Shown: positions 1 through 64,000, counted from the stretch's first letter. The stretch is 64,000 bases of DNA from Kiritimatiellia bacterium (GCA_045656285.1 JAZOQY010000032.1:6758-70757), one strand, 5' to 3'. Translations and numbers: made by a program. Notes: generated by a model not told the origin, from the letters alone.

Positions 1-798
1 TTCAGGGCGCTGGGTGTGATCGAAGTTGCCGCCTCTGTCGTGCGGTTTGCCGTCATGGTGGTTTTGATGCCGCTCAAGGCGCTTCTGGGGTATTTTGCGG
101 CGCAGGCCGCACAGCCGCTGACGCGAATCCTGGCCAGTCTTTTCGCGCTCCGTAAAGAGCTTGAGACAAAAGGCGAGAGCTATTGGAACCGGGGAAGCAC
201 CAGGAAGTTCGCGGCGCTGTTTTCGCTTGTGCTGGTCTATCAGGCTGTTCCGATGGCGGTTTCGCTTCTTGAGCAGTATGTCATCCGCACTTCAATGAGC
301 GCGCACGATTCTGCGGGATATTATATGGTTTCGCGATTTTCGGATTTTCTTTTTTACGTAACATTCCCGCTTTTGATCGTTTCGTTCCCTTATACGGCGC
401 AGGCGGGCGACAGACGTTCGCGCATGAAGTACGTCGTGGGGTGTTCCGCCGCAACTCTCGCCGCTGCGATTGCCGCGGCCGCATTGTATGTGTTTTGCGG
501 AACGCGGCTTTTGTCGCTTCTGCCGAACGGCGCGGAGTATTCGGAGTATGCTTGCCTGATGCCGCATTTGGTGCTGGCGGCAGCGCTTACGTCGGTGCAG
601 GTCTTTGTGACGAATGCCGAGGTTTCGGCCGGCAATTTCGGCTTTATGAAATGGTTTATTCCGGTGCATGCGGTTTATGCCGTCGCATTCGCAGTCGCGA
701 CGATGATGGGTTTTGTGAAGGCTCCTGATGATTTGATAGGCTGGTTTTGGAGTCTGGCGATAGCTCGAGTTGTTTTTTCCGTTCTCCAGACACGTTAA
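1..798 (+). CDS. Integral membrane protein, C-terminal part (5' end lies outside the window); possibly a MOP/Wzx-type flippase
   Basis: The frame of ORF 16..798 stays open back to base 1 (ttc agg gcg ctg ggt, no stop). The product is a series of hydrophobic helices. The family guess rests on topology only. Confidence 0.5.
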   Translation, partial: FRALGVIEVAASVVRFAVMVVLMPLKALLGYFAAQAAQPLTRILASLFALRKELETKGESYWNRGSTRKFAALFSLVLVYQAVPMAVSLLEQYVIRTSMSAHDSAGYYMVSRFSDFLFYVTFPLLIVSFPYTAQAGDRRSRMKYVVGCSAATLAAAIAAAALYVFCGTRLLSLLPNGAEYSEYACLMPHLVLAAALTSVQVFVTNAEVSAGNFGFMKWFIPVHAVYAVAFAVATMMGFVKAPDDLIGWFWSLAIARVVFSVLQTR

Positions 799-824
799 AC
801 CTTCAGATATTTCAAGGAATCGGG

Positions 825-854
825 TTGACTATCTCAATAGTGATTGGGTATACT
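825..854 (+). promoter_or_regulatory. Sigma70-like promoter upstream of the GH78-like gene
   Basis: TTGACT (825-830), 18-nt spacer, TATACT (849-854) in the intergenic region before the ATG at 933. Confidence 0.4.
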
Positions 855-932
855 GTTTTCGCTGTTTCTGTGGGGTTTATTTTTATAATCCTACAGGCTA
901 TAGTATAACACCGCCGTGAACGTAGCGGGTTA

Positions 933-3461
933 ATGGATAATTTAATCGACAGTGATGTTATGAATTTAAAGAAAATTTGTTTTTTGACATTGGCGCTCTT
1001 CGCAATAACTTCCGATGGAGCCGATATAACTCGTGTTTATCGTCCGGCGCGTTATTCACGCGGCAATACCAATCTTATTCCCGTTCAGCATGTCGATGAC
1101 GCTTCCTGGATATGGGCGACCACGAACAGGCCGGTTATGCATCAGTTTGATGACTGGAGCACTTATACGATGGCAGAAGGTTCCAGTGATGTTGAGTTTT
1201 TAAAGTTTCGTAAGGAATTCGACGTTAAAGAAGGTGAAGGCGAGCTTATTTTCGATGTGTCGGGCGATGAGAGGTTTTATCTGACTTTAGACGGCGTGTT
1301 CGTAGCGCGAGGGCCGAATCGCAGTCCTGTCGAGAACTGGCAGTATCAGACGTATTCGGTTAAAAACCTTAAGCCCGGCCGACATGTTTTCGAGGCGGTA
1401 GTCTGGAAGGTCGGAATCCATTCGCCTATGGCTCAGGTTTCTCATCGCGGCGGTTTTGTTTTTAGCGCCGAGGGAGTATACGACGCAAAACTTACTACCG
1501 GTAAAACCACGTGGCAAGTCGCTGAGATTGACAATGTAAAGGCATTGAAAATTCCAAATGAAGCGTGGGAGGTCGGCGGACAGTTTGAGGTGAAAGGGCG
1601 CGGACCTTATGCCGTTGAGCCTAAGGCGTGGCGCGACGCGGTCGTAGTGCGCAATCATGCGGGCATGAAGGGGCGCGGCATTTGCGGTGTAAGAACGGTG
1701 GGCTGGATGCTCTTCCCGACGCAGCTCCCCGATCAGACCGAAGAGCGCATTTCGGTCGGTACCGTTAGAGCCGTTGCGCGAAATGTGGAATGGAGATCGC
1801 GCCATACGTACAGTGAAGAGGATTGCCGTGATCCGCTTGTCGGCAAAATAAATGACTTTCTTAAAAATGGCGGTAAGCTCGTAATTCCGGCGAATACGCG
1901 ATTTCAGGCTGCCGTTGATTTGGGCGTTTATAAGTGCGCGTATCCGATTTTAAAAATGAAGGGTGCTAAGGGCGCGCGCGTTTCGTGGACTTGGGTAGAG
2001 TCGGCGATTGACGCTAAGACGAAGCGAAAAGCCAACCGTAATGAAATTATCGGTAAGTATTTGCGCGGCTATGGTGATGATTTTGTTTCAGATGGAGCTA
2101 TAGGAGAGTTTTCCACTCCCTGGTTCAGATGCGGAAGATGGTGCAGGATCGATGTCGAAACTCTTGATGAGCCATTGGAGATTTCGGAGATGTATCTTAT
2201 TTCGAGCCGTTATCCTCTTGAGATGGAGTCTGCTTTTACGGCGACGCCCGACGCATCGTTCGGCGAAATCCGCGAGATTTGCGCGCGCGCTATGCAAATG
2301 TGCGCACATGAAACTCTTTTTGACTGTCCTTATTACGAGCAGCTAATGTATGCCGGAGACACCCGCGTTCAGCTTCTCGTTTTAGCGGCCATGTCCAACG
2401 ATGAGAGACTCATTAAGCGCGCGATAGAGTGTTACGATCTAGCTTCGCGCGATGACGGTACAGTTCCGATGAGTTGGCCTCAGCGCGGAATCCAGGAGTC
2501 GTTTACATATACGCTCGCCTATCTGCTTATGTACGGCGATTATGTAATGAACGGTACCGATCGTCAGTGGCTTAAGGCGCGTTTGCCCGGATTCAGAAAG
2601 ACGATGTCGGGTGTAGAATATTATGAGAATAACGAAGGGCTTTTGGAGGATGTGCCCGGGTGGCCGTTCATGGATTGGCCGGTAGGGTGGTATGCGGGCA
2701 TGGCGCCCGGGAGTTTCGTAGGAGACGGCGTAAATGCCGAGATAAATCTCTTTTGGCTTCTCGCGCTTGAGTCGGCGGTAAAAGTCGAGAAGGCGTTAGG
2801 TAATGACGATATTGCTGAGCATTGGGCTAAGAAGGCTGCGAAACTAAAGTCGAAGATTTTCGAAAAGTTCTGGTGCGTTGAGAGAGGACTCCTTTCCGAT
2901 ACGCCACAGATGAAGCATTTCTCGGAGCACGCCCAGGCGCTTGGCATTATTTCGGGCGTTCTCGAAGGTAAGAATGCGGAACTTGCGCTGAAGCATCTTT
3001 TGGAGGATAAGGATTTGGCGCGTTGCACAGTCTACTTTTCGTATTATCTTTTTGAAGCGTTTTTCAAGATGGATAGGGGGGACTTATTCCTGAATCGTCT
3101 TGATCTCTGGCGTGATTACCTAAAGCTGGGCGTAACCACGCTTTTGGAGCGCCCTGAAAATGAAAAGATTCAAGCGCGAAGCGATTGTCATGCATGGGGC
3201 GCCCATCCGATCTGGTTTATGCAGACGGGACTTGCAGGAATCAAGAGTGACGGAGAGTTCTTTTCCCGAGTGCTGATAAAACCATCGCCTGGAAGCCTTA
3301 AGCGGATCAAGGCGTCGCATCCTCACCCAAAGGGTATGATAACCGTAGAGCTCGAGTTTTTGGGAGATGGCGTTTCTGGGTATGTTGATACGCCGGTTGA
3401 AGGATGTTTTAAATACAAAAATACGACATTAATCCTTAAGGCCGGAATTAACAGGTTTTAA
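933..3461 (+). CDS. Alpha-L-rhamnosidase-like six-hairpin glycoside hydrolase (GH78-related)
   Basis: 842-aa ORF. FDCPYYEQLMYAGDTRVQ is typical of the bacterial rhamnosidase (alpha/alpha)6 domain. A signal-peptide-like MNLKKICFLTLALFAITS starts at the internal Met at 960, which is an alternative start. Confidence 0.75.
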   Translation: MDNLIDSDVMNLKKICFLTLALFAITSDGADITRVYRPARYSRGNTNLIPVQHVDDASWIWATTNRPVMHQFDDWSTYTMAEGSSDVEFLKFRKEFDVKEGEGELIFDVSGDERFYLTLDGVFVARGPNRSPVENWQYQTYSVKNLKPGRHVFEAVVWKVGIHSPMAQVSHRGGFVFSAEGVYDAKLTTGKTTWQVAEIDNVKALKIPNEAWEVGGQFEVKGRGPYAVEPKAWRDAVVVRNHAGMKGRGICGVRTVGWMLFPTQLPDQTEERISVGTVRAVARNVEWRSRHTYSEEDCRDPLVGKINDFLKNGGKLVIPANTRFQAAVDLGVYKCAYPILKMKGAKGARVSWTWVESAIDAKTKRKANRNEIIGKYLRGYGDDFVSDGAIGEFSTPWFRCGRWCRIDVETLDEPLEISEMYLISSRYPLEMESAFTATPDASFGEIREICARAMQMCAHETLFDCPYYEQLMYAGDTRVQLLVLAAMSNDERLIKRAIECYDLASRDDGTVPMSWPQRGIQESFTYTLAYLLMYGDYVMNGTDRQWLKARLPGFRKTMSGVEYYENNEGLLEDVPGWPFMDWPVGWYAGMAPGSFVGDGVNAEINLFWLLALESAVKVEKALGNDDIAEHWAKKAAKLKSKIFEKFWCVERGLLSDTPQMKHFSEHAQALGIISGVLEGKNAELALKHLLEDKDLARCTVYFSYYLFEAFFKMDRGDLFLNRLDLWRDYLKLGVTTLLERPENEKIQARSDCHAWGAHPIWFMQTGLAGIKSDGEFFSRVLIKPSPGSLKRIKASHPHPKGMITVELEFLGDGVSGYVDTPVEGCFKYKNTTLILKAGINRF

Positions 3462-3512
3462 TAAAACTAAACTCTTGCGGATTATGATAAAATATCTGCT
3501 AGAGGAAAAAAG

Positions 3513-4916
3513 ATGGATACAGCAATAGCTATAGTGGGTATGAGTTGCCGTTTCGCCGGCTGCAGTACGCCCCAGGCGTACTGGGACGCGATCATGGCCA
3601 GACGCAGCATGCTTACGGTGCCGGGCGCCGACGCGGAGCTGCCCCATGGCCAGCGGGGCATATTCGGCAGGCCATACCCCGTCAGGCTCGGACAGCTTGG
3701 CGATCTGTATTCGTGCGTTCCTTCCATGCAGAACTTCCCTCGTCAGGTGAACGCCGGCGAGAACCAGGACCTTTATTTTGCGACCCAGCTTGCGTTCGAC
3801 GCCCTGACCGACGCGTCGATCCGCCTTCATTCGCGCGAGCCTATCCGCGGCACGGTGCGTCTCGGTTATGCGCCGCCTTTCAATGCGTCGACGATCAACT
3901 GGCTGCAGCATACGTACTTTCTCGACCAGACGATGGACATCATCCGGCGGTTCATGCCCAATGCGCCGCTTGAATCGCTCGAGTCGATGAGATCCAAGCT
4001 CAAGGAGTCGCTTCCCGAGCCGAATGCCGCGTCTTTCCTCCTTGGCTCCGGCTACCGCTTTGTTTCGTGGATCGCTCGCGAATGTTCGTTCTCCGGCGCC
4101 GCTACGATCCTCGACGCCGGCATCCTGAGCGGCGGCGCGGCGTTGATGGAGGCTGTCGACGATCTGAGGCTCGGCCATGCCGACGTCGCGCTCGCGGGCG
4201 CAATAACCCCTCCGATGAGCCGCGCCTATCTTGAAGGGCTTTCGGGGGAGGTTCGCTTCTCGACACGGCAGGAGCTGCATCCGTTCGAGCAGGACGGCGA
4301 CGGCACGATACCCGGCGAAGGCGGGGCGATGTTCGTTCTGAAGCGCCGTGAAGACGCGCTCAAGGCGCGCAACAGAATCTACGCTCTCATAAAATCCGTT
4401 TCTGTCGGCCACAATCCGGAAGACGATCCGTCCCGGATCCTTTCGGATGCGATCGACAAGGCGGGGGCGACGGTCCCGTCGATCGGGCTTGTCGAGGCCG
4501 ACGGCTCGGGAATAAAGGAAATGGAGAGCCGCGAGATCGAGGCGATCCAGCGCCTCTGGGGCGAACACCGCCCGGGCGGACCTCTCGTCGGCGTCGGCTC
4601 CGTGAAGGGCAACATCGGACATACCATGAGATCTTCGATGTCGGCCGGTGTTGTGAAGGCGGCGCTCGCCCTGCGTTACAGGGTGCTTCCGCCGCAGGTC
4701 ACGCCCGACCATCCGTCCGATGCGATCGCGAATCTCGGTTCGAGCGCGTATCTGCTTACCGAGCCGCGTCCGTGGATAACGGGCGACAGCTCCAACCCGC
4801 GCCGCGCGGCTGTTCTGGCGTCGAACTTCATTCCCAGCAATCCCATCGGCGTTGCGAGCCGCGAAGGGCGCAGTGCGGCGATCATCCTTGAAGAAGAGCC
4901 GGAGGACAGGATATGA
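3513..4916 (+). CDS. Beta-ketoacyl synthase-like protein (type I PKS/PUFA-synthase KS fold) with the active-site Cys apparently replaced
   Basis: N-terminal IAIVGMSCRF and C-terminal GSVKGNIGHT are KS landmarks. The expected DTACSSS reads LDAGILSGG, and EAHGTGT reads VEADGSG. RBS gaggaaa lies before the ATG. The stop overlaps the next start (ATGA). Confidence 0.75.
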   Translation: MDTAIAIVGMSCRFAGCSTPQAYWDAIMARRSMLTVPGADAELPHGQRGIFGRPYPVRLGQLGDLYSCVPSMQNFPRQVNAGENQDLYFATQLAFDALTDASIRLHSREPIRGTVRLGYAPPFNASTINWLQHTYFLDQTMDIIRRFMPNAPLESLESMRSKLKESLPEPNAASFLLGSGYRFVSWIARECSFSGAATILDAGILSGGAALMEAVDDLRLGHADVALAGAITPPMSRAYLEGLSGEVRFSTRQELHPFEQDGDGTIPGEGGAMFVLKRREDALKARNRIYALIKSVSVGHNPEDDPSRILSDAIDKAGATVPSIGLVEADGSGIKEMESREIEAIQRLWGEHRPGGPLVGVGSVKGNIGHTMRSSMSAGVVKAALALRYRVLPPQVTPDHPSDAIANLGSSAYLLTEPRPWITGDSSNPRRAAVLASNFIPSNPIGVASREGRSAAIILEEEPEDRI

Positions 4917-7900
4917 CGGCTGATTTTTCGATCATCGGCGGCTCGGAGCTCGTCATCATTTCGGCCGAGAACGACGCGAAACTCGTCGAGGAGATTTCGC
5001 GCCTCATAACGTTCATCGACAGGATCCCCGACTGTTCGCTCGTCAATGTCGCCTACACCTGCAGCCTCATGCGCGGCGAGAGCGTTCTTGCGCTCGTCGC
5101 TTCGTCCGTCCAGGATCTGCGCGACCGCCTTTCGTCGGCGAAGAACCGGCTCGAGTCCGGAACGGTGACGCGCCTCAAGGACAAGAGCGGAACATATTAT
5201 TTCCGCGATCATCTCCTTGGAGAGGGAAAGGGCAAGCTCGCCTTTGTGTTCCCCGGCGCTATCTCGTTCTATCCCGACATGCTTCGCGATCTTGTCGTCC
5301 TTCATCCCGAATGCCGCGCGCCGTTCGACGAGCTTGAAGAGGCGCTTGTCGGTGAACCCGGCTTTACTCCTTCGAATTTCATCTTTCCGCCCGCGCCGTA
5401 TTACAGGCACGATGCCGACATCTTCAGTTCCGGCGCGTACTCCCAGGCGCTTGTCGCGACCTATGCCGGATGCGCGGCGATGTCGCGCCTTCTCGATGAG
5501 GCGGGACTCAAGCCGGACGGCATCGTCGGATGCGGCGGCGGTGATCTCGCCGCTGTCATGAAGTCCGGGGCCGCCTCCGCCGCCGCATCGCGCACGGAGC
5601 GCGTCAAGGCTCTTCGCGACATCTACAAGATCGTCAGCAAGGCCGTCGACAACAAGGGACTGCCGAAGATCGTGATGGTTACGGCGATGGTGCGCCACGA
5701 GGAGGATCTTGATGCGGTCCTCTCGTCGTTCCCGAAAAAGAAGGTTTATCTCGTCTGCGATTTTTCGCCCAAGATGAAGACTCTCGCGATCGAGCCTGAT
5801 TTCGAGGAAACGGCGATGAAGGCGTTCGCGAATGCGGGAATAAGGATTTTGAGGCTCGAGCTCGACAAGCCGTTCAACACGCCGGACTGCTCGCCGATCG
5901 TCCCCGCGATCAAGAAGTTCGCGACGGACTACATGAAGCACAAGAGCGTCTGCGAGGTCTATTCGTGCGCCATCGCCGACAGGCTGCCCGAGAGCCCGCG
6001 CGCCGCGCGAAAGGATACGGCGGAGCGCTGGGCGAAGCCGGTCCTTTTCGCCCAGACGATCCGCAAGATGCACGAGGACGGCTACAGGGTGTTCGTCGAA
6101 GTCGGGCCGCGCGGCATCATGACGGGCGCCGTCGAAGAGACTCTCTCCGGACGCCAGTTCGCCGCGGTTGCGATGAATTCGATCCATCGCCGTTCGCTTC
6201 TTCAGGTGCAGCATGCGCTCGCGCAGCTCGCCGCCTTGGGCGCGGGGATCGACATATCGGGCTTCTTCGTCCGCCGTCGCGCCAAAAAGCTCGATTTCGA
6301 CGCGACGCTTTCGATGGAGTTCAGAACCGTCATCGAACGCAGGCTTTCGCGCTCCTTCCCCAAGATGACGTTTCTCGGCGAGCCTGTCGCGACGGGGCTG
6401 GCGTATACGGGCGAGCCTAAGGCGCGCGGTTCGCGCGCGGCGGAGCGCGCCGCAGCCAAGGCGGCCCGCGAAAGCTCGCGCCTCCAGTTCGCCGCAGGAA
6501 CGAGCGATCCGCTTATTTCCGACGCGCCGCCGACGGAGTCGATCCCTGGCGTCTCTTACGAGTTCACGAAGCTCTTCAGGATTTCCGACGCGCCGTTCAT
6601 TGCCGATTTCGCCTACGGCGTCAGCCAGCTTTCGTATTCCGATCCGAATCTTCGCGGTCTTGTGCTCTTGCCTATTCCGCTCGCCGTCGAGATCATGGCC
6701 GAGACGGCGCAGCGTGTCGTTCCGAATCGCGTTCTCGTGAGGATCGAAGATTTCATCTGCCGCCGCCGCGTCGCCTTCTCGAAGGGCGAGCTCAAGCTTA
6801 CGGTCAAGGCCGAGCGCGTCTCGCCCGCCGATCCGTCGACCGCCGCGGTAAAGGTCCAGATACGCGACGATACGCCCGATGCGCAATTTACGTGGCCCTT
6901 GATGGAGGCCAACTTCATCATGGCCGCCGAACGTCTCGAGCCGACGAGCGCCCAGGTCGAGCAGCTCGCCCATCCGCGAAGCGTCCACTGGTCCGGGCGC
7001 GACATCTATCCGTCGAAGCTCGGCTTCGGAAGCCGCCTGAGAGGAATCGTGTTCGCCGAGAGCTGGGCCGAAAGCGGCATCAACTACGAAGTCGAGGTTC
7101 CTTCCTCGTCGGGGAGCGTGACGTTTACCTTGATGCCGTCGTGGACGGTGAATCCGCTTCTGCTTCAGATCGTGACGAGCGGCTTCATGCTGTGGCGTTG
7201 CCACGAGAAGTTCACGGGCGCGTTCTCCTTCCCGTTCCGCTTCAGGCGTCTCGAGCTGAAGGGGCCGGGGCTCAAGGAGGGCTCGCGCCTCAACTGCTAT
7301 CTGCGCCTCACGGGTGTCACGCCGCGTTCGCACCTTTGCGACATAACCGTAACGGGCGGCAACGGCAACGTCGTCATGGAGATCGACGGCTGGGAGGAGA
7401 TTACCGAGCGTGTGCCGAAGAACTTCTGCGATATGGTTCTTCAGCCCGCGACGAGCTTCATTTCGGAGTGCGTGCCCGCCGAGGTTTTCGGGGATCCGGG
7501 AACGGATGTCGCGTCGGCGGTGATAACCGATGTGCCTTACGCGATGTTCGAGCGCAACGAGGAGCTGTGGCTCAAGATCCTGAGCAACGTCGTTCTCAAC
7601 GCTCCCGAAAGGCGGGAGGCCGCGAAGATGAAGGGCTCTGTCGCGCGTCGCACCGAATGGCTCTTCGGGCGCATCGCGGTCAAGGAGGCCGTGAGGCGCT
7701 ATCTCAAGAATTTCCATCAGGCGCGCTGGAGCTACGCCGATGTCCAGATTTGGCCCAACGAGAACGGCAAGCCTCAGGCGATCGGCGCGTGGGGCGACAA
7801 TCTCACGTCGAAGATCGATGTCGCCATCGCCCACACGTCGCAGTTCGTAATCGCGCTTGCGGCCGCCAACGCCAAGATCGGCGTGGACGTCGAGTCCATC

Positions 7901-8242
7901 TCTCGCAACCTTTCCGAAGAGTTCACGCACGGCGTATTCTCTCCCGAGGAGCTGGAGCTCGCGACGAAGGCCGCCAACGCCTCTCAGGCGATCATCCGCT
8001 TCTGGTGCGCCAAGGAGGCGGTCTCGAAGGCTCTCGGAACGGGCATCCGCTATTCGCCCAAGGAAATGGTGATTACGGACTACCTGCCCGATTCCGGCAA
8101 CATCACGATGCGCCTCACCGGCGCGTGGGTCGATGTGTTCAAGAATTTCACAGGCCGCGACATTCCCGTCTCGACGCGCGTCGTCAAAGATCATGCGCTC
8201 GCGTTTTCGTTCATTCCCGCTTCGCTCTTCAATGAAAATTGA
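4913..8242 (+). CDS. Multidomain PKS-like protein: KS-AT linker, acyltransferase-like region, dehydratase-like region and a C-terminal Sfp-type 4'-phosphopantetheinyl transferase
   Basis: LAFVFPGAISFYPDML and GIVGCGGGDLAA align by eye to the AT motifs FPGQGSQ and GHSxGE. A hotdog-like stretch reads FIADFAYG...LLPIPLAVEIM. The C-terminus has PPTase motifs AIAHTSQFV, KIGVDVESI and FWCAKEAVSKALG. Confidence 0.7.
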   Translation: MTADFSIIGGSELVIISAENDAKLVEEISRLITFIDRIPDCSLVNVAYTCSLMRGESVLALVASSVQDLRDRLSSAKNRLESGTVTRLKDKSGTYYFRDHLLGEGKGKLAFVFPGAISFYPDMLRDLVVLHPECRAPFDELEEALVGEPGFTPSNFIFPPAPYYRHDADIFSSGAYSQALVATYAGCAAMSRLLDEAGLKPDGIVGCGGGDLAAVMKSGAASAAASRTERVKALRDIYKIVSKAVDNKGLPKIVMVTAMVRHEEDLDAVLSSFPKKKVYLVCDFSPKMKTLAIEPDFEETAMKAFANAGIRILRLELDKPFNTPDCSPIVPAIKKFATDYMKHKSVCEVYSCAIADRLPESPRAARKDTAERWAKPVLFAQTIRKMHEDGYRVFVEVGPRGIMTGAVEETLSGRQFAAVAMNSIHRRSLLQVQHALAQLAALGAGIDISGFFVRRRAKKLDFDATLSMEFRTVIERRLSRSFPKMTFLGEPVATGLAYTGEPKARGSRAAERAAAKAARESSRLQFAAGTSDPLISDAPPTESIPGVSYEFTKLFRISDAPFIADFAYGVSQLSYSDPNLRGLVLLPIPLAVEIMAETAQRVVPNRVLVRIEDFICRRRVAFSKGELKLTVKAERVSPADPSTAAVKVQIRDDTPDAQFTWPLMEANFIMAAERLEPTSAQVEQLAHPRSVHWSGRDIYPSKLGFGSRLRGIVFAESWAESGINYEVEVPSSSGSVTFTLMPSWTVNPLLLQIVTSGFMLWRCHEKFTGAFSFPFRFRRLELKGPGLKEGSRLNCYLRLTGVTPRSHLCDITVTGGNGNVVMEIDGWEEITERVPKNFCDMVLQPATSFISECVPAEVFGDPGTDVASAVITDVPYAMFERNEELWLKILSNVVLNAPERREAAKMKGSVARRTEWLFGRIAVKEAVRRYLKNFHQARWSYADVQIWPNENGKPQAIGAWGDNLTSKIDVAIAHTSQFVIALAAANAKIGVDVESISRNLSEEFTHGVFSPEELELATKAANASQAIIRFWCAKEAVSKALGTGIRYSPKEMVITDYLPDSGNITMRLTGAWVDVFKNFTGRDIPVSTRVVKDHALAFSFIPASLFNEN

Positions 8243-9110
8243 TTTTCCAGAATACGCCTGCGATTATTCAAAGCGCCTTGCATCTGTTTCTCCCGCATTC
8301 GCAAAACAGGTATACGATCCGAAGCCGTCCCGCCGCAAGTCGGATGACGATGACGGGGCGTACGGCATAGATCCGTTCGGCGAGCTTGCCGGGGCGTCGA
8401 AATGCTTCGGGCTCAAGCAGCGCTTCAGGGATCGCGTTCTTGTGATGACGTCCGACAGGTGCTTCATGAACTGCAGGCACTGCACGCGGCGCGGGCTTTT
8501 GGGCAAGGCGCAGGTCGTCCGGACGAAGGCTGAACTTGACGCTTGCGTCGATTATGTGAAGGCGAGGCCGGAGGTGCGGGATGTCCTTCTCTCCGGCGGC
8601 GATATCCTCACATTGAGCGACAGGGAGATAATGCGTTTTGTCGATGCGTTCGCCGCGCTCGACCAGATCGACATCGTCCGCGTGTGCACCCGCGCGTTGT
8701 GCACGAATCCGATGCGCGTTACGGACGGGCTCGCGAAGGCTCTCGCCAGATCGGGCAAGGTCTGGGTCAACACCCAGTTCAACTGCGCCGATGAACTTAC
8801 CTCAGAGGCGCGTGAAGCGGCGGCGAAGCTTGTCAACAGAGGCATTCCCGTTTCGTGCCAGAGCGTTCTTCTCAAAGGCGTCAACGATTCGGCGCCGAAG
8901 ATGATAAAGCTCCTGAAGGCGCTTTCGGCGGCGCGCATCCGCCCTTATTACGTTTTCATGTGCGACCCGGTCGCCGGGATCGGTCGCTTTCGCGTTCCGG
9001 TCGAAAAGGCGAGAGAGATCGAGCGCCGCGCTGCGGAGGCGCTCGGAGGCTTGAGCCTGCCGCGCTTTGTCGCCGACATCCCGGGCGCCAAACGCAAGAC
9101 GCCGATCTGA
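8232..9110 (+). CDS. KamA/EpmB-family radical SAM aminomutase-like protein (lysine 2,3-aminomutase family), short form
   Basis: CFMNCRHCTRR (CX3CX2C), LLSGGDILTL, QSVLLKGVNDS and RPYYVFMCDPV are present. I chose the internal ATG at 8232 (MKIDFPEY). It overlaps the upstream stop by 11 nt, whereas the ORF-track start at 8133 lies deep inside the upstream gene. Confidence 0.75.
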   Translation: MKIDFPEYACDYSKRLASVSPAFAKQVYDPKPSRRKSDDDDGAYGIDPFGELAGASKCFGLKQRFRDRVLVMTSDRCFMNCRHCTRRGLLGKAQVVRTKAELDACVDYVKARPEVRDVLLSGGDILTLSDREIMRFVDAFAALDQIDIVRVCTRALCTNPMRVTDGLAKALARSGKVWVNTQFNCADELTSEAREAAAKLVNRGIPVSCQSVLLKGVNDSAPKMIKLLKALSAARIRPYYVFMCDPVAGIGRFRVPVEKAREIERRAAEALGGLSLPRFVADIPGAKRKTPI

Positions 9111-9237
9111 CGCTCCTTTTGAGGCGGCGTTTTGCGGTCAGCGGGCTAGCTTGCGGGCAGAGACGGAATTTTCGTTTTCATGTCGTTTTTATTGGGCTTT
9201 TTTGAAAAGCGGGCCAAGATTGCGGCGATGTTGAATC

Positions 9238-9267
9238 TTGATTGAGATAGCGCGATTTTGCTATAAT
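9238..9267 (+). promoter_or_regulatory. Sigma70-like promoter of htpX
   Basis: TTGATT (9238-9243), 18-nt spacer, TATAAT (9262-9267). RBS agaggag lies before the ATG at 9299. Confidence 0.45.
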
Positions 9268-9298
9268 CCAAACCTGCATCAGAGGAGAAAAAAGAGTT

Positions 9299-10177
9299 AT
9301 GAAAAGAGTTGCATTGTTTTTGCTGACGAATATCGCGATGATGATCACATTGACCATTGTTGCACACATAGCATGCGCATTGCTCGGCACCACCGTGGCT
9401 GATCTGATTGGCGACGAGTGGGCTCATTTGGCTATTTTCGCATTTGTGTTCGGCATGCTTGGCGCGACAATTTCGCTTTTGATTTCAAAGCCCATGGCGA
9501 AGTTCGCATGCGGGGCCGTGGTTATAGACGGAACAGAGGGTGAAGCCGAGCGCTGGCTTGTTGAAACCGTGGCCGATCTCGCACGTCGTGCAAACATAAA
9601 AATGCCAGAGGTGGCCATTTATGAAGGTGCGGCAAATGCTTTTGCCACAGGCGCATTCAAGAACAGCGCTCTTGTCGCCGTTTCGACCGATATCATGAGA
9701 CAGATGACAAAGGAAGAGCTGAGGGCCGTTCTTGGCCATGAGATCAGCCATGTCGCCAATGGCGATATGGTGACCCTCACGCTCGTGCAGGGCATTCTTA
9801 ACGCATTTGTCATCTTTTTCTCCCGCATGCTCGCGCGCGTCCTCTCTTCGAACGGCGAAAACCGCCGTTCTTCAGGCGGAATGTATTTCATGCTGGTCAT
9901 CGTCTTTGATATAGTTCTTGGAATATTGGCGTCGCTGGTCGTTTTTGCGTATTCCCGCCGCCGTGAATTTGCGGCCGATGCCGGATCTGCGCGTCTTTTG
10001 GGCTCGCCGTCGTCAATGATAGCCGCCTTGCAGCGTCTGGGCAATCTGCAGCCCGGCGTTCTGCCGGATTCCCTTAAGGCGATGGGAATCGCCGAAGGAA
10101 AGAAAACGTCTCTCTTTTCGACGCATCCGTCGCTTGACGACCGTATTGATGCGCTTCGCAATTTTCATCAGCAGTAA
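9299..10177 (+). CDS. htpX: Zinc metalloprotease HtpX (peptidase M48)
   Basis: N-terminal TM helices, an HEISHVANGDM zinc motif, and a typical length of 292 aa. Confidence 0.9.
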   Translation: MKRVALFLLTNIAMMITLTIVAHIACALLGTTVADLIGDEWAHLAIFAFVFGMLGATISLLISKPMAKFACGAVVIDGTEGEAERWLVETVADLARRANIKMPEVAIYEGAANAFATGAFKNSALVAVSTDIMRQMTKEELRAVLGHEISHVANGDMVTLTLVQGILNAFVIFFSRMLARVLSSNGENRRSSGGMYFMLVIVFDIVLGILASLVVFAYSRRREFAADAGSARLLGSPSSMIAALQRLGNLQPGVLPDSLKAMGIAEGKKTSLFSTHPSLDDRIDALRNFHQQ

Positions 10178-10192
10178 GGTAAATTTTGTTTT

Positions 10193-12445
10193 ATGGCGAA
10201 TTCGGAAATTCTTGCCAGGATCGTCGGTGAAGTCGGCGCTTCCTCCCATCAGATATCTGCCGTCGAGAAACTCCTGGGCGAAGGAAACACGGTTCCGTTC
10301 ATCGCCCGCTACCGAAAGGAGATGCACGGCAATCTCGACGAGGTGGCTATCGGCAGGATTCAGGAGCGCCTGACGTATTATACGGAGCTTGAATCGCGCA
10401 AGGAGACCATTCTCAAATCGATCGCCGATCAGGACAAGCTGACGGAGGATCTGGAGAAGAAGATACGCGAATGCTACCAGAAGTCGGCGCTGGAAGACCT
10501 TTACCAGCCTTACAAGCCCAAGCGTCGCACTCGCGCCCAGGTGGCGAAGGAAAAAGGCTACGGGCCGCTTGCGGAGTCGATCTGGAGCGGCGATGAAGCG
10601 GCGGCTTCGGCTGCGGGCGAAGAGGATCTTCAGTTCGCCCGCGACATAATCGCCGAGCGCGTCGCCGATATGGCCAACGTGCGCGGATACGTTCGGCAGC
10701 TTTTCGCCACCAAATCGACCGTCAAAAGCGAGGTCGCTTCTCCGAAGCCGGCCGAGCCGACCAAATTCGAACAGTACTACGAGTTTTCCGAATCGATTTC
10801 GACCATCCCGTCGCATCGCTATCTCGCCATACGCCGAGGCCAGAAAGAGGGCGTTCTTTGGGTCAAGCTTGAGCTCGACAGGGAGCTGGCCCTGGAGGGG
10901 ATTCTGGACCTGGTGGCCAAAGACGCCCCCGGCGCCGCGTCAAGAGGAGTCTGCGAGCGTCAGATAACGCTTGCTTCCGAAGATGCCTACAAGAGGCTGC
11001 TGGCTCCCTCCTGCGAGGTCGATGTCACGGTCGACAAGAAGATGGAGGCCGATCGCGCGGCGGTCGAGGTGTTCGCCGAGAATCTTCGCCATCTTTTGCT
11101 TGCCGCACCGTTGGGCGAAAAGGCCGTTCTCGCGATCGATCCCGGGATCCGCACCGGCTGCAAGGTTGCGATGATGGATTCGACCGGCAAATATCTCGGC
11201 AAGACCGTGATCTATCCGCAGCAGAATCCGCAGGAGGCGGCCAAGGCCGTTGCGATGATCGTCAACAAGTATCGCCCTGAAGCGATTGCGGTAGGCAACG
11301 GGACTGCAGGCCGCGAGACTGAGACGTTCGTCCGCCAGACTTTGAAGAAGCTTCACGAGCAGCATCCCGAAATTCCGACCCCCATGGTCGTGAGCGTAAG
11401 CGAATCGGGCGCATCGGTCTATTCCGCCAGCGAAATTGCCCGCAAGGAGTTCCCCGATCTCGATCTGACGGTTCGCGGCGCGATATCGATAGGCCGCAGG
11501 CTTCAGGATCCTCTCGCGGAACTTGTAAAGATCGATCCGAAGGCCATCGGTGTCGGACAGTATCAGCATGACGTCCATCAGCCGCTTCTCGGCTCGAAGC
11601 TCGATGAGGTTGTGGTAAGCTGCGTGAACGGCGTCGGTGTCGAGCTGAATACGGCTTCGGCTCCGCTTCTGGAGCGCGTTTCCGGCGTCGGCGCATCGCT
11701 CGCCAAGGCTATTGTCGAGTGGCGCAACGAGAACGGCAAGTTCACGAGCCGTGAAGATCTGAAGAAGGTCAAGGGGCTTGGCGCCAAGGCGTTTGAGCAG
11801 TGCGCCGGCTTCTTGAGAATCCGCGGGGCGGCGAATCCGCTTGATTCCTCGGCCGTGCATCCCGAGCGGTATGAACTTGTCAACAGGATGGCGCTCGACA
11901 TGGGCGTAGGCCTCGGCGAGCTTGTGGGCAACCAGTCTCTCGCATCGAAGATCAATATCCGCAATTACATTACGAATGAAGTCGGCGAGCCGACATTGAA
12001 GGATATCGTTTCTGAATTGGCCAAGCCCGGGCGCGATCCGCGCGCTGTCTTCGAGCCGCCGAAGTTTCGGGATGACGTCACCAAGATAGAGGATGTCCGC
12101 GAAGGAATGAAGCTTGAGGGCGTCGTCACCAATGTCACGGCGTTTGGCGCGTTCGTTGATATCGGCGTCCATCAGGACGGGCTTGTCCATCTTTCCGAGC
12201 TGAGCGATAATTTTGTCACAGATCCGGCCAGCGTGGTCAAGGCGGGCGACAGGCTTCAGGTTACGGTAATCGGTGTTGACGTTGCCCGTCAGCGCATCTC
12301 GCTTTCGGCGAAGTCCAAGCCCACGGTCGGTGCACCGGTCGGCAAAAGCGCGTCCTCGGGAACTCGTGAGCCGAGAAGGGCGCGCACATCCTTCGCCCCG
12401 AGTTCGGGGTCGGGGTTCAGCTGCAATCCTTTCGCCAATTTGTGA
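10193..12445 (+). CDS. tex: Tex-like transcription accessory protein (YqgF/HhH/S1 domains)
   Basis: ISAVEKLLGEGNTVPFIARYRKE at the N-terminus, a C-terminal S1 domain (GVVTNVTAFGAFVDIG) and a length of 750 aa. Confidence 0.9.
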   Translation: MANSEILARIVGEVGASSHQISAVEKLLGEGNTVPFIARYRKEMHGNLDEVAIGRIQERLTYYTELESRKETILKSIADQDKLTEDLEKKIRECYQKSALEDLYQPYKPKRRTRAQVAKEKGYGPLAESIWSGDEAAASAAGEEDLQFARDIIAERVADMANVRGYVRQLFATKSTVKSEVASPKPAEPTKFEQYYEFSESISTIPSHRYLAIRRGQKEGVLWVKLELDRELALEGILDLVAKDAPGAASRGVCERQITLASEDAYKRLLAPSCEVDVTVDKKMEADRAAVEVFAENLRHLLLAAPLGEKAVLAIDPGIRTGCKVAMMDSTGKYLGKTVIYPQQNPQEAAKAVAMIVNKYRPEAIAVGNGTAGRETETFVRQTLKKLHEQHPEIPTPMVVSVSESGASVYSASEIARKEFPDLDLTVRGAISIGRRLQDPLAELVKIDPKAIGVGQYQHDVHQPLLGSKLDEVVVSCVNGVGVELNTASAPLLERVSGVGASLAKAIVEWRNENGKFTSREDLKKVKGLGAKAFEQCAGFLRIRGAANPLDSSAVHPERYELVNRMALDMGVGLGELVGNQSLASKINIRNYITNEVGEPTLKDIVSELAKPGRDPRAVFEPPKFRDDVTKIEDVREGMKLEGVVTNVTAFGAFVDIGVHQDGLVHLSELSDNFVTDPASVVKAGDRLQVTVIGVDVARQRISLSAKSKPTVGAPVGKSASSGTREPRRARTSFAPSSGSGFSCNPFANL

Positions 12446-12464
12446 AATAAAACAGTCTGGAATA

Positions 12465-12473
12465 TGGTATAAT
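12465..12473 (+). promoter_or_regulatory. Extended -10 element (TGgTATAAT)
   Basis: tggtataat lies 32 nt upstream of the ATG at 12506, followed by RBS aaaggagga. Confidence 0.4.
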
Positions 12474-12505
12474 AATTGTAACTGAATGACAAAAAGGAGG
12501 ATACG

Positions 12506-13000
12506 ATGAAAAAATTGCTTGTTATGCTTTGTGGTGTTGCCGTTGCCATGACGGGTGTCGCTCAAGACGCTCCCAAGGCCGAGGGCGACAAGCCTGGCGT
12601 CAAGGCCGAAGAAGGCGCGCCCGGGCCTTCCGCGGAGGCTCGTCAGCAGCGTCAGCGTATGCGTCGCGAGGGAATGAAGAACCGCCAGAGGCCCGTGACG
12701 TTCGTCATAGACGAGAAGACCACGAGCGAGCAGATCGAGGCGTTCAAGAAGGATGTCTGCGCCAAGATCGACGAGGCCGCCAAGTCTTATGCCGCTCAGG
12801 AGGGAGAGAAGAAGTCTCCCAAAAACATCATTCTTTTTGTAAACGACCGTCCGAGCCGTGCACGCTATGAGGGAATGCGCGAGGGCGGTGTGCGCCGTGG
12901 CCCGCGCGATGGTATGCGCCGCGGTCCGCGTGAAGGCGGCGATCGCGGCCCGCGTGAGGGCGGCGACCGTCCCGCCGGGTCCGCCGAGGCGAAGAAATAA
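12506..13000 (+). CDS. Small secreted basic protein with C-terminal GPR(D/E)GG repeats
   Basis: Strong RBS, signal peptide MKKLLVMLCGVAVAMTGVAQ, and a tandem RGPRDG/RGPREGGD/RGPREGGD tail. I recognise no family. Confidence 0.6.
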   Translation: MKKLLVMLCGVAVAMTGVAQDAPKAEGDKPGVKAEEGAPGPSAEARQQRQRMRREGMKNRQRPVTFVIDEKTTSEQIEAFKKDVCAKIDEAAKSYAAQEGEKKSPKNIILFVNDRPSRARYEGMREGGVRRGPRDGMRRGPREGGDRGPREGGDRPAGSAEAKK

Positions 13001-13036
13001 TTTTAAACCGTAAATACAACAAAAGGATAGTTTTAC

Positions 13037-14074
13037 ATGAAAATTCTGGTAACTGGCGGTGCGGGCTTTATCGGCAGCCACACTGTTGTCGAGCTTCTGA
13101 ACGCCGGGCATGACGTAGTTGTCGTCGATAACCTCTGCAACAGCTCTAAGAAGTCGCTCGCCCGCGTCAAGAAGATCACGGGCAAGGACGTCACGTTCTA
13201 CAAGATCGACATCCGCGACGAGAAGAAGCTCAATGCAATGCTCGACAAGGAAGCTCCGTTCCAGGCGACGATCCATTTCGCCGCTCTCAAGGCCGTCGGC
13301 GAATCGACGAAGATTCCGCTCAAGTACTACAACAACAACCTCGGCGGAACGTTCACGCTTCTGAAGTGCCTTGCCGACCACAACTGCAAGAACATCGTGT
13401 TCTCGAGCTCGGCTACGGTTTACGGCGATCCCGCCTCGGTGCCGATCCGCGAAGACTTCCCCACGCCCGGCTGCACGAACGCCTACGGCTGGACAAAGCT
13501 CATGATGGAGCAGGTCTTCAAGGACGTCCAGAAGGCCGATCCCGAGTGGAACGTCATCCTTCTTCGCTACTTCAACCCGATCGGCGCCCACAAGTCCGGC
13601 CTTATCGGTGAAGATCCGGCGGGCATCCCCAACAACCTTCTTCCGTTCGTCGCCCAGGTCGCCATCGGCCGCCGCGAAGAGCTCAGCGTTTTCGGCAACG
13701 ACTATCCGACTCCCGACGGTACTGGCGTCAGAGACTACATCCACGTCGTCGATCTCGCCATCGGCCACCTGAAGGCCATCGAGAAGATCGAGAAGGAGCC
13801 CAAGCTCGGCCTTAAGGTCTACAACCTCGGCACCGGCAACGGCTATTCCGTCCTTCAGATCGTCAAGGCGTTCGAGAAGGCCTCCAAGAAGCCAGTCCCC
13901 TACAAGATCTGCCCGCGTCGTCCCGGCGACATCGCCGAGTGCTGGGCTGACCCCTCGCTCGCCGCGACAGAGCTCGGCTGGAAGGCGGAGCGCGGCATCG
14001 AAGAGATGTGCAAGGACGCATGGCGCTGGCAGAAGAAGAATCCCTACGGTTTCAACAAGCCGAAGAAGGCTTGA
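13037..14074 (+). CDS. galE: UDP-glucose 4-epimerase
   Basis: MKILVTGGAGFIGSH Rossmann motif, YGWTK (YxxxK), and 345 aa colinear with GalE. Confidence 0.9.
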   Translation: MKILVTGGAGFIGSHTVVELLNAGHDVVVVDNLCNSSKKSLARVKKITGKDVTFYKIDIRDEKKLNAMLDKEAPFQATIHFAALKAVGESTKIPLKYYNNNLGGTFTLLKCLADHNCKNIVFSSSATVYGDPASVPIREDFPTPGCTNAYGWTKLMMEQVFKDVQKADPEWNVILLRYFNPIGAHKSGLIGEDPAGIPNNLLPFVAQVAIGRREELSVFGNDYPTPDGTGVRDYIHVVDLAIGHLKAIEKIEKEPKLGLKVYNLGTGNGYSVLQIVKAFEKASKKPVPYKICPRRPGDIAECWADPSLAATELGWKAERGIEEMCKDAWRWQKKNPYGFNKPKKA

Positions 14075-14104
14075 GCGAGACTGCGATAAAGAGCGACGAA
14101 AAAG

Positions 14105-14731
14105 GTGACGGCTCTTGATTACATCCTGAACGGACTTGAAGCCGAGCTGCAGCTTGAACGCGAGCTCGGTGTTCGTTTTGTCGAGTGTGATCGAAGCGTG
14201 CTGGAGCCTGTCGTTGCAGAGGCGCCGCCTCCTGCGGAGGTAAAGGCGCCTCAGGTTGTCGCCGCGACGAGGGTTGAGGCGGCGTTTGCGCCCGGCAATG
14301 CTGTTGCCTCTGCTTCAACGCCAGTCGAGCGAATCGCCGCAGAGGCTGCACCGGGCGAAAACCGGGGCGGCTTTGATTTTGTCTTTCTGCACGAAAAGCC
14401 GCTTTCTCCGAAGGGCGCAGAGATGATCTCCAAAATCACCGCCGCATTGAAGACCACCGCCGAACTTGCACCCGTGGTGGATTCGGCTCCGTTGCCCGAT
14501 GCGAGGATATATGTCGTTCTCGGGGCGCTTGCGCTCAGGAAGTGGTTCCCGGAAATAAAGGCCGCGCCGGGAATGTGGGTCAAGACACGTGCCGGGAGCG
14601 ATGTTCTCGTGACGTATTCGCCCGAATACATTTTGAGATTTGGAACTGTCACGCCCGCTGTCGAGAAGATCAAAAAAGACATGTGGACATCACTTAAGGC
14701 CGTCGCTCAGAGGGCGGCCCAGAAAAGATAA
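14105..14731 (+). CDS. Uracil-DNA glycosylase-superfamily-like protein (family 4-like layout, catalytic motifs not evident)
   Basis: GTG start after aaaaagg. The C-terminal half (FDFVFLHEKP...IYVVLGALALRKWF...VLVTYSPEYILR) matches the UDG family 4 layout, but GEGP is absent. Confidence 0.4.
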   Translation: MTALDYILNGLEAELQLERELGVRFVECDRSVLEPVVAEAPPPAEVKAPQVVAATRVEAAFAPGNAVASASTPVERIAAEAAPGENRGGFDFVFLHEKPLSPKGAEMISKITAALKTTAELAPVVDSAPLPDARIYVVLGALALRKWFPEIKAAPGMWVKTRAGSDVLVTYSPEYILRFGTVTPAVEKIKKDMWTSLKAVAQRAAQKR

Positions 14732-14743
14732 AGGACTTTGTCT

Positions 14744-15526
14744 ATGCTGAACGAAAAATGCGAGATACTTGTTCATGATGAGCTTGCCGCCGGTTACCGG
14801 CTTTTGGTCGTCAAGGCTCCCGAGATGGCGCCGCAGCTCGTGCCCGGCCAGTTCGTTCACGTAAAGGTTCCCGCTCTCGAGAAGAGCGCTTTGAGGCGTC
14901 CGTTCTCCGTGTTCAACGCCGAGGACGGCAAGGTGTTCATACTTTACAAGACCGTCGGCCGCGGAACCGCCGCGCTCAACGCGGCGAAGGTCGGCGAGAC
15001 GCTTGAGATAATAGGGCCTCTCGGGCATGGCTTCCCCGTGAAGTGCGACGGCGCGGCTCTGCTTGTCGGCGGCGGCTACGGCGTCGCGCCGCTTTACTTC
15101 CTCGCCAAGCGTCTTGTCGCTTCGGGCTGGAATGGCCGTCTCGCCGTGTTCATCGGAGGCCGCACCAAAGACGATCTTCTCGCCGTCGAAGAGTTCAGAT
15201 CGCTCGGCGTCGAGCTTCATCTTGCGACAAATGACGGCAGCGAAGGCGTCAAAGGTCTTGTTACCGATCCTCTCGACGACGAGCTCATCAGTATCCGCGA
15301 GGCGGGCGGCAAGTTCGAGCTTTTCGCGTGCGGTCCCGATCCGATGCTCAAGGCCGTTGCGTTGAGGGCTACGGGCACGCGTTCGAAAGGGTGGATCTCG
15401 ATGGATCGCCACATGATCTGCGGCGTCGGCGCGTGCTACGCGTGCATCCAGAAAACGGTTCGCGGCAATTCGCGCTGCTGTGTAGAGGGGCCAGTCTTCG
15501 CGGCGGAGGATCTTGTTTGGGAATGA
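14744..15526 (+). CDS. pyrK: Dihydroorotate dehydrogenase B electron-transfer subunit
   Basis: FAD/NAD-binding layout (RRPFSV, GGGYGVAPL) and a C-terminal 2Fe-2S cluster motif CGVGACYACIQ. An ATG at 14744 is preferred over the TTG at 14738 because of its spacing from aaagga. Confidence 0.85.
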   Translation: MLNEKCEILVHDELAAGYRLLVVKAPEMAPQLVPGQFVHVKVPALEKSALRRPFSVFNAEDGKVFILYKTVGRGTAALNAAKVGETLEIIGPLGHGFPVKCDGAALLVGGGYGVAPLYFLAKRLVASGWNGRLAVFIGGRTKDDLLAVEEFRSLGVELHLATNDGSEGVKGLVTDPLDDELISIREAGGKFELFACGPDPMLKAVALRATGTRSKGWISMDRHMICGVGACYACIQKTVRGNSRCCVEGPVFAAEDLVWE

Positions 15527-15557
15527 TGCCGGAGCGGGAGTGAAAGGGATCTAAATC

Positions 15558-16511
15558 ATGATAGACACAAAAGTTAATCTCGGTGGACTTGAAATGGCGA
15601 CTCCGCTCACGACGGCGAGCGGAACGTTCGGCTACGGCACGGAATACGTAGGTGCCGTAGATTACTCCAAGCTCGGCGCAGTTACCGCCAAAGGAATCCG
15701 CGTCGACGCATGGCCGGGCAATCCGATGCCGCGCCATTGCGAAGTCCCCGGCGGTCTTGTGAACGCGATCGGTCTTCAGGGTACGGGCGTAAAGCACTTT
15801 CTCGACATTACCGTTCCGTGGTATGCCGATTCGGTTGGCGAGGCTGCCGGCGCCAAGGCTCCGCCGATGATCGTGAACATCTGGGGCGGGAGCGTCGATG
15901 AATATGCCGATGTCGCCCGTAGGCTCGATGAATACGCCCTCGCCAATCCCGGCTCTCCCGTCGCTGCGCTCGAATGCAACGTAAGCTGTCCGAACGTGAA
16001 GGCGGGCGGCCATACCTTCGGTCAGGATCCCGCCGTTCTCAACGGGCTTGTCGCCGCCGTAAGAAAGTCGACGACTTTGCCTCTTATCGTGAAGCTGGCG
16101 CCGAACGTCCCCGATATCCGCCCCTATGTCAAGGCGTGCGAGGATGCCGGAGCCGATGCGCTTGCTCTCATCAACACGATCCCCGCGATGGTTATCGACA
16201 TCGAGAAGCGCAAACCCGTTCTCGCCAACCGTACGGGCGGTCTTTCGGGCCGCGGAATCCATCCCGCCGCCGTAAAGGTCGTGTACGACGCGTACAGGGC
16301 GACCAGGCTCCCGATTCTCGCTATGGGCGGAGTCTACGAGGCGAAGGATGCGATCGAGTTCATGCTCGCGGGAGCGACGGCGGTCGCGCTCGGTACGGTC
16401 CTCTTCACCGATCCAGGTGCGGTGAGCGACGTCTACGACGGCATGGCTGCCTACTGCGAGCGTCATGGATTCGGCTCAATGTCGGCACTTACAGGAGCAT
16501 TGGAGGGCTGA
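15558..16511 (+). CDS. pyrD: Dihydroorotate dehydrogenase B catalytic subunit
   Basis: TIM-barrel DHOD class 1B motifs (ASGTFGYG, NVSCPN, GGLSGRGIHP). It sits next to pyrK. Confidence 0.9.
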   Translation: MIDTKVNLGGLEMATPLTTASGTFGYGTEYVGAVDYSKLGAVTAKGIRVDAWPGNPMPRHCEVPGGLVNAIGLQGTGVKHFLDITVPWYADSVGEAAGAKAPPMIVNIWGGSVDEYADVARRLDEYALANPGSPVAALECNVSCPNVKAGGHTFGQDPAVLNGLVAAVRKSTTLPLIVKLAPNVPDIRPYVKACEDAGADALALINTIPAMVIDIEKRKPVLANRTGGLSGRGIHPAAVKVVYDAYRATRLPILAMGGVYEAKDAIEFMLAGATAVALGTVLFTDPGAVSDVYDGMAAYCERHGFGSMSALTGALEG

Positions 16512-17780
16512 ATGTCGAAACTGACGTTTTATATTCTGCGCGAGTTCCTTGTCCCGCTTTTCTACTGTCTGGTGGGATTTCTGGGGATTTACATCCTTTT
16601 TGAACTGTTCGGGTCGTTTTCGCGTCTTGCGGATTCTAATCTTTCGTTCAAGGAATGCGTCCTTTATTTTGGAGGGTACCTTTCGCCGTTTTTCCACTAT
16701 CTCGTGTCTGCGGCGATGATGCTGGCGACGCTCTATACGATGTGGAATTTCTGCCGTCATTCCGAACTCACCGCGATGCGCGCCAGCGGCATAAGTCTGC
16801 TTGCCGTCGTGAAACCGCTGCTTTTGGCGGGCGGCATGATGGCGCTGTTCATTCTCTGGGTGAGCGAATCGTATATGCCGGAATACGGTCAGTGGGCCAA
16901 ACAGCTGAAGACAGAGCGTTTTGGCACCAGAAAGAAAGCCAACGGCAATGTATTTCTGTTCAGCAACACGCGCGATAAGCGCAAGTGGACGATCGGAAAC
17001 AGCGAAAACAGGGAGTATTCCGAGTTGACGAACGTTTCTGTCGATCAGGAGAACCCCAACGGCACCACCAAGTTCAACATCACGGCCGAGAAGGCCTCGT
17101 ACCTTGACGGCGAGTGGTGGTTCTTCAATCCGAAGATTCAACATTACGGGCACGGTCGGCAGATCAAATCTCCTGCGCCTGAGATTGACGGGTTGACATT
17201 GCGTTCCTTCCCCGGGTTCAAGGAAACGCCCGACGACATTCGCACTCAGCAGAGCAATCCCAAATTTCTGTCGGTCAAAGGCAAGTTGGACTATATCAAG
17301 AACAACACCAATCTGGAGGAAGATCAGAAAAGAGAGTATGCGTACGATGCATGGGCCCAGGTGGCGGCTCCGTTGTCGTGCATTGTGGTGATGCTGTTTT
17401 CGATCCCTGCGGGGGTGACATCTGGCCGTCAGTCCGTCTTTAAAGGCATTCTCGGCTCGATCGGAATGTTCTTTGCGTTTCACGGCTTTTCAATTGTGTG
17501 CATGGTGCTCGTGAGGTGCGGTTACCTCGCTCCGATTCCTGCGGCGTTGTTGCCCATCGCGGTGTTTCTGAGCGTCGGAATATTCTTTTTCCACAACACG
17601 CTCGAGGCGACATTGCGTGTTTTGGGCGTTTATCTCGTGCTCTTTGCGTTTTACGTCGTAGTGGCGGCGCTTCTTGTCTCCAAATGCGGTTTCGGATTTA
17701 CGGCGGCACATCTTCTCGCGTTTCCGCTTCCGTTGGTCGCGGCGGTCATGTGCACATCAAGATTGCGCTTCAGAGGGTGA
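16512..17780 (+). CDS. LptF/LptG-family LPS export permease (YjgP/YjgQ)
   Basis: N-terminal MSKLTFYILREFLVPLFYCLVGF and a 3+3 TM layout with a periplasmic insert. The start abuts the pyrD stop (TGAATG). Confidence 0.8.
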   Translation: MSKLTFYILREFLVPLFYCLVGFLGIYILFELFGSFSRLADSNLSFKECVLYFGGYLSPFFHYLVSAAMMLATLYTMWNFCRHSELTAMRASGISLLAVVKPLLLAGGMMALFILWVSESYMPEYGQWAKQLKTERFGTRKKANGNVFLFSNTRDKRKWTIGNSENREYSELTNVSVDQENPNGTTKFNITAEKASYLDGEWWFFNPKIQHYGHGRQIKSPAPEIDGLTLRSFPGFKETPDDIRTQQSNPKFLSVKGKLDYIKNNTNLEEDQKREYAYDAWAQVAAPLSCIVVMLFSIPAGVTSGRQSVFKGILGSIGMFFAFHGFSIVCMVLVRCGYLAPIPAALLPIAVFLSVGIFFFHNTLEATLRVLGVYLVLFAFYVVVAALLVSKCGFGFTAAHLLAFPLPLVAAVMCTSRLRFRG

Positions 17781-18460
17781 AGTCGATAAAGATCATTTTT
17801 GAGGACGACGACATAGTCGTTGCAGACAAGCCGGCGGGAATGATCGTCCATTCGGCTCCGGGCCATACCGATTGCTCTCTCGCCGATTGTCTTGCGAAAT
17901 CCAGGAAGGGGATGTACGATTGCGGCAGCCGCGAAAGGCCAGGAGTCGTTCATCGTCTTGACATCGGCACGAGCGGGGTGATGGTCTTCGCAAAAACTCC
18001 GAGAGCCTACCGTGCGTTGCGCGACGCCTTCGAGTCTCATTGCGAAATCAGAAAGACGTATCTCGCCGTTCTGCACGGCTCGCCGAAAACGAAGACCGGA
18101 CGAATCGAGAACAATATCGGCCGCAAGCCGTGGGATTCAAAGCGCATGGCTGTCGATGTTCCTGACGGAAAGAGGGCTGTGAGCGAGTGGTCTGTCTTGG
18201 CCAGGAAAATGGGCGTCTCGCTGGTGGAGTTCGTGATCGAAACCGGGCGTACCCATCAGATTCGCGTTCATGCGGCCCATCTTGGATGCCCGATAGTTGG
18301 CGATGAACTCTACGGCGATTCCGCCAAAGACAGAAGGCTTCGCGTGAAGCCGATGCGCACCTTGCTTCACGCTGTCGAGATTTCTTTCCCCCATCCGGTC
18401 AGCCGCAAGGTCGTCACATTCGCTTCTCCGCCTCCTGCCGATATAATTTATTCGGTGTGA
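17777..18460 (+). CDS. RluA-family pseudouridine synthase (no S4 domain)
   Basis: Motifs VVADKPAGMIVH, HRLDIGTSGVMVFAK and THQIRVH. A GTG start at 17777 overlaps the lptF/G stop (GTGA). The ORF-track start at 17498 would lie inside lptF/G. Confidence 0.8.
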   Translation: MKSIKIIFEDDDIVVADKPAGMIVHSAPGHTDCSLADCLAKSRKGMYDCGSRERPGVVHRLDIGTSGVMVFAKTPRAYRALRDAFESHCEIRKTYLAVLHGSPKTKTGRIENNIGRKPWDSKRMAVDVPDGKRAVSEWSVLARKMGVSLVEFVIETGRTHQIRVHAAHLGCPIVGDELYGDSAKDRRLRVKPMRTLLHAVEISFPHPVSRKVVTFASPPPADIIYSV

Positions 18461-18560
18461 TTTTCGGCGCTTTTGCATTGCAGACGGCGTATTGTTTCGG
18501 CCAGCGCATGCGCAATGCAAAACGTGTTTTGGGGGATGTAAAAAAAATTAAAATTCCCTA

Positions 18561-18590
18561 TTGCAATCCAACCGAACTTTGTGATATACT
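18561..18590 (+). promoter_or_regulatory. Promoter of the tRNA Gly-Lys-Phe cluster
   Basis: TTGCAA (18561-18566), 18-nt spacer ending in TG, then TATACT (18585-18590). Confidence 0.55.
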
Positions 18591-18623
18591 ATGTCTCGTT
18601 TTCGGGTGATACGCGAAACGCTG

Positions 18624-18699
18624 GCGAGCTTAACTCAGTTGGTAGAGTGCCACCTTGCCAAGGTGGTTGTCGAGGGTTCGAGTCCCTTAGCTCGCTCCA
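18624..18699 (+). tRNA. tRNA-Gly (GCC)
   Basis: A hand-folded cloverleaf. Acceptor gcgagct/agctcgc, anticodon stem ccacc/ggtgg with loop ttGCCaa, T-loop gttcgag, and an encoded CCA. Confidence 0.9.
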
Positions 18700-18720
18700 A
18701 TCAATCCGAGGCAGTGAAAT

Positions 18721-18796
18721 GGGAGCATAGCTCAGCTGGTAGAGCAAGTGACTCTTAATCACTGGGTCCAGGGTTCGAATCCCTGTGCTCCTACCA
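18721..18796 (+). tRNA. tRNA-Lys (CTT)
   Basis: Acceptor gggagca/tgctcct, anticodon stem agtga/tcact with loop ctCTTaa, T-loop gttcgaa, and an encoded CCA. Confidence 0.9.
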
Positions 18797-18813
18797 TTTC
18801 CAACCTATACTGT

Positions 18814-18889
<76 letters not shown>

Positions 18890-18906
18890 AATATTAGTTT
18901 ATGAAA

Positions 18907-18930
18907 CCTCGCAGATGCGAGGCTTTTTTT
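18907..18930 (+). terminator. Rho-independent terminator after the tRNA cluster
   Basis: cctcgc-agat-gcgagg hairpin followed by c and T7. Confidence 0.75.
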
Positions 18931-18952
18931 ATGCAAAAAAGACACGTAAATT

Positions 18953-18961
18953 TGGTATAAT
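18953..18961 (+). promoter_or_regulatory. Extended -10 element (TGgTATAAT)
   Basis: tttggtataat lies 32 nt upstream of the ATG at 18994. Confidence 0.45.
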
Positions 18962-18993
18962 TTAAAAAAATTATCAGTAAGGAACAATCCGTC

Positions 18994-21432
18994 ATGAAAA
19001 AATCAATTCTGAAGTATGTTTTCTTCAACCTTCTTGCAGCCGGAACTTTCTCAGCAGGTGCGGCCGATGGAGTTTGGATTTCTGTCCCGGAAGCGCCCGT
19101 TTATGACGGAAGGGTGACTACGGCGACGCGCGCTGCCGACGGCACGAGCTGGTTTGCGCGCTCGTTCACCAACGGCAACGAAATCGTCTCTGCGAAGTGG
19201 ACCGTTTCGGGTCTCGGAGTTTTCGAGGCGTACGTCAACGGCTCTCGCGTCGGCGATGATTTTCTCAAGCCCGGCTACACGCACTATGCGAAGACGAAAT
19301 ACTCCTTCACATACGATGTGACCGATCTTCTCAAGAAGTCCAAGGGCGCGACAAACATTCTCGCGGCGGAGGTTTCGGCGGGATGGTGGCGCGATAAGAT
19401 CGTCACTCGCCACAACAGCAAGGGCTTTACCGGACGCAAGAGCGCGTTTATCGGTACTCTCGAGATCACCTACAAGGACGGCCTCAAGGAAACTATCGGA
19501 ACCGATACGGATTCCTGGCGTTGCGGCATCGCGGGAGCGGTCGTCCAGGCGTCGATCTTCGACGGCGAGACGTATGATGCCCGCGTCAGGAACCCTGTTC
19601 TGGGCGGCGGCCTCAAATCCATCCCCGAATTGAACAAGGAGTTCAAGGGAGAGCTCAAGCCGACTGTAGGCGCCGAGGTTACTCTGCGCCGCGATCTCGC
19701 CATGACGAGAGGCCCGTATTCGCTCAAGAAGGGCGAGACGGTTGTCGTCGACTTCGGTCAGAATTGCGCGGGCGTGCCCGAGTTCGTGTTTCGCGCCAGG
19801 CGCGGCACCGTTCTTACGGCGCTGCCCGGCGAGATGCTGAACGACAGCGACAAGGGCAAGCGCGGATGCGACGGCCCCAAGGGCTCCGTCTACCGCGCCA
19901 ACCTGCGCCAGCCCAATATCGGAATGTTCGTAAAATATACGTTCTCGGGCGAAGGAACCGAGGTCTACATGCCGCGCTTTACGTTTTTCGGCTATCGTTA
20001 CATTTCTCTTACCGCGACAGACGATGTCGAAATCGAGCGCATCACTTCAATACCTGTCACTTCCGTCACCAAAGAAATGGAAATCGGCAAAGTGGAAACC
20101 GGTGTAAAAGACCTCAACCGTTTTATCGCCAACGTCTATTGGGGGCAGCTTTCCAACTATCTAAGCGTACCGACCGATTGCCCTCAGCGCAACGAGCGTC
20201 TCGGTTGGACGGCGGATACGCAGGTGTTCTGCGAAGCGGGCTCATTTAACGCCGATACGCGCAGATTCTTCCACAAGTATTCCCGCGATCTTCGCGACAG
20301 CCGCTGTCGTGAAGGCGGTTATCCTTCTGTCGCTCCTTTCGGACAGTACGGCAACGAAACGTTCAGCCTCGGCTGGGCCGATGCCGGCGTAATCGTCCCC
20401 TGGACCGTCTGGAGGCAGTTCGGCGATATCAAGATTCTTCAGGACAACTGGGATGCGATGTCGAAGTTTGTCCGTCGCCTCGACGCCATTAAATATGATG
20501 TCGACGGGAAGGGCAACTACATTTACGCCGACTGGCTTTCGTATGAGACGTTTGAGACATGCGGCAATTCGTTTGGCAGCTGGAAAAAATGGAGTAAGCA
20601 TCCCGACGCGTTGAATTATCGTCGCTATTTGGCCGCATGCTATTGGCTTTACGATGCGAGACTTATGGTCGAGATGGCCAATGCGCTCGGAAAGACCGAG
20701 GAGGCCGCATGGTTCGCCGCGAGCGCCGATCGCGCCCTCAAGCACATCCGCGAAAAATATCTCGAAGAGGACGGCCAGCTGCTTAAGCCCATGCGCCATC
20801 TGCAGACGGCCAACGTCTTCGCTCTCAAGCACGGCATTACGGAGGGTGCGGCGCGCGAGGGAAGCAAGGAGTTGCTCCTGAAGTCCATCCGTGAGCATGG
20901 CGATTGCTTACAGACCGGCTTTTTGGGTACGAGCTTCATTATGGACGCGCTTACGTCGTGCGGCGCCGTCGATATCGCCTACACGCTTCTTCTTCAGCAC
21001 AAGAATCCGAGTTGGCTTTATTCGGTCGACCAGGGCGCGACGACCGTCTGGGAGCGCTGGAACAGTTACACTAAAAAGGACGGCTTCGGGCCTGTGGGCA
21101 TGAACAGCTTCAATCACTACGCCTACGGAGCGGTTCTAGCCTGGATCTACCGAGAGGCGGCCGGCATTGCGCCCGATTCGTCGGCGCCTGGCTTCAAGAA
21201 GATCATCATGGCTCCAAAGCCCGACCGCAGATTGGGGTACATCAAGGCCGAGTACAATTCTGCGGCCGGACTCATCAAGAGCGCGTGGCGCTATGAGGGC
21301 GATGAATGGATATGGGAGTTTTCCGTTCCTGACGGCGCAGTCGCTATGGTGACGGTTCCCGGCGAAAATGTCGCCAAGGAGCATGCACCCGGCAGCTACA
21401 CGATACGGAAGGAGATTTCTTGCGGGAAGTGA
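18994..21432 (+). CDS. Alpha-L-rhamnosidase (GH78), secreted
   Basis: Signal peptide MKKSILKYVFFNLLAAGTFSAGA and the canonical GH78 motif VPTDCPQRNERLGWTADTQVF. Length is 812 aa. Confidence 0.9.
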   Translation: MKKSILKYVFFNLLAAGTFSAGAADGVWISVPEAPVYDGRVTTATRAADGTSWFARSFTNGNEIVSAKWTVSGLGVFEAYVNGSRVGDDFLKPGYTHYAKTKYSFTYDVTDLLKKSKGATNILAAEVSAGWWRDKIVTRHNSKGFTGRKSAFIGTLEITYKDGLKETIGTDTDSWRCGIAGAVVQASIFDGETYDARVRNPVLGGGLKSIPELNKEFKGELKPTVGAEVTLRRDLAMTRGPYSLKKGETVVVDFGQNCAGVPEFVFRARRGTVLTALPGEMLNDSDKGKRGCDGPKGSVYRANLRQPNIGMFVKYTFSGEGTEVYMPRFTFFGYRYISLTATDDVEIERITSIPVTSVTKEMEIGKVETGVKDLNRFIANVYWGQLSNYLSVPTDCPQRNERLGWTADTQVFCEAGSFNADTRRFFHKYSRDLRDSRCREGGYPSVAPFGQYGNETFSLGWADAGVIVPWTVWRQFGDIKILQDNWDAMSKFVRRLDAIKYDVDGKGNYIYADWLSYETFETCGNSFGSWKKWSKHPDALNYRRYLAACYWLYDARLMVEMANALGKTEEAAWFAASADRALKHIREKYLEEDGQLLKPMRHLQTANVFALKHGITEGAAREGSKELLLKSIREHGDCLQTGFLGTSFIMDALTSCGAVDIAYTLLLQHKNPSWLYSVDQGATTVWERWNSYTKKDGFGPVGMNSFNHYAYGAVLAWIYREAAGIAPDSSAPGFKKIIMAPKPDRRLGYIKAEYNSAAGLIKSAWRYEGDEWIWEFSVPDGAVAMVTVPGENVAKEHAPGSYTIRKEISCGK

Positions 21433-21494
21433 TCCGCTCTCTGTCCTGAACGGCCGGGTTCGCGGCCCTGTCTGAAGGACTGCAGGTTTTTGCC

Positions 21495-23183
21495 ATGACA
21501 TCTCTTGGAATATTCTTTTCCGTGCCTGTGCTGATCGTTGCCGCGGCCGCAGCGGTCCACGCAACGGCTTACGTTCATGGCGAGGCGCGTCGCCACCTGT
21601 TTCGCTTCTGGTGCTTTTTTGCGGCAACGGCAGTCTCGATGGTCGCCGTTGTCTATGCCGGAGGCAAGCTGCCGTTTCTTCTGGCGTGGGAGGCGATGGG
21701 GCTGGCTTCGGCCGGTCTTGTCGCGTTTGAATCGGGCGAGAAGAGTGTGCGCAAGGCGACGTGGATATACCTGCTCGCCTGCCATGCCGGAGCTTGTGCG
21801 CTGATGCTCGCCGGCGTATTTCTTGAGCGGCCTGATGCTATGATTGCGGCGTTTGCGTTTGCGGTTGTCGGTTTCGGGCTTAAAGCCGGATTTCCTCCGT
21901 TCCATGCCTGGCTTCCCGAGGCTCATCCCGCCGCACCCGCCCCGGCCTCCGCGATCATGTCGGGCGCTATGATTCCTTTGGGCTTTTACGGGCTTTTGAA
22001 GTTTTTCCCGATTTCGGAGCTTTCGTCATTCGACGCCCGGGTCTGCGGATGGACGCTTCTCTTGCTTGGTGCGGTCGGGGCTGTCGGCGGCATTCTCTTT
22101 GCGCTGCCGCAATCCAATCTCAAGCGGCTTTTGGCTTTCTCCTCCGTAGAGAACATGGGTGTCGTTTCCATGGGCCTCGGTCTTGGCGCTCTTTTGCATG
22201 CCCATGGCGATTTCAGGTCGCTTGCGCTTCTGTCAGGGGCAGGGGCGCTTGTCCATGTTCTCAACCATGCGTTTCTCAAAGGTTCCCTTTTTCTCGGCGC
22301 GGGTTCGGTCCTTCGCCAGACGGGCACTCTCGATCAGGATCGGCTCGGCGGTCTCATGAAGCGGATGCCTTTTACCGGTTCGCTTTTTGCGGTCAACGCA
22401 TTCGGTCTTGCCGGGCTCCCGCCGCTGAACGGATTCATGGGGGAGTTGGCGATTTACATCTCGGCGTTCTTCGCGATAAAGACCGGAGACCCGGTTCTTG
22501 CTTCGGCAGGGTTTTTCGCCGCTGTTTCGCTGGCGTTCACGGGCGGTCTTGCCGCGACAGCCTATGCAAAGGCGATCGGCGGAGTGTTTCTCGGCGAAAG
22601 CCGCAGCGAAGCGGCGGCAAATGCCGTCGAGACTCCGCGCCGCATGTGGCTCGCGCAGCTCTTTCTGACGCTATTGTCGTTAGCCATGATTCCAGGCAGC
22701 GTCTATCTGATCCATTTTCTGTCCGGCGGATGCAAGACGGAAGTCTTCATCATGGCGGCGGCAGTCGGATTGATTTTTGCCGTGCTGGTGGTTTCGCTGC
22801 TGCTTCTTCGCCGCTTCATCTGTCCGCGCGGCGGGATCCGGCCGCGTCTCCCCGTCTGGGACTGCGGCTACGACGCTCCGACGCCGCGTATGGCCTACAC
22901 CGCGACGGCGTTCACGCAACCGCTCGTCGATCTCTTCCGCCCGATCCTCAAATCGCGCCGCCACGTCAAGCATTTTGAGGGCGACCCGGCCGCGCCGTCC
23001 GATGCGGCGATAGCGACCGAGACATGCGACTTCGCGCTCGGCGGACTTTGGCGCCCCGTCTTCTCCGCCGTGGCCCGTCTTTTCCAGCGTGCGCATCTTT
23101 TGCAGAACGGCTCGTTGCATCTTTACATCCTGATAATCCTTATGGCGGTCTTGGCGCTGCTCGTCGCCGCATTGGTCTCATGA
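21495..23183 (+). CDS. HyfB/NuoL-like proton-conducting membrane subunit
   Basis: A polytopic 562-aa protein with FGLKAGFPPFHAWLPEAHPAAPAPASAIMSG, the signature of the Mrp/NuoL/HyfB antiporter-like family. Confidence 0.8.
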   Translation: MTSLGIFFSVPVLIVAAAAAVHATAYVHGEARRHLFRFWCFFAATAVSMVAVVYAGGKLPFLLAWEAMGLASAGLVAFESGEKSVRKATWIYLLACHAGACALMLAGVFLERPDAMIAAFAFAVVGFGLKAGFPPFHAWLPEAHPAAPAPASAIMSGAMIPLGFYGLLKFFPISELSSFDARVCGWTLLLLGAVGAVGGILFALPQSNLKRLLAFSSVENMGVVSMGLGLGALLHAHGDFRSLALLSGAGALVHVLNHAFLKGSLFLGAGSVLRQTGTLDQDRLGGLMKRMPFTGSLFAVNAFGLAGLPPLNGFMGELAIYISAFFAIKTGDPVLASAGFFAAVSLAFTGGLAATAYAKAIGGVFLGESRSEAAANAVETPRRMWLAQLFLTLLSLAMIPGSVYLIHFLSGGCKTEVFIMAAAVGLIFAVLVVSLLLLRRFICPRGGIRPRLPVWDCGYDAPTPRMAYTATAFTQPLVDLFRPILKSRRHVKHFEGDPAAPSDAAIATETCDFALGGLWRPVFSAVARLFQRAHLLQNGSLHLYILIILMAVLALLVAALVS

Positions 23184-24079
23184 ATATTCTAAGTGTCATT
23201 CTTGCGGCTGTCCTTGCTCCGCTTTTCGTCGGCATCGTCAATCAGACGAAGGCCTTCTTCGGCGGCCGTCGCGGTCCTGGTCTTCTGCGTCTTTACAGGG
23301 ATCTATTCAAGCTTGTGCGGAAGTCTTGCCCCCGACCCGCGCCTTCCTCCTGGATATTCGACATCGCCCAAAGCGTTTCGCTCGCATCTGTCGTCGTGGC
23401 GGCTGCCGTTTTCCCGTGGTCGGGCTGCGGAATCGGATCGGCGGCGGTTCCGGCGGTTCTCTTTTTCTACATTCTTGCCGCAGGGAGGTTCTTTACCGTC
23501 GTCGGAGCTCTGGATGCGGGCAACGCTTTCGAGGGGATGGGCGCTTCTCGCGAGATGCAGTTCTCTGCGCTTGTCGAGCCTGTCGTGTTTGTCGTCCTGG
23601 GATTTCTCGTCATGCTCAACGGCGACGCCTCTCTCTCGAGCGTGCTTTCCGGCGTTTCGGCCGAGACGTGGCGCGAGAGCATTGTCGCGCTCGTTCTGGT
23701 GTTCGCCGCCTTCTACGCGGTGTTTCTCCTTGAGAATTGCCGTGTGCCGTTCGACGATCCCGAAACGCATCTTGAGCTTACGATGATTCATGAAGCGATG
23801 CTTCTTGACGTGGGCGGCGTCGATCTAGCCTTTGCGCTTTACGGCGCGGCGCTCAAGTTTGAGCTTCTCGCGGCGTTTCTCGTCACTATGTTCGTGCCGG
23901 TCCTGGAGAACCCCTATATCCATCTGGCGGTTGTCTTTGGCGGCGTCGCGCTCATGTCGCTGGCGACGGGAGTCGTCGAATCCATCATGGCTCGAATGAG
24001 GTTTTTCAAAACGCCCCAGATTCTTCTCGGGGCGCTGCTGATGGCTTCGCTTGCCGTTTTCTTCTTGGCGTGTTTCTGA
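23180..24079 (+). CDS. HycD/HyfC/NuoH-like membrane subunit
   Basis: MNILSVILAAVLAPLFVGIVNQTKAFFGGRRGPGLLRLYRDLFKLVRK matches the HycD/NuoH N-terminus. ATG 23180 overlaps the upstream stop (ATGA). The ORF-track start at 23024 lies inside hyfB. Confidence 0.8.
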   Translation: MNILSVILAAVLAPLFVGIVNQTKAFFGGRRGPGLLRLYRDLFKLVRKSCPRPAPSSWIFDIAQSVSLASVVVAAAVFPWSGCGIGSAAVPAVLFFYILAAGRFFTVVGALDAGNAFEGMGASREMQFSALVEPVVFVVLGFLVMLNGDASLSSVLSGVSAETWRESIVALVLVFAAFYAVFLLENCRVPFDDPETHLELTMIHEAMLLDVGGVDLAFALYGAALKFELLAAFLVTMFVPVLENPYIHLAVVFGGVALMSLATGVVESIMARMRFFKTPQILLGALLMASLAVFFLACF

Positions 24080-24101
24080 AGGACGAAGGGGGAGAAGAAA
24101 A

Positions 24102-24803
24102 ATGACAACGCTTTCCGAAATCGCTCTTGCGCTTTTTCTCACATCGAATCTCGTGCTTGCGGGCGCGAGCCGTCTGCGTTCGGCTGTCCGCTTCGTCGCG
24201 ATGCAAGGCGTGATTCTGGGCGCTCTTCCCGTGCTCATGTGGGACTGGCCGGTTGACGGCTGCCCCGGCGCCCGCATCTGGGCCGTCGCCGCCGTCAACA
24301 CGCTCGTCAAGGGCGTTCTGCTGCCGGCGCTTTTGCTTTACGCTGTCCGCAAGGCCCGCACCCGCCGCGAAGTCGAGCCGATAGTTCCGTTCCATCTCTC
24401 CCAGATCATCGTCTTTTTAATGGCCGTCGGCGCTTTTGTAGTCGGGCGGCTTCTCCGGGTTCACGTTTCGGGCGCGTCGGAGCTCGCCGTTCCGGTTGCG
24501 CTCACGACGATGGGAACGGGGCTTCTTCTTATCTGCGGCCGGAAGAAGGCGATCACCCAGGTGCTGGGCTTCCTCGTTCTCGAAAACGGCATTTCTGTCT
24601 TCGGCGCGGCGATCCTTCTAGAGTACGGCGTTGTCGTGGAGCTCGGAATCCTGCTCGATGTCTTTGCGCTCGTCTTCATCCTCGGGATTGCCGTGTTCCA
24701 GATAAGCCGGACGTTCTCCTCGACGGACACCGACAGATTGAATCATCTCGGCGACACTCATCTGATGCATCCTCATCATCACCACGATCACGTTCACGCT
24801 TGA
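24102..24803 (+). CDS. HyfE-like small membrane subunit (NuoK-related) with a His-rich C-terminal tail
   Basis: RBS gaagggggag lies before ATG 24102. The 233-aa protein has multiple TM helices and contains VLENGISVFG. The tail reads HLMHPHHHHDHVHA. Confidence 0.7.
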   Translation: MTTLSEIALALFLTSNLVLAGASRLRSAVRFVAMQGVILGALPVLMWDWPVDGCPGARIWAVAAVNTLVKGVLLPALLLYAVRKARTRREVEPIVPFHLSQIIVFLMAVGAFVVGRLLRVHVSGASELAVPVALTTMGTGLLLICGRKKAITQVLGFLVLENGISVFGAAILLEYGVVVELGILLDVFALVFILGIAVFQISRTFSSTDTDRLNHLGDTHLMHPHHHHDHVHA

Positions 24804-24804
24804 T

Positions 24805-25992
24805 ATGGAACACATTCTCAGGAATCTACTTCTTGTTCTGACGCCGGTTCTCTTTGCGGCGAATCTGGTGCAGAGCTTTTTCTATCTGCCGCAGTCGGCG
24901 CGGCACGGCGGCTCTCCGCACATGCCGGCAGCGCTTTACTATACATTCTTCGTGCTCTTTTTCGGTGCGATGATTTTCGCGTTGACGGCGGAGTCGTTGC
25001 CTATGATGTGGGTCGCGATCGAATTGACGACGCTCGTTTCGGCGCCGCTGATCGCCTATCACCGCAACCAGGACGGGCTTGAGGCGATGTGGAAATATCT
25101 TCTCATCTGTTCCATCGGCATCGCTTTCGCGCTCTTTGGCACGATGCTCGTGCTTCATTCCCGGGAGACCGGAAATCCGCGCTGGTTCATGGCCGGTTTT
25201 GCGTTTGTCCTGGCGGGCTACGGAACCAAGACGGGGCTTGCCCCGTTTCATTCGTGGCTGCCCGACGCCCACTCAGAGGCGCCGGCTCCTGTCTCCGCGC
25301 TTCTTTCGGGCGCGCTTCTGAACTGTTCGTTCTTCGCGATTGTGCGATTCCGTGAAATCGCGCCTGTCGAGGCCGTGCGTTTCTGCGACGGTTCGATGCT
25401 CGCTTTAGGTCTTCTTTCGGTTGCGGTGGGCGCTGTATTCATGGTTCGCCAAAACGACTTCAAGCGGCTTTTGGCGTATTCTTCGGTCGAGCATGTCGGT
25501 CTCATAACGATTCTCTATTCGCTTTGTGCCGGCTCATCCGACATGAAGAGCATGGTCGTCCTCGCGCTTTTGGCCCATATTGCAGTCCATTCGCTCACCA
25601 AAACGCTTCTTTTCCAGACCGCAGGAAACATTCTGCTGGCGTTCCGCACTCGTGCAGTGCCGGTGGTGCAGGGCCTCGCCGTTTCGATGAAGGGCCATGC
25701 CTTGCTCTGGCTGCTCGGCATCGTTTTCATCTGCGCAATGCCGCCGTCGGTATTGTTCTTTACGGAGTTGGCGCTCGTCTTCTCGGCGCCTGTCTGGGTG
25801 TCGATAACGGTGCTCCTGCTTCTTTTCGTCGTTTTCGCCGCGATGATGAAAATCGCGCTTTCGATGGTGATGGGCAAGCCTCTGGTCAAGTGCGAGAAGC
25901 TGCCCGCGAGACTTGTCGCCGTGCCGTGCACGCTTCTTGCGGCGCTGATTCTGCTCGGGGTCGCGTGCGCATGCATCGCGCTCGCGCGTTAA
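24805..25992 (+). CDS. HyfF/NuoN-like antiporter-type membrane subunit (short, 395 aa)
   Basis: GYGTKTGLAPFHSWLPDAHSEAPAPVSALLSG matches the antiporter-like subunit signature. It starts 1 nt after the hyfE-like stop. Confidence 0.75.
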   Translation: MEHILRNLLLVLTPVLFAANLVQSFFYLPQSARHGGSPHMPAALYYTFFVLFFGAMIFALTAESLPMMWVAIELTTLVSAPLIAYHRNQDGLEAMWKYLLICSIGIAFALFGTMLVLHSRETGNPRWFMAGFAFVLAGYGTKTGLAPFHSWLPDAHSEAPAPVSALLSGALLNCSFFAIVRFREIAPVEAVRFCDGSMLALGLLSVAVGAVFMVRQNDFKRLLAYSSVEHVGLITILYSLCAGSSDMKSMVVLALLAHIAVHSLTKTLLFQTAGNILLAFRTRAVPVVQGLAVSMKGHALLWLLGIVFICAMPPSVLFFTELALVFSAPVWVSITVLLLLFVVFAAMMKIALSMVMGKPLVKCEKLPARLVAVPCTLLAALILLGVACACIALAR

Positions 25993-25993
25993 G

Positions 25994-26917
25994 CTATTCA
26001 AAAAGCCAAGTGGAGAGATAGCGCTCTCCCGTGTCAGGCAGAAGCGCGACGATGGTCCTGCCGGCGAATTCTTCGCGTTTGCCAAGTTCAATGGCCGCCC
26101 AAAGCGCCGCGCCGGACGAGATGCCGACGAAGAGTCCTTCTTTCGCTGCTGCGGCGCGCGCCAGAGCTCCGGCGTCTTCCGCAGAGACGGCGATCGTTTC
26201 GTCGAGAATCGAGGTGTCGAGGACTTTGGGTATGAACCCCGCGCCGATTCCCTGAAGCTTGTGAGGACCCGGCTTCCCGCCCGAAAGAACCGCCGATGTG
26301 TCGGGTTCGACGGCGACGATCTTGATTGAAGGATTCTGTTCCTTGAGAAACCTCCCCGTGCCCGTGATGGTTCCGCCCGTTCCGACGCCTGCGACAAACG
26401 CCGAAACCTCCCCGCCCGTCGCAGCCCATATTTCGGGGCCGGTGGTGCGGTAGTGGTGTCCGGGATTTGCGGGATTCTCGAACTGCTGGAGGATGACGGC
26501 TCCGGGTGTGGCTTTGCGCAGCTCTTCGGCCTTGTCGATCGCTCCTTGCATCCCGCTCTCGCCTGGCGTAAGGACGATCTCGGCTCCGTATGCGGCGGCG
26601 AGCTTGCGCCGCTCCACGCTCATCGTTTCGGGCATTGTCAGGATGAGGCGATATCCTCTTACTGCAGACACGAGCGCCAGCCCGACGCCGGTGTTCCCGC
26701 TTGTAGGCTCGATGATGGTCGCGCCGGGCTTAAGCGCGCCCGACTTCTCCGCCGCGTCGATCATTGCGAGCGCGATACGGTCCTTTACGCTGCCGCCGGG
26801 ATTGAAATATTCAACCTTGGCGAGCACGCGTGCTCCGCCCTTGTTGAGTCTGTCCGATATTTCGATTAACGGCGAGCGGCCGATTTTTTCGAGGATGTTC
26901 TTTGCGATATCGCTCAT
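25994..26917 (-). CDS. cysK: Cysteine synthase A (O-acetylserine sulfhydrylase)
   Basis: PLP-enzyme motifs (NPGGSVKDR, TSGNTG, GVGTGGTITG). I prefer the start at Met27 of the ORF (MSDIAKNILEKIG) because an extended -10 lies inside the longer N-terminal extension. Confidence 0.9.
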   Translation of the reverse strand: MSDIAKNILEKIGRSPLIEISDRLNKGGARVLAKVEYFNPGGSVKDRIALAMIDAAEKSGALKPGATIIEPTSGNTGVGLALVSAVRGYRLILTMPETMSVERRKLAAAYGAEIVLTPGESGMQGAIDKAEELRKATPGAVILQQFENPANPGHHYRTTGPEIWAATGGEVSAFVAGVGTGGTITGTGRFLKEQNPSIKIVAVEPDTSAVLSGGKPGPHKLQGIGAGFIPKVLDTSILDETIAVSAEDAGALARAAAAKEGLFVGISSGAALWAAIELGKREEFAGRTIVALLPDTGERYLSTWLFE

Positions 26918-26948
26918 GGCGCGGGATTTTCTTCTTTTGGATGTGTAA

Positions 26949-26957
26949 ATTATATCA
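26949..26957 (-). promoter_or_regulatory. Extended -10 element of cysK (minus strand, TGaTATAAT)
   Basis: The reverse complement reads tttttgatataat, 31 nt upstream of the ATG at 26917. Confidence 0.4.
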
Positions 26958-27013
26958 AAAAGTGGCCTGTTGCAGCCGCTGACATTTTTTTGCAAATAAA
27001 AATCGTGCGCCTA

Positions 27014-27043
27014 TTGACGAGCGGGCGGGATATTTGGTATCAT
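27014..27043 (+). promoter_or_regulatory. Promoter of tRNA(CAT) and possibly the helicase gene
   Basis: TTGACG (27014-27019), 18-nt spacer ending in TGg, then TATCAT (27038-27043). Confidence 0.5.
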
Positions 27044-27075
27044 ATGCGCTCGTTGTGTTTAAGCAATAAATCTTT

Positions 27076-27151
27076 GGCGAGATAGCTCAGTTGGTAGAGC
27101 GCAGGACTCATAAGCCTAAGGTCAAGGGTTCGATCCCCTTTCTCGCCACCA
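27076..27151 (+). tRNA. tRNA with anticodon CAT (elongator Met or Ile2; not an initiator, since 1-72 is G-C)
   Basis: Acceptor ggcgaga/tctcgcc, D-arm gctc/gagc, loop ctCATaa, T-arm aaggg/ccctt, and an encoded CCA. The anticodon stem cagga/gccta has only 3 Watson-Crick pairs in my fold. Confidence 0.8.
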
Positions 27152-27178
27152 TTTTTCATCAACTTACGGGTCAAGACG

Positions 27179-28483
27179 ATGTTCGAAGGCAATATTTTCG
27201 GCAAGCTCGATCAGAAACTCCAACACGCTATTGCGGACGCAGGCTACAAAACCCCCACCCCGATTCAAGAAGAGGCGATCCCGGTTCTGCTCAAAGGCCG
27301 CGATCTCATAGGCTGCGCCCAGACAGGCACGGGCAAGACGGCCGCGTTCATGCTTCCGATCCTGAACCATCTCGTCAAGGTCCGCAAGCCCCGCCGCACC
27401 GGCCATCCCAGGGCGCTCGTCTTGTCGCCTACGCGCGAGCTCGCGGCGCAGACGGCGGAGAACGTCAAAAAGTATTCCAAGCATGCGGGGTTGCCGTTTG
27501 CGTGCGTCTTCGGCGGCGTATCGCAATACGGCCAGGTCAAGGAGATAAAGAAGGGCGCCGAGACCTTGATCGCGTGCCCCGGGCGCCTTATCGATTTGAT
27601 GACCCAGGGGATAATCTTCCTCGATCAGGTCGAGTGCTTCGTTCTCGACGAGGCCGACAGGATGCTCGATATGGGCTTTTTGCCCGACATCAGGCGGATC
27701 ATATCCAAGCTCCCCAAGGCGCGTCAATCGCTTTTCTTCTCGGCTACGATGTCTCCCCAGATCCGCAAGCTCGCCGCAGAGCTTGTCACCGACCCTGTAG
27801 AGATAACGATCGCGCCCGAGGCCCCCACGGTCGAGAAGATCAATCAGCGTGTCATGATGGTCGAGAAGAACGACAAGGATTCGCTTTTGATCCATCTTCT
27901 CGAGAATCATCCCGAATGGACCAAGGTCATCGTTTTCGCGAAAATGCGCCACGGCGCCGACAGGGTCAACAAGAAGCTCTTCCGCGCCAAGATTCCGTCG
28001 GCCGCGATCCATTCAGACAAGACCCAGAATCAGCGTACGCGCGCGCTTGAAGGTTTCCGCCGGGGCGATGTGAGGGTTCTTGTCGCGACGGACATCGCGA
28101 GCCGAGGCATCGACGTTCCCGACGTTTCGTGCGTGATCAACATGGAGCTTCCGCTTGAAACCGAGAGCTATGTCCACCGTATCGGGCGCACGGCGCGAGC
28201 GGGCGAGTCCGGCGCGGCGATCAGCTTTGTGACCTCCTCGGAGCGCAACCAGCTTAAGGCCGTCGAGAGGTTCATAAAAAAGACGATCCCCGTCGACAGG
28301 GATCATCCGTTTCACAGCGTTGCGGCCGACAGGAAGAACGGCAAGGAGGGCGAGGGCCTCGATCCCGCACCGTGGGTCCATCCCGCCAACCGCAACCGCT
28401 CGAACAAAAAGCGCAACGGCCGCAAGTCGTTTCTCGGACGCCGTCAGCCTGATTTCGGCCAGAACGGGTCGATCCACGGTTGA
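27179..28483 (+). CDS. rhlE: DEAD-box ATP-dependent RNA helicase (RhlE-like)
   Basis: Q-motif region, AQTGTGKTAAF, DEAD, SAT and HRIGRTARAG, plus a basic C-terminal tail. Confidence 0.85.
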   Translation: MFEGNIFGKLDQKLQHAIADAGYKTPTPIQEEAIPVLLKGRDLIGCAQTGTGKTAAFMLPILNHLVKVRKPRRTGHPRALVLSPTRELAAQTAENVKKYSKHAGLPFACVFGGVSQYGQVKEIKKGAETLIACPGRLIDLMTQGIIFLDQVECFVLDEADRMLDMGFLPDIRRIISKLPKARQSLFFSATMSPQIRKLAAELVTDPVEITIAPEAPTVEKINQRVMMVEKNDKDSLLIHLLENHPEWTKVIVFAKMRHGADRVNKKLFRAKIPSAAIHSDKTQNQRTRALEGFRRGDVRVLVATDIASRGIDVPDVSCVINMELPLETESYVHRIGRTARAGESGAAISFVTSSERNQLKAVERFIKKTIPVDRDHPFHSVAADRKNGKEGEGLDPAPWVHPANRNRSNKKRNGRKSFLGRRQPDFGQNGSIHG

Positions 28484-28489
28484 CGTGTT

Positions 28490-30868
28490 TTATTCGATCG
28501 GCCGGGCGATGATTTCGTCTGCGTTGCCGCCGTGCATTTTAAGCCATGCCAAGAGGCAGTTCCAGCTCGCCATTGAGCGTGCGTAGTTGTGGCCGCATTC
28601 CGGCTCGTTGAACGGATTGCGTTTAAGACCCTCGTGACGGTCGCGGATGGCTTTGACGACCTTCACTGCATCGTCGTCGAGCCCCTGGAAGATCATTTCG
28701 GCCGCTGCGACGTATTCGAAGCCTGTCATGACTTCGCCGAAGTACGGGAAGGGTATCTTTTCGCGGCCGCGCGGCCAGCTGCCCATGAGAAGCCCCGCCT
28801 CTTCGCCTGCGCAGTATGTGCGCATGTTGTTGAAGTGGTGCGTGAAATCCGGCATGAAGTTGTATTTCATGATCGAGCGGCACGTCGTCTTCAGATTGTC
28901 CTTTTCGGCGAGGTCTCCCAAGTCCCAGAGATGCGCCATCTGCTGACCGACGAGCTGGTCTACGAGGCAGCATTTGCCGAGCTGATATCTGAGTTCTCCG
29001 TGGCCGCCCGGGATCTTCTGCTCGTAATATTCCCCGTTGAAGAGCTCCGCGTCGATTCGCTTCGACCCTTTCTCGAAAATGGCGCGGCATTCTTCGGCGA
29101 ATTCCCTGTCGCCCGTCGCTTTCGCCATTTCCTCTGCGGCTCTGAGAGCGCCCAGGTACCAGAAGCCCATCTGCGAATTGGGGCCGTAGTAGTTTACGTC
29201 CATTGTATTGTGCTGCTCTCCGTCCATGAGGCCCGACTTCTTCGCGTCCCAGCCGACGGTTTGCCATTCTTTGTCCCATTTGTGGACGCCTTTGCCGCAC
29301 CACGCGAACTGGAGCGCCTTTTTGACCTTCGGCCAGATCGCCTCAAGCCATGCGTCGTCGCCGCAGATCTTCCAGTCGCGGTAAGCCTTCATGATCGTCC
29401 CCATCTGGCCGTCCGCCGCGACCGCGCCCTTGAGTTCGGCGCCGAGCGGAAGGGGCGTCCTGAAATCCATCGCGCCGGTTTCGGGGTTCATCGAATAGTT
29501 GAATTCGACATCGCGCATCGAGCGGGCAAGATCGGGAAAGAGGCACGCTACGGCATTTTCGTAGTTCCAGACGTGGGTGCAGCTGCCGTGGCAGGAGCCC
29601 TCGTGGTGGAACGAGCCTTCCCAGCCCATGAAGTGGCCGCTCGGAACGCGGAACACCGTTTGGCTTTTAAGGACGGCGAGATTGGAGAGCGCCGCCTCTT
29701 TTATCGTGTCGGGCGCGTCGAGCGCGATTATTTTGCGCGTGAAAGCGAGGGAGCGCCTCTCAAGTTCATCGAGGCGCGGCACGATTTCAAGCGCGGCGTC
29801 CCATGCGTCGCGATAGTGTCTCGAGTACCAGTTGCCGACGATCGTCTTTTCGTCTTCCCAGGCCTGGCGGTTGGGGAAGTTCCACGTAAAGGCGAAGCGG
29901 AAGGACTCCTTCGATTTCGCGTCCACGGACTTCTTTACGCACAGTGCGCCGTGAGGAGTCGTTTGCTCTTCGTTTTCGATGGTCTTGAGCTTTCCGTCGT
30001 CGGAAAGATCGTCCCAGAATTCGAGGATTGTCCTGCGCCAGCTGTTCTCGGCGCATTTCGTCTTGTGCGAAACGTCCGCGTTCGTGTCGGGGGTCGAGAG
30101 CGCGAAGGTTCCCCAGGCGGTCGAGTTTGTCGCTACGCCGTCGGAAAGGCACATGATTCCCTTCAGGCCCTTTTCGTCACGGTAGACTGTCCTGTTGTCT
30201 TTTTCGCCGCTGGTGCGCGTCAGGCGGCGCCATGTAAAGCCGGTCATCTTGCCGTCGTTGCCGACGGTGTTTCTCACGAACGCGGCGATTGAAATGTCGA
30301 GCGGTTCGTCGGAGAGGTTCTCGACTTCGTATTCAAGCGAAGCTACAGGGAGCGAGCTCGCCGCGCTGTCGCCGGGAACAAAGGGCGAAAATCCTTTTAT
30401 TTTGATTTTTGCAGGAAGATCCCTGTCGCTCAGGTTGACGGTCCCGAAGGGGAATGCGCCGTCGAACGTCGCGTGCCTGAAGCGCGGCAGCCCCGCCTGG
30501 GGAACGCTGTTGCCCTCGTCGGCGTAAAGTTCGGTCGGGTGAAGGGGGCCTGCGAGCATGGTGACGGATTCGTGCTTCTTGCCTTTGATGCGGATGGCGA
30601 AGAATGTGCGCGAGTCCGCTTGGCGCTCAAGTTCGCTCATCGTCTTGTTGGGTCTGTTCATGATTTCCCAATCGACGAGCTCGCCGCGTCCCGAAAGCGA
30701 AATGGCGCCGCAGCCGATGCCGCCCATGGGAAGCGCGACGCGCAAGACATGCTCCGAGTCGAAGTGTTTGACGACGGGCCATTCCGCAGCCGTGGCCGCA
30801 GAGGACAGGATGGAACAGCTTGCGATCAATCCAAGGATCGGCTTGTTGGCGAAAGATATGTTTTTCAT
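28490..30868 (-). CDS. GH116-type beta-glucosidase/glucosylceramidase-like enzyme, secreted
   Basis: Signal peptide, then LPMGGIGCGAISLSGRGELVDWEIMNRPNK, which is typical of the GH116 N-terminal domain. A C-terminal (alpha/alpha)6 region follows. Length is 792 aa. Confidence 0.8.
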   Translation of the reverse strand: MKNISFANKPILGLIASCSILSSAATAAEWPVVKHFDSEHVLRVALPMGGIGCGAISLSGRGELVDWEIMNRPNKTMSELERQADSRTFFAIRIKGKKHESVTMLAGPLHPTELYADEGNSVPQAGLPRFRHATFDGAFPFGTVNLSDRDLPAKIKIKGFSPFVPGDSAASSLPVASLEYEVENLSDEPLDISIAAFVRNTVGNDGKMTGFTWRRLTRTSGEKDNRTVYRDEKGLKGIMCLSDGVATNSTAWGTFALSTPDTNADVSHKTKCAENSWRRTILEFWDDLSDDGKLKTIENEEQTTPHGALCVKKSVDAKSKESFRFAFTWNFPNRQAWEDEKTIVGNWYSRHYRDAWDAALEIVPRLDELERRSLAFTRKIIALDAPDTIKEAALSNLAVLKSQTVFRVPSGHFMGWEGSFHHEGSCHGSCTHVWNYENAVACLFPDLARSMRDVEFNYSMNPETGAMDFRTPLPLGAELKGAVAADGQMGTIMKAYRDWKICGDDAWLEAIWPKVKKALQFAWCGKGVHKWDKEWQTVGWDAKKSGLMDGEQHNTMDVNYYGPNSQMGFWYLGALRAAEEMAKATGDREFAEECRAIFEKGSKRIDAELFNGEYYEQKIPGGHGELRYQLGKCCLVDQLVGQQMAHLWDLGDLAEKDNLKTTCRSIMKYNFMPDFTHHFNNMRTYCAGEEAGLLMGSWPRGREKIPFPYFGEVMTGFEYVAAAEMIFQGLDDDAVKVVKAIRDRHEGLKRNPFNEPECGHNYARSMASWNCLLAWLKMHGGNADEIIARPIE

Positions 30869-30874
30869 TCTGAA

Positions 30875-30883
30875 ATTGTATCA
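30875..30883 (-). promoter_or_regulatory. Extended -10 element (minus strand, TGaTACAAT) 6 nt from the GH116 ATG
   Basis: The reverse complement reads tttgatacaat-ttcaga-ATG with no Shine-Dalgarno sequence. This implies a leaderless transcript. Confidence 0.4.
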
Positions 30884-31051
30884 AATTATCCGGTCCATAT
30901 CTATCGGTTAATTGCAATGGCGAGAGAGCGCTCCCAGCGGCGGAAATTTATGCTAAAATATCTGTTGTTGACTTTATTTTGCGTTTTTCCGTCTATTCCT
31001 AATCGAAATATCTCCATGAACACATTCTTTACCTTCAAAACGGCCGGTTGC

Positions 31052-31636
31052 ATGAAACAGGCGTTCAGGACCCGGGTTCTCGCAAGGGTTTTCGCGGCGG
31101 CGCTTGCCGGATATGCCGCGGCAGGGTGTACATCTTCGAACGATCCGGCCAATGCGGGGGTGCGCAAGGAAACTTGGGCGACGCCTGTTGAATGCGCCGG
31201 CGTTCCGAACCTGCACAAGATAAACGATTCTCTCTATCGCAGCGCCCAGCCTACGGCGGAAGGGATGACAAACCTGGTTTCGCTCGGAATCAAGACGGTT
31301 GTCAATCTTCGCGACAATCATTCCGACGATGACGAGATAGGCGATCTCCCGTTGAAGGCGAGAAGGATCGAGATCTTTACCGCCAACATGAAGGAGAAAT
31401 ACGTCGATGAGTTCTTGGCGATCGTTGCGGACGCGGATGCGGCCCCTGTTCTCGTGCATTGCCAGCATGGCGCCGACCGTACGGGGACGATGTGCGCAAT
31501 GTATCGGATAATGTGCGAGGGCTGGAGCGTCGACGATGCGATAGACGAGATGAAGAACGGAGGATACGGCTATCATTCGATTTGGACAAATTTGCCGCGT
31601 TTCATCCGCAAGTCGGCGAAGGCGCGCGGCAAATAA
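31052..31636 (+). CDS. Dual-specificity/tyrosine phosphatase-family lipoprotein
   Basis: CX5R active site VHCQHGADRTGT. A lipoprotein-type signal MKQAFRTRVLARVFAAALAGYAAAGC is present. An alternative start is at 31016. The ORF-track start at 30473 is antisense to the GH116 gene. Confidence 0.7.
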   Translation: MKQAFRTRVLARVFAAALAGYAAAGCTSSNDPANAGVRKETWATPVECAGVPNLHKINDSLYRSAQPTAEGMTNLVSLGIKTVVNLRDNHSDDDEIGDLPLKARRIEIFTANMKEKYVDEFLAIVADADAAPVLVHCQHGADRTGTMCAMYRIMCEGWSVDDAIDEMKNGGYGYHSIWTNLPRFIRKSAKARGK

Positions 31637-31645
31637 TAATCGCTA

Positions 31646-31675
31646 TTGCGGCGGATATTAAATATTTGATATAAT
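31646..31675 (+). promoter_or_regulatory. Promoter of the rplY-rpsF-ssb-rpsR-rplI block
   Basis: TTGCGG (31646-31651), 18-nt spacer ending in TGa, then TATAAT (31670-31675). The leader is 76 nt. Confidence 0.45.
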
Positions 31676-31751
31676 ATTCGCCGTTTTGTCGCGGAGTGTA
31701 GCGCGCGTGCGCGAGAGTACGTGACAGCAACCAATAAAACCAAGGTAAAAA

Positions 31752-32378
31752 ATGGCTCAGATCAAAATCAAGGCGGCGGTCCGTACCGAACAGGGTACCG
31801 GTGCTGTTCGCCGTTTGCGCCGTACGGGTATGATCCCCGGCTCGGTGATGAAGATGAAGAAGGGCGGCACGGAACTCATCAAGCTTCCTGCCCACGACTT
31901 CATGATGGCAATGCGCGGCCGCGCGAGCAAGCAGCTCCTCGTCACGCTTGACATGGATGGCAGGGAAGTGCCTGCGCTCATGCGCGAAATGCAGAACGAC
32001 GTTCTCGCCGGCACTCCCATTCACGTGGATTTCAGCGAAGTTTCTCTCACCGAGAAGGTTCGCGTCAAAGTTCCGCTTTACTTGACCGGCGAAGCCGTCG
32101 GCGTCAAGATCGGCGGCGGCATTCTTCAGCAGGCTCTTCGCACGATCGAAGTCGACTGCCTCCCCGAAGACATCGCCGAGAAGTTCCTTATCGACGTCTC
32201 CCAGCTCGGTCTCGACCAGACGATTTTCGTTCGCGACCTCCAGCTCGGCGAGAAGCAGACGATCGTCACGCGTGGCGAGCTCGCCGTCGCCGTCGTCAAG
32301 GCTCCGGCCGATGCCGCTTCCGCCGGCGACAAGTCGCCCGATGTGATCAAGAAGGGTAAGGATGAGGAGAAGAAGTAA
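31752..32378 (+). CDS. rplY: 50S ribosomal protein L25/general stress protein Ctc
   Basis: IKIKAAVRTEQGTGAVRRLRRTGMIPG at the N-terminus, a two-domain Ctc length of 208 aa and an acidic/Lys tail. Confidence 0.85.
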   Translation: MAQIKIKAAVRTEQGTGAVRRLRRTGMIPGSVMKMKKGGTELIKLPAHDFMMAMRGRASKQLLVTLDMDGREVPALMREMQNDVLAGTPIHVDFSEVSLTEKVRVKVPLYLTGEAVGVKIGGGILQQALRTIEVDCLPEDIAEKFLIDVSQLGLDQTIFVRDLQLGEKQTIVTRGELAVAVVKAPADAASAGDKSPDVIKKGKDEEKK

Positions 32379-32761
32379 TGAAGAAGTATGATGCTCTCTA
32401 TATCTTCGTCGGCATCTCCAAGGATGATGCCTTGAACGCCAACCTCGAGAAGGCTCTCGCCGAGGTCGCCCGCGTCGGCGGCAACGTGCTCACGACCGAG
32501 TCTCTCGGAAAGCGCATGTTTTCCCGTCCGATGTCCAAGAAGGACAGCGGTGTTTACGTGAAGGTCCGCATGGAGCTCGATCCTGCCAAGGTTTCCGAAC
32601 TCCTCGCCCGCTACCGTCTCGTCGAGGAAGTCTTCCGCGTCCAGATTCTCGCGGTTGACGAGCGCCGTGAGGCCAAGCTCGTCGAGGAGCGTGCGGCTCG
32701 TGCCGAACGTCAGGCCAAGAAGGATGCCGCTGCGGCCGCCGCGACTGCAGTCGAAGCGTAA
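32378..32761 (+). CDS. rpsF: 30S ribosomal protein S6
   Basis: MKKYDALYIF start and the conserved S6-SSB-S18-L9 gene order. The start overlaps the rplY stop (TAATG). Confidence 0.85.
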   Translation: MKKYDALYIFVGISKDDALNANLEKALAEVARVGGNVLTTESLGKRMFSRPMSKKDSGVYVKVRMELDPAKVSELLARYRLVEEVFRVQILAVDERREAKLVEERAARAERQAKKDAAAAAATAVEA

Positions 32762-32778
32762 AAAGAACGGAACGGGTT

Positions 32779-33189
32779 ATGGCCTCTTTCAATAAAGTGA
32801 TCCTGATGGGTAATCTGACGCGCGACCCCGATGTCCGCGCGACCGGTTCGAGCGGCATGAAAGTCGCCCGTCTCGGCATTGCCGTCAACGAGCGTCGCAA
32901 AGACCGCAACGGTCAGATTCAAGAGTTCCCCGTATTTGTCGATGTCGACGCGTGGGACAAGCTTGCCGAACTTTGCGGGCAGTACCTGTCGAAGGGCAGA
33001 ACGATTCTCGTCGAAGGTCGTCTGCAGATGGATTCATGGGAAAAGGACGGTGTCAAGCACCAGAAGCTCAAAGTCAGAGCTTCCACGATCAAGTTCCTCC
33101 CGCAGGGAGATCGCCTTGGCGGCCAGCGTCACGAGGCGCCTATCGAGTCCAATTCGCTTGAGAGCGACCCTGACAATATCCCGTTCTGA
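32779..33189 (+). CDS. ssb: Single-stranded DNA-binding protein
   Basis: MASFNKVILMGNLTRDPDVR OB-fold N-terminus and an acidic tail ending in DNIPF. Confidence 0.9.
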   Translation: MASFNKVILMGNLTRDPDVRATGSSGMKVARLGIAVNERRKDRNGQIQEFPVFVDVDAWDKLAELCGQYLSKGRTILVEGRLQMDSWEKDGVKHQKLKVRASTIKFLPQGDRLGGQRHEAPIESNSLESDPDNIPF

Positions 33190-33225
33190 TACACGTAAAC
33201 AACAATCTAACAGAGGAAAACCAAA

Positions 33226-33456
33226 ATGGCTTTCAAAAAATCCAACAGCTCTGCAGGTGAAGAATTCGCCGCGAGAAAGCGTCCGCCGCTCGGTCCCAAG
33301 GATCAGATCGACGTTAACGACATTGAAACGCTCAGCTACTACATCACCGATTACGGCAAGATCCTTCCTGCCCGCATCACCGGCGTCACCGCCGCTCAGC
33401 AGCGTCAGATCCGCCAGGGTGTCAAGCGTGCGCGCAACATGGGCCTCATGGCTTAA
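33226..33456 (+). CDS. rpsR: 30S ribosomal protein S18
   Basis: A 76-aa protein with LSYYITDYGKILPARITGVTAAQQRQI. Confidence 0.9.
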   Translation: MAFKKSNSSAGEEFAARKRPPLGPKDQIDVNDIETLSYYITDYGKILPARITGVTAAQQRQIRQGVKRARNMGLMA

Positions 33457-33473
33457 TCGAAAGGAGTTCGAAA

Positions 33474-33944
33474 ATGGCTATTGAAGTTATGCTCATGGAC
33501 AATGTGAAGAAGCTCGGCAAGGCCGGCGAGATCGTCAAGGTCGCCCCCGGTTACGCCCGCAATTACCTCTTCACGAAGGGTCTCGCCGCGGTTGCCACCG
33601 AGGCCGCCAAGCGCCGTCTCAAAAAGCTCGAGGCCGAGCGCGCCGCTCGCGCCGCCGAAGAGAAGAAGGCCGCTCTCGAAGTCGCCAAGAAGCTCGAAAA
33701 GCTCGAGCTCACCGTTTCTGCCGCCACGACCGACGGCAAGAAGCTCTATGGCGCCGTCAGCGTCTCCGACATTCTCGCGGCCATCGAGGCCAATCGCGGT
33801 GTTGCGCTTGAGCGCAGCCAGCTTTCCATCGAGGATTCGCTCCGCGAAGTCGGTGAATACGAAGCTGCCATCGATCTCGGACAGAGCGTCATCGTCAAGT
33901 TCAAGATCACGATTCTTGACGAGCAGGCGCCCGTCGAAGCCTGA
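33474..33944 (+). CDS. rplI: 50S ribosomal protein L9
   Basis: VMLMDNVKKLGKAGEIVKVAPGYARNYL N-terminus, a long central helix, and 156 aa. Confidence 0.9.
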   Translation: MAIEVMLMDNVKKLGKAGEIVKVAPGYARNYLFTKGLAAVATEAAKRRLKKLEAERAARAAEEKKAALEVAKKLEKLELTVSAATTDGKKLYGAVSVSDILAAIEANRGVALERSQLSIEDSLREVGEYEAAIDLGQSVIVKFKITILDEQAPVEA

Positions 33945-33970
33945 TAAGGCATCTAAAGCGACAAAAAGAA

Positions 33971-33998
33971 ACGCCGTTGCGAAACGGCGTTTTTTTTT
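33971..33998 (+). terminator. Rho-independent terminator after rplI
   Basis: acgccgtt-gcga-aacggcgt hairpin followed by T8. Confidence 0.8.
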
Positions 33999-34057
33999 GT
34001 CGATATTGTTGCGCTGGCGTCTTATTTTCTATATACTTTCAGGAAGAAGGAGTAGAT

Positions 34058-35641
34058 ATGATGCACATGCCAAAAAGTTTTTTCTTCGCTGCGTTTTCTG
34101 TCGTCATTGCCGTATTCGAGGCGAGCGCCGCCTCCAAGGTGAAGATCGCCTGCATCGGCGATTCGATAACGTATGGCTACGGTATCGACAACCGGAATGA
34201 AAATTCCTATCCGGCGCAGCTGCAGAGACTTTTTGACGCCGAAGCGCCGGGCAGGTATGAAGTGCGCAATTTCGGCAATTCCGGGCGAGGCATTTATCTC
34301 GACTCGATGCGCGGGCGCGAGAAGCGCGGCTTCAGGTGGATGAAGGAGCATAGGGCGGCTCTAGAATGGAAGCCTGATGTCGTAATTTCTAATCTCGGCA
34401 TAAACGATTGCGGGGAATACATCAAGGAACATACCGGTTCTCGCAGGCGCGGACAGTTCGCAGATGATTATCTTGCGCTGCTCAAGGACTACAAGACGGC
34501 GAATAAAGGCGTCAGGTTCTATGTTTGGACTAAGCTTTCGCCGCTTGCGGAAGGCCAAAGGTTCTATCGCAGTCCGGAGCCGTTTCTCATGCAGAGGGAT
34601 CTGGAGATGGTTGCGGAGAGGATGGGTGCGATCGGCATCGATATGCAGGAGCCGCTTCGTGAGGTGATTGACGAGGTACTGGCGAAGGACAAGATCCATC
34701 CCGATGCAAAGGGCGCCAGGATTATCGCCGAGGCGACATTTGAAGCGATGAAGAAGCCTGCGATTGAGCGCGGATGCAGACGTTGGCCTCGCGATTGCGA
34801 GTTCTGGCTTTGCGCCGGTCAATCCAACATGCAGAAGGGCTGGGGCGAGTTCAATGCATCTCCCGCCGAAAAGGCGCGCGTAAAAAACGAGATGGCGAGA
34901 CTCGGGAAGGTTGACGTCTTCTTTTGGGATTTCAACACGGGCAAGATGGTCAGGCTGACTCCTGAAAATGCTCTTGCAAAATCAGCCTTTGGCGTCAGCT
35001 TTGCAATCCGGCGCGCCGAGAAGACCGGAAAGAAGGTGTATTTGCTTTATGTGGCGGCGGGCGGAGCGCCGACCGAATCGTTTCTTTCGGAGTCGACTAT
35101 GTGCGCTGTAGGAAAGGACGGCAAGCCTCTCTATCCGAGGCTCTCCGCGATAGCGACCAACCGCCGCAGACTCGACCGGAACAAGGATTTTCCGTGCGCA
35201 TGGGTGGCGAGGGAATATCCGCGCCGCCGCGGCAACAGGAGCGAGGCGTATTGGTGGCCTGTGTCGAAGATGTACGACAACGGCATCAAGGAGATCGAAA
35301 GGGGCGCTTATCCGGTCACTGGAGTTCTCTGGTATCAGGGCGAGTCCAACGCGACAACGTGCGTCTCGCCCGATGTGCCGACACCGCGGGATTATCAGGA
35401 GGAGACGCTCCGTGCCGTCATCGACGAATTGCGCGGCGGGAAGGACATTCCGTTCGTCATGGTGGGGCTCCCCAGGATGAACCGTCCGTGGGAGCAGTAC
35501 CGCGAAGTCCAGAAGAAGATCGCCAAGGAGAAGGGCGCGATTTTCGTCGATACCTTCGCCGCAGGACTCGGCGACGTGCGAGACGTCCATCCCCGCGACA
35601 AGGTTCCGTTCGCCGAGCTGACGATCAAAGCACTCAAATGA
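34058..35641 (+). CDS. Two-domain carbohydrate esterase: N-terminal SGNH/GDSL hydrolase plus sialate O-acetylesterase-like (SASA) domain
   Basis: RBS aggaagaaggag lies before ATG 34058, followed by a signal peptide. KIACIGDSITYGYG is the GDS block. The second half has WLCAGQSNMQ and GVLWYQGESN, which are SASA-type blocks. Confidence 0.75.
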   Translation: MMHMPKSFFFAAFSVVIAVFEASAASKVKIACIGDSITYGYGIDNRNENSYPAQLQRLFDAEAPGRYEVRNFGNSGRGIYLDSMRGREKRGFRWMKEHRAALEWKPDVVISNLGINDCGEYIKEHTGSRRRGQFADDYLALLKDYKTANKGVRFYVWTKLSPLAEGQRFYRSPEPFLMQRDLEMVAERMGAIGIDMQEPLREVIDEVLAKDKIHPDAKGARIIAEATFEAMKKPAIERGCRRWPRDCEFWLCAGQSNMQKGWGEFNASPAEKARVKNEMARLGKVDVFFWDFNTGKMVRLTPENALAKSAFGVSFAIRRAEKTGKKVYLLYVAAGGAPTESFLSESTMCAVGKDGKPLYPRLSAIATNRRRLDRNKDFPCAWVAREYPRRRGNRSEAYWWPVSKMYDNGIKEIERGAYPVTGVLWYQGESNATTCVSPDVPTPRDYQEETLRAVIDELRGGKDIPFVMVGLPRMNRPWEQYREVQKKIAKEKGAIFVDTFAAGLGDVRDVHPRDKVPFAELTIKALK

Positions 35642-35660
35642 GACATCCCCCATGCGATTA

Positions 35661-35669
35661 TGGTAAAAT
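35661..35669 (+). promoter_or_regulatory. Extended -10 element (TGgTAAAAT) 6 nt from the ATG at 35676
   Basis: tggtaaaat-atcact-ATG with no Shine-Dalgarno sequence. This implies a leaderless transcript. Confidence 0.4.
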
Positions 35670-35675
35670 ATCACT

Positions 35676-36590
35676 ATGACTATCAATGAATTGAATACAC
35701 GTTACGGTGCTCCCGGTCGCATCGTCTTTCACCAAGGCCATTGCGGTTATCCCGAGGTGGTGCTTGCCAACAAGTTCGGAACAGCCGAAGTCGCTCTTAT
35801 GGGCGCGAATGTTCTTTCGTACAAGCCTACGGGCCATGCGCCCGTGATATTCCGTCCCGCGAAGCGCGACTACAATCGCGGCGAATCGTTCCATGGCGGA
35901 ATTCCCGTCTGCTGGCCGCAGTTCGGACGACTCGCGATTCCCGGAATGTCGCCTCACGGATTCGCTAAAATAATGCCGTTTACCGTCCGCGCGACGCAGT
36001 ATTCCGAAGACATGACCGAAATTACGCTCGCGTTGAAATCATCTGAAGAAACGAAGAGCCTCTGGCCGTACGATTTCGATCTGGAGGTTAAGATTTCAGT
36101 TTCGATGAAGCTCAATCTGAAGCTCACGACGAGAAATACGGGCGAGGCGCCGTTTGAGTTCACGGCCGGGTTCCACCCGTATTTTCTCGTCAGAGAGCGC
36201 GACAACGTCGCGGTCAGAGGCCTGGACGGCTGCAAATACATTTTCGCCGTGGACATGTCGGAGCATGTCCAGGAGGGCGATCTCAAGATGAATACGGACG
36301 CTGATCATGTTTATACTTTGAAAGAAGAGCTTAAACATGAGTTCGCCATTCTCGATCCCGGACTTAAGCGCGCTTTGGCGATGGTTTCAACCGGCAATGA
36401 ATGCGCTGTTGTTTGGAATCCGGGTCCTGAAACGAAGCTTGCGGACTTGGAAGACGGCGATTGGCGCAAATTTATCTGCGTTGAGCCTGTTACAATCTGG
36501 CCGAAAGCCTTGGAGACGATTAAGCCCGGCGAGAAGCATGAACTCGTTGTTGCGATTCAGTCTTCTCAGGAAGAAGCCGAACAAAACTAA
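35676..36590 (+). CDS. D-hexose-6-phosphate mutarotase (aldose 1-epimerase family, YeaD-like)
   Basis: Motifs GGIPVCWPQFG and FHPYF. Length (304 aa) and layout match glucose-6-phosphate 1-epimerases. Confidence 0.8.
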   Translation: MTINELNTRYGAPGRIVFHQGHCGYPEVVLANKFGTAEVALMGANVLSYKPTGHAPVIFRPAKRDYNRGESFHGGIPVCWPQFGRLAIPGMSPHGFAKIMPFTVRATQYSEDMTEITLALKSSEETKSLWPYDFDLEVKISVSMKLNLKLTTRNTGEAPFEFTAGFHPYFLVRERDNVAVRGLDGCKYIFAVDMSEHVQEGDLKMNTDADHVYTLKEELKHEFAILDPGLKRALAMVSTGNECAVVWNPGPETKLADLEDGDWRKFICVEPVTIWPKALETIKPGEKHELVVAIQSSQEEAEQN

Positions 36591-36645
36591 AAATCTGTTC
36601 GTGGGCGAATATAAAACTTCATTTCGCGCATCACGAAAAATTTGC

Positions 36646-36774
36646 AATAGATATTTATGGATACTCTCGCGGGCGCCTGTGATCGACAGGAATGTCAGAA
36701 ATGTCATTCTGGCCGAAGCTAAACGCCGCGGATATGATACCGCTAAACTCATTTGGGTCGAACAATCGGAATAA
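36646..36774 (+). pseudogene. 3' remnant of a bacterial lipocalin (Blc) gene
   Basis: NRYLWILSRAPVIDRNVRNVILAEAKRRGYDTAKLIWVEQSE is colinear with the Blc C-terminus (DYLWILSRTP...SKFIWVQQ). No N-terminal two-thirds and no start codon are present. Confidence 0.6.
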
Positions 36775-36776
36775 CG

Positions 36777-36808
36777 TTACCCCCGCATTTTTAAAAATGC
36801 GGGGGTAA
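36777..36808. repeat. Perfect 32-nt palindrome (possible bidirectional terminator)
   Basis: ttacccccgcattttt|aaaaatgcgggggtaa, with 16 nt pairing perfectly to the next 16 nt. It starts 3 nt after the blc-remnant stop. Confidence 0.8.
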
Positions 36809-36959
36809 TATTCGGGCAGACATTTCGGGGCGTTTTTAGACCCGGCAGAAGTTGCCGGATACAGTTTTATTTCTCCTAAAAGTCGAGGTGTTTTAGGTTT
36901 CGCTTTTTCTCCTTGTAATGCCGTTTTTGCGCCTTTTTGTGCATAAAATCGAAGATATT

Positions 36960-36968
36960 TGGTATAAT
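36960..36968 (+). promoter_or_regulatory. Extended -10 element (TGgTATAAT) at the head of the island operon
   Basis: tttggtataat lies 23 nt upstream of the ATG at 36992. Confidence 0.4.
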
Positions 36969-36991
36969 ATTGTTCAGAAAACGAATGACAA

Positions 36992-38050
36992 ATGAGAACT
37001 AATACAACAGATGGCGTTCTTAAGCGCGATATACTGGAATGGCACGTTCCAGAGGAGGTCCTTGCGGTCTTGCTGAAAGACCGCTCGACGGGGCGCAATC
37101 TCATCTGGGCGACGGACGACTATACCGCGCGCGGCAAAGGCTTTGGCGTGAACGATGAGATACAGGTCGCGCAGATTGCGGACAGAGACCATCCCGTGAT
37201 TCGTCCTCGCGTGGACAAAAATGCGGAGGAACAACGGCAGCGCTCTGTCAAGCGCGCGGAAGTGTTCACGCCGTCATGGATATGCAACAAGCAGAACAAC
37301 CTTGTGGATGCCGCCTGGTTTGGATGGAAGAAACGCGATTCAAGTCCGTTCAATACCGAAATCGTCAAGTTTGATTCTGAAGCCGAATTCGGCTGGAAAT
37401 CAACTTGCGGCAAGCATATAAAATTCCCCAAAGGTAAGACCTGGCAGGAATATGTCAAGGCTCCGCGTCTGGAGGTGTCGTGCGGGGAGGCTCCGTATCT
37501 TGCAAGTAGATATGACACGGTAAGCGGCAGGATTATTCCCGTAGGCGAACGCATTGGGTTGCTGGATCGCAAGCTGCGCGTGATTACGGAGAATATCGGC
37601 ATGGGTGATATACAGGATTGGCTGTATTACGCCAAACGTGCGGTGCAAAGCATTTATGGCTTCGACTGGCAAGGCGACAATGTCCTTCTTGCGCGGGAGA
37701 ATGTGCTGTTTACGGTCGTTGAAAGCTTCAATGCGGATTTCTTCGGGGAGGAGAGTTCGGGGTTGAATTGGACGACGAAGTCATTGCTGGAGTTTGCCGA
37801 AATCATCAGCTGGAACATCTGGCAGATGGATGGAATCAAGTATGTCGTGCCGATGAGCTGTAAGCCGAAGGTGACGAAAGAAACGCTTCTTGACGGAACT
37901 GTTAAAACACATGTTGAAGAGTGTCCTGGTTGCAGTAAGAAAGGAAATCGTCAGCACTTTGGCACGTATTGCAAGGTCATGGATTGGAATACAGGCGAGC
38001 CGGTCGAATTCAGGGCGATTGCAGAAAACGGAGGTGGGCATGGCAAATAG
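36992..38050 (+). CDS. Hypothetical protein with methyltransferase-fold-like motifs but no (D/N)PPY; restriction-modification associated
   Basis: The 352-aa ORF leads the RM operon. AEVFTPSWICNKQNNLVD resembles gamma-class motif X, and RLEVSCGEAPYLASRYD resembles motif I. No NPPY or DPPY is present. A Cys pair (CPGCSKKG) lies near the C-terminus. Confidence 0.65.
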   Translation: MRTNTTDGVLKRDILEWHVPEEVLAVLLKDRSTGRNLIWATDDYTARGKGFGVNDEIQVAQIADRDHPVIRPRVDKNAEEQRQRSVKRAEVFTPSWICNKQNNLVDAAWFGWKKRDSSPFNTEIVKFDSEAEFGWKSTCGKHIKFPKGKTWQEYVKAPRLEVSCGEAPYLASRYDTVSGRIIPVGERIGLLDRKLRVITENIGMGDIQDWLYYAKRAVQSIYGFDWQGDNVLLARENVLFTVVESFNADFFGEESSGLNWTTKSLLEFAEIISWNIWQMDGIKYVVPMSCKPKVTKETLLDGTVKTHVEECPGCSKKGNRQHFGTYCKVMDWNTGEPVEFRAIAENGGGHGK

Positions 38051-39149
38051 AAACAGAAAGAAAACCGCGTCTGTCGAGGTTGTCGAAAGCGTGGAGAAAG
38101 AACTTTATGAGAACGTTCGAGCCTACATATCTGCGGCGCGTGCAAAGGTCTATACTGTAGCTAATGCGGAGATGGTAAAGGCATACTGGAACGTCGGACG
38201 CGAAATTGTCGAAAAACAGGGTGGCGCAGATCATGCGAAGTATGGGGATGGCTTGATTAAGAACCTGTCAGTGAAGCTGACTGCTGAATTTGGGCCTGGC
38301 TATACGGGGGCAAATTTGCGCTATATGCGACTTGTGTATCTTGCATTTCCGAATTGTCACACACTGTGTGACAAATTGAGTTGGTCGCATTATCGTCTGT
38401 TGGCAGCAGTGGATAAAATTGAAGCGCGTGATTTCTATTTGTCAGAGGCTGTGAAGTGTAAGTGGAGCGTTCGAGATTTGCAAAGACAGATTGAGACGCA
38501 GTTTTACCAGCGGCTGATTGCAAATCATGTCGATTTGTCTTCTGCGGGAAATCTTGTTAAGCGAGGGAAGGTGGAGGCACGGGACATCGTCCGTAGTCCT
38601 GCAATTCTGGAGTTTGCCGGTATTTCTCCAGCGGAGTACAAGGAAAAGGATCTTCAAACAGGGCTTGTCAAACACCTTAGCAAGTTCATGTTGGAACTGG
38701 GGCGTGGTTTTGCGCTTGTGCGTGAGCAGTGTCCCATACAGATCGGGAACGAGACTTATCATTGTGATCTCCTGTTCTACAACTTCATTGCTCGGTGCTT
38801 TGTCTTGATTGACCTTAAAGTCGGGAAGGTAACACCGCAGGATATCGGGCAGATGCAGCTCTACAAGCATTACTACGAACGTGAAATGATGAATCCCGGC
38901 GACAATCCGCCGATAGGAATTGTTCTTGGCTCCGACAGAGATGAGGCGGTCATCCGTTATACTCTCAACGAACATGAGCGCAATCTTTTTGCGGTGAAGT
39001 ACCATCTTGATCTGCCGACGGTCGAGGAGCTGAGCCTTGAATTGCAGCGTGAACGCGCCGCTATTGAAGAGGCCATGGCGCTTCGCGCCCTCTCGCCGGA
39101 TGATAAATGTGTCGAAGGGATTTCGTTGAAAGTTAAAAAAAACGAGTGA
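38040..39149 (+). CDS. DUF1016/YhcG-family PDDEXK nuclease-domain protein
   Basis: The N-terminal half (YWNVGREIVEKQGG...YGDGLIKNLSVKL...LSWSHYRLL) and the C-terminal HCDLLFYN...FVLIDLKVGK core match YhcG. ATG 38040 overlaps the upstream stop by 11 nt. Confidence 0.75.
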   Translation: MANRNRKKTASVEVVESVEKELYENVRAYISAARAKVYTVANAEMVKAYWNVGREIVEKQGGADHAKYGDGLIKNLSVKLTAEFGPGYTGANLRYMRLVYLAFPNCHTLCDKLSWSHYRLLAAVDKIEARDFYLSEAVKCKWSVRDLQRQIETQFYQRLIANHVDLSSAGNLVKRGKVEARDIVRSPAILEFAGISPAEYKEKDLQTGLVKHLSKFMLELGRGFALVREQCPIQIGNETYHCDLLFYNFIARCFVLIDLKVGKVTPQDIGQMQLYKHYYEREMMNPGDNPPIGIVLGSDRDEAVIRYTLNEHERNLFAVKYHLDLPTVEELSLELQRERAAIEEAMALRALSPDDKCVEGISLKVKKNE

Positions 39150-39179
39150 GATTACTAAATCGGTGTAAAGGAACTGAAA

Positions 39180-42100
39180 ATGATAACCATAAGCAACTTC
39201 AAAACTGTACTTTCGACATGTCTCGGTTTTGCACAGACTGATATACTAAAACCTAATACGTGGACGCGAGTGTTTCGCCACGGCAAAGACGGAAAATCGG
39301 ATTGTGTATTATCGGTAGATTTTGAGAAGCAGAAAATTGACTATGACGATGCTGGAATAGACATTGGCGGCGGCACGACGGTAAGCTTCGCGCCCGATGC
39401 GAACGGCAAGGTGCAAAACGAGAACTTTGTTGTTTTCGAGTGTGTTGTACGTCTCCTTTCCAAAGGCTATAAGGCGTGTGACATATTTCTTGAGAAGAAA
39501 CACACGCTCGGACACAGCCAAAAATCTGGACGTCTTGACATTACCGTAGCAAAGGATGGGAATGCCTATCTCATCATTGAGTGCAAGACCGCAGGAACAG
39601 AATACAAAAAGGCTCGCAAGGAACTTTTCGGCGATCCTGAAGGAAAGCAACTTTTCAGTTATTGGGCGCAGGCGCGTTCGACGAAGTGGCTGCAATTGTA
39701 CGCCTCTGATTATGATGCCACAAGTAACGCAATAGCGGTTGAAGAGGAAATCATCCGTTCCCATGATGATAGAAATATCGAACTACTTGCTTCTAAAGAT
39801 GCACCCATTGCGCTTTACAGATCAGCGTCGGAGGCTACAGATGCGTGGAGAGTCTGGGACGAGACTTATCACAAAGAGACATATAGGAGCCTTGTTTTTG
39901 GTGACAATTGTGTCGCGTACAATATCGGCATCCAGCCGCTTGTAAAAAAGGATTTGCGCCGGTTTACGCAGGAAGATGGATTTACGAACACTTTTCGCGA
40001 AATACTGCGGCACAATGCGATTAGCGACAAAGAAAACGCTTTCAACAAGCTGCTTTCGCTTTTCATTTGCAAATTTGTCGATGAAGCCCGTTGCAGCGAG
40101 CAGGACGTTGTTTCATTTCAGTATAAGGACGGTCAGGACGATTATTATTCCCTCTATGAACGGTTGCTTGCCCTCTTCCAGATTGGCATGAAGGACTATC
40201 TCAAGGAGGAGGTCTTCTATCTGGAGAACGACTACATAACAAAGACACTCGACACTTTTACGGGTAAAAAACGTAAAGCCCTAGAAGCGGAACTTAAAGA
40301 CAAGTTCCAGAAGACGAAGATGCTTTCTTGCCAGGTGTTCGCTTTCCGCGAGGTTTACAATGAAACGCTTTTCCTTCAGAATGGCAAGGTCCTGGTGGAG
40401 ATTGTGAAACTGATGCAGCAGTATCAGTTTGCGTATTCATCCAAGGAACAGTTGTTGGGTGATCTTTTCGAGAATCTTCTAAGCCAGGGGTTCAAGCAGG
40501 AAGCGGGGCAATTCTTCACGCCTACGCCTATAACGCGCTTTGTGTGGAACGCACTTCCCTACGAACGTTTCCTCAATTGCGCAAAGAAGTCAGTGCCGCG
40601 TGTCATAGACTTTGCTTGTGGATCGGGGCATTTCCTGACCGAGGGCATTGCTGCAATTTCGGATTTCTACCGAACCGCAGGACTCTCCAAGGAAAAGTTT
40701 CCCGATTCTGCTATTTCGCGCAAGTTCTTCGGAATCGAGAAGGACAATCGCCTTGCAAAGGTCTCAAAGATAGCAATGATTCTGAACGGCGCTCTTGAAG
40801 GTCGGATAAAGGCTGACGATGGACTTGAACATGACGAGGATTTTCTCGGCAAGAAACACTCTTTTGACATCCTTGTCGCGAATCCTCCATATTCCGTCGA
40901 CTCTTTCAAGACGCATGAATCTGTCACTGTGCAGAAAGCGTATGAGACAATTTCTCTAATGTCAATAGACTGTTCCCGCATTCAAAACGTCTTTGTGGAG
41001 CGAATGGAGCATCTGTTGAAATCAGGCGGCATTTCGGCAATTGTTCTGCCGTCGCCGTTTCTGACAAATGACGAAAGCGACACTAACAAGGCCCGTGAAA
41101 TATTGTTGCACAATTTCACGATAAGGGCCATTGCCGAATTCGGGAACAAAGCATTTGCCGAGACTGGGACGAATACCGTAATCCTTTTCCTTGAACACTT
41201 CAACTTTCCTCCGCGCAAAGCGGCCTTGCTGAACGATACGGTCGATGCGATCCTTTCCGGCGAGGAGCTGTCCGATTGGGAGGATAAAGAAATATTCTCT
41301 GCGTACCTTTCCAAGATTGGTGTCGCCGAAAATGACTATCTCGACGCAATGTCTGAAACGTTTTCGCCGGACACTTTCAGTACAGACTATTTCAAGGCTT
41401 ATGTTGGCGCATTGCTTTCTAAAGGTGCCATTGCGAAAGACGTGGAGAAAGCGGCGAAAGAAAAAGACCCAACGAAAAAAGCGGAAATCCAAAAGAGGAT
41501 AAAGGAGCGGTTTTACATCGCACTCAAAGAGACGGAGCGGGCAAAAATACTCGCATTTGCCATCGTGCGCAAGCAGAAGACTGTACTTGTCAAGTCGCCT
41601 ACTGACAATGACGAGCAGGAGCGTTTTCTCGGTTACAAGTTCTCGAAGCGCCGCAATTCGGAGGGCTTGAGCGAAACTGGTACAAGCCAGTTGACGAACA
41701 ACCACGACCGCGCCGACAAAACAAAAATTGCCTACGCCATAAAAAATGCTTTCGCGGACGATTATGTATTGCCCAATGGAATGAACCATGTCTCGGTTGT
41801 CAACACCGCAGATATGCTTGATTTCTCCCGTCCGTATTTTAATTGGTCTTTTTCCTTGTCATCCAAAGCAGTGTCAGCCATTTCAAGCAAGTTTCATCTT
41901 GTAAAGATGGCGGATGTTATCAACCTTCGTTCAGGACAAGACCTGACCCCAGAGCGTTATAATGACAATCAAGAAGGAATCCCGTATATCACGGGCGCCA
42001 GTAATTTTGAGGGAGGTGAAATTATAATAAACCGCTGGACTTCTTCGCCTACATCTATAGCGAACAAGGGGGACTTACTCATTACTTGTAAAGGTACTGT

Positions 42101-42464
42101 CGGCAAAATGGCATATTTGCATGTTGACAAGGCTCATATAGCTCGTCAGATAATGGGTATAACAGCAAAGAAAAACTTGAAGTTGTCATATCTGAAATAT
42201 ATTCTTGAAATTATTGTAGTTCATTTGTCTGCGCAGGCAAAAGGCATGATTCCTGGTATCAAGCGAGAGGACATATTAAACGCTGATATTCCATTGCCAC
42301 CACTTGATGTTCAGAAAAAGGTAGTTGCAGAGTGCGAAAAAGTGGATGAAGAATACAATACTTCGCGTATGGCGATAGAGGAATACCGCGCCAAAATCGC
42401 CAAGGTTTTTGCAGACCTTGAAGTTATAATTGCACAAAATGGGGGGGGGGGTATAAGAAAATGA
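39180..42464 (+). CDS. Single-chain restriction-modification enzyme: N-terminal PD-(D/E)XK nuclease, gamma-class N6-adenine methyltransferase and one C-terminal HsdS-type target-recognition domain (type IIG/IIB-like)
   Basis: GRLDITV...AYLIIECK nuclease motif. GQFFTPTPI (motif X), VIDFACGSGHFL (motif I) and LVANPPYS (motif IV). The last ~200 aa look like a Methylase_S TRD plus a conserved helix (KKVVAECEKVDEEYN...). Confidence 0.8.
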   Translation: MITISNFKTVLSTCLGFAQTDILKPNTWTRVFRHGKDGKSDCVLSVDFEKQKIDYDDAGIDIGGGTTVSFAPDANGKVQNENFVVFECVVRLLSKGYKACDIFLEKKHTLGHSQKSGRLDITVAKDGNAYLIIECKTAGTEYKKARKELFGDPEGKQLFSYWAQARSTKWLQLYASDYDATSNAIAVEEEIIRSHDDRNIELLASKDAPIALYRSASEATDAWRVWDETYHKETYRSLVFGDNCVAYNIGIQPLVKKDLRRFTQEDGFTNTFREILRHNAISDKENAFNKLLSLFICKFVDEARCSEQDVVSFQYKDGQDDYYSLYERLLALFQIGMKDYLKEEVFYLENDYITKTLDTFTGKKRKALEAELKDKFQKTKMLSCQVFAFREVYNETLFLQNGKVLVEIVKLMQQYQFAYSSKEQLLGDLFENLLSQGFKQEAGQFFTPTPITRFVWNALPYERFLNCAKKSVPRVIDFACGSGHFLTEGIAAISDFYRTAGLSKEKFPDSAISRKFFGIEKDNRLAKVSKIAMILNGALEGRIKADDGLEHDEDFLGKKHSFDILVANPPYSVDSFKTHESVTVQKAYETISLMSIDCSRIQNVFVERMEHLLKSGGISAIVLPSPFLTNDESDTNKAREILLHNFTIRAIAEFGNKAFAETGTNTVILFLEHFNFPPRKAALLNDTVDAILSGEELSDWEDKEIFSAYLSKIGVAENDYLDAMSETFSPDTFSTDYFKAYVGALLSKGAIAKDVEKAAKEKDPTKKAEIQKRIKERFYIALKETERAKILAFAIVRKQKTVLVKSPTDNDEQERFLGYKFSKRRNSEGLSETGTSQLTNNHDRADKTKIAYAIKNAFADDYVLPNGMNHVSVVNTADMLDFSRPYFNWSFSLSSKAVSAISSKFHLVKMADVINLRSGQDLTPERYNDNQEGIPYITGASNFEGGEIIINRWTSSPTSIANKGDLLITCKGTVGKMAYLHVDKAHIARQIMGITAKKNLKLSYLKYILEIIVVHLSAQAKGMIPGIKREDILNADIPLPPLDVQKKVVAECEKVDEEYNTSRMAIEEYRAKIAKVFADLEVIIAQNGGGGIRK
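42441..42451 (+). repeat. G11 homopolymer tract at the end of the R-M-S gene, 9 nt before the hsdS-like ATG
   Basis: Direct count gives aaaat-ggggggggggg-tataagaaaATG. It encodes the GGGG near the C-terminus of the 1094-aa protein. Confidence 0.95.
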
Positions 42465-43027
42465 TTGATATAAGTGTTATCAATGTTGACTCAATAGACC
42501 CTAGTGCGTATCCAGACAAAGAGTTTACGTATATTGACATTGACGCGGTTCAGAATGGTGAAGGAACGTTTGCGACCGATAAGAAGATTCTTGGTTCTAA
42601 CGCTCCGTCAAGAGCGCGCAGGATTGCAAGAAGCAACTCTACCCTTGTCTCTACTGTTCGCCCTAATCTGAAAGGCTTTGCTTATGTAGAGAATGAAATA
42701 AAGGATGCTGTGTATTCGACGGGTTTTGCAGTCTTAAAAAGCAAAGATACAGATGTTCTTCTAGACAAGATGATTTACTATATGTTCATGTATTCCAACG
42801 ACCTTATGGAGCAAATGATAGCCGCCATGCCGAAAGGATCCTATCCGTCAATCAATAAGGATGACATAGAGAACTTTATTATCCCAATCCCGCCTATTGA
42901 CGAACAGAAGAAAATTGTTGCAGAAGTTGTGAACTATGAATCCAAAATCACCAAGGCGAAAGCGGTCATGGATTCCGCACCAGCTCGCAAACAGGCTATA
43001 CTGCGAAAGTATGGAGTGATTGCATGA
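42461..43027 (+). CDS. Half-size HsdS-like specificity subunit (single target-recognition domain)
   Basis: 188 aa, with a TRD-like N-terminal part and a conserved C-terminal helix PIPPIDEQKKIVAEVVNYESKI. The start overlaps the upstream stop (ATGA). Confidence 0.75.
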   Translation: MIDISVINVDSIDPSAYPDKEFTYIDIDAVQNGEGTFATDKKILGSNAPSRARRIARSNSTLVSTVRPNLKGFAYVENEIKDAVYSTGFAVLKSKDTDVLLDKMIYYMFMYSNDLMEQMIAAMPKGSYPSINKDDIENFIIPIPPIDEQKKIVAEVVNYESKITKAKAVMDSAPARKQAILRKYGVIA

Positions 43028-43029
43028 TA

Positions 43030-43193
43030 AGTTCTTGGTATAGATTTGATACCGACTGGTCGCGTCCAATTCCTGAGATCGACGCGCAGCTATACGCGAA
43101 TACGGCCTCACCGAAGCCGAGCAGAAGTTCATCGAATCCATGATCAAGCCGATGGAGCCTAGCGGCGCTTTCCGCGGTAGTTTGAATTTCTAA
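43030..43193 (+). pseudogene. Frameshifted 3' remnant of another restriction/modification-type gene (C-terminal tail only)
   Basis: One frame reads SWYRFDTDWSRPIPEIDAQLY. The adjacent frame reads REYGLTEAEQKFIESMIKPME. This LYxxYGLTEEE..FIExxIKPM tail is one I associate with large RM/helicase enzymes. There is no start codon and a TGA at 43074. Confidence 0.45.
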
Positions 43194-43206
43194 TGAAAGG
43201 AGAAGT

Positions 43207-44136
43207 ATGAAGCAATATGTTAAGGTGATGTTGGGGCGTAAAAGCTGTATGGCGGACAAGTGCCATGCGGATGGATTTATCGGCGCGGGATTCCTCTCAA
43301 AAGTCGATTTTTCGAAAAATCTTTATGATGAGTGGCGAGAATTCAACAAGAAGTATATCCCGGTCTATTTGAAGGAATGCCCGGGGAAGAGTAGGGTCGC
43401 GGCGGGTTTAAGCTGCGGTTATCTTTGGACGGTTTGCAAAGGGCTTCGGACTGGTGATGTTGTCCTTTCGCCGACAGGGAACAAGGGCGAACTGTACGTT
43501 GGCGAGGTGATCGGTGACTATTATTACGTGAAGGGCAACGACTTTCCGCACCGTCGTAAGGTTAAATGGTACAACGTCATCCTTCATCGCGAAGACATGA
43601 GTGAAGATCTCCAGCATTCCTCTGGAGCAATTGGAACCTGTGCAGATCTTTCAAAATATGCACAGGAGATCGAGAAGCTAATCGGCACGAACGCGCCTGT
43701 TCGAGTCATGACGAATGATCCAGACATCGAGGACCCGAGTGTCTTTGCGATGGAGAAGTATCTCGAAGAGTTCCTTGTTTCGAATTGGAAGAATACCGAC
43801 CTTGGCAAGAAATACGATATCTTCAGCGACGAGGGCGAGACGATAGGAGAGCAGTATCCGACCGATACGGGGCCCATTGACATACTGGCCATCAGCAAAG
43901 ACCGCAAGACAGTACTTGTTATTGAACTTAAGCGAGGTCAGGCCTCTGATCGCGTCGTCGGTCAGATCCAACGCTACATGGGTTACGTGAAGGATGAAGT
44001 CCTCGAAAAAGGACAGAAGTTGAAGGGTTTAATCATCGGTCTTAAACCTGATCAAGGTCTCAAGCGGGCGCTTTCTATGTGTCCTGATATCGAATTCCGC
44101 CGTTACAAAGTCGACTTCAAGTTGCTAAAGGATTGA
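43207..44136 (+). CDS. NucS/DUF91-like PD-(D/E)XK nuclease with an unassigned N-terminal domain
   Basis: RBS aaaggaga. The C-terminal half (LEEFLVSNWKNTDLG...GPIDILAISKDRKTVLVIELKRGQASDRVVGQIQRYMGYV) matches the NucS-type nuclease core. Confidence 0.65.
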   Translation: MKQYVKVMLGRKSCMADKCHADGFIGAGFLSKVDFSKNLYDEWREFNKKYIPVYLKECPGKSRVAAGLSCGYLWTVCKGLRTGDVVLSPTGNKGELYVGEVIGDYYYVKGNDFPHRRKVKWYNVILHREDMSEDLQHSSGAIGTCADLSKYAQEIEKLIGTNAPVRVMTNDPDIEDPSVFAMEKYLEEFLVSNWKNTDLGKKYDIFSDEGETIGEQYPTDTGPIDILAISKDRKTVLVIELKRGQASDRVVGQIQRYMGYVKDEVLEKGQKLKGLIIGLKPDQGLKRALSMCPDIEFRRYKVDFKLLKD

Positions 44137-44149
44137 GGAGGTTGAATGG

Positions 44150-44218
44150 ATGCTTAACTTCATCATTAACTACGACATCAAATACCGCATGGGCGACGAA
44201 CTGAACGCGGAGGAGTAA
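44150..44218 (+). CDS. Possible 22-aa ORF (MLNFIINYDIKYRMGDELNAEE)
   Basis: It is preceded by gaggagg. There is no other support. Confidence 0.2.
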   Translation: MLNFIINYDIKYRMGDELNAEE

Positions 44219-44243
44219 TAAATTTGAAAGGATTACATACGGC

Positions 44244-44459
44244 ATGGGAGAAGAATTAGTTTTTGGCAAGGGGTTGCCAGGTCGTGTGGCCCTCGCCAAC
44301 TCGCGGGATCGGCTTGTTGCTCCGATGAATCCTGCTGGAGGGGCTATGGCAATTTGCACTCGTGATCGGCTGATTTCGCCGTGTAATCCGTCCACACGTA
44401 CACAGGATCGATTGCCGACACCAACACGTCCACAGGGTTCGGGAACGCAACGGCATTAA
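44244..44459 (+). CDS. Small protein (71 aa) with three DRLxxPx(N/R)P repeats
   Basis: Repeats lie at 44307-44333, 44364-44390 and 44406-44432. At the conserved residues they differ from each other at synonymous codon positions. The RBS is weak. Confidence 0.45.
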   Translation: MGEELVFGKGLPGRVALANSRDRLVAPMNPAGGAMAICTRDRLISPCNPSTRTQDRLPTPTRPQGSGTQRH

Positions 44460-44475
44460 TTTGAGGAGGGTAATT

Positions 44476-44580
44476 ATGAATGATAGAGGAGATGTTGTAA
44501 AATCGGTGGGCGGCGTCGTGCAAGGTACTGCAGACCGATTGTCGGCACCTGCAAACCCCGTGACGCGTCCTGTGAAATAG
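44476..44580 (+). CDS. Small ORF (34 aa) carrying a fourth DRLxxPxNP motif, in frame with the downstream SLATT-like ORF across a single TAG
   Basis: AGGAGG lies 6 nt before ATG 44476. The motif is at 44533-44559. TAG at 44578-44580 is followed directly by the same-frame ORF starting at 44581. Confidence 0.45.
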   Translation: MNDRGDVVKSVGGVVQGTADRLSAPANPVTRPVK

Positions 44581-44622
44581 GTGGACGTTTTGGGCGAATC
44601 GCTGACAGATCGCTTCTGGATA

Positions 44623-45135
44623 ATGAAGCATGGGCTGCAACGCTCGTATTATTATTACGAGTCGCGCCGTTGTTTTTGGATGTTGTTTTTGATTGTCACA
44701 AAAGCAGCAGAGTTCTTTGTTGGCTATCCAGCTGTCGCGTCATTAATAGATGGGAAACTGAGCGTTTGGGTTTGGGTTCGGGCCATCGTTGCTACCGGAT
44801 CATCTGTCTTGACTTTGTGCCAGGCGACTTCGCGCAGAGACATCCTTTTGCATCAGATGCGAGAGATGGGCGCGTGCTTGGGGATGATGCCTTATCGCTC
44901 GGAAGACGAGACAGAGGAGTTGTACCTAAAAATCAAGATGCGTCGCGAAAAGGCAGAACGTAAGGACGATGTAATTTTCGAAGTCGTGGATGCGATGTGC
45001 TATAACAAAGCATGCAAGACACTTGGTGCTGCAGAACGTTGGCGTATCACCCCTTGGCAGAAGTTTTTCGGATGGTGGTTGCCGATACCATATACGATGA
45101 ACGCGAAAATGGAACGGGTGGAAAACGGTGTGTAG
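44623..45135 (+). CDS. Two-TM membrane protein, SLATT-like putative effector
   Basis: Two hydrophobic helices (CFWMLFLIVTKAAEFFVGYPAVASLI and VWVWVRAIVATGSSVLTLC) are followed by a ~100-aa soluble tail. It lies directly upstream of the RT gene. An alternative start is GTG 44581. Confidence 0.6.
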   Translation: MKHGLQRSYYYYESRRCFWMLFLIVTKAAEFFVGYPAVASLIDGKLSVWVWVRAIVATGSSVLTLCQATSRRDILLHQMREMGACLGMMPYRSEDETEELYLKIKMRREKAERKDDVIFEVVDAMCYNKACKTLGAAERWRITPWQKFFGWWLPIPYTMNAKMERVENGV

Positions 45136-45162
45136 GCAACAGTTTGTAAATAAAACGGAGCG

Positions 45163-48100
45163 ATGGCGAACAGTAGTGATAGTATTTTTACATTAAAGAA
45201 TGCAACGACGGCTTATAAAAAAGCGAAAGTCGATGCATGGAAATTGCATACGATTAATGCTACCGATTTTATGCAGTTTGAGGTCGGCTTTAAGGAGAAC
45301 ATTGTTGATTTCTTGGCGGATATTTCTTGGGTTGATTATCAAAAGATTTTGTCTGATGATTGGCTGGGAACATGGTCATATCGGATAAAGAAAGTCCATC
45401 CATTGGAGGAGGAGGTCGCCGGTGAAATATTTTCAGCTCCAGTAAAACAATTAAAAGGGTGCAGTGTCAAGAGTGTTGATTTCAGGGTGTTTGCAGATCC
45501 GTCGGTTAAATTTCATTTGCTGAGTGCATTTTGGATTGCTATGGTTGCGCCAAAATACAATGCGAAACTGCGGAGTTGCGTTTATGGTAATTGTCTTCGA
45601 CATGGGCAGAATCCTCGTGCCGCAGGATCGTTTGTTGGATATATTGGTAAATTGCAGGAGTGGAAGAAACGGGCAATTGGCACAACGAAGGAATTGTTAA
45701 ATCAGAAAAAAGAGGCAATCGTTGTCACGGCGGATGCAACGGCATTTTACCATTCGTTGAAGCCAGACTTTCTATTGAATGAAACCTATTTAAGAAGAGT
45801 CGGTATAAATTTGACGGATGAAGAACGGGGGCTGACAAGGTTGTTGATATCTGCTATAAATTACTGGGCATCACAAACACCGCTAAAAAGTGGGCTCCCA
45901 GTAGGATTGCCTGTGTCGGCCGTGATTGCAAATCTTGCGCTAGTTGAATTTGACTCAATTGTGTGTGACAGGGTGAAACCTGCTTATTATGGTCGATATG
46001 TTGATGATTTGTTGTTTGTATTTGAAAGGGGCGAAGGAATAAATAATAGGACGGAAGTGTGGCAGCATATTCAACGAGCGTCGAGGAATTTCAGATTAGA
46101 GTTTGTCGGCGGGGATAAGCCTGTGTTGGATTTTGTCCCACAATATGAGGCCGATATTACGAACTCCCGTATTTCATTCAATGGTGAAAAATGCAGGGTG
46201 ATGTTTTTAGATTCAAAATCAGGTGTGGGTTTTATCCGCAGATTGGAAAATCAGATTCGAGAAGTTTCCAGTGAGTTTCGCCTGCTGCCTGAACATATTG
46301 GGGACGCTAAGAGTGTTGAACACCGATTACTGAAACTCGTAGATGCTGACGGAGAGATAGTGGATTCATTTCGTAAAATCGAGATGATGACATTCAGGAA
46401 GGCTGATTTCACGGGATTTGTTCAAGAGATGGAGTTTTTCCAGCGAACATTGATTCCGGCGATGTGGCAAGCACAAAGGCAAGCTTTTTATCGGTTTGTG
46501 TGTGATTACATATTGTCGCTAAAACACTATGACGAATATGAGGCAAATTTATTCCAGATAATCACGCTTGCGGTGAGTTGTGGGGATTTTGTTGAGTTGA
46601 GCAATATTATAGATTCATTGAATGCCCTGGCGAATGAGATTTTGGGCGTTAAATCGTTGTGTGTTGCCCATCCCAAGCAAAGGACTGGGCAGATGCATGA
46701 AATGCAATTCTTGATTACGAAGCAGAATGTTGCGGATCAATGGTTGAGTCGATTGTATGTTCGAATCGCTGACTGCGTTCAGAGAAGTTTTAATTGTCGT
46801 GGTGACGCATCGTATCGTGCGCGATACGATGCGTTTCGTGAGAAATTTCTGGTAAATGCAGGAATCCGATTACTTCCTTCGGCACGCGTTTCAACCTATA
46901 ATCAGCATGCGCTAATTCATGATGTAAGTGAGTTTAGGTATGTTGATCATTTATATCGCAAGGAAATACGTTCCAATAGAATTATCTCTGATAATGGCGG
47001 CATGAGATTGTTATCTGTTGGGTTGAAAATGGACGATGAGGTTAAGTCACTGTTTGATGATTTGTTTTTGGCTGGAGTAGATGCAGTCTATAAAAATGTT
47101 TTGAAAGATGTTTATAAATCTGATGAGATTCCTTATGGGATGTTGTTTCCAACGCGACCTCTCGTTCAGCATGATTTATTCTGGTTGGAAGATGCGAGCT
47201 TGTGGGTAGATAATTCTGATGTAATAATGCAGGCATTCCGTGGGTATGCTGCCAAATTGACAAACAGGGAGCGTGTAAATGATGTGGATATTTTATCTGT
47301 GCCGACGCGGCGAAATCATAAAGTGAGAATTGCGTTGGTAAATATGAAAACTAAAAATGAGGATGTCTACGCAAATTTTATCGAGATTTCACCAGAGTTG
47401 CGATTTCATAGGTTTTGCAAGATTGTTGAGTTAATTAATCGAGTGTTACGGAATGAAAAGAACTTGGATTACATTGTGCTTCATGAGTTGGCGTTGCCTG
47501 CCGAATGGTTTGTGCCGATTGCTGAAAGGTGTGCAATTAGTGGTGTATCTATAATCTCGGGCATTGATTATCTGGTTACTGAAAAGGATAAATATTGCAT
47601 AAATCCTGTGTGGATGTCGCTTGTCGGTGAGAAGGATGGTGGATTTCGTCAGACAGTATATATTTGTGAGAATAAGAAAGATTTCTCGTATGAAGAAGAA
47701 AAAGAAATATCTGACAGAGGCTATCAAAATGATCCTTACAAGACGAAAGAAGATCATGCCATAATTAGGCATGGAGATTTTTGTTTTTCAACGCTGATTT
47801 GTAGCGAACTAACGGATATAGAAAATCGGACGCGTCTACGAGGACTGATTGACGCATTGTTTGTGGTGGAGTGGAATAAGGATGTTAATTCGTTTGCGCC
47901 GATTGTAGAAGCGACCGCGTTGGATCTGAGCGCTTATGTGATTCAATGTAATAATAACGAGTATGGTGATAATAGAATTCGTGTGCCGGCAAAAGAAAAG
48001 CACTTGCGTGATTTGATTCGGTTGAGGGGAGGAGACGCTCCTTATTATGTGTGTGAATCACTTGATGTCAATGCATTGCGCGCACATCAAGAAGAATGGT

Positions 48101-48213
48101 TTGCGAATCGTGATGGGGCCCGTACGACACGAGAGGACTGGGCGTTCAAACCATTACCCAGAGGGTATAAGTTATTTCGATTTCGTTTCCCCGATTCTGA
48201 ATGTGCGGAATAG
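45163..48213 (+). CDS. Defence-type reverse transcriptase (UG/Abi class) with a helical middle region and a C-terminal nitrilase (C-N hydrolase) domain
   Basis: RT motifs VTADATAFYHSL, GLPVGLPVSAVIANLAL and YGRYVDDLLFV (YVDD at 45997-46008). The nitrilase triad candidates are E775 in IVLHELALP, K838/K839 in ICENKKDF and C880 in STLICSEL. Confidence 0.8.
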   Translation: MANSSDSIFTLKNATTAYKKAKVDAWKLHTINATDFMQFEVGFKENIVDFLADISWVDYQKILSDDWLGTWSYRIKKVHPLEEEVAGEIFSAPVKQLKGCSVKSVDFRVFADPSVKFHLLSAFWIAMVAPKYNAKLRSCVYGNCLRHGQNPRAAGSFVGYIGKLQEWKKRAIGTTKELLNQKKEAIVVTADATAFYHSLKPDFLLNETYLRRVGINLTDEERGLTRLLISAINYWASQTPLKSGLPVGLPVSAVIANLALVEFDSIVCDRVKPAYYGRYVDDLLFVFERGEGINNRTEVWQHIQRASRNFRLEFVGGDKPVLDFVPQYEADITNSRISFNGEKCRVMFLDSKSGVGFIRRLENQIREVSSEFRLLPEHIGDAKSVEHRLLKLVDADGEIVDSFRKIEMMTFRKADFTGFVQEMEFFQRTLIPAMWQAQRQAFYRFVCDYILSLKHYDEYEANLFQIITLAVSCGDFVELSNIIDSLNALANEILGVKSLCVAHPKQRTGQMHEMQFLITKQNVADQWLSRLYVRIADCVQRSFNCRGDASYRARYDAFREKFLVNAGIRLLPSARVSTYNQHALIHDVSEFRYVDHLYRKEIRSNRIISDNGGMRLLSVGLKMDDEVKSLFDDLFLAGVDAVYKNVLKDVYKSDEIPYGMLFPTRPLVQHDLFWLEDASLWVDNSDVIMQAFRGYAAKLTNRERVNDVDILSVPTRRNHKVRIALVNMKTKNEDVYANFIEISPELRFHRFCKIVELINRVLRNEKNLDYIVLHELALPAEWFVPIAERCAISGVSIISGIDYLVTEKDKYCINPVWMSLVGEKDGGFRQTVYICENKKDFSYEEEKEISDRGYQNDPYKTKEDHAIIRHGDFCFSTLICSELTDIENRTRLRGLIDALFVVEWNKDVNSFAPIVEATALDLSAYVIQCNNNEYGDNRIRVPAKEKHLRDLIRLRGGDAPYYVCESLDVNALRAHQEEWFANRDGARTTREDWAFKPLPRGYKLFRFRFPDSECAE

Positions 48214-48419
48214 AGGAGGAAATACAGAACCATGTCGAAAGGTGCGTTGAACACAGAGAGTAATAAATTGTCGCGGTTGTGGATAGTTTGTTGTGCGGGC
48301 TGGTTGGGAAGATCGTTACCCGACGTGAGGAAAATTGCAAGCGGCTTTGAGGCGATGAGTTCGGCCGGGCGGACGTGGGGTGTGGCTTGGTGTGATATAA
48401 TTTGAAACGGAGGTAAAGG

Positions 48420-48551
48420 ATGAATAAAAATGTGACGCGGAGACCCAGGAAAGTCCCGAGTTATACATTTAGCGACAAGATGATTTCCCTTGTCGCTGAA
48501 ATAACAGAAGTCGCTACGCACCTTGAAATGCGCGAAAGAAACAATAAATAG
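48420..48551 (+). pseudogene. 43-aa ORF resembling the N-terminus of a Fic/DOC-family protein (truncated remnant)
   Basis: MNKNVTRRPRKVPSYTFSDKMISLVAEITEVATHLEMRERNNK. The YTFSxKMIxLVAEI pattern recalls Fic_N starts. It has its own tgtgatataat element and ggagg RBS, but stops after 43 aa. Confidence 0.3.
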
Positions 48552-48652
48552 CTAAGTTGAATAATTAGGAGTTGTTGAGATGTCCAAGCAAGAAATCATA
48601 AAAGGCGGGGATATTCCCGGTTCCGATTTGCAATCCGCCGTCTGTTCTTTTT

Positions 48653-48661
48653 TGATATAAT
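48653..48661 (+). promoter_or_regulatory. Extended -10 element (TGaTATAAT) of iorA
   Basis: ttttgatataat lies 32 nt upstream of the ATG at 48694. Confidence 0.45.
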
Positions 48662-48693
48662 ATGATTTTATCAATAACACAGTCAGGAAGAAT

Positions 48694-50457
48694 ATGAAAA
48701 AGTTTTTAAGCGCCAACGAAGCCGTAGCCCACGCCGCCGCTCAGGCCGGCTGCATTGTCGCGTCCGCCTATCCGGGCACGCCCTCGACCGAGATTCTCGA
48801 GAATGTCGCCAAGTTCAAGGATACCGTAAGGTGCGAATGGGCGGTGAACGAGAAGGTTGCAATGGAGACGGCGATCGGCGCGTCCATGGCCGGATTCCGC
48901 TCGCTTACCGCGATGAAGCACGTCGGTCTCAACGTAGCGATGGATCCTTTGATGACGTTCACGTACGTCGGCGCGACGGGCGGTATGGTCATTATTTCGG
49001 CAGACGATCCCGGTCTCCACTCCTCCCAGAACGAGCAGGACAACCGCAATCTCGCCAAGTTCGCGCGCGCGGCGCTTCTTGAGCCGGCCGACAGCCAGGA
49101 GGCCTACGATATGGTTCTCGAGGCCTTCGACATCTCCGAGAAGTTCGAGGTTCCGGTAATCATCCGTCTTACGACCCGTACGAGCCATTCCTCTTCGCTC
49201 GTCGAGCTCGGCGACTTCAATCCCAAGCCGCATCCCCAGATCCCCTACGTCAAGAACATCAAGAAGACGATTCCCGTTCCTATGTTTGCGCGCGGCCACC
49301 GTCTCGCCGCCCAGGAGCGCACGGCCGCGATGTCCGCCGCGTCCTGCGAAAGCGCGCTCAACAGGATCGTCCACGGCCGCAAGGATCTCGGCATCGTGAC
49401 GAGCGCCGTCGCGTATCAGTACGTAAAGGAGATTTTCCCCGAGTTTTCGATCCTTAAGCTCGGTTGGACGAATCCGCTGCCCAAAAAGCTCATTTCCGAC
49501 TTCGCGGCCTCCGTCGAGAAGCTTCTCGTCGTCGAAGAGCTCGATCCCTTCCTCGAAGATCAGATTCGCGCGATGGGCATCAAGGTTGTCGAGCACAAGA
49601 CCGAGCTCAACATGCTCGAGCTCAACGCCGACAGGCTCCAGAACCTTCGCCATGAGCTTCTCGGCGACGTCCCCGAGGCGAAGGTCGCCTCTGTCGACGC
49701 GACTCTCCCGACCCGTCCGCCCGTACTTTGCGCGGGCTGCGGCCACCGTGGCGTATTCTACATTTTGAACAAGCTTAAGGCGACGGTCACAGGCGACATC
49801 GGCTGCTACACGCTCGGCGCGTTTCCTCCGCTCAACGCGATGGACACGACGATCTGCATGGGCGCGTCGATCGGCAACGCTGCAGGTATGAAGAAGGCCG
49901 GCTACAAGGGCCGCGTCGCCGCCGTGCTCGGCGACTCCACGTTCTTCCATTCGGGAATGACCGGTATTTTGAGCGCGCTTTACAACAATACTCCCGTTAC
50001 CACGATCGTTCTCGATAACCGCATCACCGGCATGACCGGACATCAGGAGAATCCGGGCAGCGGTAAGACGCTCGCGGGCGATGCAGCTCCCGTTTCCGAA
50101 ATCGCCGAGATCGCCAAGTCGATGGGCTACAAGAAGGTTGTTACCGTCCCCGCTGAAGATCTTGCCGAGCTCGAGCGCGTTCTTATCGACGCGATGGACG
50201 GCGACGAGGCGGCGCTCGTCATCGCCTACGCTCCCTGCCGCATCGCGGCGAAGCTCACCAAGGCGGGTCTCGTCGAGGTCGATGCCGAGAAGTGCAAGGC
50301 TTGCGGCGCGTGCTTCAAGATGGGCTGCCCCGCGATGAAGCGCGGCAAGGAGCTCCGTCCCGGCGCGTTCCAGATGGTCGTCGACGCCAATCAGTGCGCC
50401 GGCTGCACCCAGTGTTCCCAGGTCTGCAAATTCGACGCGATCAAGCGCGTTCGGTAA
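48694..50457 (+). CDS. iorA: Indolepyruvate:ferredoxin oxidoreductase alpha subunit
   Basis: TPP-enzyme layout (AYPGTPSTEI, GDSTFFHSG) and two C-terminal 4Fe-4S motifs (CKACGACFKMGCP and CAGCTQCSQVC). Length is 587 aa. Confidence 0.85.
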   Translation: MKKFLSANEAVAHAAAQAGCIVASAYPGTPSTEILENVAKFKDTVRCEWAVNEKVAMETAIGASMAGFRSLTAMKHVGLNVAMDPLMTFTYVGATGGMVIISADDPGLHSSQNEQDNRNLAKFARAALLEPADSQEAYDMVLEAFDISEKFEVPVIIRLTTRTSHSSSLVELGDFNPKPHPQIPYVKNIKKTIPVPMFARGHRLAAQERTAAMSAASCESALNRIVHGRKDLGIVTSAVAYQYVKEIFPEFSILKLGWTNPLPKKLISDFAASVEKLLVVEELDPFLEDQIRAMGIKVVEHKTELNMLELNADRLQNLRHELLGDVPEAKVASVDATLPTRPPVLCAGCGHRGVFYILNKLKATVTGDIGCYTLGAFPPLNAMDTTICMGASIGNAAGMKKAGYKGRVAAVLGDSTFFHSGMTGILSALYNNTPVTTIVLDNRITGMTGHQENPGSGKTLAGDAAPVSEIAEIAKSMGYKKVVTVPAEDLAELERVLIDAMDGDEAALVIAYAPCRIAAKLTKAGLVEVDAEKCKACGACFKMGCPAMKRGKELRPGAFQMVVDANQCAGCTQCSQVCKFDAIKRVR

Positions 50458-50470
50458 AAGGATTCCCGGC

Positions 50471-51664
50471 ATGGCGAAAGTTGTCTTGAAGAAAGGGCGC
50501 GAGCGTTCTTTGGTCCGTCGCCATCCCTGGATCTTTTCGGGCGCGATCGAATCGGCGGACGATGGTATCGAGGCCGGCGGCATTGTCGAGGTGGTTTCAG
50601 CCGGCGGTGCGACGCTTGGCTTCGGCGCGTATTCTCCCGCTTCTCAGATTCGCGTCAGAATGCTTATCTTCGGGCATAGACCCGTTGAAATCGCGTCCCT
50701 CGTGCGCGATCGCGTTTTCGCGGCGGTTGCGAGGCGTTCCGATTTCTTTGTCGGCGGCTATACCGACGCGGTCCGTCTCATCAACGCCGAATCCGATCTC
50801 CTGCCGGGCGTAGTCGTCGACTTTTATGCCGGTTGGGCGGTATGTCAGATGACTTCGGCCTTCGCCGACAGATATAAAGATCTGATCGCCGATGCCGTTA
50901 TGACGGCCGCGCCAGGTTGTATGGGCGTCAGCGAGAGACTCGATGTTGATGTTCGCGCCAAGGAAGGTCTTAATGTCGGCTCGTTCGCCGTTTTGAAGGG
51001 TGAAGAACCTCCGGAACTGATCGAAATAAAGGAAGGCGACTGCAAGTTTCTCGTAGATGTCCGAAAGGGCCATAAGACGGGCTTTTATCTCGATCAGCGC
51101 GAAGCGCGCGCGGCCGTCGGTGCTCTCGCGACGAACTGTGAAGTTTTGAACTGCTTCTCGTACACGGGCGGCTTCGGCGTGTTCGCGCGAGCGAACGGCG
51201 CCGAGAAGGTGACCCAGGTCGACATTTCCGGCGACGCGCTCGCGCTTGCCGGGAGGAACGCCGAACTTTTGGGGCTTTGCCACAACAACACAGATTTTGT
51301 CGAGGCCGACGTCTTCAAGTTCCTGCGTTCCTGCCGCGACGAGAACAGGACGTTCGATCTGATCGTACTCGATCCGCCGAAGTTCGCGGAGTCGAAGTCG
51401 CAGGTAATGAAGGCGGCCCGCGGCTACAAGGACATCAATCTCCTTGCGATGAAGCTGTTGCGTCCGGGCGGCCATCTCGCCACGTTTTCATGTTCGGGCG
51501 CGATGACGGGCGACCTGTTCGACAAGATTCTGATGGAGGCGGCCGAAGACGCCGGGCGCGATTTCCAGATCGTATCGCGCACGCGCCAGGCTGCCGATCA
51601 TCCCGTCATGGTTTCGTTCCCTGAAGGGCTCTATCTGAAAGGTGTCATTCTTAGGGCTTTGTGA
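50471..51664 (+). CDS. rlmI: 23S rRNA m5C methyltransferase RlmI-like (PUA plus class I SAM MTase)
   Basis: VVLKKGRERSLVRRHPWIFSGAI N-terminus and the SAM-binding motifs VLNCFSYTGGFG and DLIVLDPPKF. Confidence 0.85.
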   Translation: MAKVVLKKGRERSLVRRHPWIFSGAIESADDGIEAGGIVEVVSAGGATLGFGAYSPASQIRVRMLIFGHRPVEIASLVRDRVFAAVARRSDFFVGGYTDAVRLINAESDLLPGVVVDFYAGWAVCQMTSAFADRYKDLIADAVMTAAPGCMGVSERLDVDVRAKEGLNVGSFAVLKGEEPPELIEIKEGDCKFLVDVRKGHKTGFYLDQREARAAVGALATNCEVLNCFSYTGGFGVFARANGAEKVTQVDISGDALALAGRNAELLGLCHNNTDFVEADVFKFLRSCRDENRTFDLIVLDPPKFAESKSQVMKAARGYKDINLLAMKLLRPGGHLATFSCSGAMTGDLFDKILMEAAEDAGRDFQIVSRTRQAADHPVMVSFPEGLYLKGVILRAL

Positions 51665-51670
51665 TATAAT
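51662..51670 (+). promoter_or_regulatory. Extended -10 element (TGaTATAAT) 6 nt from the rhaB ATG
   Basis: gtgatataat-gatgtt-ATG. It overlaps the rlmI stop and has no Shine-Dalgarno sequence, which implies a leaderless transcript. Confidence 0.4.
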
Positions 51671-51676
51671 GATGTT

Positions 51677-53098
51677 ATGAAAAACTATTTAGCCATCGAT
51701 ATCGGAGCCAGCTCCGGCCGTCATATTCTCGGAACAGTTAAAGACGGGCAGATTTGTCTCGAGGAGATCTACAGGTTTGACAACGGTCAGGTTTTCAAAA
51801 ACGGCCATGACTGCTGGGATGTCGAAAAGCTCGTGTCCTCCGTCAAGGCCGGCATTGATGAGGCGATCGCGAAATACGAGATAGAGTCGATCGGAATCGA
51901 CACGTGGGGTGTCGATTTTGTCCTCCTTGACGAGAAAGGTGAGCTTTGCTCCGATGCCGTTGCCTATCGCGACAGGCGAACTGAAAATGCCGATGTTGAA
52001 ATCGAGGCTCAAGTACTGTCGTTCAAGGATCTGTATTCTCGCACCGGCATCCAGAAGGCGAGCTACAATTCGATCTATCAGCTCTGGGCGCTGAAGAAGG
52101 AGTTCCCCGGACAGCTTGAGACGGCGGCGCATTTTCTCATGATGCCCGAATATCTCAACTATCGTCTTACCGGCAATATTGTCCACGAATACACCGATTC
52201 CTCCACGACGGCGCTTCTCGATGCGGTCAAAAAGGATTGGGATTTCGATCTTATCGAAAAACTGGGCCTGCCGAAGCGCATCTTCGGAAAGCTCGAGATG
52301 CCCGGAGCGGTCGTAGGCGAGTATAAGGGCGTGAAGGTGGTTCTTCCTGCGATGCACGATACGGCGAGCGCGTATCTTGCCGTTCCCGCGCGCGACGACA
52401 AGGCGGTTTACCTTTCCAGCGGAACGTGGTCGCTCCTCGGAGTCGAAAACACTTCGCCGATCACGACGGGCGAGAGCTGCGAAGCGAATTTTACCAACGA
52501 GGGCGGTGCCTGGGGACGTTACAGGTATCTCAAGAACATCATGGGTCTCTGGATGATCCAGTCGATCCGCCGCGAGCTCAATCAGGTCGAATATGTCGAG
52601 GGCAAGGGCGCCGACGCCACCAAAGAGGCTCTGTTGAAGATAGCTGACTACAAGCCCGGCTGGAAATATTCGTTCGCCGAGCTTGAGATGATGGCGCGCG
52701 GAGCCGCCGAATACAATGTTACGATCAATGTCAACGAGCAGCGCTTCATGAACCCCGCGTCCATGATAGGCGAGGTCCTTGCCGCCGCCGAAGCCGAAGG
52801 CCCCGCTCCCAGGACGATCGGCGAGCTCATGCAATGCGTGTACAACTCCCTGGCAGAGTGCTATGCGTCGGCGATTTCGACCTTGTCGTACATCACCGGC
52901 AAGACTTACACGTCGATCAACATCGTAGGCGGAGGCAGCAAGGACAAGTATCTTAACTCTCTTACTGCAGAGGCCACGGGGCTTGAGGTCTTTGCCGGGC
53001 CGACCGAAGGTACGGCAATCGGCAATCTTATCGTTCAGATGATCGCGGGCGGAGAATTCTCCGGTTTGGACGAGGCCCGCAAGGCGATCGTCCGATAA
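51677..53098 (+). CDS. rhaB: Rhamnulokinase (FGGY carbohydrate kinase)
   Basis: YLAIDIGASSGRHILG and IGIDTWGVDFVLLD, with FGGY C-terminal motifs. Length is 473 aa. Confidence 0.8.
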   Translation: MKNYLAIDIGASSGRHILGTVKDGQICLEEIYRFDNGQVFKNGHDCWDVEKLVSSVKAGIDEAIAKYEIESIGIDTWGVDFVLLDEKGELCSDAVAYRDRRTENADVEIEAQVLSFKDLYSRTGIQKASYNSIYQLWALKKEFPGQLETAAHFLMMPEYLNYRLTGNIVHEYTDSSTTALLDAVKKDWDFDLIEKLGLPKRIFGKLEMPGAVVGEYKGVKVVLPAMHDTASAYLAVPARDDKAVYLSSGTWSLLGVENTSPITTGESCEANFTNEGGAWGRYRYLKNIMGLWMIQSIRRELNQVEYVEGKGADATKEALLKIADYKPGWKYSFAELEMMARGAAEYNVTINVNEQRFMNPASMIGEVLAAAEAEGPAPRTIGELMQCVYNSLAECYASAISTLSYITGKTYTSINIVGGGSKDKYLNSLTAEATGLEVFAGPTEGTAIGNLIVQMIAGGEFSGLDEARKAIVR

Positions 53099-53212
53099 GG
53101 CTTTCCTTTACAAGGGGGATTGGCGGGGATTGGGATTCTGTCTTGATCTTTTCGTTTCCCTCTTGTTTTTTGGTCGCCCGACGATACTGATTTTATGGTA
53201 AAATACTTCATT

Positions 53213-54592
53213 ATGAAAAAGATACTTTTTGCTTTTGCAGTTCTTCTGGCGGGGCTTGTTTTTGCCGAAGAGCAGATTATCGACGGCAAGAAAATGGTCT
53301 GCAAGGATGGTATTTGCATGCTTGTCGAAGAAGGCGTTGATGAAGCCGGCTCTCCTTTGGCGCCGGATTGGCTTTCCGCCGCCGCCGATGTCGACAGCCA
53401 AAAAGAAAAGCCGTCCGGCGGCGTGACCAATGAGCCTCCCGCTTCCGTTGCCGATTCCCGCGATGGAGCGCGGACGTCCGGCGATCAGAATCAGGAACGT
53501 CCTTTATCGTCCGCGACGCCAGAAACAGGATTTGCTCTTGCCGTCACGCCGCGTGTCGCCCAGGGGTATATGGATGTCGATGAATTTCTGGCGTTTTTGG
53601 AAAATTCCGGCGGGAAAGACGGCGAGGACGGCTCGGGATCGTTTTTGGGCGGGAAATCGTGGTGGTTGATCATACTTTTGGTTGTCGCCGGCGGTCTTGT
53701 GATGAATTTTACGCCTTGTGTTTTGCCGATGATTCCGATAAATCTTATGATTATCGGCCGTTCTGCCGTCCGTGGAGCCTTGTACGGCGCCGGCATCGCC
53801 ATAGCATACGGTGTTCTCGGAGTCCTGGCGGCGGTTGGCGGAATGGCGTTCGGGGAAGTTCAGGGGAATCCGTGGTTCAATACGGCGATTGCGGTGCTCT
53901 TTACCGTGCTCGCACTTTCCATGCTCGGAGTGTTCTTTATTGATTTTTCGAAGAAGCGCAATAATTTCGCGGCTCTTCGCTCCAGCATGTGGCCCGGGGT
54001 CTTCGCTTTCTTCATGGGGATGGTGAGCGCCGTTCTCGCGGGTGCGTGCGTCGCCCCGATCCTTATCGCGGTATTGCTGCTTACTGCCGATTTGTTCGCC
54101 AAGGGCGTTGCCATCGCTCTTGCGCTGCCGTTCCTTCTCGGTCTTGGAATGGCGCTTCCGTGGCCGTTCGCCGGCGCGGGGCTTCAGGTTCTGCCCAAGC
54201 CTGGCGCATGGATGACGAAGGTCAACAAAATCTTCGGTGTGATCGTGCTTGGGTTCGCGGCGTATTACGGATTTTTGGCGTATAGCGGCTTTGTTGCCCG
54301 GAATGACTCTGGCGGCGTTTCCGATGTGGCCGATCTTGTCGACAAGGTGAACGAGGCCGAGGGTCCCGTACTGGTGGATTGCTGGGCGACGTGGTGCAAG
54401 AACTGCTCCGCCATGGAGAAAAACGTCCTGGCCGACGAGAAGGTCGGGAAAGTCCTGAAAGACAAAGGCTTTACCGTAATAAGGATGCAGTGTGAAAACG
54501 GAATAGGTGAATTGAAGACTCTGCCGGGGTGCGCCGACATCAAGGGGCTTCCCGCGTTTTTGGTTTTTGAGAAAAAGAAAAAGAATCAGTAA
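53213..54592 (+). CDS. dsbD: Thiol:disulfide interchange protein DsbD-like (CcdA-type membrane core plus C-terminal thioredoxin domain)
   Basis: Signal peptide MKKILFAFAVLLAGLVFA, a membrane core containing FTPCVLPMIP, and a C-terminal CWATWCKNC. I prefer the start at 53213 because 53195 lies inside the tggtaaaat -10 element. Confidence 0.8.
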   Translation: MKKILFAFAVLLAGLVFAEEQIIDGKKMVCKDGICMLVEEGVDEAGSPLAPDWLSAAADVDSQKEKPSGGVTNEPPASVADSRDGARTSGDQNQERPLSSATPETGFALAVTPRVAQGYMDVDEFLAFLENSGGKDGEDGSGSFLGGKSWWLIILLVVAGGLVMNFTPCVLPMIPINLMIIGRSAVRGALYGAGIAIAYGVLGVLAAVGGMAFGEVQGNPWFNTAIAVLFTVLALSMLGVFFIDFSKKRNNFAALRSSMWPGVFAFFMGMVSAVLAGACVAPILIAVLLLTADLFAKGVAIALALPFLLGLGMALPWPFAGAGLQVLPKPGAWMTKVNKIFGVIVLGFAAYYGFLAYSGFVARNDSGGVSDVADLVDKVNEAEGPVLVDCWATWCKNCSAMEKNVLADEKVGKVLKDKGFTVIRMQCENGIGELKTLPGCADIKGLPAFLVFEKKKKNQ

Positions 54593-54607
54593 AGAAAGGA
54601 ACACAAG

Positions 54608-55423
54608 ATGAAAAAGATCATGGTTTTGGCCGCTATGTCCGCAGTGTCGCTGTCGCTGTTGGCGAAGACATCGACGCCGGATGGGTTTAGCGATGATTTG
54701 GACGCGGCGATCGAGGCGTCGAAGGCATCTGGCAAGACCGTTTATGCCGTCTTCTCCGGCAGCGACTGGTGCTATTGGTGCAAAGTCCTCGAGAAGGATT
54801 ATCTTTCAAAGAAGGAGTTCGTCGATGAAGCCTCGAAGAGCTTCGAATTGGTCTACATCGACTCACCGAACGACAAGACAAAGCTTTCCGAAAAGGCGGC
54901 CAGGAAAAATCCCGAGCTGGTGAAGAAGTACGGCATTCGCGGCTTCCCCACCGTCAAGTTCATTGCGGCCGACGGGTCCGCCTTCGAGGCGTCCCGTCCC
55001 GGAAACGGAGTTGCGCCCAAGGCGTACGCCGAGTCGCTTGCGAAGGAACTTAAGTATCGTCCTTTGGTCGAAAAGCACATCAAGCCGCTTAAGGACGAGC
55101 TCAATTCCGCGATGAGGGCCGCCTGGACAAAGTTCATCAAGATCGGAGATCCCTTCTCTAAGAAGACGGAAGAGGAGCAGCGCGCGGCCTACGCCGATGT
55201 GCAGAAGAATTTCGTCGAAGTCATCGCCCAGATGAACGAGCTTCGCGGAAAGATCGCAAAGGCCGAAGTCCCCGCCGAGATTGCGCACGAAAAGGAGAAT
55301 CTCATCAAGAGACTCGACCGCGACATCAAGGGCATGAAGGAAACCTCGGCCGTGACGTTTGAAGACGCCAAGAAAGCCGATGAAGCCCGGAAGAACCGCA
55401 AGGGGAAGAACAAGATCAAGTAA
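54608..55423 (+). CDS. Secreted thioredoxin-fold protein with a Lys-rich coiled C-terminal region
   Basis: A signal peptide and the motif FSGSDWCYWCKVLEKD (CxxC). Confidence 0.7.
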   Translation: MKKIMVLAAMSAVSLSLLAKTSTPDGFSDDLDAAIEASKASGKTVYAVFSGSDWCYWCKVLEKDYLSKKEFVDEASKSFELVYIDSPNDKTKLSEKAARKNPELVKKYGIRGFPTVKFIAADGSAFEASRPGNGVAPKAYAESLAKELKYRPLVEKHIKPLKDELNSAMRAAWTKFIKIGDPFSKKTEEEQRAAYADVQKNFVEVIAQMNELRGKIAKAEVPAEIAHEKENLIKRLDRDIKGMKETSAVTFEDAKKADEARKNRKGKNKIK

Positions 55424-55429
55424 CGACGG

Positions 55430-57283
55430 ATGGTTATGGCTAAGAGCAGTTACGGCGCAGACAGCATCAAGACCCTCGATCCGGTGACGCATATCAGAAT
55501 GCGTCCCGGCATGTATGTCGGCGAGCCCGGTACGGGTGCGATGTACCATGATTGCATCTACATTCTGATGAAGGAGGTCATCGACAACTCGGTCGACGAG
55601 TTCGTCATGAACCACGGCAGAAGAATCGATGTCAATGTCAATTATGATACGGGTGAGACCAGCGTTCGTGACTACGGTCGAGGCATTCCCCTTGAGAAGG
55701 TCGTCGACTGCGTAAGCCAGATGAACACCGGAGGAAAGTTCGACTCCGACAACTTCCAGTTCTCCGCCGGCATGAACGGCGTCGGAACGAAGGCCGTGAA
55801 CGCGCTTTCCGAGTTTTTCGAGGTCCGCGCCTTCCGCGAGGGCGAGTATTCCGAGGGCTTTTTCGAAGAAGGGCGCCTCAAGTCCAAGAAGCGCGGACAG
55901 TGCAGGACGCGCGAGCCGAACGGAACGTTCATCCGCTACAAGCCGGACGTGAAGGTTCTCAAGAACTTCAAGGTGCGCGAAGAGCATGTCGTAAGGCGCA
56001 TGCGCATGTACTGCTACGTGAACGCGGGCCTTACGATCAACCTCAACGGCCAGTCGATCTGCTCCGAGGGCGGGCTCGCCGATCTCGTCGCCGACGAGGC
56101 CCAGTTCGAAAAGCTCTATGCGCCTTTCCACATCAAGACGAAGAATCTCGAGATAATCTTCACCCACACGAACCGTTTCGGCGAAGAGTACCATTCCTTC
56201 GTCAACGGCCAGTACACGACCGACGGCGGAACCCATCTTACCGCGTTCAAGGAGGCGCTCACCAAGGCGCTCAACGACTACGGGGCGAAGAAGAAGTTCG
56301 ACGGCGACGATATCCGCGACGGCCTTATCGGAGCGGTGTCGCTCAGGATCATGAATCCCGTATTCGAGGGACAGACGAAGATCAAGTTCGTGATGAACGA
56401 CATCCGTTCCGATCTCGTCGCCGAGATGCGCAAGGAGATTCTCGCCGCACTCCACCGCTCGCCCTCCGAGACGGACAAGCTCATCGCAAAGATCGAGGAG
56501 ACGGGCAAGATCCGCTCCCAGCTCAATACGATCAAGAAGCAGGCGCGCGAGCGCACGCAGGCGGTTTCGGTCCGCGTTCCGCAGCTCAAGGACTGCAAGA
56601 ACCATCTCAAGCTCGACAAGGTAAACAAGAAGACCGGCCGTCCAGAAGGCGACGACACGATGATCTTTTTGACCGAGGGCCAGTCCGCTGGCGGCACGCT
56701 CGGTCTCGCGCGCGATGCGATGAACCAGGCCGTGTTCTTCCTGAAGGGCAAGCCTCTCAACACGTGCGGACTCAACAAGGACGTTCTCTACAAGAACGAG
56801 GAGTTCTTCAATCTCATCAAGACTCTCGACATTGAAGACTCTCTCGACCACCTGAGATATTCCAAGATCATCTTCGCGACCGATGCCGATGTCGACGGGC
56901 TTCACATACGGATGCTCCTTACGACATTCTTCATGCGCTTCTACCGCCCCCTCATAACGGACGGGCGCGTATTCATTCTCGAGACGCCGCTCTTCCGCGT
57001 GCGCAACAAGAAGGAGCAGCACTACTGCTTCTCCGACGAGGAGCGCGAGGCCGCGATCAGGAAGTGCGGGCGCGGGTGCGAGATTACGCGATTCAAGGGA
57101 TTGGGCGAATTGAACGCCAAGGAGTTCAAGGACTTCATCGGCGAGAGCATGCGCTTGACTCCGGTCACGTGCGCGGACGATCACGACGTCGAAAAGACGA
57201 TAAAGTTCTACATGGGCAGCAACACCCCGGAGCGCAAGGACTACATCATGGAATCGCTCGTCTGCGATTCGAGCGATTTCTAG
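55430..57283 (+). CDS. parE: Type IIA topoisomerase subunit B (short ParE-like form, 617 aa)
   Basis: GHKL ATPase motifs (LDPVTHIRMRPGMYVG, EVIDNSVDE, GGKFD) and a Toprim domain (IFLTEGQSAGG, IFATDADVDGLHI). Assigning ParE rather than GyrB rests on length only. Confidence 0.75.
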   Translation: MVMAKSSYGADSIKTLDPVTHIRMRPGMYVGEPGTGAMYHDCIYILMKEVIDNSVDEFVMNHGRRIDVNVNYDTGETSVRDYGRGIPLEKVVDCVSQMNTGGKFDSDNFQFSAGMNGVGTKAVNALSEFFEVRAFREGEYSEGFFEEGRLKSKKRGQCRTREPNGTFIRYKPDVKVLKNFKVREEHVVRRMRMYCYVNAGLTINLNGQSICSEGGLADLVADEAQFEKLYAPFHIKTKNLEIIFTHTNRFGEEYHSFVNGQYTTDGGTHLTAFKEALTKALNDYGAKKKFDGDDIRDGLIGAVSLRIMNPVFEGQTKIKFVMNDIRSDLVAEMRKEILAALHRSPSETDKLIAKIEETGKIRSQLNTIKKQARERTQAVSVRVPQLKDCKNHLKLDKVNKKTGRPEGDDTMIFLTEGQSAGGTLGLARDAMNQAVFFLKGKPLNTCGLNKDVLYKNEEFFNLIKTLDIEDSLDHLRYSKIIFATDADVDGLHIRMLLTTFFMRFYRPLITDGRVFILETPLFRVRNKKEQHYCFSDEEREAAIRKCGRGCEITRFKGLGELNAKEFKDFIGESMRLTPVTCADDHDVEKTIKFYMGSNTPERKDYIMESLVCDSSDF

Positions 57284-57315
57284 GATCCGGCTCCCCGCGA
57301 TTGCATGATTCAGGC

Positions 57316-59475
57316 ATGAGACTCGAAGACATAAAAAAAAGAATGGATCATCTCGTTGCGGAGATAAACCGCAACGACCGTCTTTACTATGTCGAGGCGC
57401 GTCCCGTCATTCCCGATGCCCAGTATGACGAAATGTACGAGGAGCTGATCGCTCTTGAGCGCGAACACCCCCAGTTCAAAGACCAGAATTCCCCGACCCT
57501 TCGGGTGAGCGGCGAGCCCATCGAAGGCTTTTTGCAGGTGCGCCACTCTCCGCCCATGAAGTCGCTGGACAAATGCTACGAGAAAGGCGAATTGATCCAG
57601 TTCGATTCGTTCCTCCGTCGCGAAATCCCCGGAGATGTTTCGTTCAATTACGTCGTCGAGCCCAAGGTCGACGGTGTTTCAATGTCGCTTTTTTACGAGA
57701 ATCGCGCGCTTGTGCGCGCTGCCACGCGAGGGAACGGCGAAGTCGGAGATGATGTGACCCAGAATGTCCGCACGATCCGCTCGATCCCCAAGATTCTTCC
57801 CGGCGACGCGCCCGAGATGCTAGAGGTCCGCGGCGAGGTTTTCATGACGCGCGACGGTTTTGTGAAGCTTAACGCGGCATTGGACGAGGCGGGACGGGAG
57901 ACGTTCATGAATCCGCGCAACGCCTGCGCCGGTTCGCTTAAGCTTCTGGACCCTAAAGTAGTCTCGAAGCGTCCGCTCGACATGGTGGTCTACAATGCCG
58001 GCGGAGTCGGGTGCGACGGCTTTGGTACTCATGCCGAAATGATCGAGGCATTCAGGCGCTGGGGATTTGCGGTAGCGCCGTTCAGCCGCATCGTTCCGAC
58101 GATCGGCGAGGCCGTCGGGGCGATCGACGAACTTGGCCGCATGCGTCATGATTTTCGCTTTGAGATCGACGGAGCGGTTCTTAAGATAAACGAGCGTACG
58201 CTCTACGGCCTGCTCGGTGCGACCGCCCATTCGCCCCGTTGGGCGCGTGCCTATAAATATGCGCCAGAGCGCGCCGAAACGCTGCTTAAAGACATAACGG
58301 TCCAAGTCGGACGAACGGGCGTGCTGACTCCTGTAGCCGAACTTGAGAGCGTAGAGCTCGCGGGCAGCGTCATATCGCGAGCGACGCTCCACAACTCCGA
58401 TCAGATCGTCGCCCAGGACATTCGCATAGGCGACCGCGTATGGGTCGTCAAGGCCGGAGATGTGATCCCCGCCATCGACGGAGTGATCCTGGAGAAGCGC
58501 CCTCGTGATTCCGTGCCGTATGCATTTCCCGCGGACTGCCCCGTTTGCGGCGGCGCCGTCGTCAAGCTTGATGGCGAAGTCGCGGTAAGATGCGTCAATC
58601 CCGCATGTCCCGCGCAGCTTCAAAGGCGTCTTGAGCATTTCGCGAGCCGCAACGCGCTTGACATCAAGGCTCTTGGCGGAAGGATTTCGGATGTCCTTGT
58701 CGAGAAGAAGATCGTTACCGATCCGATTGACCTTTTTACGCTTGACTACGGCGCGCTGCAGGATCTTGATGTCGGAGAAGAGGGTGCTGCGCGCAAATTC
58801 GGCAAGAACGCGCTCAATATGATGAAGGCTGTGTCGGATGCGAAAAGATTGCCGCTCGAACGATGGCTTTTTGCGTTCGGCATTCCGAATGTCGGCGTGA
58901 CTGTCGCGCGCGATATTTCCGCCGAGCACGGGAGGATGAGCGAACTTGCCGGCAGTCCCGTGCTGAAGAATGTCGTCGAGAACGATCTTAAAAAGGGGAA
59001 GGAGCGCAAGATACTCCAGATCAAGGTCGAGGCGGCAAAGTCTGTGCTCGCTTTCTTCGACAGTGATTATGGACGCGGTGTGCTGGCGAAGCTCAAGGAG
59101 CTGGGCATCGATCCTGTTCGGGCCGAGAAGGAGGCCGTGAAGACCGAGGGACCTCTTGTCGGGATGGGGTGCGTACTTACCGGGTCTCTTTCGCGCCCGA
59201 GAACGGAGTGGGCTAGGCTTATCGAGCTTGCGGGCGGTGTTGTTCAGAGCGCCGTAACCTCAAAGACGCGTTATTTGATAGCAGGTGCGAATGTCGGAGC
59301 GGCCAAAACGGAGAAGGCCAAAGCGCTTGGAACCGAGGTGATCGACGAGGCCCGCCTCAAGGAGCTTCTTGGGATGGCTGCCGAAGAAGGCGTGAGCGGT
59401 TCCGCTGTTGAAAAACCGGCTCCTTCGGCCGAAAAGCCCGTTCTCGTTCAAGACATGCTGCTTGATTTCGGTTGA
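57316..59475 (+). CDS. ligA: NAD-dependent DNA ligase
   Basis: YYVEARPVIPDAQYDEMY, adenylation motif VEPKVDGVSMSL, Zn finger CPVCGGAV...CVNPACPAQ and a C-terminal BRCT domain. The start at 57316 (MRLEDIKKRMDHL) is used because the ORF-track start at 57064 lies inside parE. Confidence 0.9.
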   Translation: MRLEDIKKRMDHLVAEINRNDRLYYVEARPVIPDAQYDEMYEELIALEREHPQFKDQNSPTLRVSGEPIEGFLQVRHSPPMKSLDKCYEKGELIQFDSFLRREIPGDVSFNYVVEPKVDGVSMSLFYENRALVRAATRGNGEVGDDVTQNVRTIRSIPKILPGDAPEMLEVRGEVFMTRDGFVKLNAALDEAGRETFMNPRNACAGSLKLLDPKVVSKRPLDMVVYNAGGVGCDGFGTHAEMIEAFRRWGFAVAPFSRIVPTIGEAVGAIDELGRMRHDFRFEIDGAVLKINERTLYGLLGATAHSPRWARAYKYAPERAETLLKDITVQVGRTGVLTPVAELESVELAGSVISRATLHNSDQIVAQDIRIGDRVWVVKAGDVIPAIDGVILEKRPRDSVPYAFPADCPVCGGAVVKLDGEVAVRCVNPACPAQLQRRLEHFASRNALDIKALGGRISDVLVEKKIVTDPIDLFTLDYGALQDLDVGEEGAARKFGKNALNMMKAVSDAKRLPLERWLFAFGIPNVGVTVARDISAEHGRMSELAGSPVLKNVVENDLKKGKERKILQIKVEAAKSVLAFFDSDYGRGVLAKLKELGIDPVRAEKEAVKTEGPLVGMGCVLTGSLSRPRTEWARLIELAGGVVQSAVTSKTRYLIAGANVGAAKTEKAKALGTEVIDEARLKELLGMAAEEGVSGSAVEKPAPSAEKPVLVQDMLLDFG

Positions 59476-59579
59476 GTCACAGTCCTGTCTCCCGGACGCA
59501 AGCGTCGCAGCAGACAGCAAGCGACGGCGATAGCTTTTTCTTGTTTTTCTTTGAGAAGCTTTGATACAATAATGACATT

Positions 59580-60368
59580 ATGTCAAGGACGGTTCTGATA
59601 ACGGGCGCGAGCTCCGGAATAGGAGAGGCGTTGGCGCTGGAGTGCGCCAAGCGCGGCGATACGCTTTTTCTTTGCGGGCGAAACGGCGAACGGCTTCAGG
59701 GCGTGGCCGAGGCGTGCCGTTCTCTGGGAGGCGTCGTTTACGCCGAAGTTCTCGATGTTACTGACGCCGCGTCGGCAAAGGCGTGGATTGAAAAATGCGA
59801 TTCCATCTCGTCCGTTGAAATTGTTTTTTCAAATGCCGGAGTGGGGACGGGAGAAGAAACCGAAAGCAACGTAAGACTGACGTTCGGCATAAACGTGGGA
59901 GGCGCCGTCAACATCGTGCTCCCGGCGATCGAAATTTTCAGAAAGCGCGCTCGCGAGCGGATCGATCCCGGATTGCGGCAGATACTCATCACATCGTCGA
60001 TAGCGGGGTACGGGCCGCTTAAGAGCTGTCCTTCGTATTCCGCCACCAAAAGCTGCGTAAAGACCTGGGCGCTTGCGTTGAGGGGCATGCTCAAGAGCGA
60101 AGGGATTCGCGTTTCTGCGATCTGCCCCGGTTTTGTCCGTTCGCGCATCACCGAAAAGAATACGTGCCCGATGCCTTTCTTCATGGAGGCGGACAAGGCC
60201 GCCAGAATAATTCTGAAGCGCGCCGGGCGCAATGTCGGGTTGATCGCCTTCCCGTGGCCTATGCGTCTTGCGACATGGTTTTTATCGATACTTCCGTATA
60301 GGTTTAATGAAATCATAAATTCAATTCTTCCCGAAAAGATAGCTTCCGGAAGACCGAAAATGCTTTGA
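59580..60368 (+). CDS. Short-chain dehydrogenase/reductase (SDR)
   Basis: VLITGASSGIGEA (TGxxxGxG) and YSATK (YxxxK). Length is 262 aa. Confidence 0.8.
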   Translation: MSRTVLITGASSGIGEALALECAKRGDTLFLCGRNGERLQGVAEACRSLGGVVYAEVLDVTDAASAKAWIEKCDSISSVEIVFSNAGVGTGEETESNVRLTFGINVGGAVNIVLPAIEIFRKRARERIDPGLRQILITSSIAGYGPLKSCPSYSATKSCVKTWALALRGMLKSEGIRVSAICPGFVRSRITEKNTCPMPFFMEADKAARIILKRAGRNVGLIAFPWPMRLATWFLSILPYRFNEIINSILPEKIASGRPKML

Positions 60369-60370
60369 TT

Positions 60371-61537
60371 ATGATCTATGCGGTAATATCCGATGTACAC
60401 GCCAACGAAACGGCTCTCCGGAAAGTTCTCGAGGACGCCGAAGTTCACGGGGCCGAAGGCATCATCTGTCTGGGAGATGCCGTCGGATACGGGCCGCTTC
60501 CGGCCGAGACCGTCGCGCTTCTACGGGAGGTGAACGCGTCGATGGTCGTCGGGAATCATGATGCCGCCGTTTTGGGGCGCGGCAACGGCGACGATTTCAT
60601 TGATCTGGCCAAAGATGCCGTTGAGAGGCATCGCGAGGCGTTGGGCCAGAAAGACCGCGATTTTCTCGCCGGCCTGCCTTATGTCCTGACATTTGCGGAG
60701 GCAGTCGCCACGCATGGCGATTTCACGGATCCGGAAAAGTTTTTATACATAGAGGACACCGAGGACGCCAAAGTGAATTTTGACGCTGTCGACGCGCGTC
60801 TTGCGTTTGTCGGCCATACGCATGTTCCGGGCGTTTTTCTGACGGGTTGCTCGGGCGCGGTCTACAAGATAGAGCCTCAGGATTTTGTGCTGGAAGACGA
60901 AAAGCGCTACATAGTGAATCCAGGATCGGTCGGCTATCCGCGCGAAAGGAACGGGCAGTGTTTTTCGTCGTATGTTCTCTATGATTCCGACGAGCGCAGC
61001 ATTTCATTCCGCTTCCTGCCTTTTGCCGTTTCTTCGGTGATGCAGCGCGGAGGAATCCAAAAGCGGTTCGGGAAATGGGTTTGGGCTTCAGGCGCGGCGT
61101 TGCTGTGCGCGGCGGTGGCGGCCGTCGTTTGGCTCTCTGCCGCCTTTTTTGCCGGCAAAAACGACGGGAGCAATGTCAAGGAAGCCGAAAAAGAGGTCAT
61201 GGTCGTCGAGAAGGTTGATGACGGCAAAGCATTGACGCTTGACGTGAAAGAGCTTGATATGTCGCCTCAGATGAAATATCTGAAATATGACCTCTCTTTG
61301 GATGCGCAGGCGCATTCGGAACCTGTAAAGGTAAAGACCGAGTTTTTGGATGAAGCGGGAGTTGTTGTTGATGAGAATACGAGGACGGTGAAAGAAGAGT
61401 GGAAGGCGTGGAAGAAAATAACGGTAAAAAACCGCGAAAAGGCCAAGAGAGTGAGAATAACGCTTGCAAAGCAGAAAAAAGAAGACAATGTGAGGGTGAA
61501 GGAGTTTTCGCCTCGACTTTCCGAGGCCAAGGATTGA
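60371..61537 (+). CDS. Calcineurin-like metallophosphoesterase with a C-terminal TM segment and a Lys/Glu-rich extension
   Basis: MIYAVISDVHAN, GDAVGYGP, GNHD and GHTH. A TM helix WVWASGAALLCAAVAAVVWLSAAFFA follows. ATG 60371 is preferred over the TTG at 60365. Confidence 0.75.
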   Translation: MIYAVISDVHANETALRKVLEDAEVHGAEGIICLGDAVGYGPLPAETVALLREVNASMVVGNHDAAVLGRGNGDDFIDLAKDAVERHREALGQKDRDFLAGLPYVLTFAEAVATHGDFTDPEKFLYIEDTEDAKVNFDAVDARLAFVGHTHVPGVFLTGCSGAVYKIEPQDFVLEDEKRYIVNPGSVGYPRERNGQCFSSYVLYDSDERSISFRFLPFAVSSVMQRGGIQKRFGKWVWASGAALLCAAVAAVVWLSAAFFAGKNDGSNVKEAEKEVMVVEKVDDGKALTLDVKELDMSPQMKYLKYDLSLDAQAHSEPVKVKTEFLDEAGVVVDENTRTVKEEWKAWKKITVKNREKAKRVRITLAKQKKEDNVRVKEFSPRLSEAKD

Positions 61538-61702
61538 CCGCTGGCGGCGGACAGGAATTTGGGTGCATCGAAAAGTGAATGCGCACGCCGTTCAATTTTG
61601 ATATACTAAACGGATAATGCATTCGGTGGACGGGGAAATTTAGAGCGTTTTCGCTTTTTATGTCTGACAGTCCTAGGCTTAACAAACAACAAGGAAGATA
61701 AA

Positions 61703-63865
61703 ATGACGACAAAAATAATGGTTGCCGCAATAAGCGCTGTCGCTGCGGTATCGTTGTTCGCGCAGACCGAGAACAAGCGCGAATATCCCAAAACGACTAA
61801 AGAGCTTGCCGCGTTGCCGCGTCTTCCTACGACCAAAACGCCCGTTCCTGAGGATGCCGGTATCTATATCGGTTCCGGCGTATATCCCAACCACGGCAAG
61901 ATGCTTACCGGCGGCTTCTGTTTCACCTACTGGGAGCCCGGCACTCTCGATCCCACCGGCGCTGTCGAACTTTGCGTCAAGGAGCAGGTCGGCAACACTC
62001 TCCAGTTCTGGCGCGGTAACGAGATTCTTCGCGATCTTTGCCGTCTCGCCAAGGAGAAGGGTCTTTATTCTACCTGTATCTATTCGCGCGGAGAGCGCGG
62101 AATTCCTCACGTAATCACCAACGAGCTCGGCGCGACGTGGCTCGGTTACGACTTCGGCGAGAAGTTCTCGTTCGCTCTCGACGACTGGGGTGATCGCGGC
62201 CAGACGCTCGAGACGGTTGCCGCTGACTATATGAAGCGCGTTCGTGCTCATGTCGATAAGCTTCATGATATGGGTTGGGGTAATGTTATGGCGACTTCCG
62301 CTAACTTCGGTCTCGATATCGAGGTCGCGGCAGGCGTAGAAATCCCCTGCACCGAGGACTTCCCCTTCGGTAGCCTTACGCTCTCCTCGTCGCTCGGTCG
62401 CGGTCTCTATCGCCAGTACAACCTGCCGATGTGGGGCTCGCATCTTGCGCACGAATGGTACAGCTGGATTCCCCATAAGAATCCCTACAAGATGAAGACG
62501 CTCGAGACGGCGTTTTATCTCAAGTATATGACGGGCGCCAAGATCATCATCAACGAGTCCGGCAACTGGCAGCTTCAGAGCTCGCTCTGCGAAGACTCTC
62601 CGATGTCCAAGATGCCCAAGCCTTTAAGAAAGCTCAACGTCCCCGTCACCGACGAGATGCGCAAGAAGTATGTCGAGCCGATCATGCCTGAGGCCAGGAA
62701 GAAATTCCCGATGCTCGACTATCGCTCGCCCGTCGCGACGAAGTATCGTAAGATCATTTCCGACTTCTATAAGTTCTGCCTCAAGAATCCCGCTCCCGCC
62801 GGTCAGCCCGAAGCCACCTGGGCGATCGCGAAGGGTAACCTCGACCTCGGCGGCGCGGGCTATGCTCCCGCCTCGGTAATCTGCGGTGCGGTCGAGCTCG
62901 CCAAGAAGAATCCCAACTGGATGGCCGGCACTCCTGAAATGAGCTGGGGCACGGTTCTCAATTCCGTCATGCCCAAGCCGCCGATGCTCGCTCCCAACAA
63001 GAACATCCACTTCTCGGCGACTCCCTACGGCCAGTGCGACATCGTTTCGTTCGCCGCCGACAATGTAACCGCCGACCACCTCATCAACAACTACAAGGTC
63101 GTCATGTTCGGCGGATGGAACACCTGCTCCGAGAAGCAGTACAAGGTCTTGAGCGAATACGTCAACCGCGGCGGCATTCTCGTTATCGGTCTTTGCCATC
63201 TTTCGACCGACAACAAGCGCGAATATCTCGATATGAAGCCCGAGAAGCTCGTGAACGGCGGTGACTTGAGCGAACTTTGCGGCCTTAAGGTCGTCGGCAT
63301 GTCGAACCGCAAATGGTGGGCCACCGGTCCCAGCGAGAAGCCGAACGAGCTCGGTTTCGTCGCGCGTCGCCGCTTCGGTAAGATGATGGTCTCGCTCGGC
63401 AAGGTTGAGTTTACCCAGGATGCTTCGAACTATGAGGAGATCGCCGTGGATGACGAGGATGGCGAACCCTTCATTCTCCGCTGCAAGAAGGGCAAGGGTC
63501 AGGTCTTCCTCATGAACTGGTGGAACTATCCCGCCGCCTGCAATTCCGACATCGGCTGCGGCGCCGAGATCGCCGATATCGGTATGGTCGGCTACCTCTA
63601 CAAGCACGCCGCCAAGCTCGGCCGCGGCAACGTGTACATTACGGGCAGCGACTTTGAGAATCCCGATGAGGATTGCAACTGGATCGTCTACTCCTACTTC
63701 CCGGACGCCGGCAAGGTTTACATGCTTAACCTCGACTACAAGAACGAGAGAAAGTGCGTACTCCAGCAGTTCGGAGACAAGGACTTCATCACTCTTAATC
63801 CCGGCGAATTCAGGATCATCGATTCCGTCAAGCTTCGCCCTGAAGAGAAACTCAACGTGGAGTGA
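61703..63865 (+). CDS. Secreted hypothetical protein (720 aa), possibly a glycoside hydrolase
   Basis: RBS aaggaag and signal peptide MTTKIMVAAISAVAAVSLFAQ. I recognise no motif, and the function guess rests only on the carbohydrate-rich context. Confidence 0.6.
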   Translation: MTTKIMVAAISAVAAVSLFAQTENKREYPKTTKELAALPRLPTTKTPVPEDAGIYIGSGVYPNHGKMLTGGFCFTYWEPGTLDPTGAVELCVKEQVGNTLQFWRGNEILRDLCRLAKEKGLYSTCIYSRGERGIPHVITNELGATWLGYDFGEKFSFALDDWGDRGQTLETVAADYMKRVRAHVDKLHDMGWGNVMATSANFGLDIEVAAGVEIPCTEDFPFGSLTLSSSLGRGLYRQYNLPMWGSHLAHEWYSWIPHKNPYKMKTLETAFYLKYMTGAKIIINESGNWQLQSSLCEDSPMSKMPKPLRKLNVPVTDEMRKKYVEPIMPEARKKFPMLDYRSPVATKYRKIISDFYKFCLKNPAPAGQPEATWAIAKGNLDLGGAGYAPASVICGAVELAKKNPNWMAGTPEMSWGTVLNSVMPKPPMLAPNKNIHFSATPYGQCDIVSFAADNVTADHLINNYKVVMFGGWNTCSEKQYKVLSEYVNRGGILVIGLCHLSTDNKREYLDMKPEKLVNGGDLSELCGLKVVGMSNRKWWATGPSEKPNELGFVARRRFGKMMVSLGKVEFTQDASNYEEIAVDDEDGEPFILRCKKGKGQVFLMNWWNYPAACNSDIGCGAEIADIGMVGYLYKHAAKLGRGNVYITGSDFENPDEDCNWIVYSYFPDAGKVYMLNLDYKNERKCVLQQFGDKDFITLNPGEFRIIDSVKLRPEEKLNVE

Positions 63866-64000
63866 GCTTCAGTCTTCTTGTTTTCGCGATTGGGATTTGA
63901 TAAAATAATACCGTTTTTCACAATAAAGAGGAAATAACAATGGTCTACTCGACAGAGGTACAACATCAGTGCCCTCTTATGAAAGGGTGCAATCACGGTC

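Follow-up and report, generated by a model that had tools for sequence, protein, structure and literature searches.

A small membrane protein encoded beside a defence reverse transcriptase (RT) may be taken for its partner. The 64,000-nucleotide stretch of Kiritimatiellia DNA analysed here (the window) contains such a pair: a gene for an RT fused to a nitrilase-like domain and, upstream of it, a gene for a SLATT-like protein that we call TM2. An earlier reading made from the sequence alone (the sequence-only reading) had described the pair as one UG/Abi-class system in a defence island, preceded by unusual repeat ORFs. The island is evident at 36992-44136, where a type IIG RM and its S subunit are encoded together with a type II MTase and two PDC-S02 nucleases, and where GC content is 41-49% against 55-60% in the flanks; the repeat ORFs are also real, and are here named pepA and pepB (Table 1). 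Does TM2 belong to the RT? The answer that we favour, with some reserve, is that this island carries two modules arranged head to tail: a complete UG5-large RT-nitrilase and a separate, portable pepA-pepB-TM2 cassette.

Table 1. Features of the locus; positions are counted from the first nucleotide of the window
Feature	Position (nt)	Strand	Basis
Type II MTase	36992-38050	+	Profile matches
YhcG/DUF1016 PDC-S02 nuclease	38040-39149	+	Profile matches
Type IIG RM	39180-42464	+	Profile matches
S-subunit half of type IIG RM	42461-43027	+	Profile matches
NucS-like PDC-S02 nuclease	43207-44136	+	Profile matches
pepA, 71-aa peptide gene, three DRL..P..P repeats	44244-44459	+	SRDRLVAPMNP, TRDRLISPCNP, TQDRLPTPTRP
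pepB, 34-aa peptide gene, TADRL[SP]AP.NP motif	44476-44580	+	Sequence, alignment
TM2, 184-aa divergent SLATT-like protein, GTG start	44581-45135	+	Hydropathy, AF2, homologue alignment
TM2 hydrophobic segment, aa 31-55	44671-44745	+	
TM2 hydrophobic segment, aa 60-82	44758-44826	+	
UG5-large RT-nitrilase fusion gene, DRT11-type class 3 UG/Abi, 1016 aa	45163-48213	+	PADLOC, DRT11 alignment, AF2
RT palm/fingers core, aa ~100-330, with motif A D191 and YVDD	45460-46152	+	RVT_1, DRT11 alignment, Foldseek
YVDD 279-282	45997-46008	+	Aligns to DRT11 YVDD 294-297
Recombination breakpoint inside RT gene	46060-46063		Sliding-window identity, blastn
Alpha-helical linker, aa ~331-714	46153-47304	+	AF2 secondary structure, pLDDT
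C-N hydrolase (nitrilase-superfamily) domain, aa ~715-985	47305-48117	+	Foldseek; Cys/Glu alignments
Nitrilase E775	47485-47487	+	
Nitrilase K838	47674-47676	+	
Nitrilase C880	47800-47802	+	
Nitrilase E882		+	
57-aa ORF 3' of RT	48232-48405	+	Maximum KD 0.69, not hydrophobic

Both open reading frames were recovered, and the larger product carries the RT and nitrilase motifs where they had been placed. Asp191 of motif A lies within IVVTADATAFY, residues 244-260 read GLPVGLPVSAVIANLAL, and the nitrilase residues Glu775, Lys838 and Cys880 are found in VLHELALP, ENKKDF and LICSEL, respectively. Among 27 homologues, with identities down to 29%, Asp191 and the YVDD motif are invariant, and Glu775, Lys838, Cys880 and Glu882 are invariant or nearly so. 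The protein matches Pfam RVT_1 over residues 176-313 (E = 2.2e-9), and its AF2 model (pLDDT 84.8, pTM 0.86) gives Foldseek matches to the DRT6, DRT9, DRT2 and G2L4 RTs for the RT part. The helical region of about 400 residues described earlier appears in this model as helices at residues ~351-700, with low-confidence loops at 395-408 and 509-513. By Foldseek, the modelled C-terminal domain has a nitrilase-superfamily fold, with matches to amidase 6ypa/1j31, beta-ureidopropionase, AmiF and nitrilases (prob 1.0, TM-target ~0.65), although the Pfam CN_hydrolase HMM found nothing in the protein at E <= 0.01.

PADLOC PDLC03780 (RT_UG5-nitrilase) matches residues 6-1005 with 708.6 bits (E = 3.7e-213), and the next-best PADLOC families reach at most 147 bits. 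Identity to the validated DRT11 of Sinorhizobium meliloti is 32.8% across the full length; Cys880 aligns with the catalytic Cys1116 of DRT1 and with Cys876 of DRT11, Glu882 aligns with Glu878 of DRT11, and all DRT11 residues that were mutated or required in experiments are conserved. Owing to this PADLOC match, the identity to DRT11, the intact residues and the C-N hydrolase fold, we regard the RT-nitrilase as a further member of the known UG5-large kind; by its profile scores it is a complete and typical one (DRT11-type, class 3 UG/Abi), which bears out the earlier description of a UG/Abi-class RT fused to a C-N hydrolase. Two other identities were rejected: UG1/DRT1, because the Drt1a model reaches 80 bits, on the nitrilase part only, against 709 bits for UG5-nitrilase, and because the protein has 1016 residues rather than ~1200-1300; and retron or group II, whose NCBIfam models reach only 32-37 bits, far under their cut-offs. 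The closest genomic relative, at 56% identity, is encoded by a Kiritimatiellia MAG. The best comparison is DRT11 itself (S. meliloti RMO17, WP_040120558.1; PMC13436386), which shares the PADLOC family, a length of ~1000 residues divided into RT, linker and C-N hydrolase, the YVDD, Lys, Cys and Glu residues, a defence-island setting, and the lack of both a downstream TM gene and a candidate ncRNA; in the window, an Rfam scan of 36000-49500 gave no RNA match, and TM2 and the RT gene leave a gap of just 27 nt. Nevertheless, identity to DRT11 is only 33%, the host belongs to another phylum (a MAG from a gut or rumen metagenome), and the window RT has the pepA-pepB-TM2 cassette on its 5' side.

The sequence-only reading had called the mechanism of such fusions unresolved, a statement out of date since 2026. 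DRT1, DRT5S and DRT5L perform template-free, protein-primed synthesis, with RT and nitrilase activities both required (PMC13275509); anti-phage activity needing both domains has been shown for DRT11 and DRT1 only (PMC13436386, PMC13275509). The expectation that both activities are used here agrees, by analogy, with this mutagenesis. DRT1/UG1 from Klebsiella (structure 9yfd; PMC13275509) likewise belongs to class 3 of the UG/Abi RTs and has its nitrilase fused; the two nitrilase domains align at the profile level (E = 1.7e-23), with matching catalytic Cys and Glu. DRT1 is, however, ~200 residues longer, and is known for filament formation and C-terminal domain swapping. The residue on which it primes, Ser402, belongs to an unresolved loop that follows the RT domain; according to the same paper, it is not conserved in other class 3 DRTs (PMC13275509). 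Even so, the window RT probably shares a DRT1-type mechanism in which template-free, protein-primed DNA adducts regulate the nitrilase, and we infer from this analogy that the helical linker is a candidate location of the priming site. By homology with DRT1 and with purified DRT5L and DRT5S, the enzyme would most likely work without an RNA template, priming DNA synthesis on one of its own side chains. The resulting DNA adducts, short and semi-random, would drive oligomerization and keep the nitrilase domain poised but silent. Once released by a phage replication factor, the C-N hydrolase (E775-K838-C880) would break down or convert some essential small molecule, leading to abortive infection.

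TM2 is much harder to place. As to the 2-TM topology claimed for it, there are two moderately hydrophobic segments, each with one conserved charge and separated by a 4-residue loop, and AF2 models a long helical hairpin (H8-56/H62-101), but the Kyte-Doolittle maxima of 1.53-1.55 fall just under the usual cut-off of 1.6 and the confidence of the model is moderate (pLDDT 66). Its GTG/TTG start is supported by an N-terminal SLTDRFW that homologues share. The label 'SLATT-like' survives in weakened form, since profile similarity exists but stays below all of the Pfam gathering thresholds. TM2 of the window has no match to a Pfam or PADLOC profile even at E <= 10, and a Foldseek search of the PDB gave no informative match. 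Among 46 remote relatives, five match SLATT_1 and ten match the 2TM effector PDLC00712; the family consensus has SLATT_4 (0.015) and SLATT_1 (0.016) as its top two Pfam profiles and, in PADLOC, finds the CBASS 2TM effector PDLC00712 (8e-6) and RTasSLATT (0.0045). The likeness to SLATT is thus weak and transitive. With SLATT and CBASS 2TM effectors (SLATT_1-6, PDLC00712), TM2 shares an N-terminal helix that bears a conserved R..Y..R..F, two hydrophobic helices joined by a short loop and followed by a helical extension, and residence in defence islands. It differs from them in having an additional conserved C-terminal domain (LD..CHN, GWWLP.PY), a soluble part that includes DDV..EV.DAM.YNKA and FFGWWLP, and in having small-peptide partners instead of a nucleotide-signal generator.

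One could take TM2, with or without pepA and pepB, for a functional partner of the RT, a membrane effector or accessory activated or restrained by the DNA product of the RT. The two genes share a strand and are separated by 27 nt, in which no convincing terminator was found. In the related locus L024, homology with the window begins at 44209, shortly ahead of pepA, and ends with the RT stop codon (48212), and the flanks on both sides are unrelated; pepA-pepB-TM2-RT therefore moves as a unit in that sub-clade, with flanks in L024 that differ from those in the lineages of window/L020 and L001-3. Because of this inheritance as a block, some TM2-RT coupling is conceivable. The cassette and the RT are probably co-transcribed in the sub-clade of the window. 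There is also precedent. Other UG/Abi RTs (DRT10/UG17, AbiA and UG23) have SLATT proteins as accessories or effectors, in the DRT10 model the DNA product triggers the membrane effector (bioRxiv 10.64898/2026.04.29.721553), and the authors of the DRT1 study speculate that Drt1b acts like the DNA-gated channel of Hailong (PMC13275509). DRT10/UG17 (RT, ncRNA and SLATT), AbiA, UG23 and UG28 resemble the window in placing an RT beside a SLATT-type 2-TM protein. Yet these RTs belong to class 1 or 2 and are ncRNA-templated, with a family-wide SLATT association, whereas TM2 accompanies the RT in one sub-clade only and has conserved peptide partners of its own.

The wider distribution does not favour such a partnership. 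TM2 and the RT co-occur only where the RT is at least 79% identical, i.e. in the window's own sub-clade; neither a TM2-family gene nor a pepA-like peptide was found in any of 80 genomic UG5-large loci, TM2-family genes were missing from five metagenomic UG5-large loci outside the sub-clade, and RT relatives at 58, 54, 46 and 37% identity lack TM2. Conversely, at least seven other TM2 contexts have no RT. The RT-free cassettes include some (TM2 84-86% identical; L011) whose divergence from the window cassette is about equal to that of L024. Small TM ORFs of any kind are rare near genomic UG5-large genes (upstream in 2 of 74, downstream in 3 of 80). In other loci, too, the gene behind TM2 is tightly spaced or overlapping, a layout that would suit a general accessory module coupling to any downstream gene just as well. 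Since DRT11 works without any TM protein, and since the TM partner typical of UG5 is another protein, encoded on the opposite flank of the RT gene, we consider a functional TM2-RT partnership rather unlikely. The pairing proposed by the sequence-only reading is not supported in its original form: the conserved association of TM2 is with pepA and pepB rather than with RTs, TM2 appears to be neither the canonical nor a specific partner of the RT, and the claim of partnership is weak.

TM2 is instead the last gene of a separate three-gene cassette, which is undescribed and recognised by no library. The TAG stop of pepB directly adjoins the GTG start of TM2, and the distance is 0-12 nt in all loci; pepA precedes TM2 wherever upstream sequence is available (15 of 15 loci), and pepB is kept in 11 loci with indels in whole codons. 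By their dN/dS values (0.12-0.34 for pepA, 0.06-0.27 for pepB and 0.07-0.16 for TM2), all three genes are under purifying selection. No association of TM2 with a sensor or signal generator is conserved; the peptide genes are the constant partners and the downstream gene varies. Elsewhere TM2 is followed by PD-T4-7, PDC-M24A/B, a NucS-like nuclease, a RapZ_C protein or a multi-TM protein, tightly spaced or overlapping in most loci; one locus has a bSEFIR gene 1.6 kb away, and a remote TM2 relative lies, without an RT, in a toxin-antitoxin hotspot behind its own 42-aa upstream peptide. We tentatively suggest that pepA-pepB-TM2 (44244-45135) is a self-contained conflict module, toxin-antitoxin-like or defensive, in which one or both of the small, hydrophilic peptides, with their repeated DRL..P.NP motifs, gate a SLATT-like membrane toxin. 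TM2, translationally coupled to pepB, would be a membrane-damaging effector restrained by the labile peptides, either directly or through the act of translating them. Such a portable module might also serve as a plug-in effector for whichever defence gene comes next (the UG5 RT-nitrilase, PD-T4-7, PDC-M24 or the NucS-like nuclease). The peptides could alternatively be regulatory leader ORFs whose proline-rich DRL(P/A)P.NP motif stalls ribosomes and gates translation of TM2 and the downstream gene by stop-start coupling; the cassette would then act as a translation-state sensor. The short pepB-TM2 distance in all loci, the PPP or PxP runs within the motifs and the tight spacing after TM2 in most loci all suit this alternative. 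It is improbable in our view, however, because conservation covers most of both peptides, beyond the proline motif, at dN/dS values like that of TM2, and because a leader would not usually call for as many as two peptides and three to four copies of the motif.

If the cassette is a module of its own, is the RT-nitrilase complete without it and without the canonical partner, a downstream 1-TM protein (PMC9122126, PMC9226505)? The nitrilase-fused UG5 RT of P4-like satellites in E. coli (Rousset et al., 2022; PMC9122126) is encoded with such a protein; for the E. coli UG5-large system, the TM protein is reported as necessary (PMC9226505). That layout, also known from the UG5-large + TM clusters 85/1858 (Mestre et al., 2022; PMC9226505), is shown by the related loci L001-3 and L024, which encode a 189-190-aa protein with one N-terminal TM helix downstream of the RT, but not by the window, where the membrane protein lies upstream, has two helices and an unrelated sequence, and gives no PADLOC match to Drt1b/TM models. 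No hydrophobic ORF was found at 48214-48693. A 57-aa ORF occupies the site where relatives encode the 189-aa partner; it is 79% identical in L020/L021, whose RT is 96% identical, and it is probably not a partner of the RT. The RT gene is also a mosaic. It is 99-100% identical to L001 over 45463-46060, identity falls to 59-83% on the 3' side of the breakpoint, and homology with L001 stops at the RT stop codon.

Recombination might thus have replaced the C-terminal two-thirds of the protein and deleted the 1-TM effector gene, leaving an incomplete system that is intact in sequence but not protective alone. The mosaic and the end of L001 homology agree with such a loss, as does the occurrence of the 1-TM gene after RT alleles of 79-81% identity and not after those of 96-100%; given the requirement reported in E. 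coli, a copy without this partner could be inactive. Nevertheless, the ORF is not truncated and has lost none of its catalytic residues, and the layout without the 1-TM gene recurs on at least three independent contigs. Most UG5-large members have no TM neighbour at all (~90%; a TM protein is associated with 31 of 299 in Mestre et al., 2022, PMC9226505), and 77 of 80 lack a downstream one in our set. In DRT11, RT and nitrilase are sufficient, with an Abi-like phenotype (PMC13436386), so the canonical TM partner is not obligatory for UG5-large. We judge an incomplete system very improbable; lacking the downstream 1-TM protein, the window copy would function, as DRT11 does, as a minimal system of one gene.

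The RT-nitrilase contributes little more than one further divergent member of UG5-large, from a gut or rumen, but it could be useful for comparison now that DRT1 and DRT11 are characterised. The natural alleles, with an identical RT core, a swapped linker-nitrilase and the 1-TM gene present or absent, point to the part that co-evolves with the TM partner. Calling each membrane protein beside a defence RT its 'SLATT effector' would be wrong here, and this correction is the more useful result. The cassette is the more novel item: if it is indeed a peptide-gated membrane toxin or a portable add-on, it would represent a toxin-antitoxin or defence module of a new and very compact type, and would offer a simple model for the study of how SLATT-like proteins are silenced.

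Both reading frames on which the sequence-only reading was built, a reverse transcriptase (RT) fused to a nitrilase (RT-nitrilase) and, directly upstream of it, a SLATT-like protein with two predicted transmembrane (TM) helices (TM2), are present in the window. The motifs proposed for the enzyme are genuine: D191 lies in IVVTADATAFY and YVDD at residues 279-282, whereas the C-terminal domain carries E775 (VLHELALP), K838 (ENKKDF) and C880 (LICSEL). Together with GLPVGLPVSAVIANLAL (residues 244-260), they are invariant in an alignment of 27 homologues with identities down to 29%. The PADLOC RT_UG5-nitrilase model covers residues 6-1005 (E = 3.7e-213, 708.6 bits), compared with 147 bits for the second UG5-nitrilase model, 136 for the stand-alone UG5-small nitrilase, 90 for the UG5-small RT and 80 for Drt1a; of the two fusion families named beforehand, the scores thus point to UG5 and not to UG1/DRT1. 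The NCBIfam retron and group II intron models reach only 32-37 bits against cut-offs of 235-300, and therefore by profile scores the RT does not cluster with the retron, group II or DGR enzymes, in agreement with the proposed UG/Abi class. RT-nitrilase is a UG5-large enzyme, class 3 of Mestre et al. (PMC9226505), and all of the testable defining features of UG5-large/DRT11 are present except the optional downstream TM gene.

Because the Pfam CN_hydrolase HMM gave no match to the C-terminal domain, its fold was tested directly using an AlphaFold2 model built from the 27-sequence alignment. The model is confident (pLDDT 84.8, pTM 0.86), with low-confidence loops at residues 84-99 and 395-408. 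Its C-terminal third resembles nitrilase-superfamily enzymes (Foldseek probability 1.0, target TM-scores of ~0.65), among them Pyrococcus amidase (6ypa/1j31), beta-ureidopropionase, N-carbamoylputrescine amidohydrolase, formamidase AmiF, nitrilases and Lnt, and so the predicted C-N hydrolase domain is found despite the silence of the Pfam model. The N-terminal part matches DRT6, DRT9, DRT2, G2L4, and group II and DGR RTs.

A tblastn search of plasmids finds the DRT11 locus of S. meliloti RMO17 pSymA (109344-112316, E 6e-136), the product of which is 32.8% identical to RT-nitrilase over a full-length alignment. YVDD 294-297, C876 and E878 of DRT11 align with residues 279-282, C880 and E882, respectively; its K833 aligns adjacent to K838, which is the invariant lysine of the multiple alignment. 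The DRT1 structure 9yfd is detected by the homologue profile (E 1.7e-23); here, the catalytic C1116 aligns with C880 and the glutamate of 'SELAV' with E775. The family is widespread, with relatives encoded by 437 representative genomes, mainly of Proteobacteria, Actinobacteria and Verrucomicrobiota, the closest being 56% identical and from a Kiritimatiellia MAG; tblastn of the RT against phage records gave no match. Many of the proteobacterial UG5-large genes have an ORF of ~575-597 aa behind them, with stop and start frequently overlapping, and several also have a non-membrane ORF of ~176-189 aa upstream, a recurrent three-gene layout (genome loci L040, L044, L045, L048, L050, L053, L056, L060, L072, L078, L081-L083, L085, L086, L094 and L104).

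The mechanism of such fusions, described in the sequence-only reading as still unresolved, has since been addressed for DRT1 (Neville et al., PMC13275509) and DRT11 (Sanchez-Nieto et al. 2026, PMC13436386). In DRT1, covalent semi-random DNA adducts lead to tetramer and filament assembly, which both enables and autoinhibits the nitrilase; activation needs a phage ssDNA helicase, and both the RT and nitrilase active sites are required (PMC13275509). Purified 'DRT5S' and 'DRT5L', which we read as UG5-small and UG5-large because the same study places them in class 3, make covalent DNA adducts without a template (PMC13275509). DRT11, a single UG5-large gene, confers protection on S. meliloti when the multiplicity of infection is low; this protection depends on both domains and involves no TM protein and no detectable ncRNA (PMC13436386). 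When 36-49.5 kb was scanned with Rfam for an ncRNA associated with the RT, the only matches were two chance ones below threshold, and just 27 nt separate TM2 from the RT start, which is consistent with a template-free mode. The loop at residues 395-408 would, by analogy only, be placed comparably to the unresolved priming loop of DRT1.

The RT gene itself has a composite history. Between the window and L001, a metagenomic comparison locus, the 3' end of the upstream nuclease gene, the small peptide genes pepA and pepB, and TM2 share 99% DNA identity, and identity over the RT core (45463-46060) reaches 99-100%. From ~46060 (46063) to the stop codon at 48213, covering the linker and nitrilase, identity falls to 59-83% (the L001 RT gene spans 6001-9057), and homology stops at the stop codon. 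On these alignments, the RT-nitrilase gene is a recombinant mosaic, which fits the published incongruence of the UG5 RT and nitrilase phylogenies (PMC13436386). The diverged part co-varies with a downstream gene for a protein with one TM helix (1-TM), which is present in L001-3 and L024 and absent from the window, L020 and L021, suggesting a match between this partner and the C-terminal portion of the enzyme. An 'RT-nitrilase + 1TM' system was described by Rousset et al. (PMC9122126), and the UG5-large TM protein is 'sometimes encoded downstream' (Mestre et al., PMC9226505); the canonical UG5-large partner is thus a one-TM-helix protein encoded downstream. The protein of L001-3 and L024 has 189-190 aa, with one N-terminal helix of strong hydrophobicity (aa 2-33, KD 2.31), and has no match in Pfam or PADLOC. 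Following RT alleles of 79-81% identity, it is probably this canonical '1TM' partner. The gene after it in L024 is of the Abi_alpha/PDC-S47 type. After the RT of the window, L020 and L021 there is no 1-TM gene, only a non-hydrophobic ORF of 55-57 aa; the 57-aa ORF of the window was rejected as a 1-TM remnant, having neither similarity nor hydrophobic character. An E. coli plasmid UG5-large locus was likewise discarded as a source of the canonical TM protein, its downstream 156-aa protein being unrelated and not hydrophobic.

Positions of the genes discussed and identity of the genes following TM2 in other loci (window positions unless a locus is named)
Feature	Position	Strand	Remarks
PDC-S02 nuclease, YhcG/DUF1016 type	38040-39149
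Type IIG fusion and half S-subunit	39180-43027
PDC-S02 nuclease, NucS_C/DUF8426 type	43207-44136
Tiny ORF	44147-44215
pepA	44244-44459		71 aa in the window, 64-75 aa elsewhere
pepB	44476-44580		34-45 aa across loci
TM2	44581-45135	+	ORF, 184 aa, GTG start
RT-nitrilase	45163-48213	+	ORF, 1016 aa
Segment after RT	48214-48693
Indolepyruvate ferredoxin oxidoreductase gene	48694-50457
1-TM gene, L001	9281-9850		directly after RT
1-TM gene, L024	4477-5049		directly after RT
Gene after TM2, L009			PD-T4-7
Gene after TM2, L013 and L015			PDC-M24A/B
Gene after TM2, L011			NucS-like PDC-S02 nuclease, 98% identical to the nuclease upstream of the window cassette
Gene after TM2, L007 and L008			RapZ_C-domain protein
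Gene after TM2, L014 and L016			multi-TM proteins
Gene after TM2, L018			bSEFIR TIR protein, 1.6-kb gap

TM2 and RT-nitrilase occupy the right-hand end of an island of low GC content (41-49% versus 55-60% in the flanks). Other genes in this island encode a type II methyltransferase, two nucleases of the PDC-S02 PD-(D/E)XK kind and a type IIG restriction-modification enzyme, the latter accompanied by a separate S half-subunit; the proposed defence-island setting is borne out by this gene content and by the GC drop. The two candidate defence nucleases are of distinct types, and the NucS_C/DUF8426 type lies upstream of the pepA-pepB-TM2 cassette in the window and downstream of it in L011. The type IIG fusion (1094 aa; HSDR_N, N6_Mtase and one specificity domain) has a stop codon that overlaps the start of the 188-aa half S-subunit, an organisation that resembles a split or shufflable specificity system. 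The end of the island coincides exactly with the RT stop codon, beyond which come ~480 bp of non-coding or weakly coding DNA and then the core-genome oxidoreductase gene; no tRNA or integrase was found at either island boundary.

TM2 contains two moderately hydrophobic segments (31-55 and 60-82; Kyte-Doolittle maxima of ~1.5), each carrying one conserved charged residue, joined by a four-residue loop. With moderate confidence (pLDDT 66), AlphaFold predicts that a long helical hairpin precedes shorter helices, and a Foldseek search of the PDB with this model returned only generic coiled coils (E>=0.5). The N-terminal 'SLTDRFW' is kept in homologues ahead of an internal ATG, which supports the GTG (or a nearby TTG) start. 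TM2 alone has no match in Pfam, NCBIfam, PADLOC or PDB sequence searches, even at E <= 10. A profile search of 1.8 billion representatives recovered ~50 remote relatives of the same size, some of which weakly match SLATT_1, _4, _5, _6, DUF4231, CBASS '2TM effector' models and 'RTasSLATT'. One remote relative is annotated Kiritimatiellae, which, with the Kiritimatiellia MAG encoding the closest genomic RT, loosely suggests a host from that group. The two best Pfam matches of the family consensus are SLATT_4 and SLATT_1 (E ~0.015, over the two-helix core, below the gathering threshold), and it matches the 2TM effector model PDLC00712 at 8e-6. The label 'SLATT-like' is therefore reasonable but weakly supported, by the family consensus and some remote relatives and not by library searches with TM2 itself.

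The pairing of TM2 with the RT is a different matter. Homologues of TM2 (57-97% identical) occur in 17 metagenomic loci, and pepA homologues, with pepB where detectable, precede TM2 in 15/15 loci with enough upstream sequence. An RT-nitrilase follows TM2 only in the window's sub-clade (L001-3, L020 and L024; RT identity 79-96%). In the remaining loci, the gene after TM2 varies (see table), and the junctions past the TM2 stop are not conserved between loci, so that a conserved spacer to which variable genes could dock was rejected. RT relatives at 58, 54, 46 and 37% identity lack TM2, and a TM2-family gene or DRL-motif peptide is nearby in 0/80 genomic UG5-large loci. Small hydrophobic ORFs lie immediately upstream of UG5-large in 2/74 loci and immediately downstream in 3/80, in agreement with the TM association reported for 31/299 (Mestre et al., PMC9226505). 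The upstream ORFs of L005/L006 were set aside as RT partners, one being a proline-rich overlap artefact and the other a soluble protein. TM2 thus does not behave as a dedicated RT partner, and its conserved association is with pepA/pepB.

Functional coupling of TM2 to the RT, as a specific or generic accessory, would nevertheless account for the arrangement here: the two genes share an orientation, and the 27 nt that separate them contain no convincing terminator. The DNA homology between L024 and the window (77% identity) starts at 44209, just before pepA, and stops at 48212, at the RT stop, the flanks to either side being unrelated, so that the four genes travel as a block within the sub-clade, where they are probably co-transcribed. 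Scans for promoters and terminators came out equal or close to the shuffled expectation and did not define operon boundaries. The downstream gene is tightly spaced after TM2 in other loci too, which would fit a portable accessory module and simple neighbours equally. Given the absence of TM2 from the RT relatives and from the 80 genomic loci, and a canonical partner that is a different, downstream protein, we consider such coupling rather unlikely. We favour, with some reserve, the cassette and RT-nitrilase being independent modules; the small remaining probability falls to an RT disabled because its 1-TM gene was lost, or to other possibilities.

The cassette has features of its own. The pepA peptides contain SRDRL(V/M/I)(A/P)PMNP and TQDRLP.P.(R/K)P, with a 14-residue insertion in the window's clade that forms a third copy, TRDRLISPCNP; pepB contains TADRL(P/S)(A/P)P.NP. 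Across 11 loci pepA and pepB keep their start codons and reading frames, with indels of whole codons, and the pepB stop lies 0-12 nt upstream of where TM2 starts (TAG and GTG are directly adjacent in the window). Judging from these patterns and from pairwise dN/dS (0.12-0.34 for pepA, 0.06-0.27 for pepB and 0.07-0.16 for TM2), all three genes are real and subject to purifying selection. The tiny ORF (MLNFIINYDIKYRMGDELNAEE) located between the nuclease gene and pepA resembles a peptide stretch at ~290-366 of L011 (..SFTINYDIISFWWDNATEGD..) in the equivalent place before pepA; it is a candidate third small gene or, alternatively, part of a conserved regulatory region.

Neither peptide matches Pfam or PADLOC, and the cassette is in none of the libraries searched. 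It was found in metagenome assemblies only: a profile search of genome contigs found no TM2 family member in 185,579 representative genomes, and three scans of viral contigs found no relatives. A remote TM2 relative, P0271 (59 contigs), occurs without an RT in a toxin-antitoxin hotspot (HicAB, YafQ/ParE and Gp49-HTH pairs) and has its own upstream 42-aa peptide (MSDNTQKSVNTGNPQLTTFTRNTVPTRPSSSE...), which resembles pepB and pepA. This pair (contexts L106-L115) mostly lies directly after a gene for a 333-aa RNase_T (DEDD exonuclease), and otherwise near a phage integrase. We read the cassette as a putative compact toxin-antitoxin-like or defence module, in which the SLATT-like membrane protein would be restrained by the pepA/pepB peptides or, alternatively, by proline-motif-dependent translational coupling. 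A leader-peptide reading of pepA/pepB concerns the cassette's own working and is compatible with either answer on RT coupling. RT-nitrilase is a divergent new example within the known, now partly understood UG5-large family rather than a DRT1, and probably works as its relatives DRT1 and DRT11 do.
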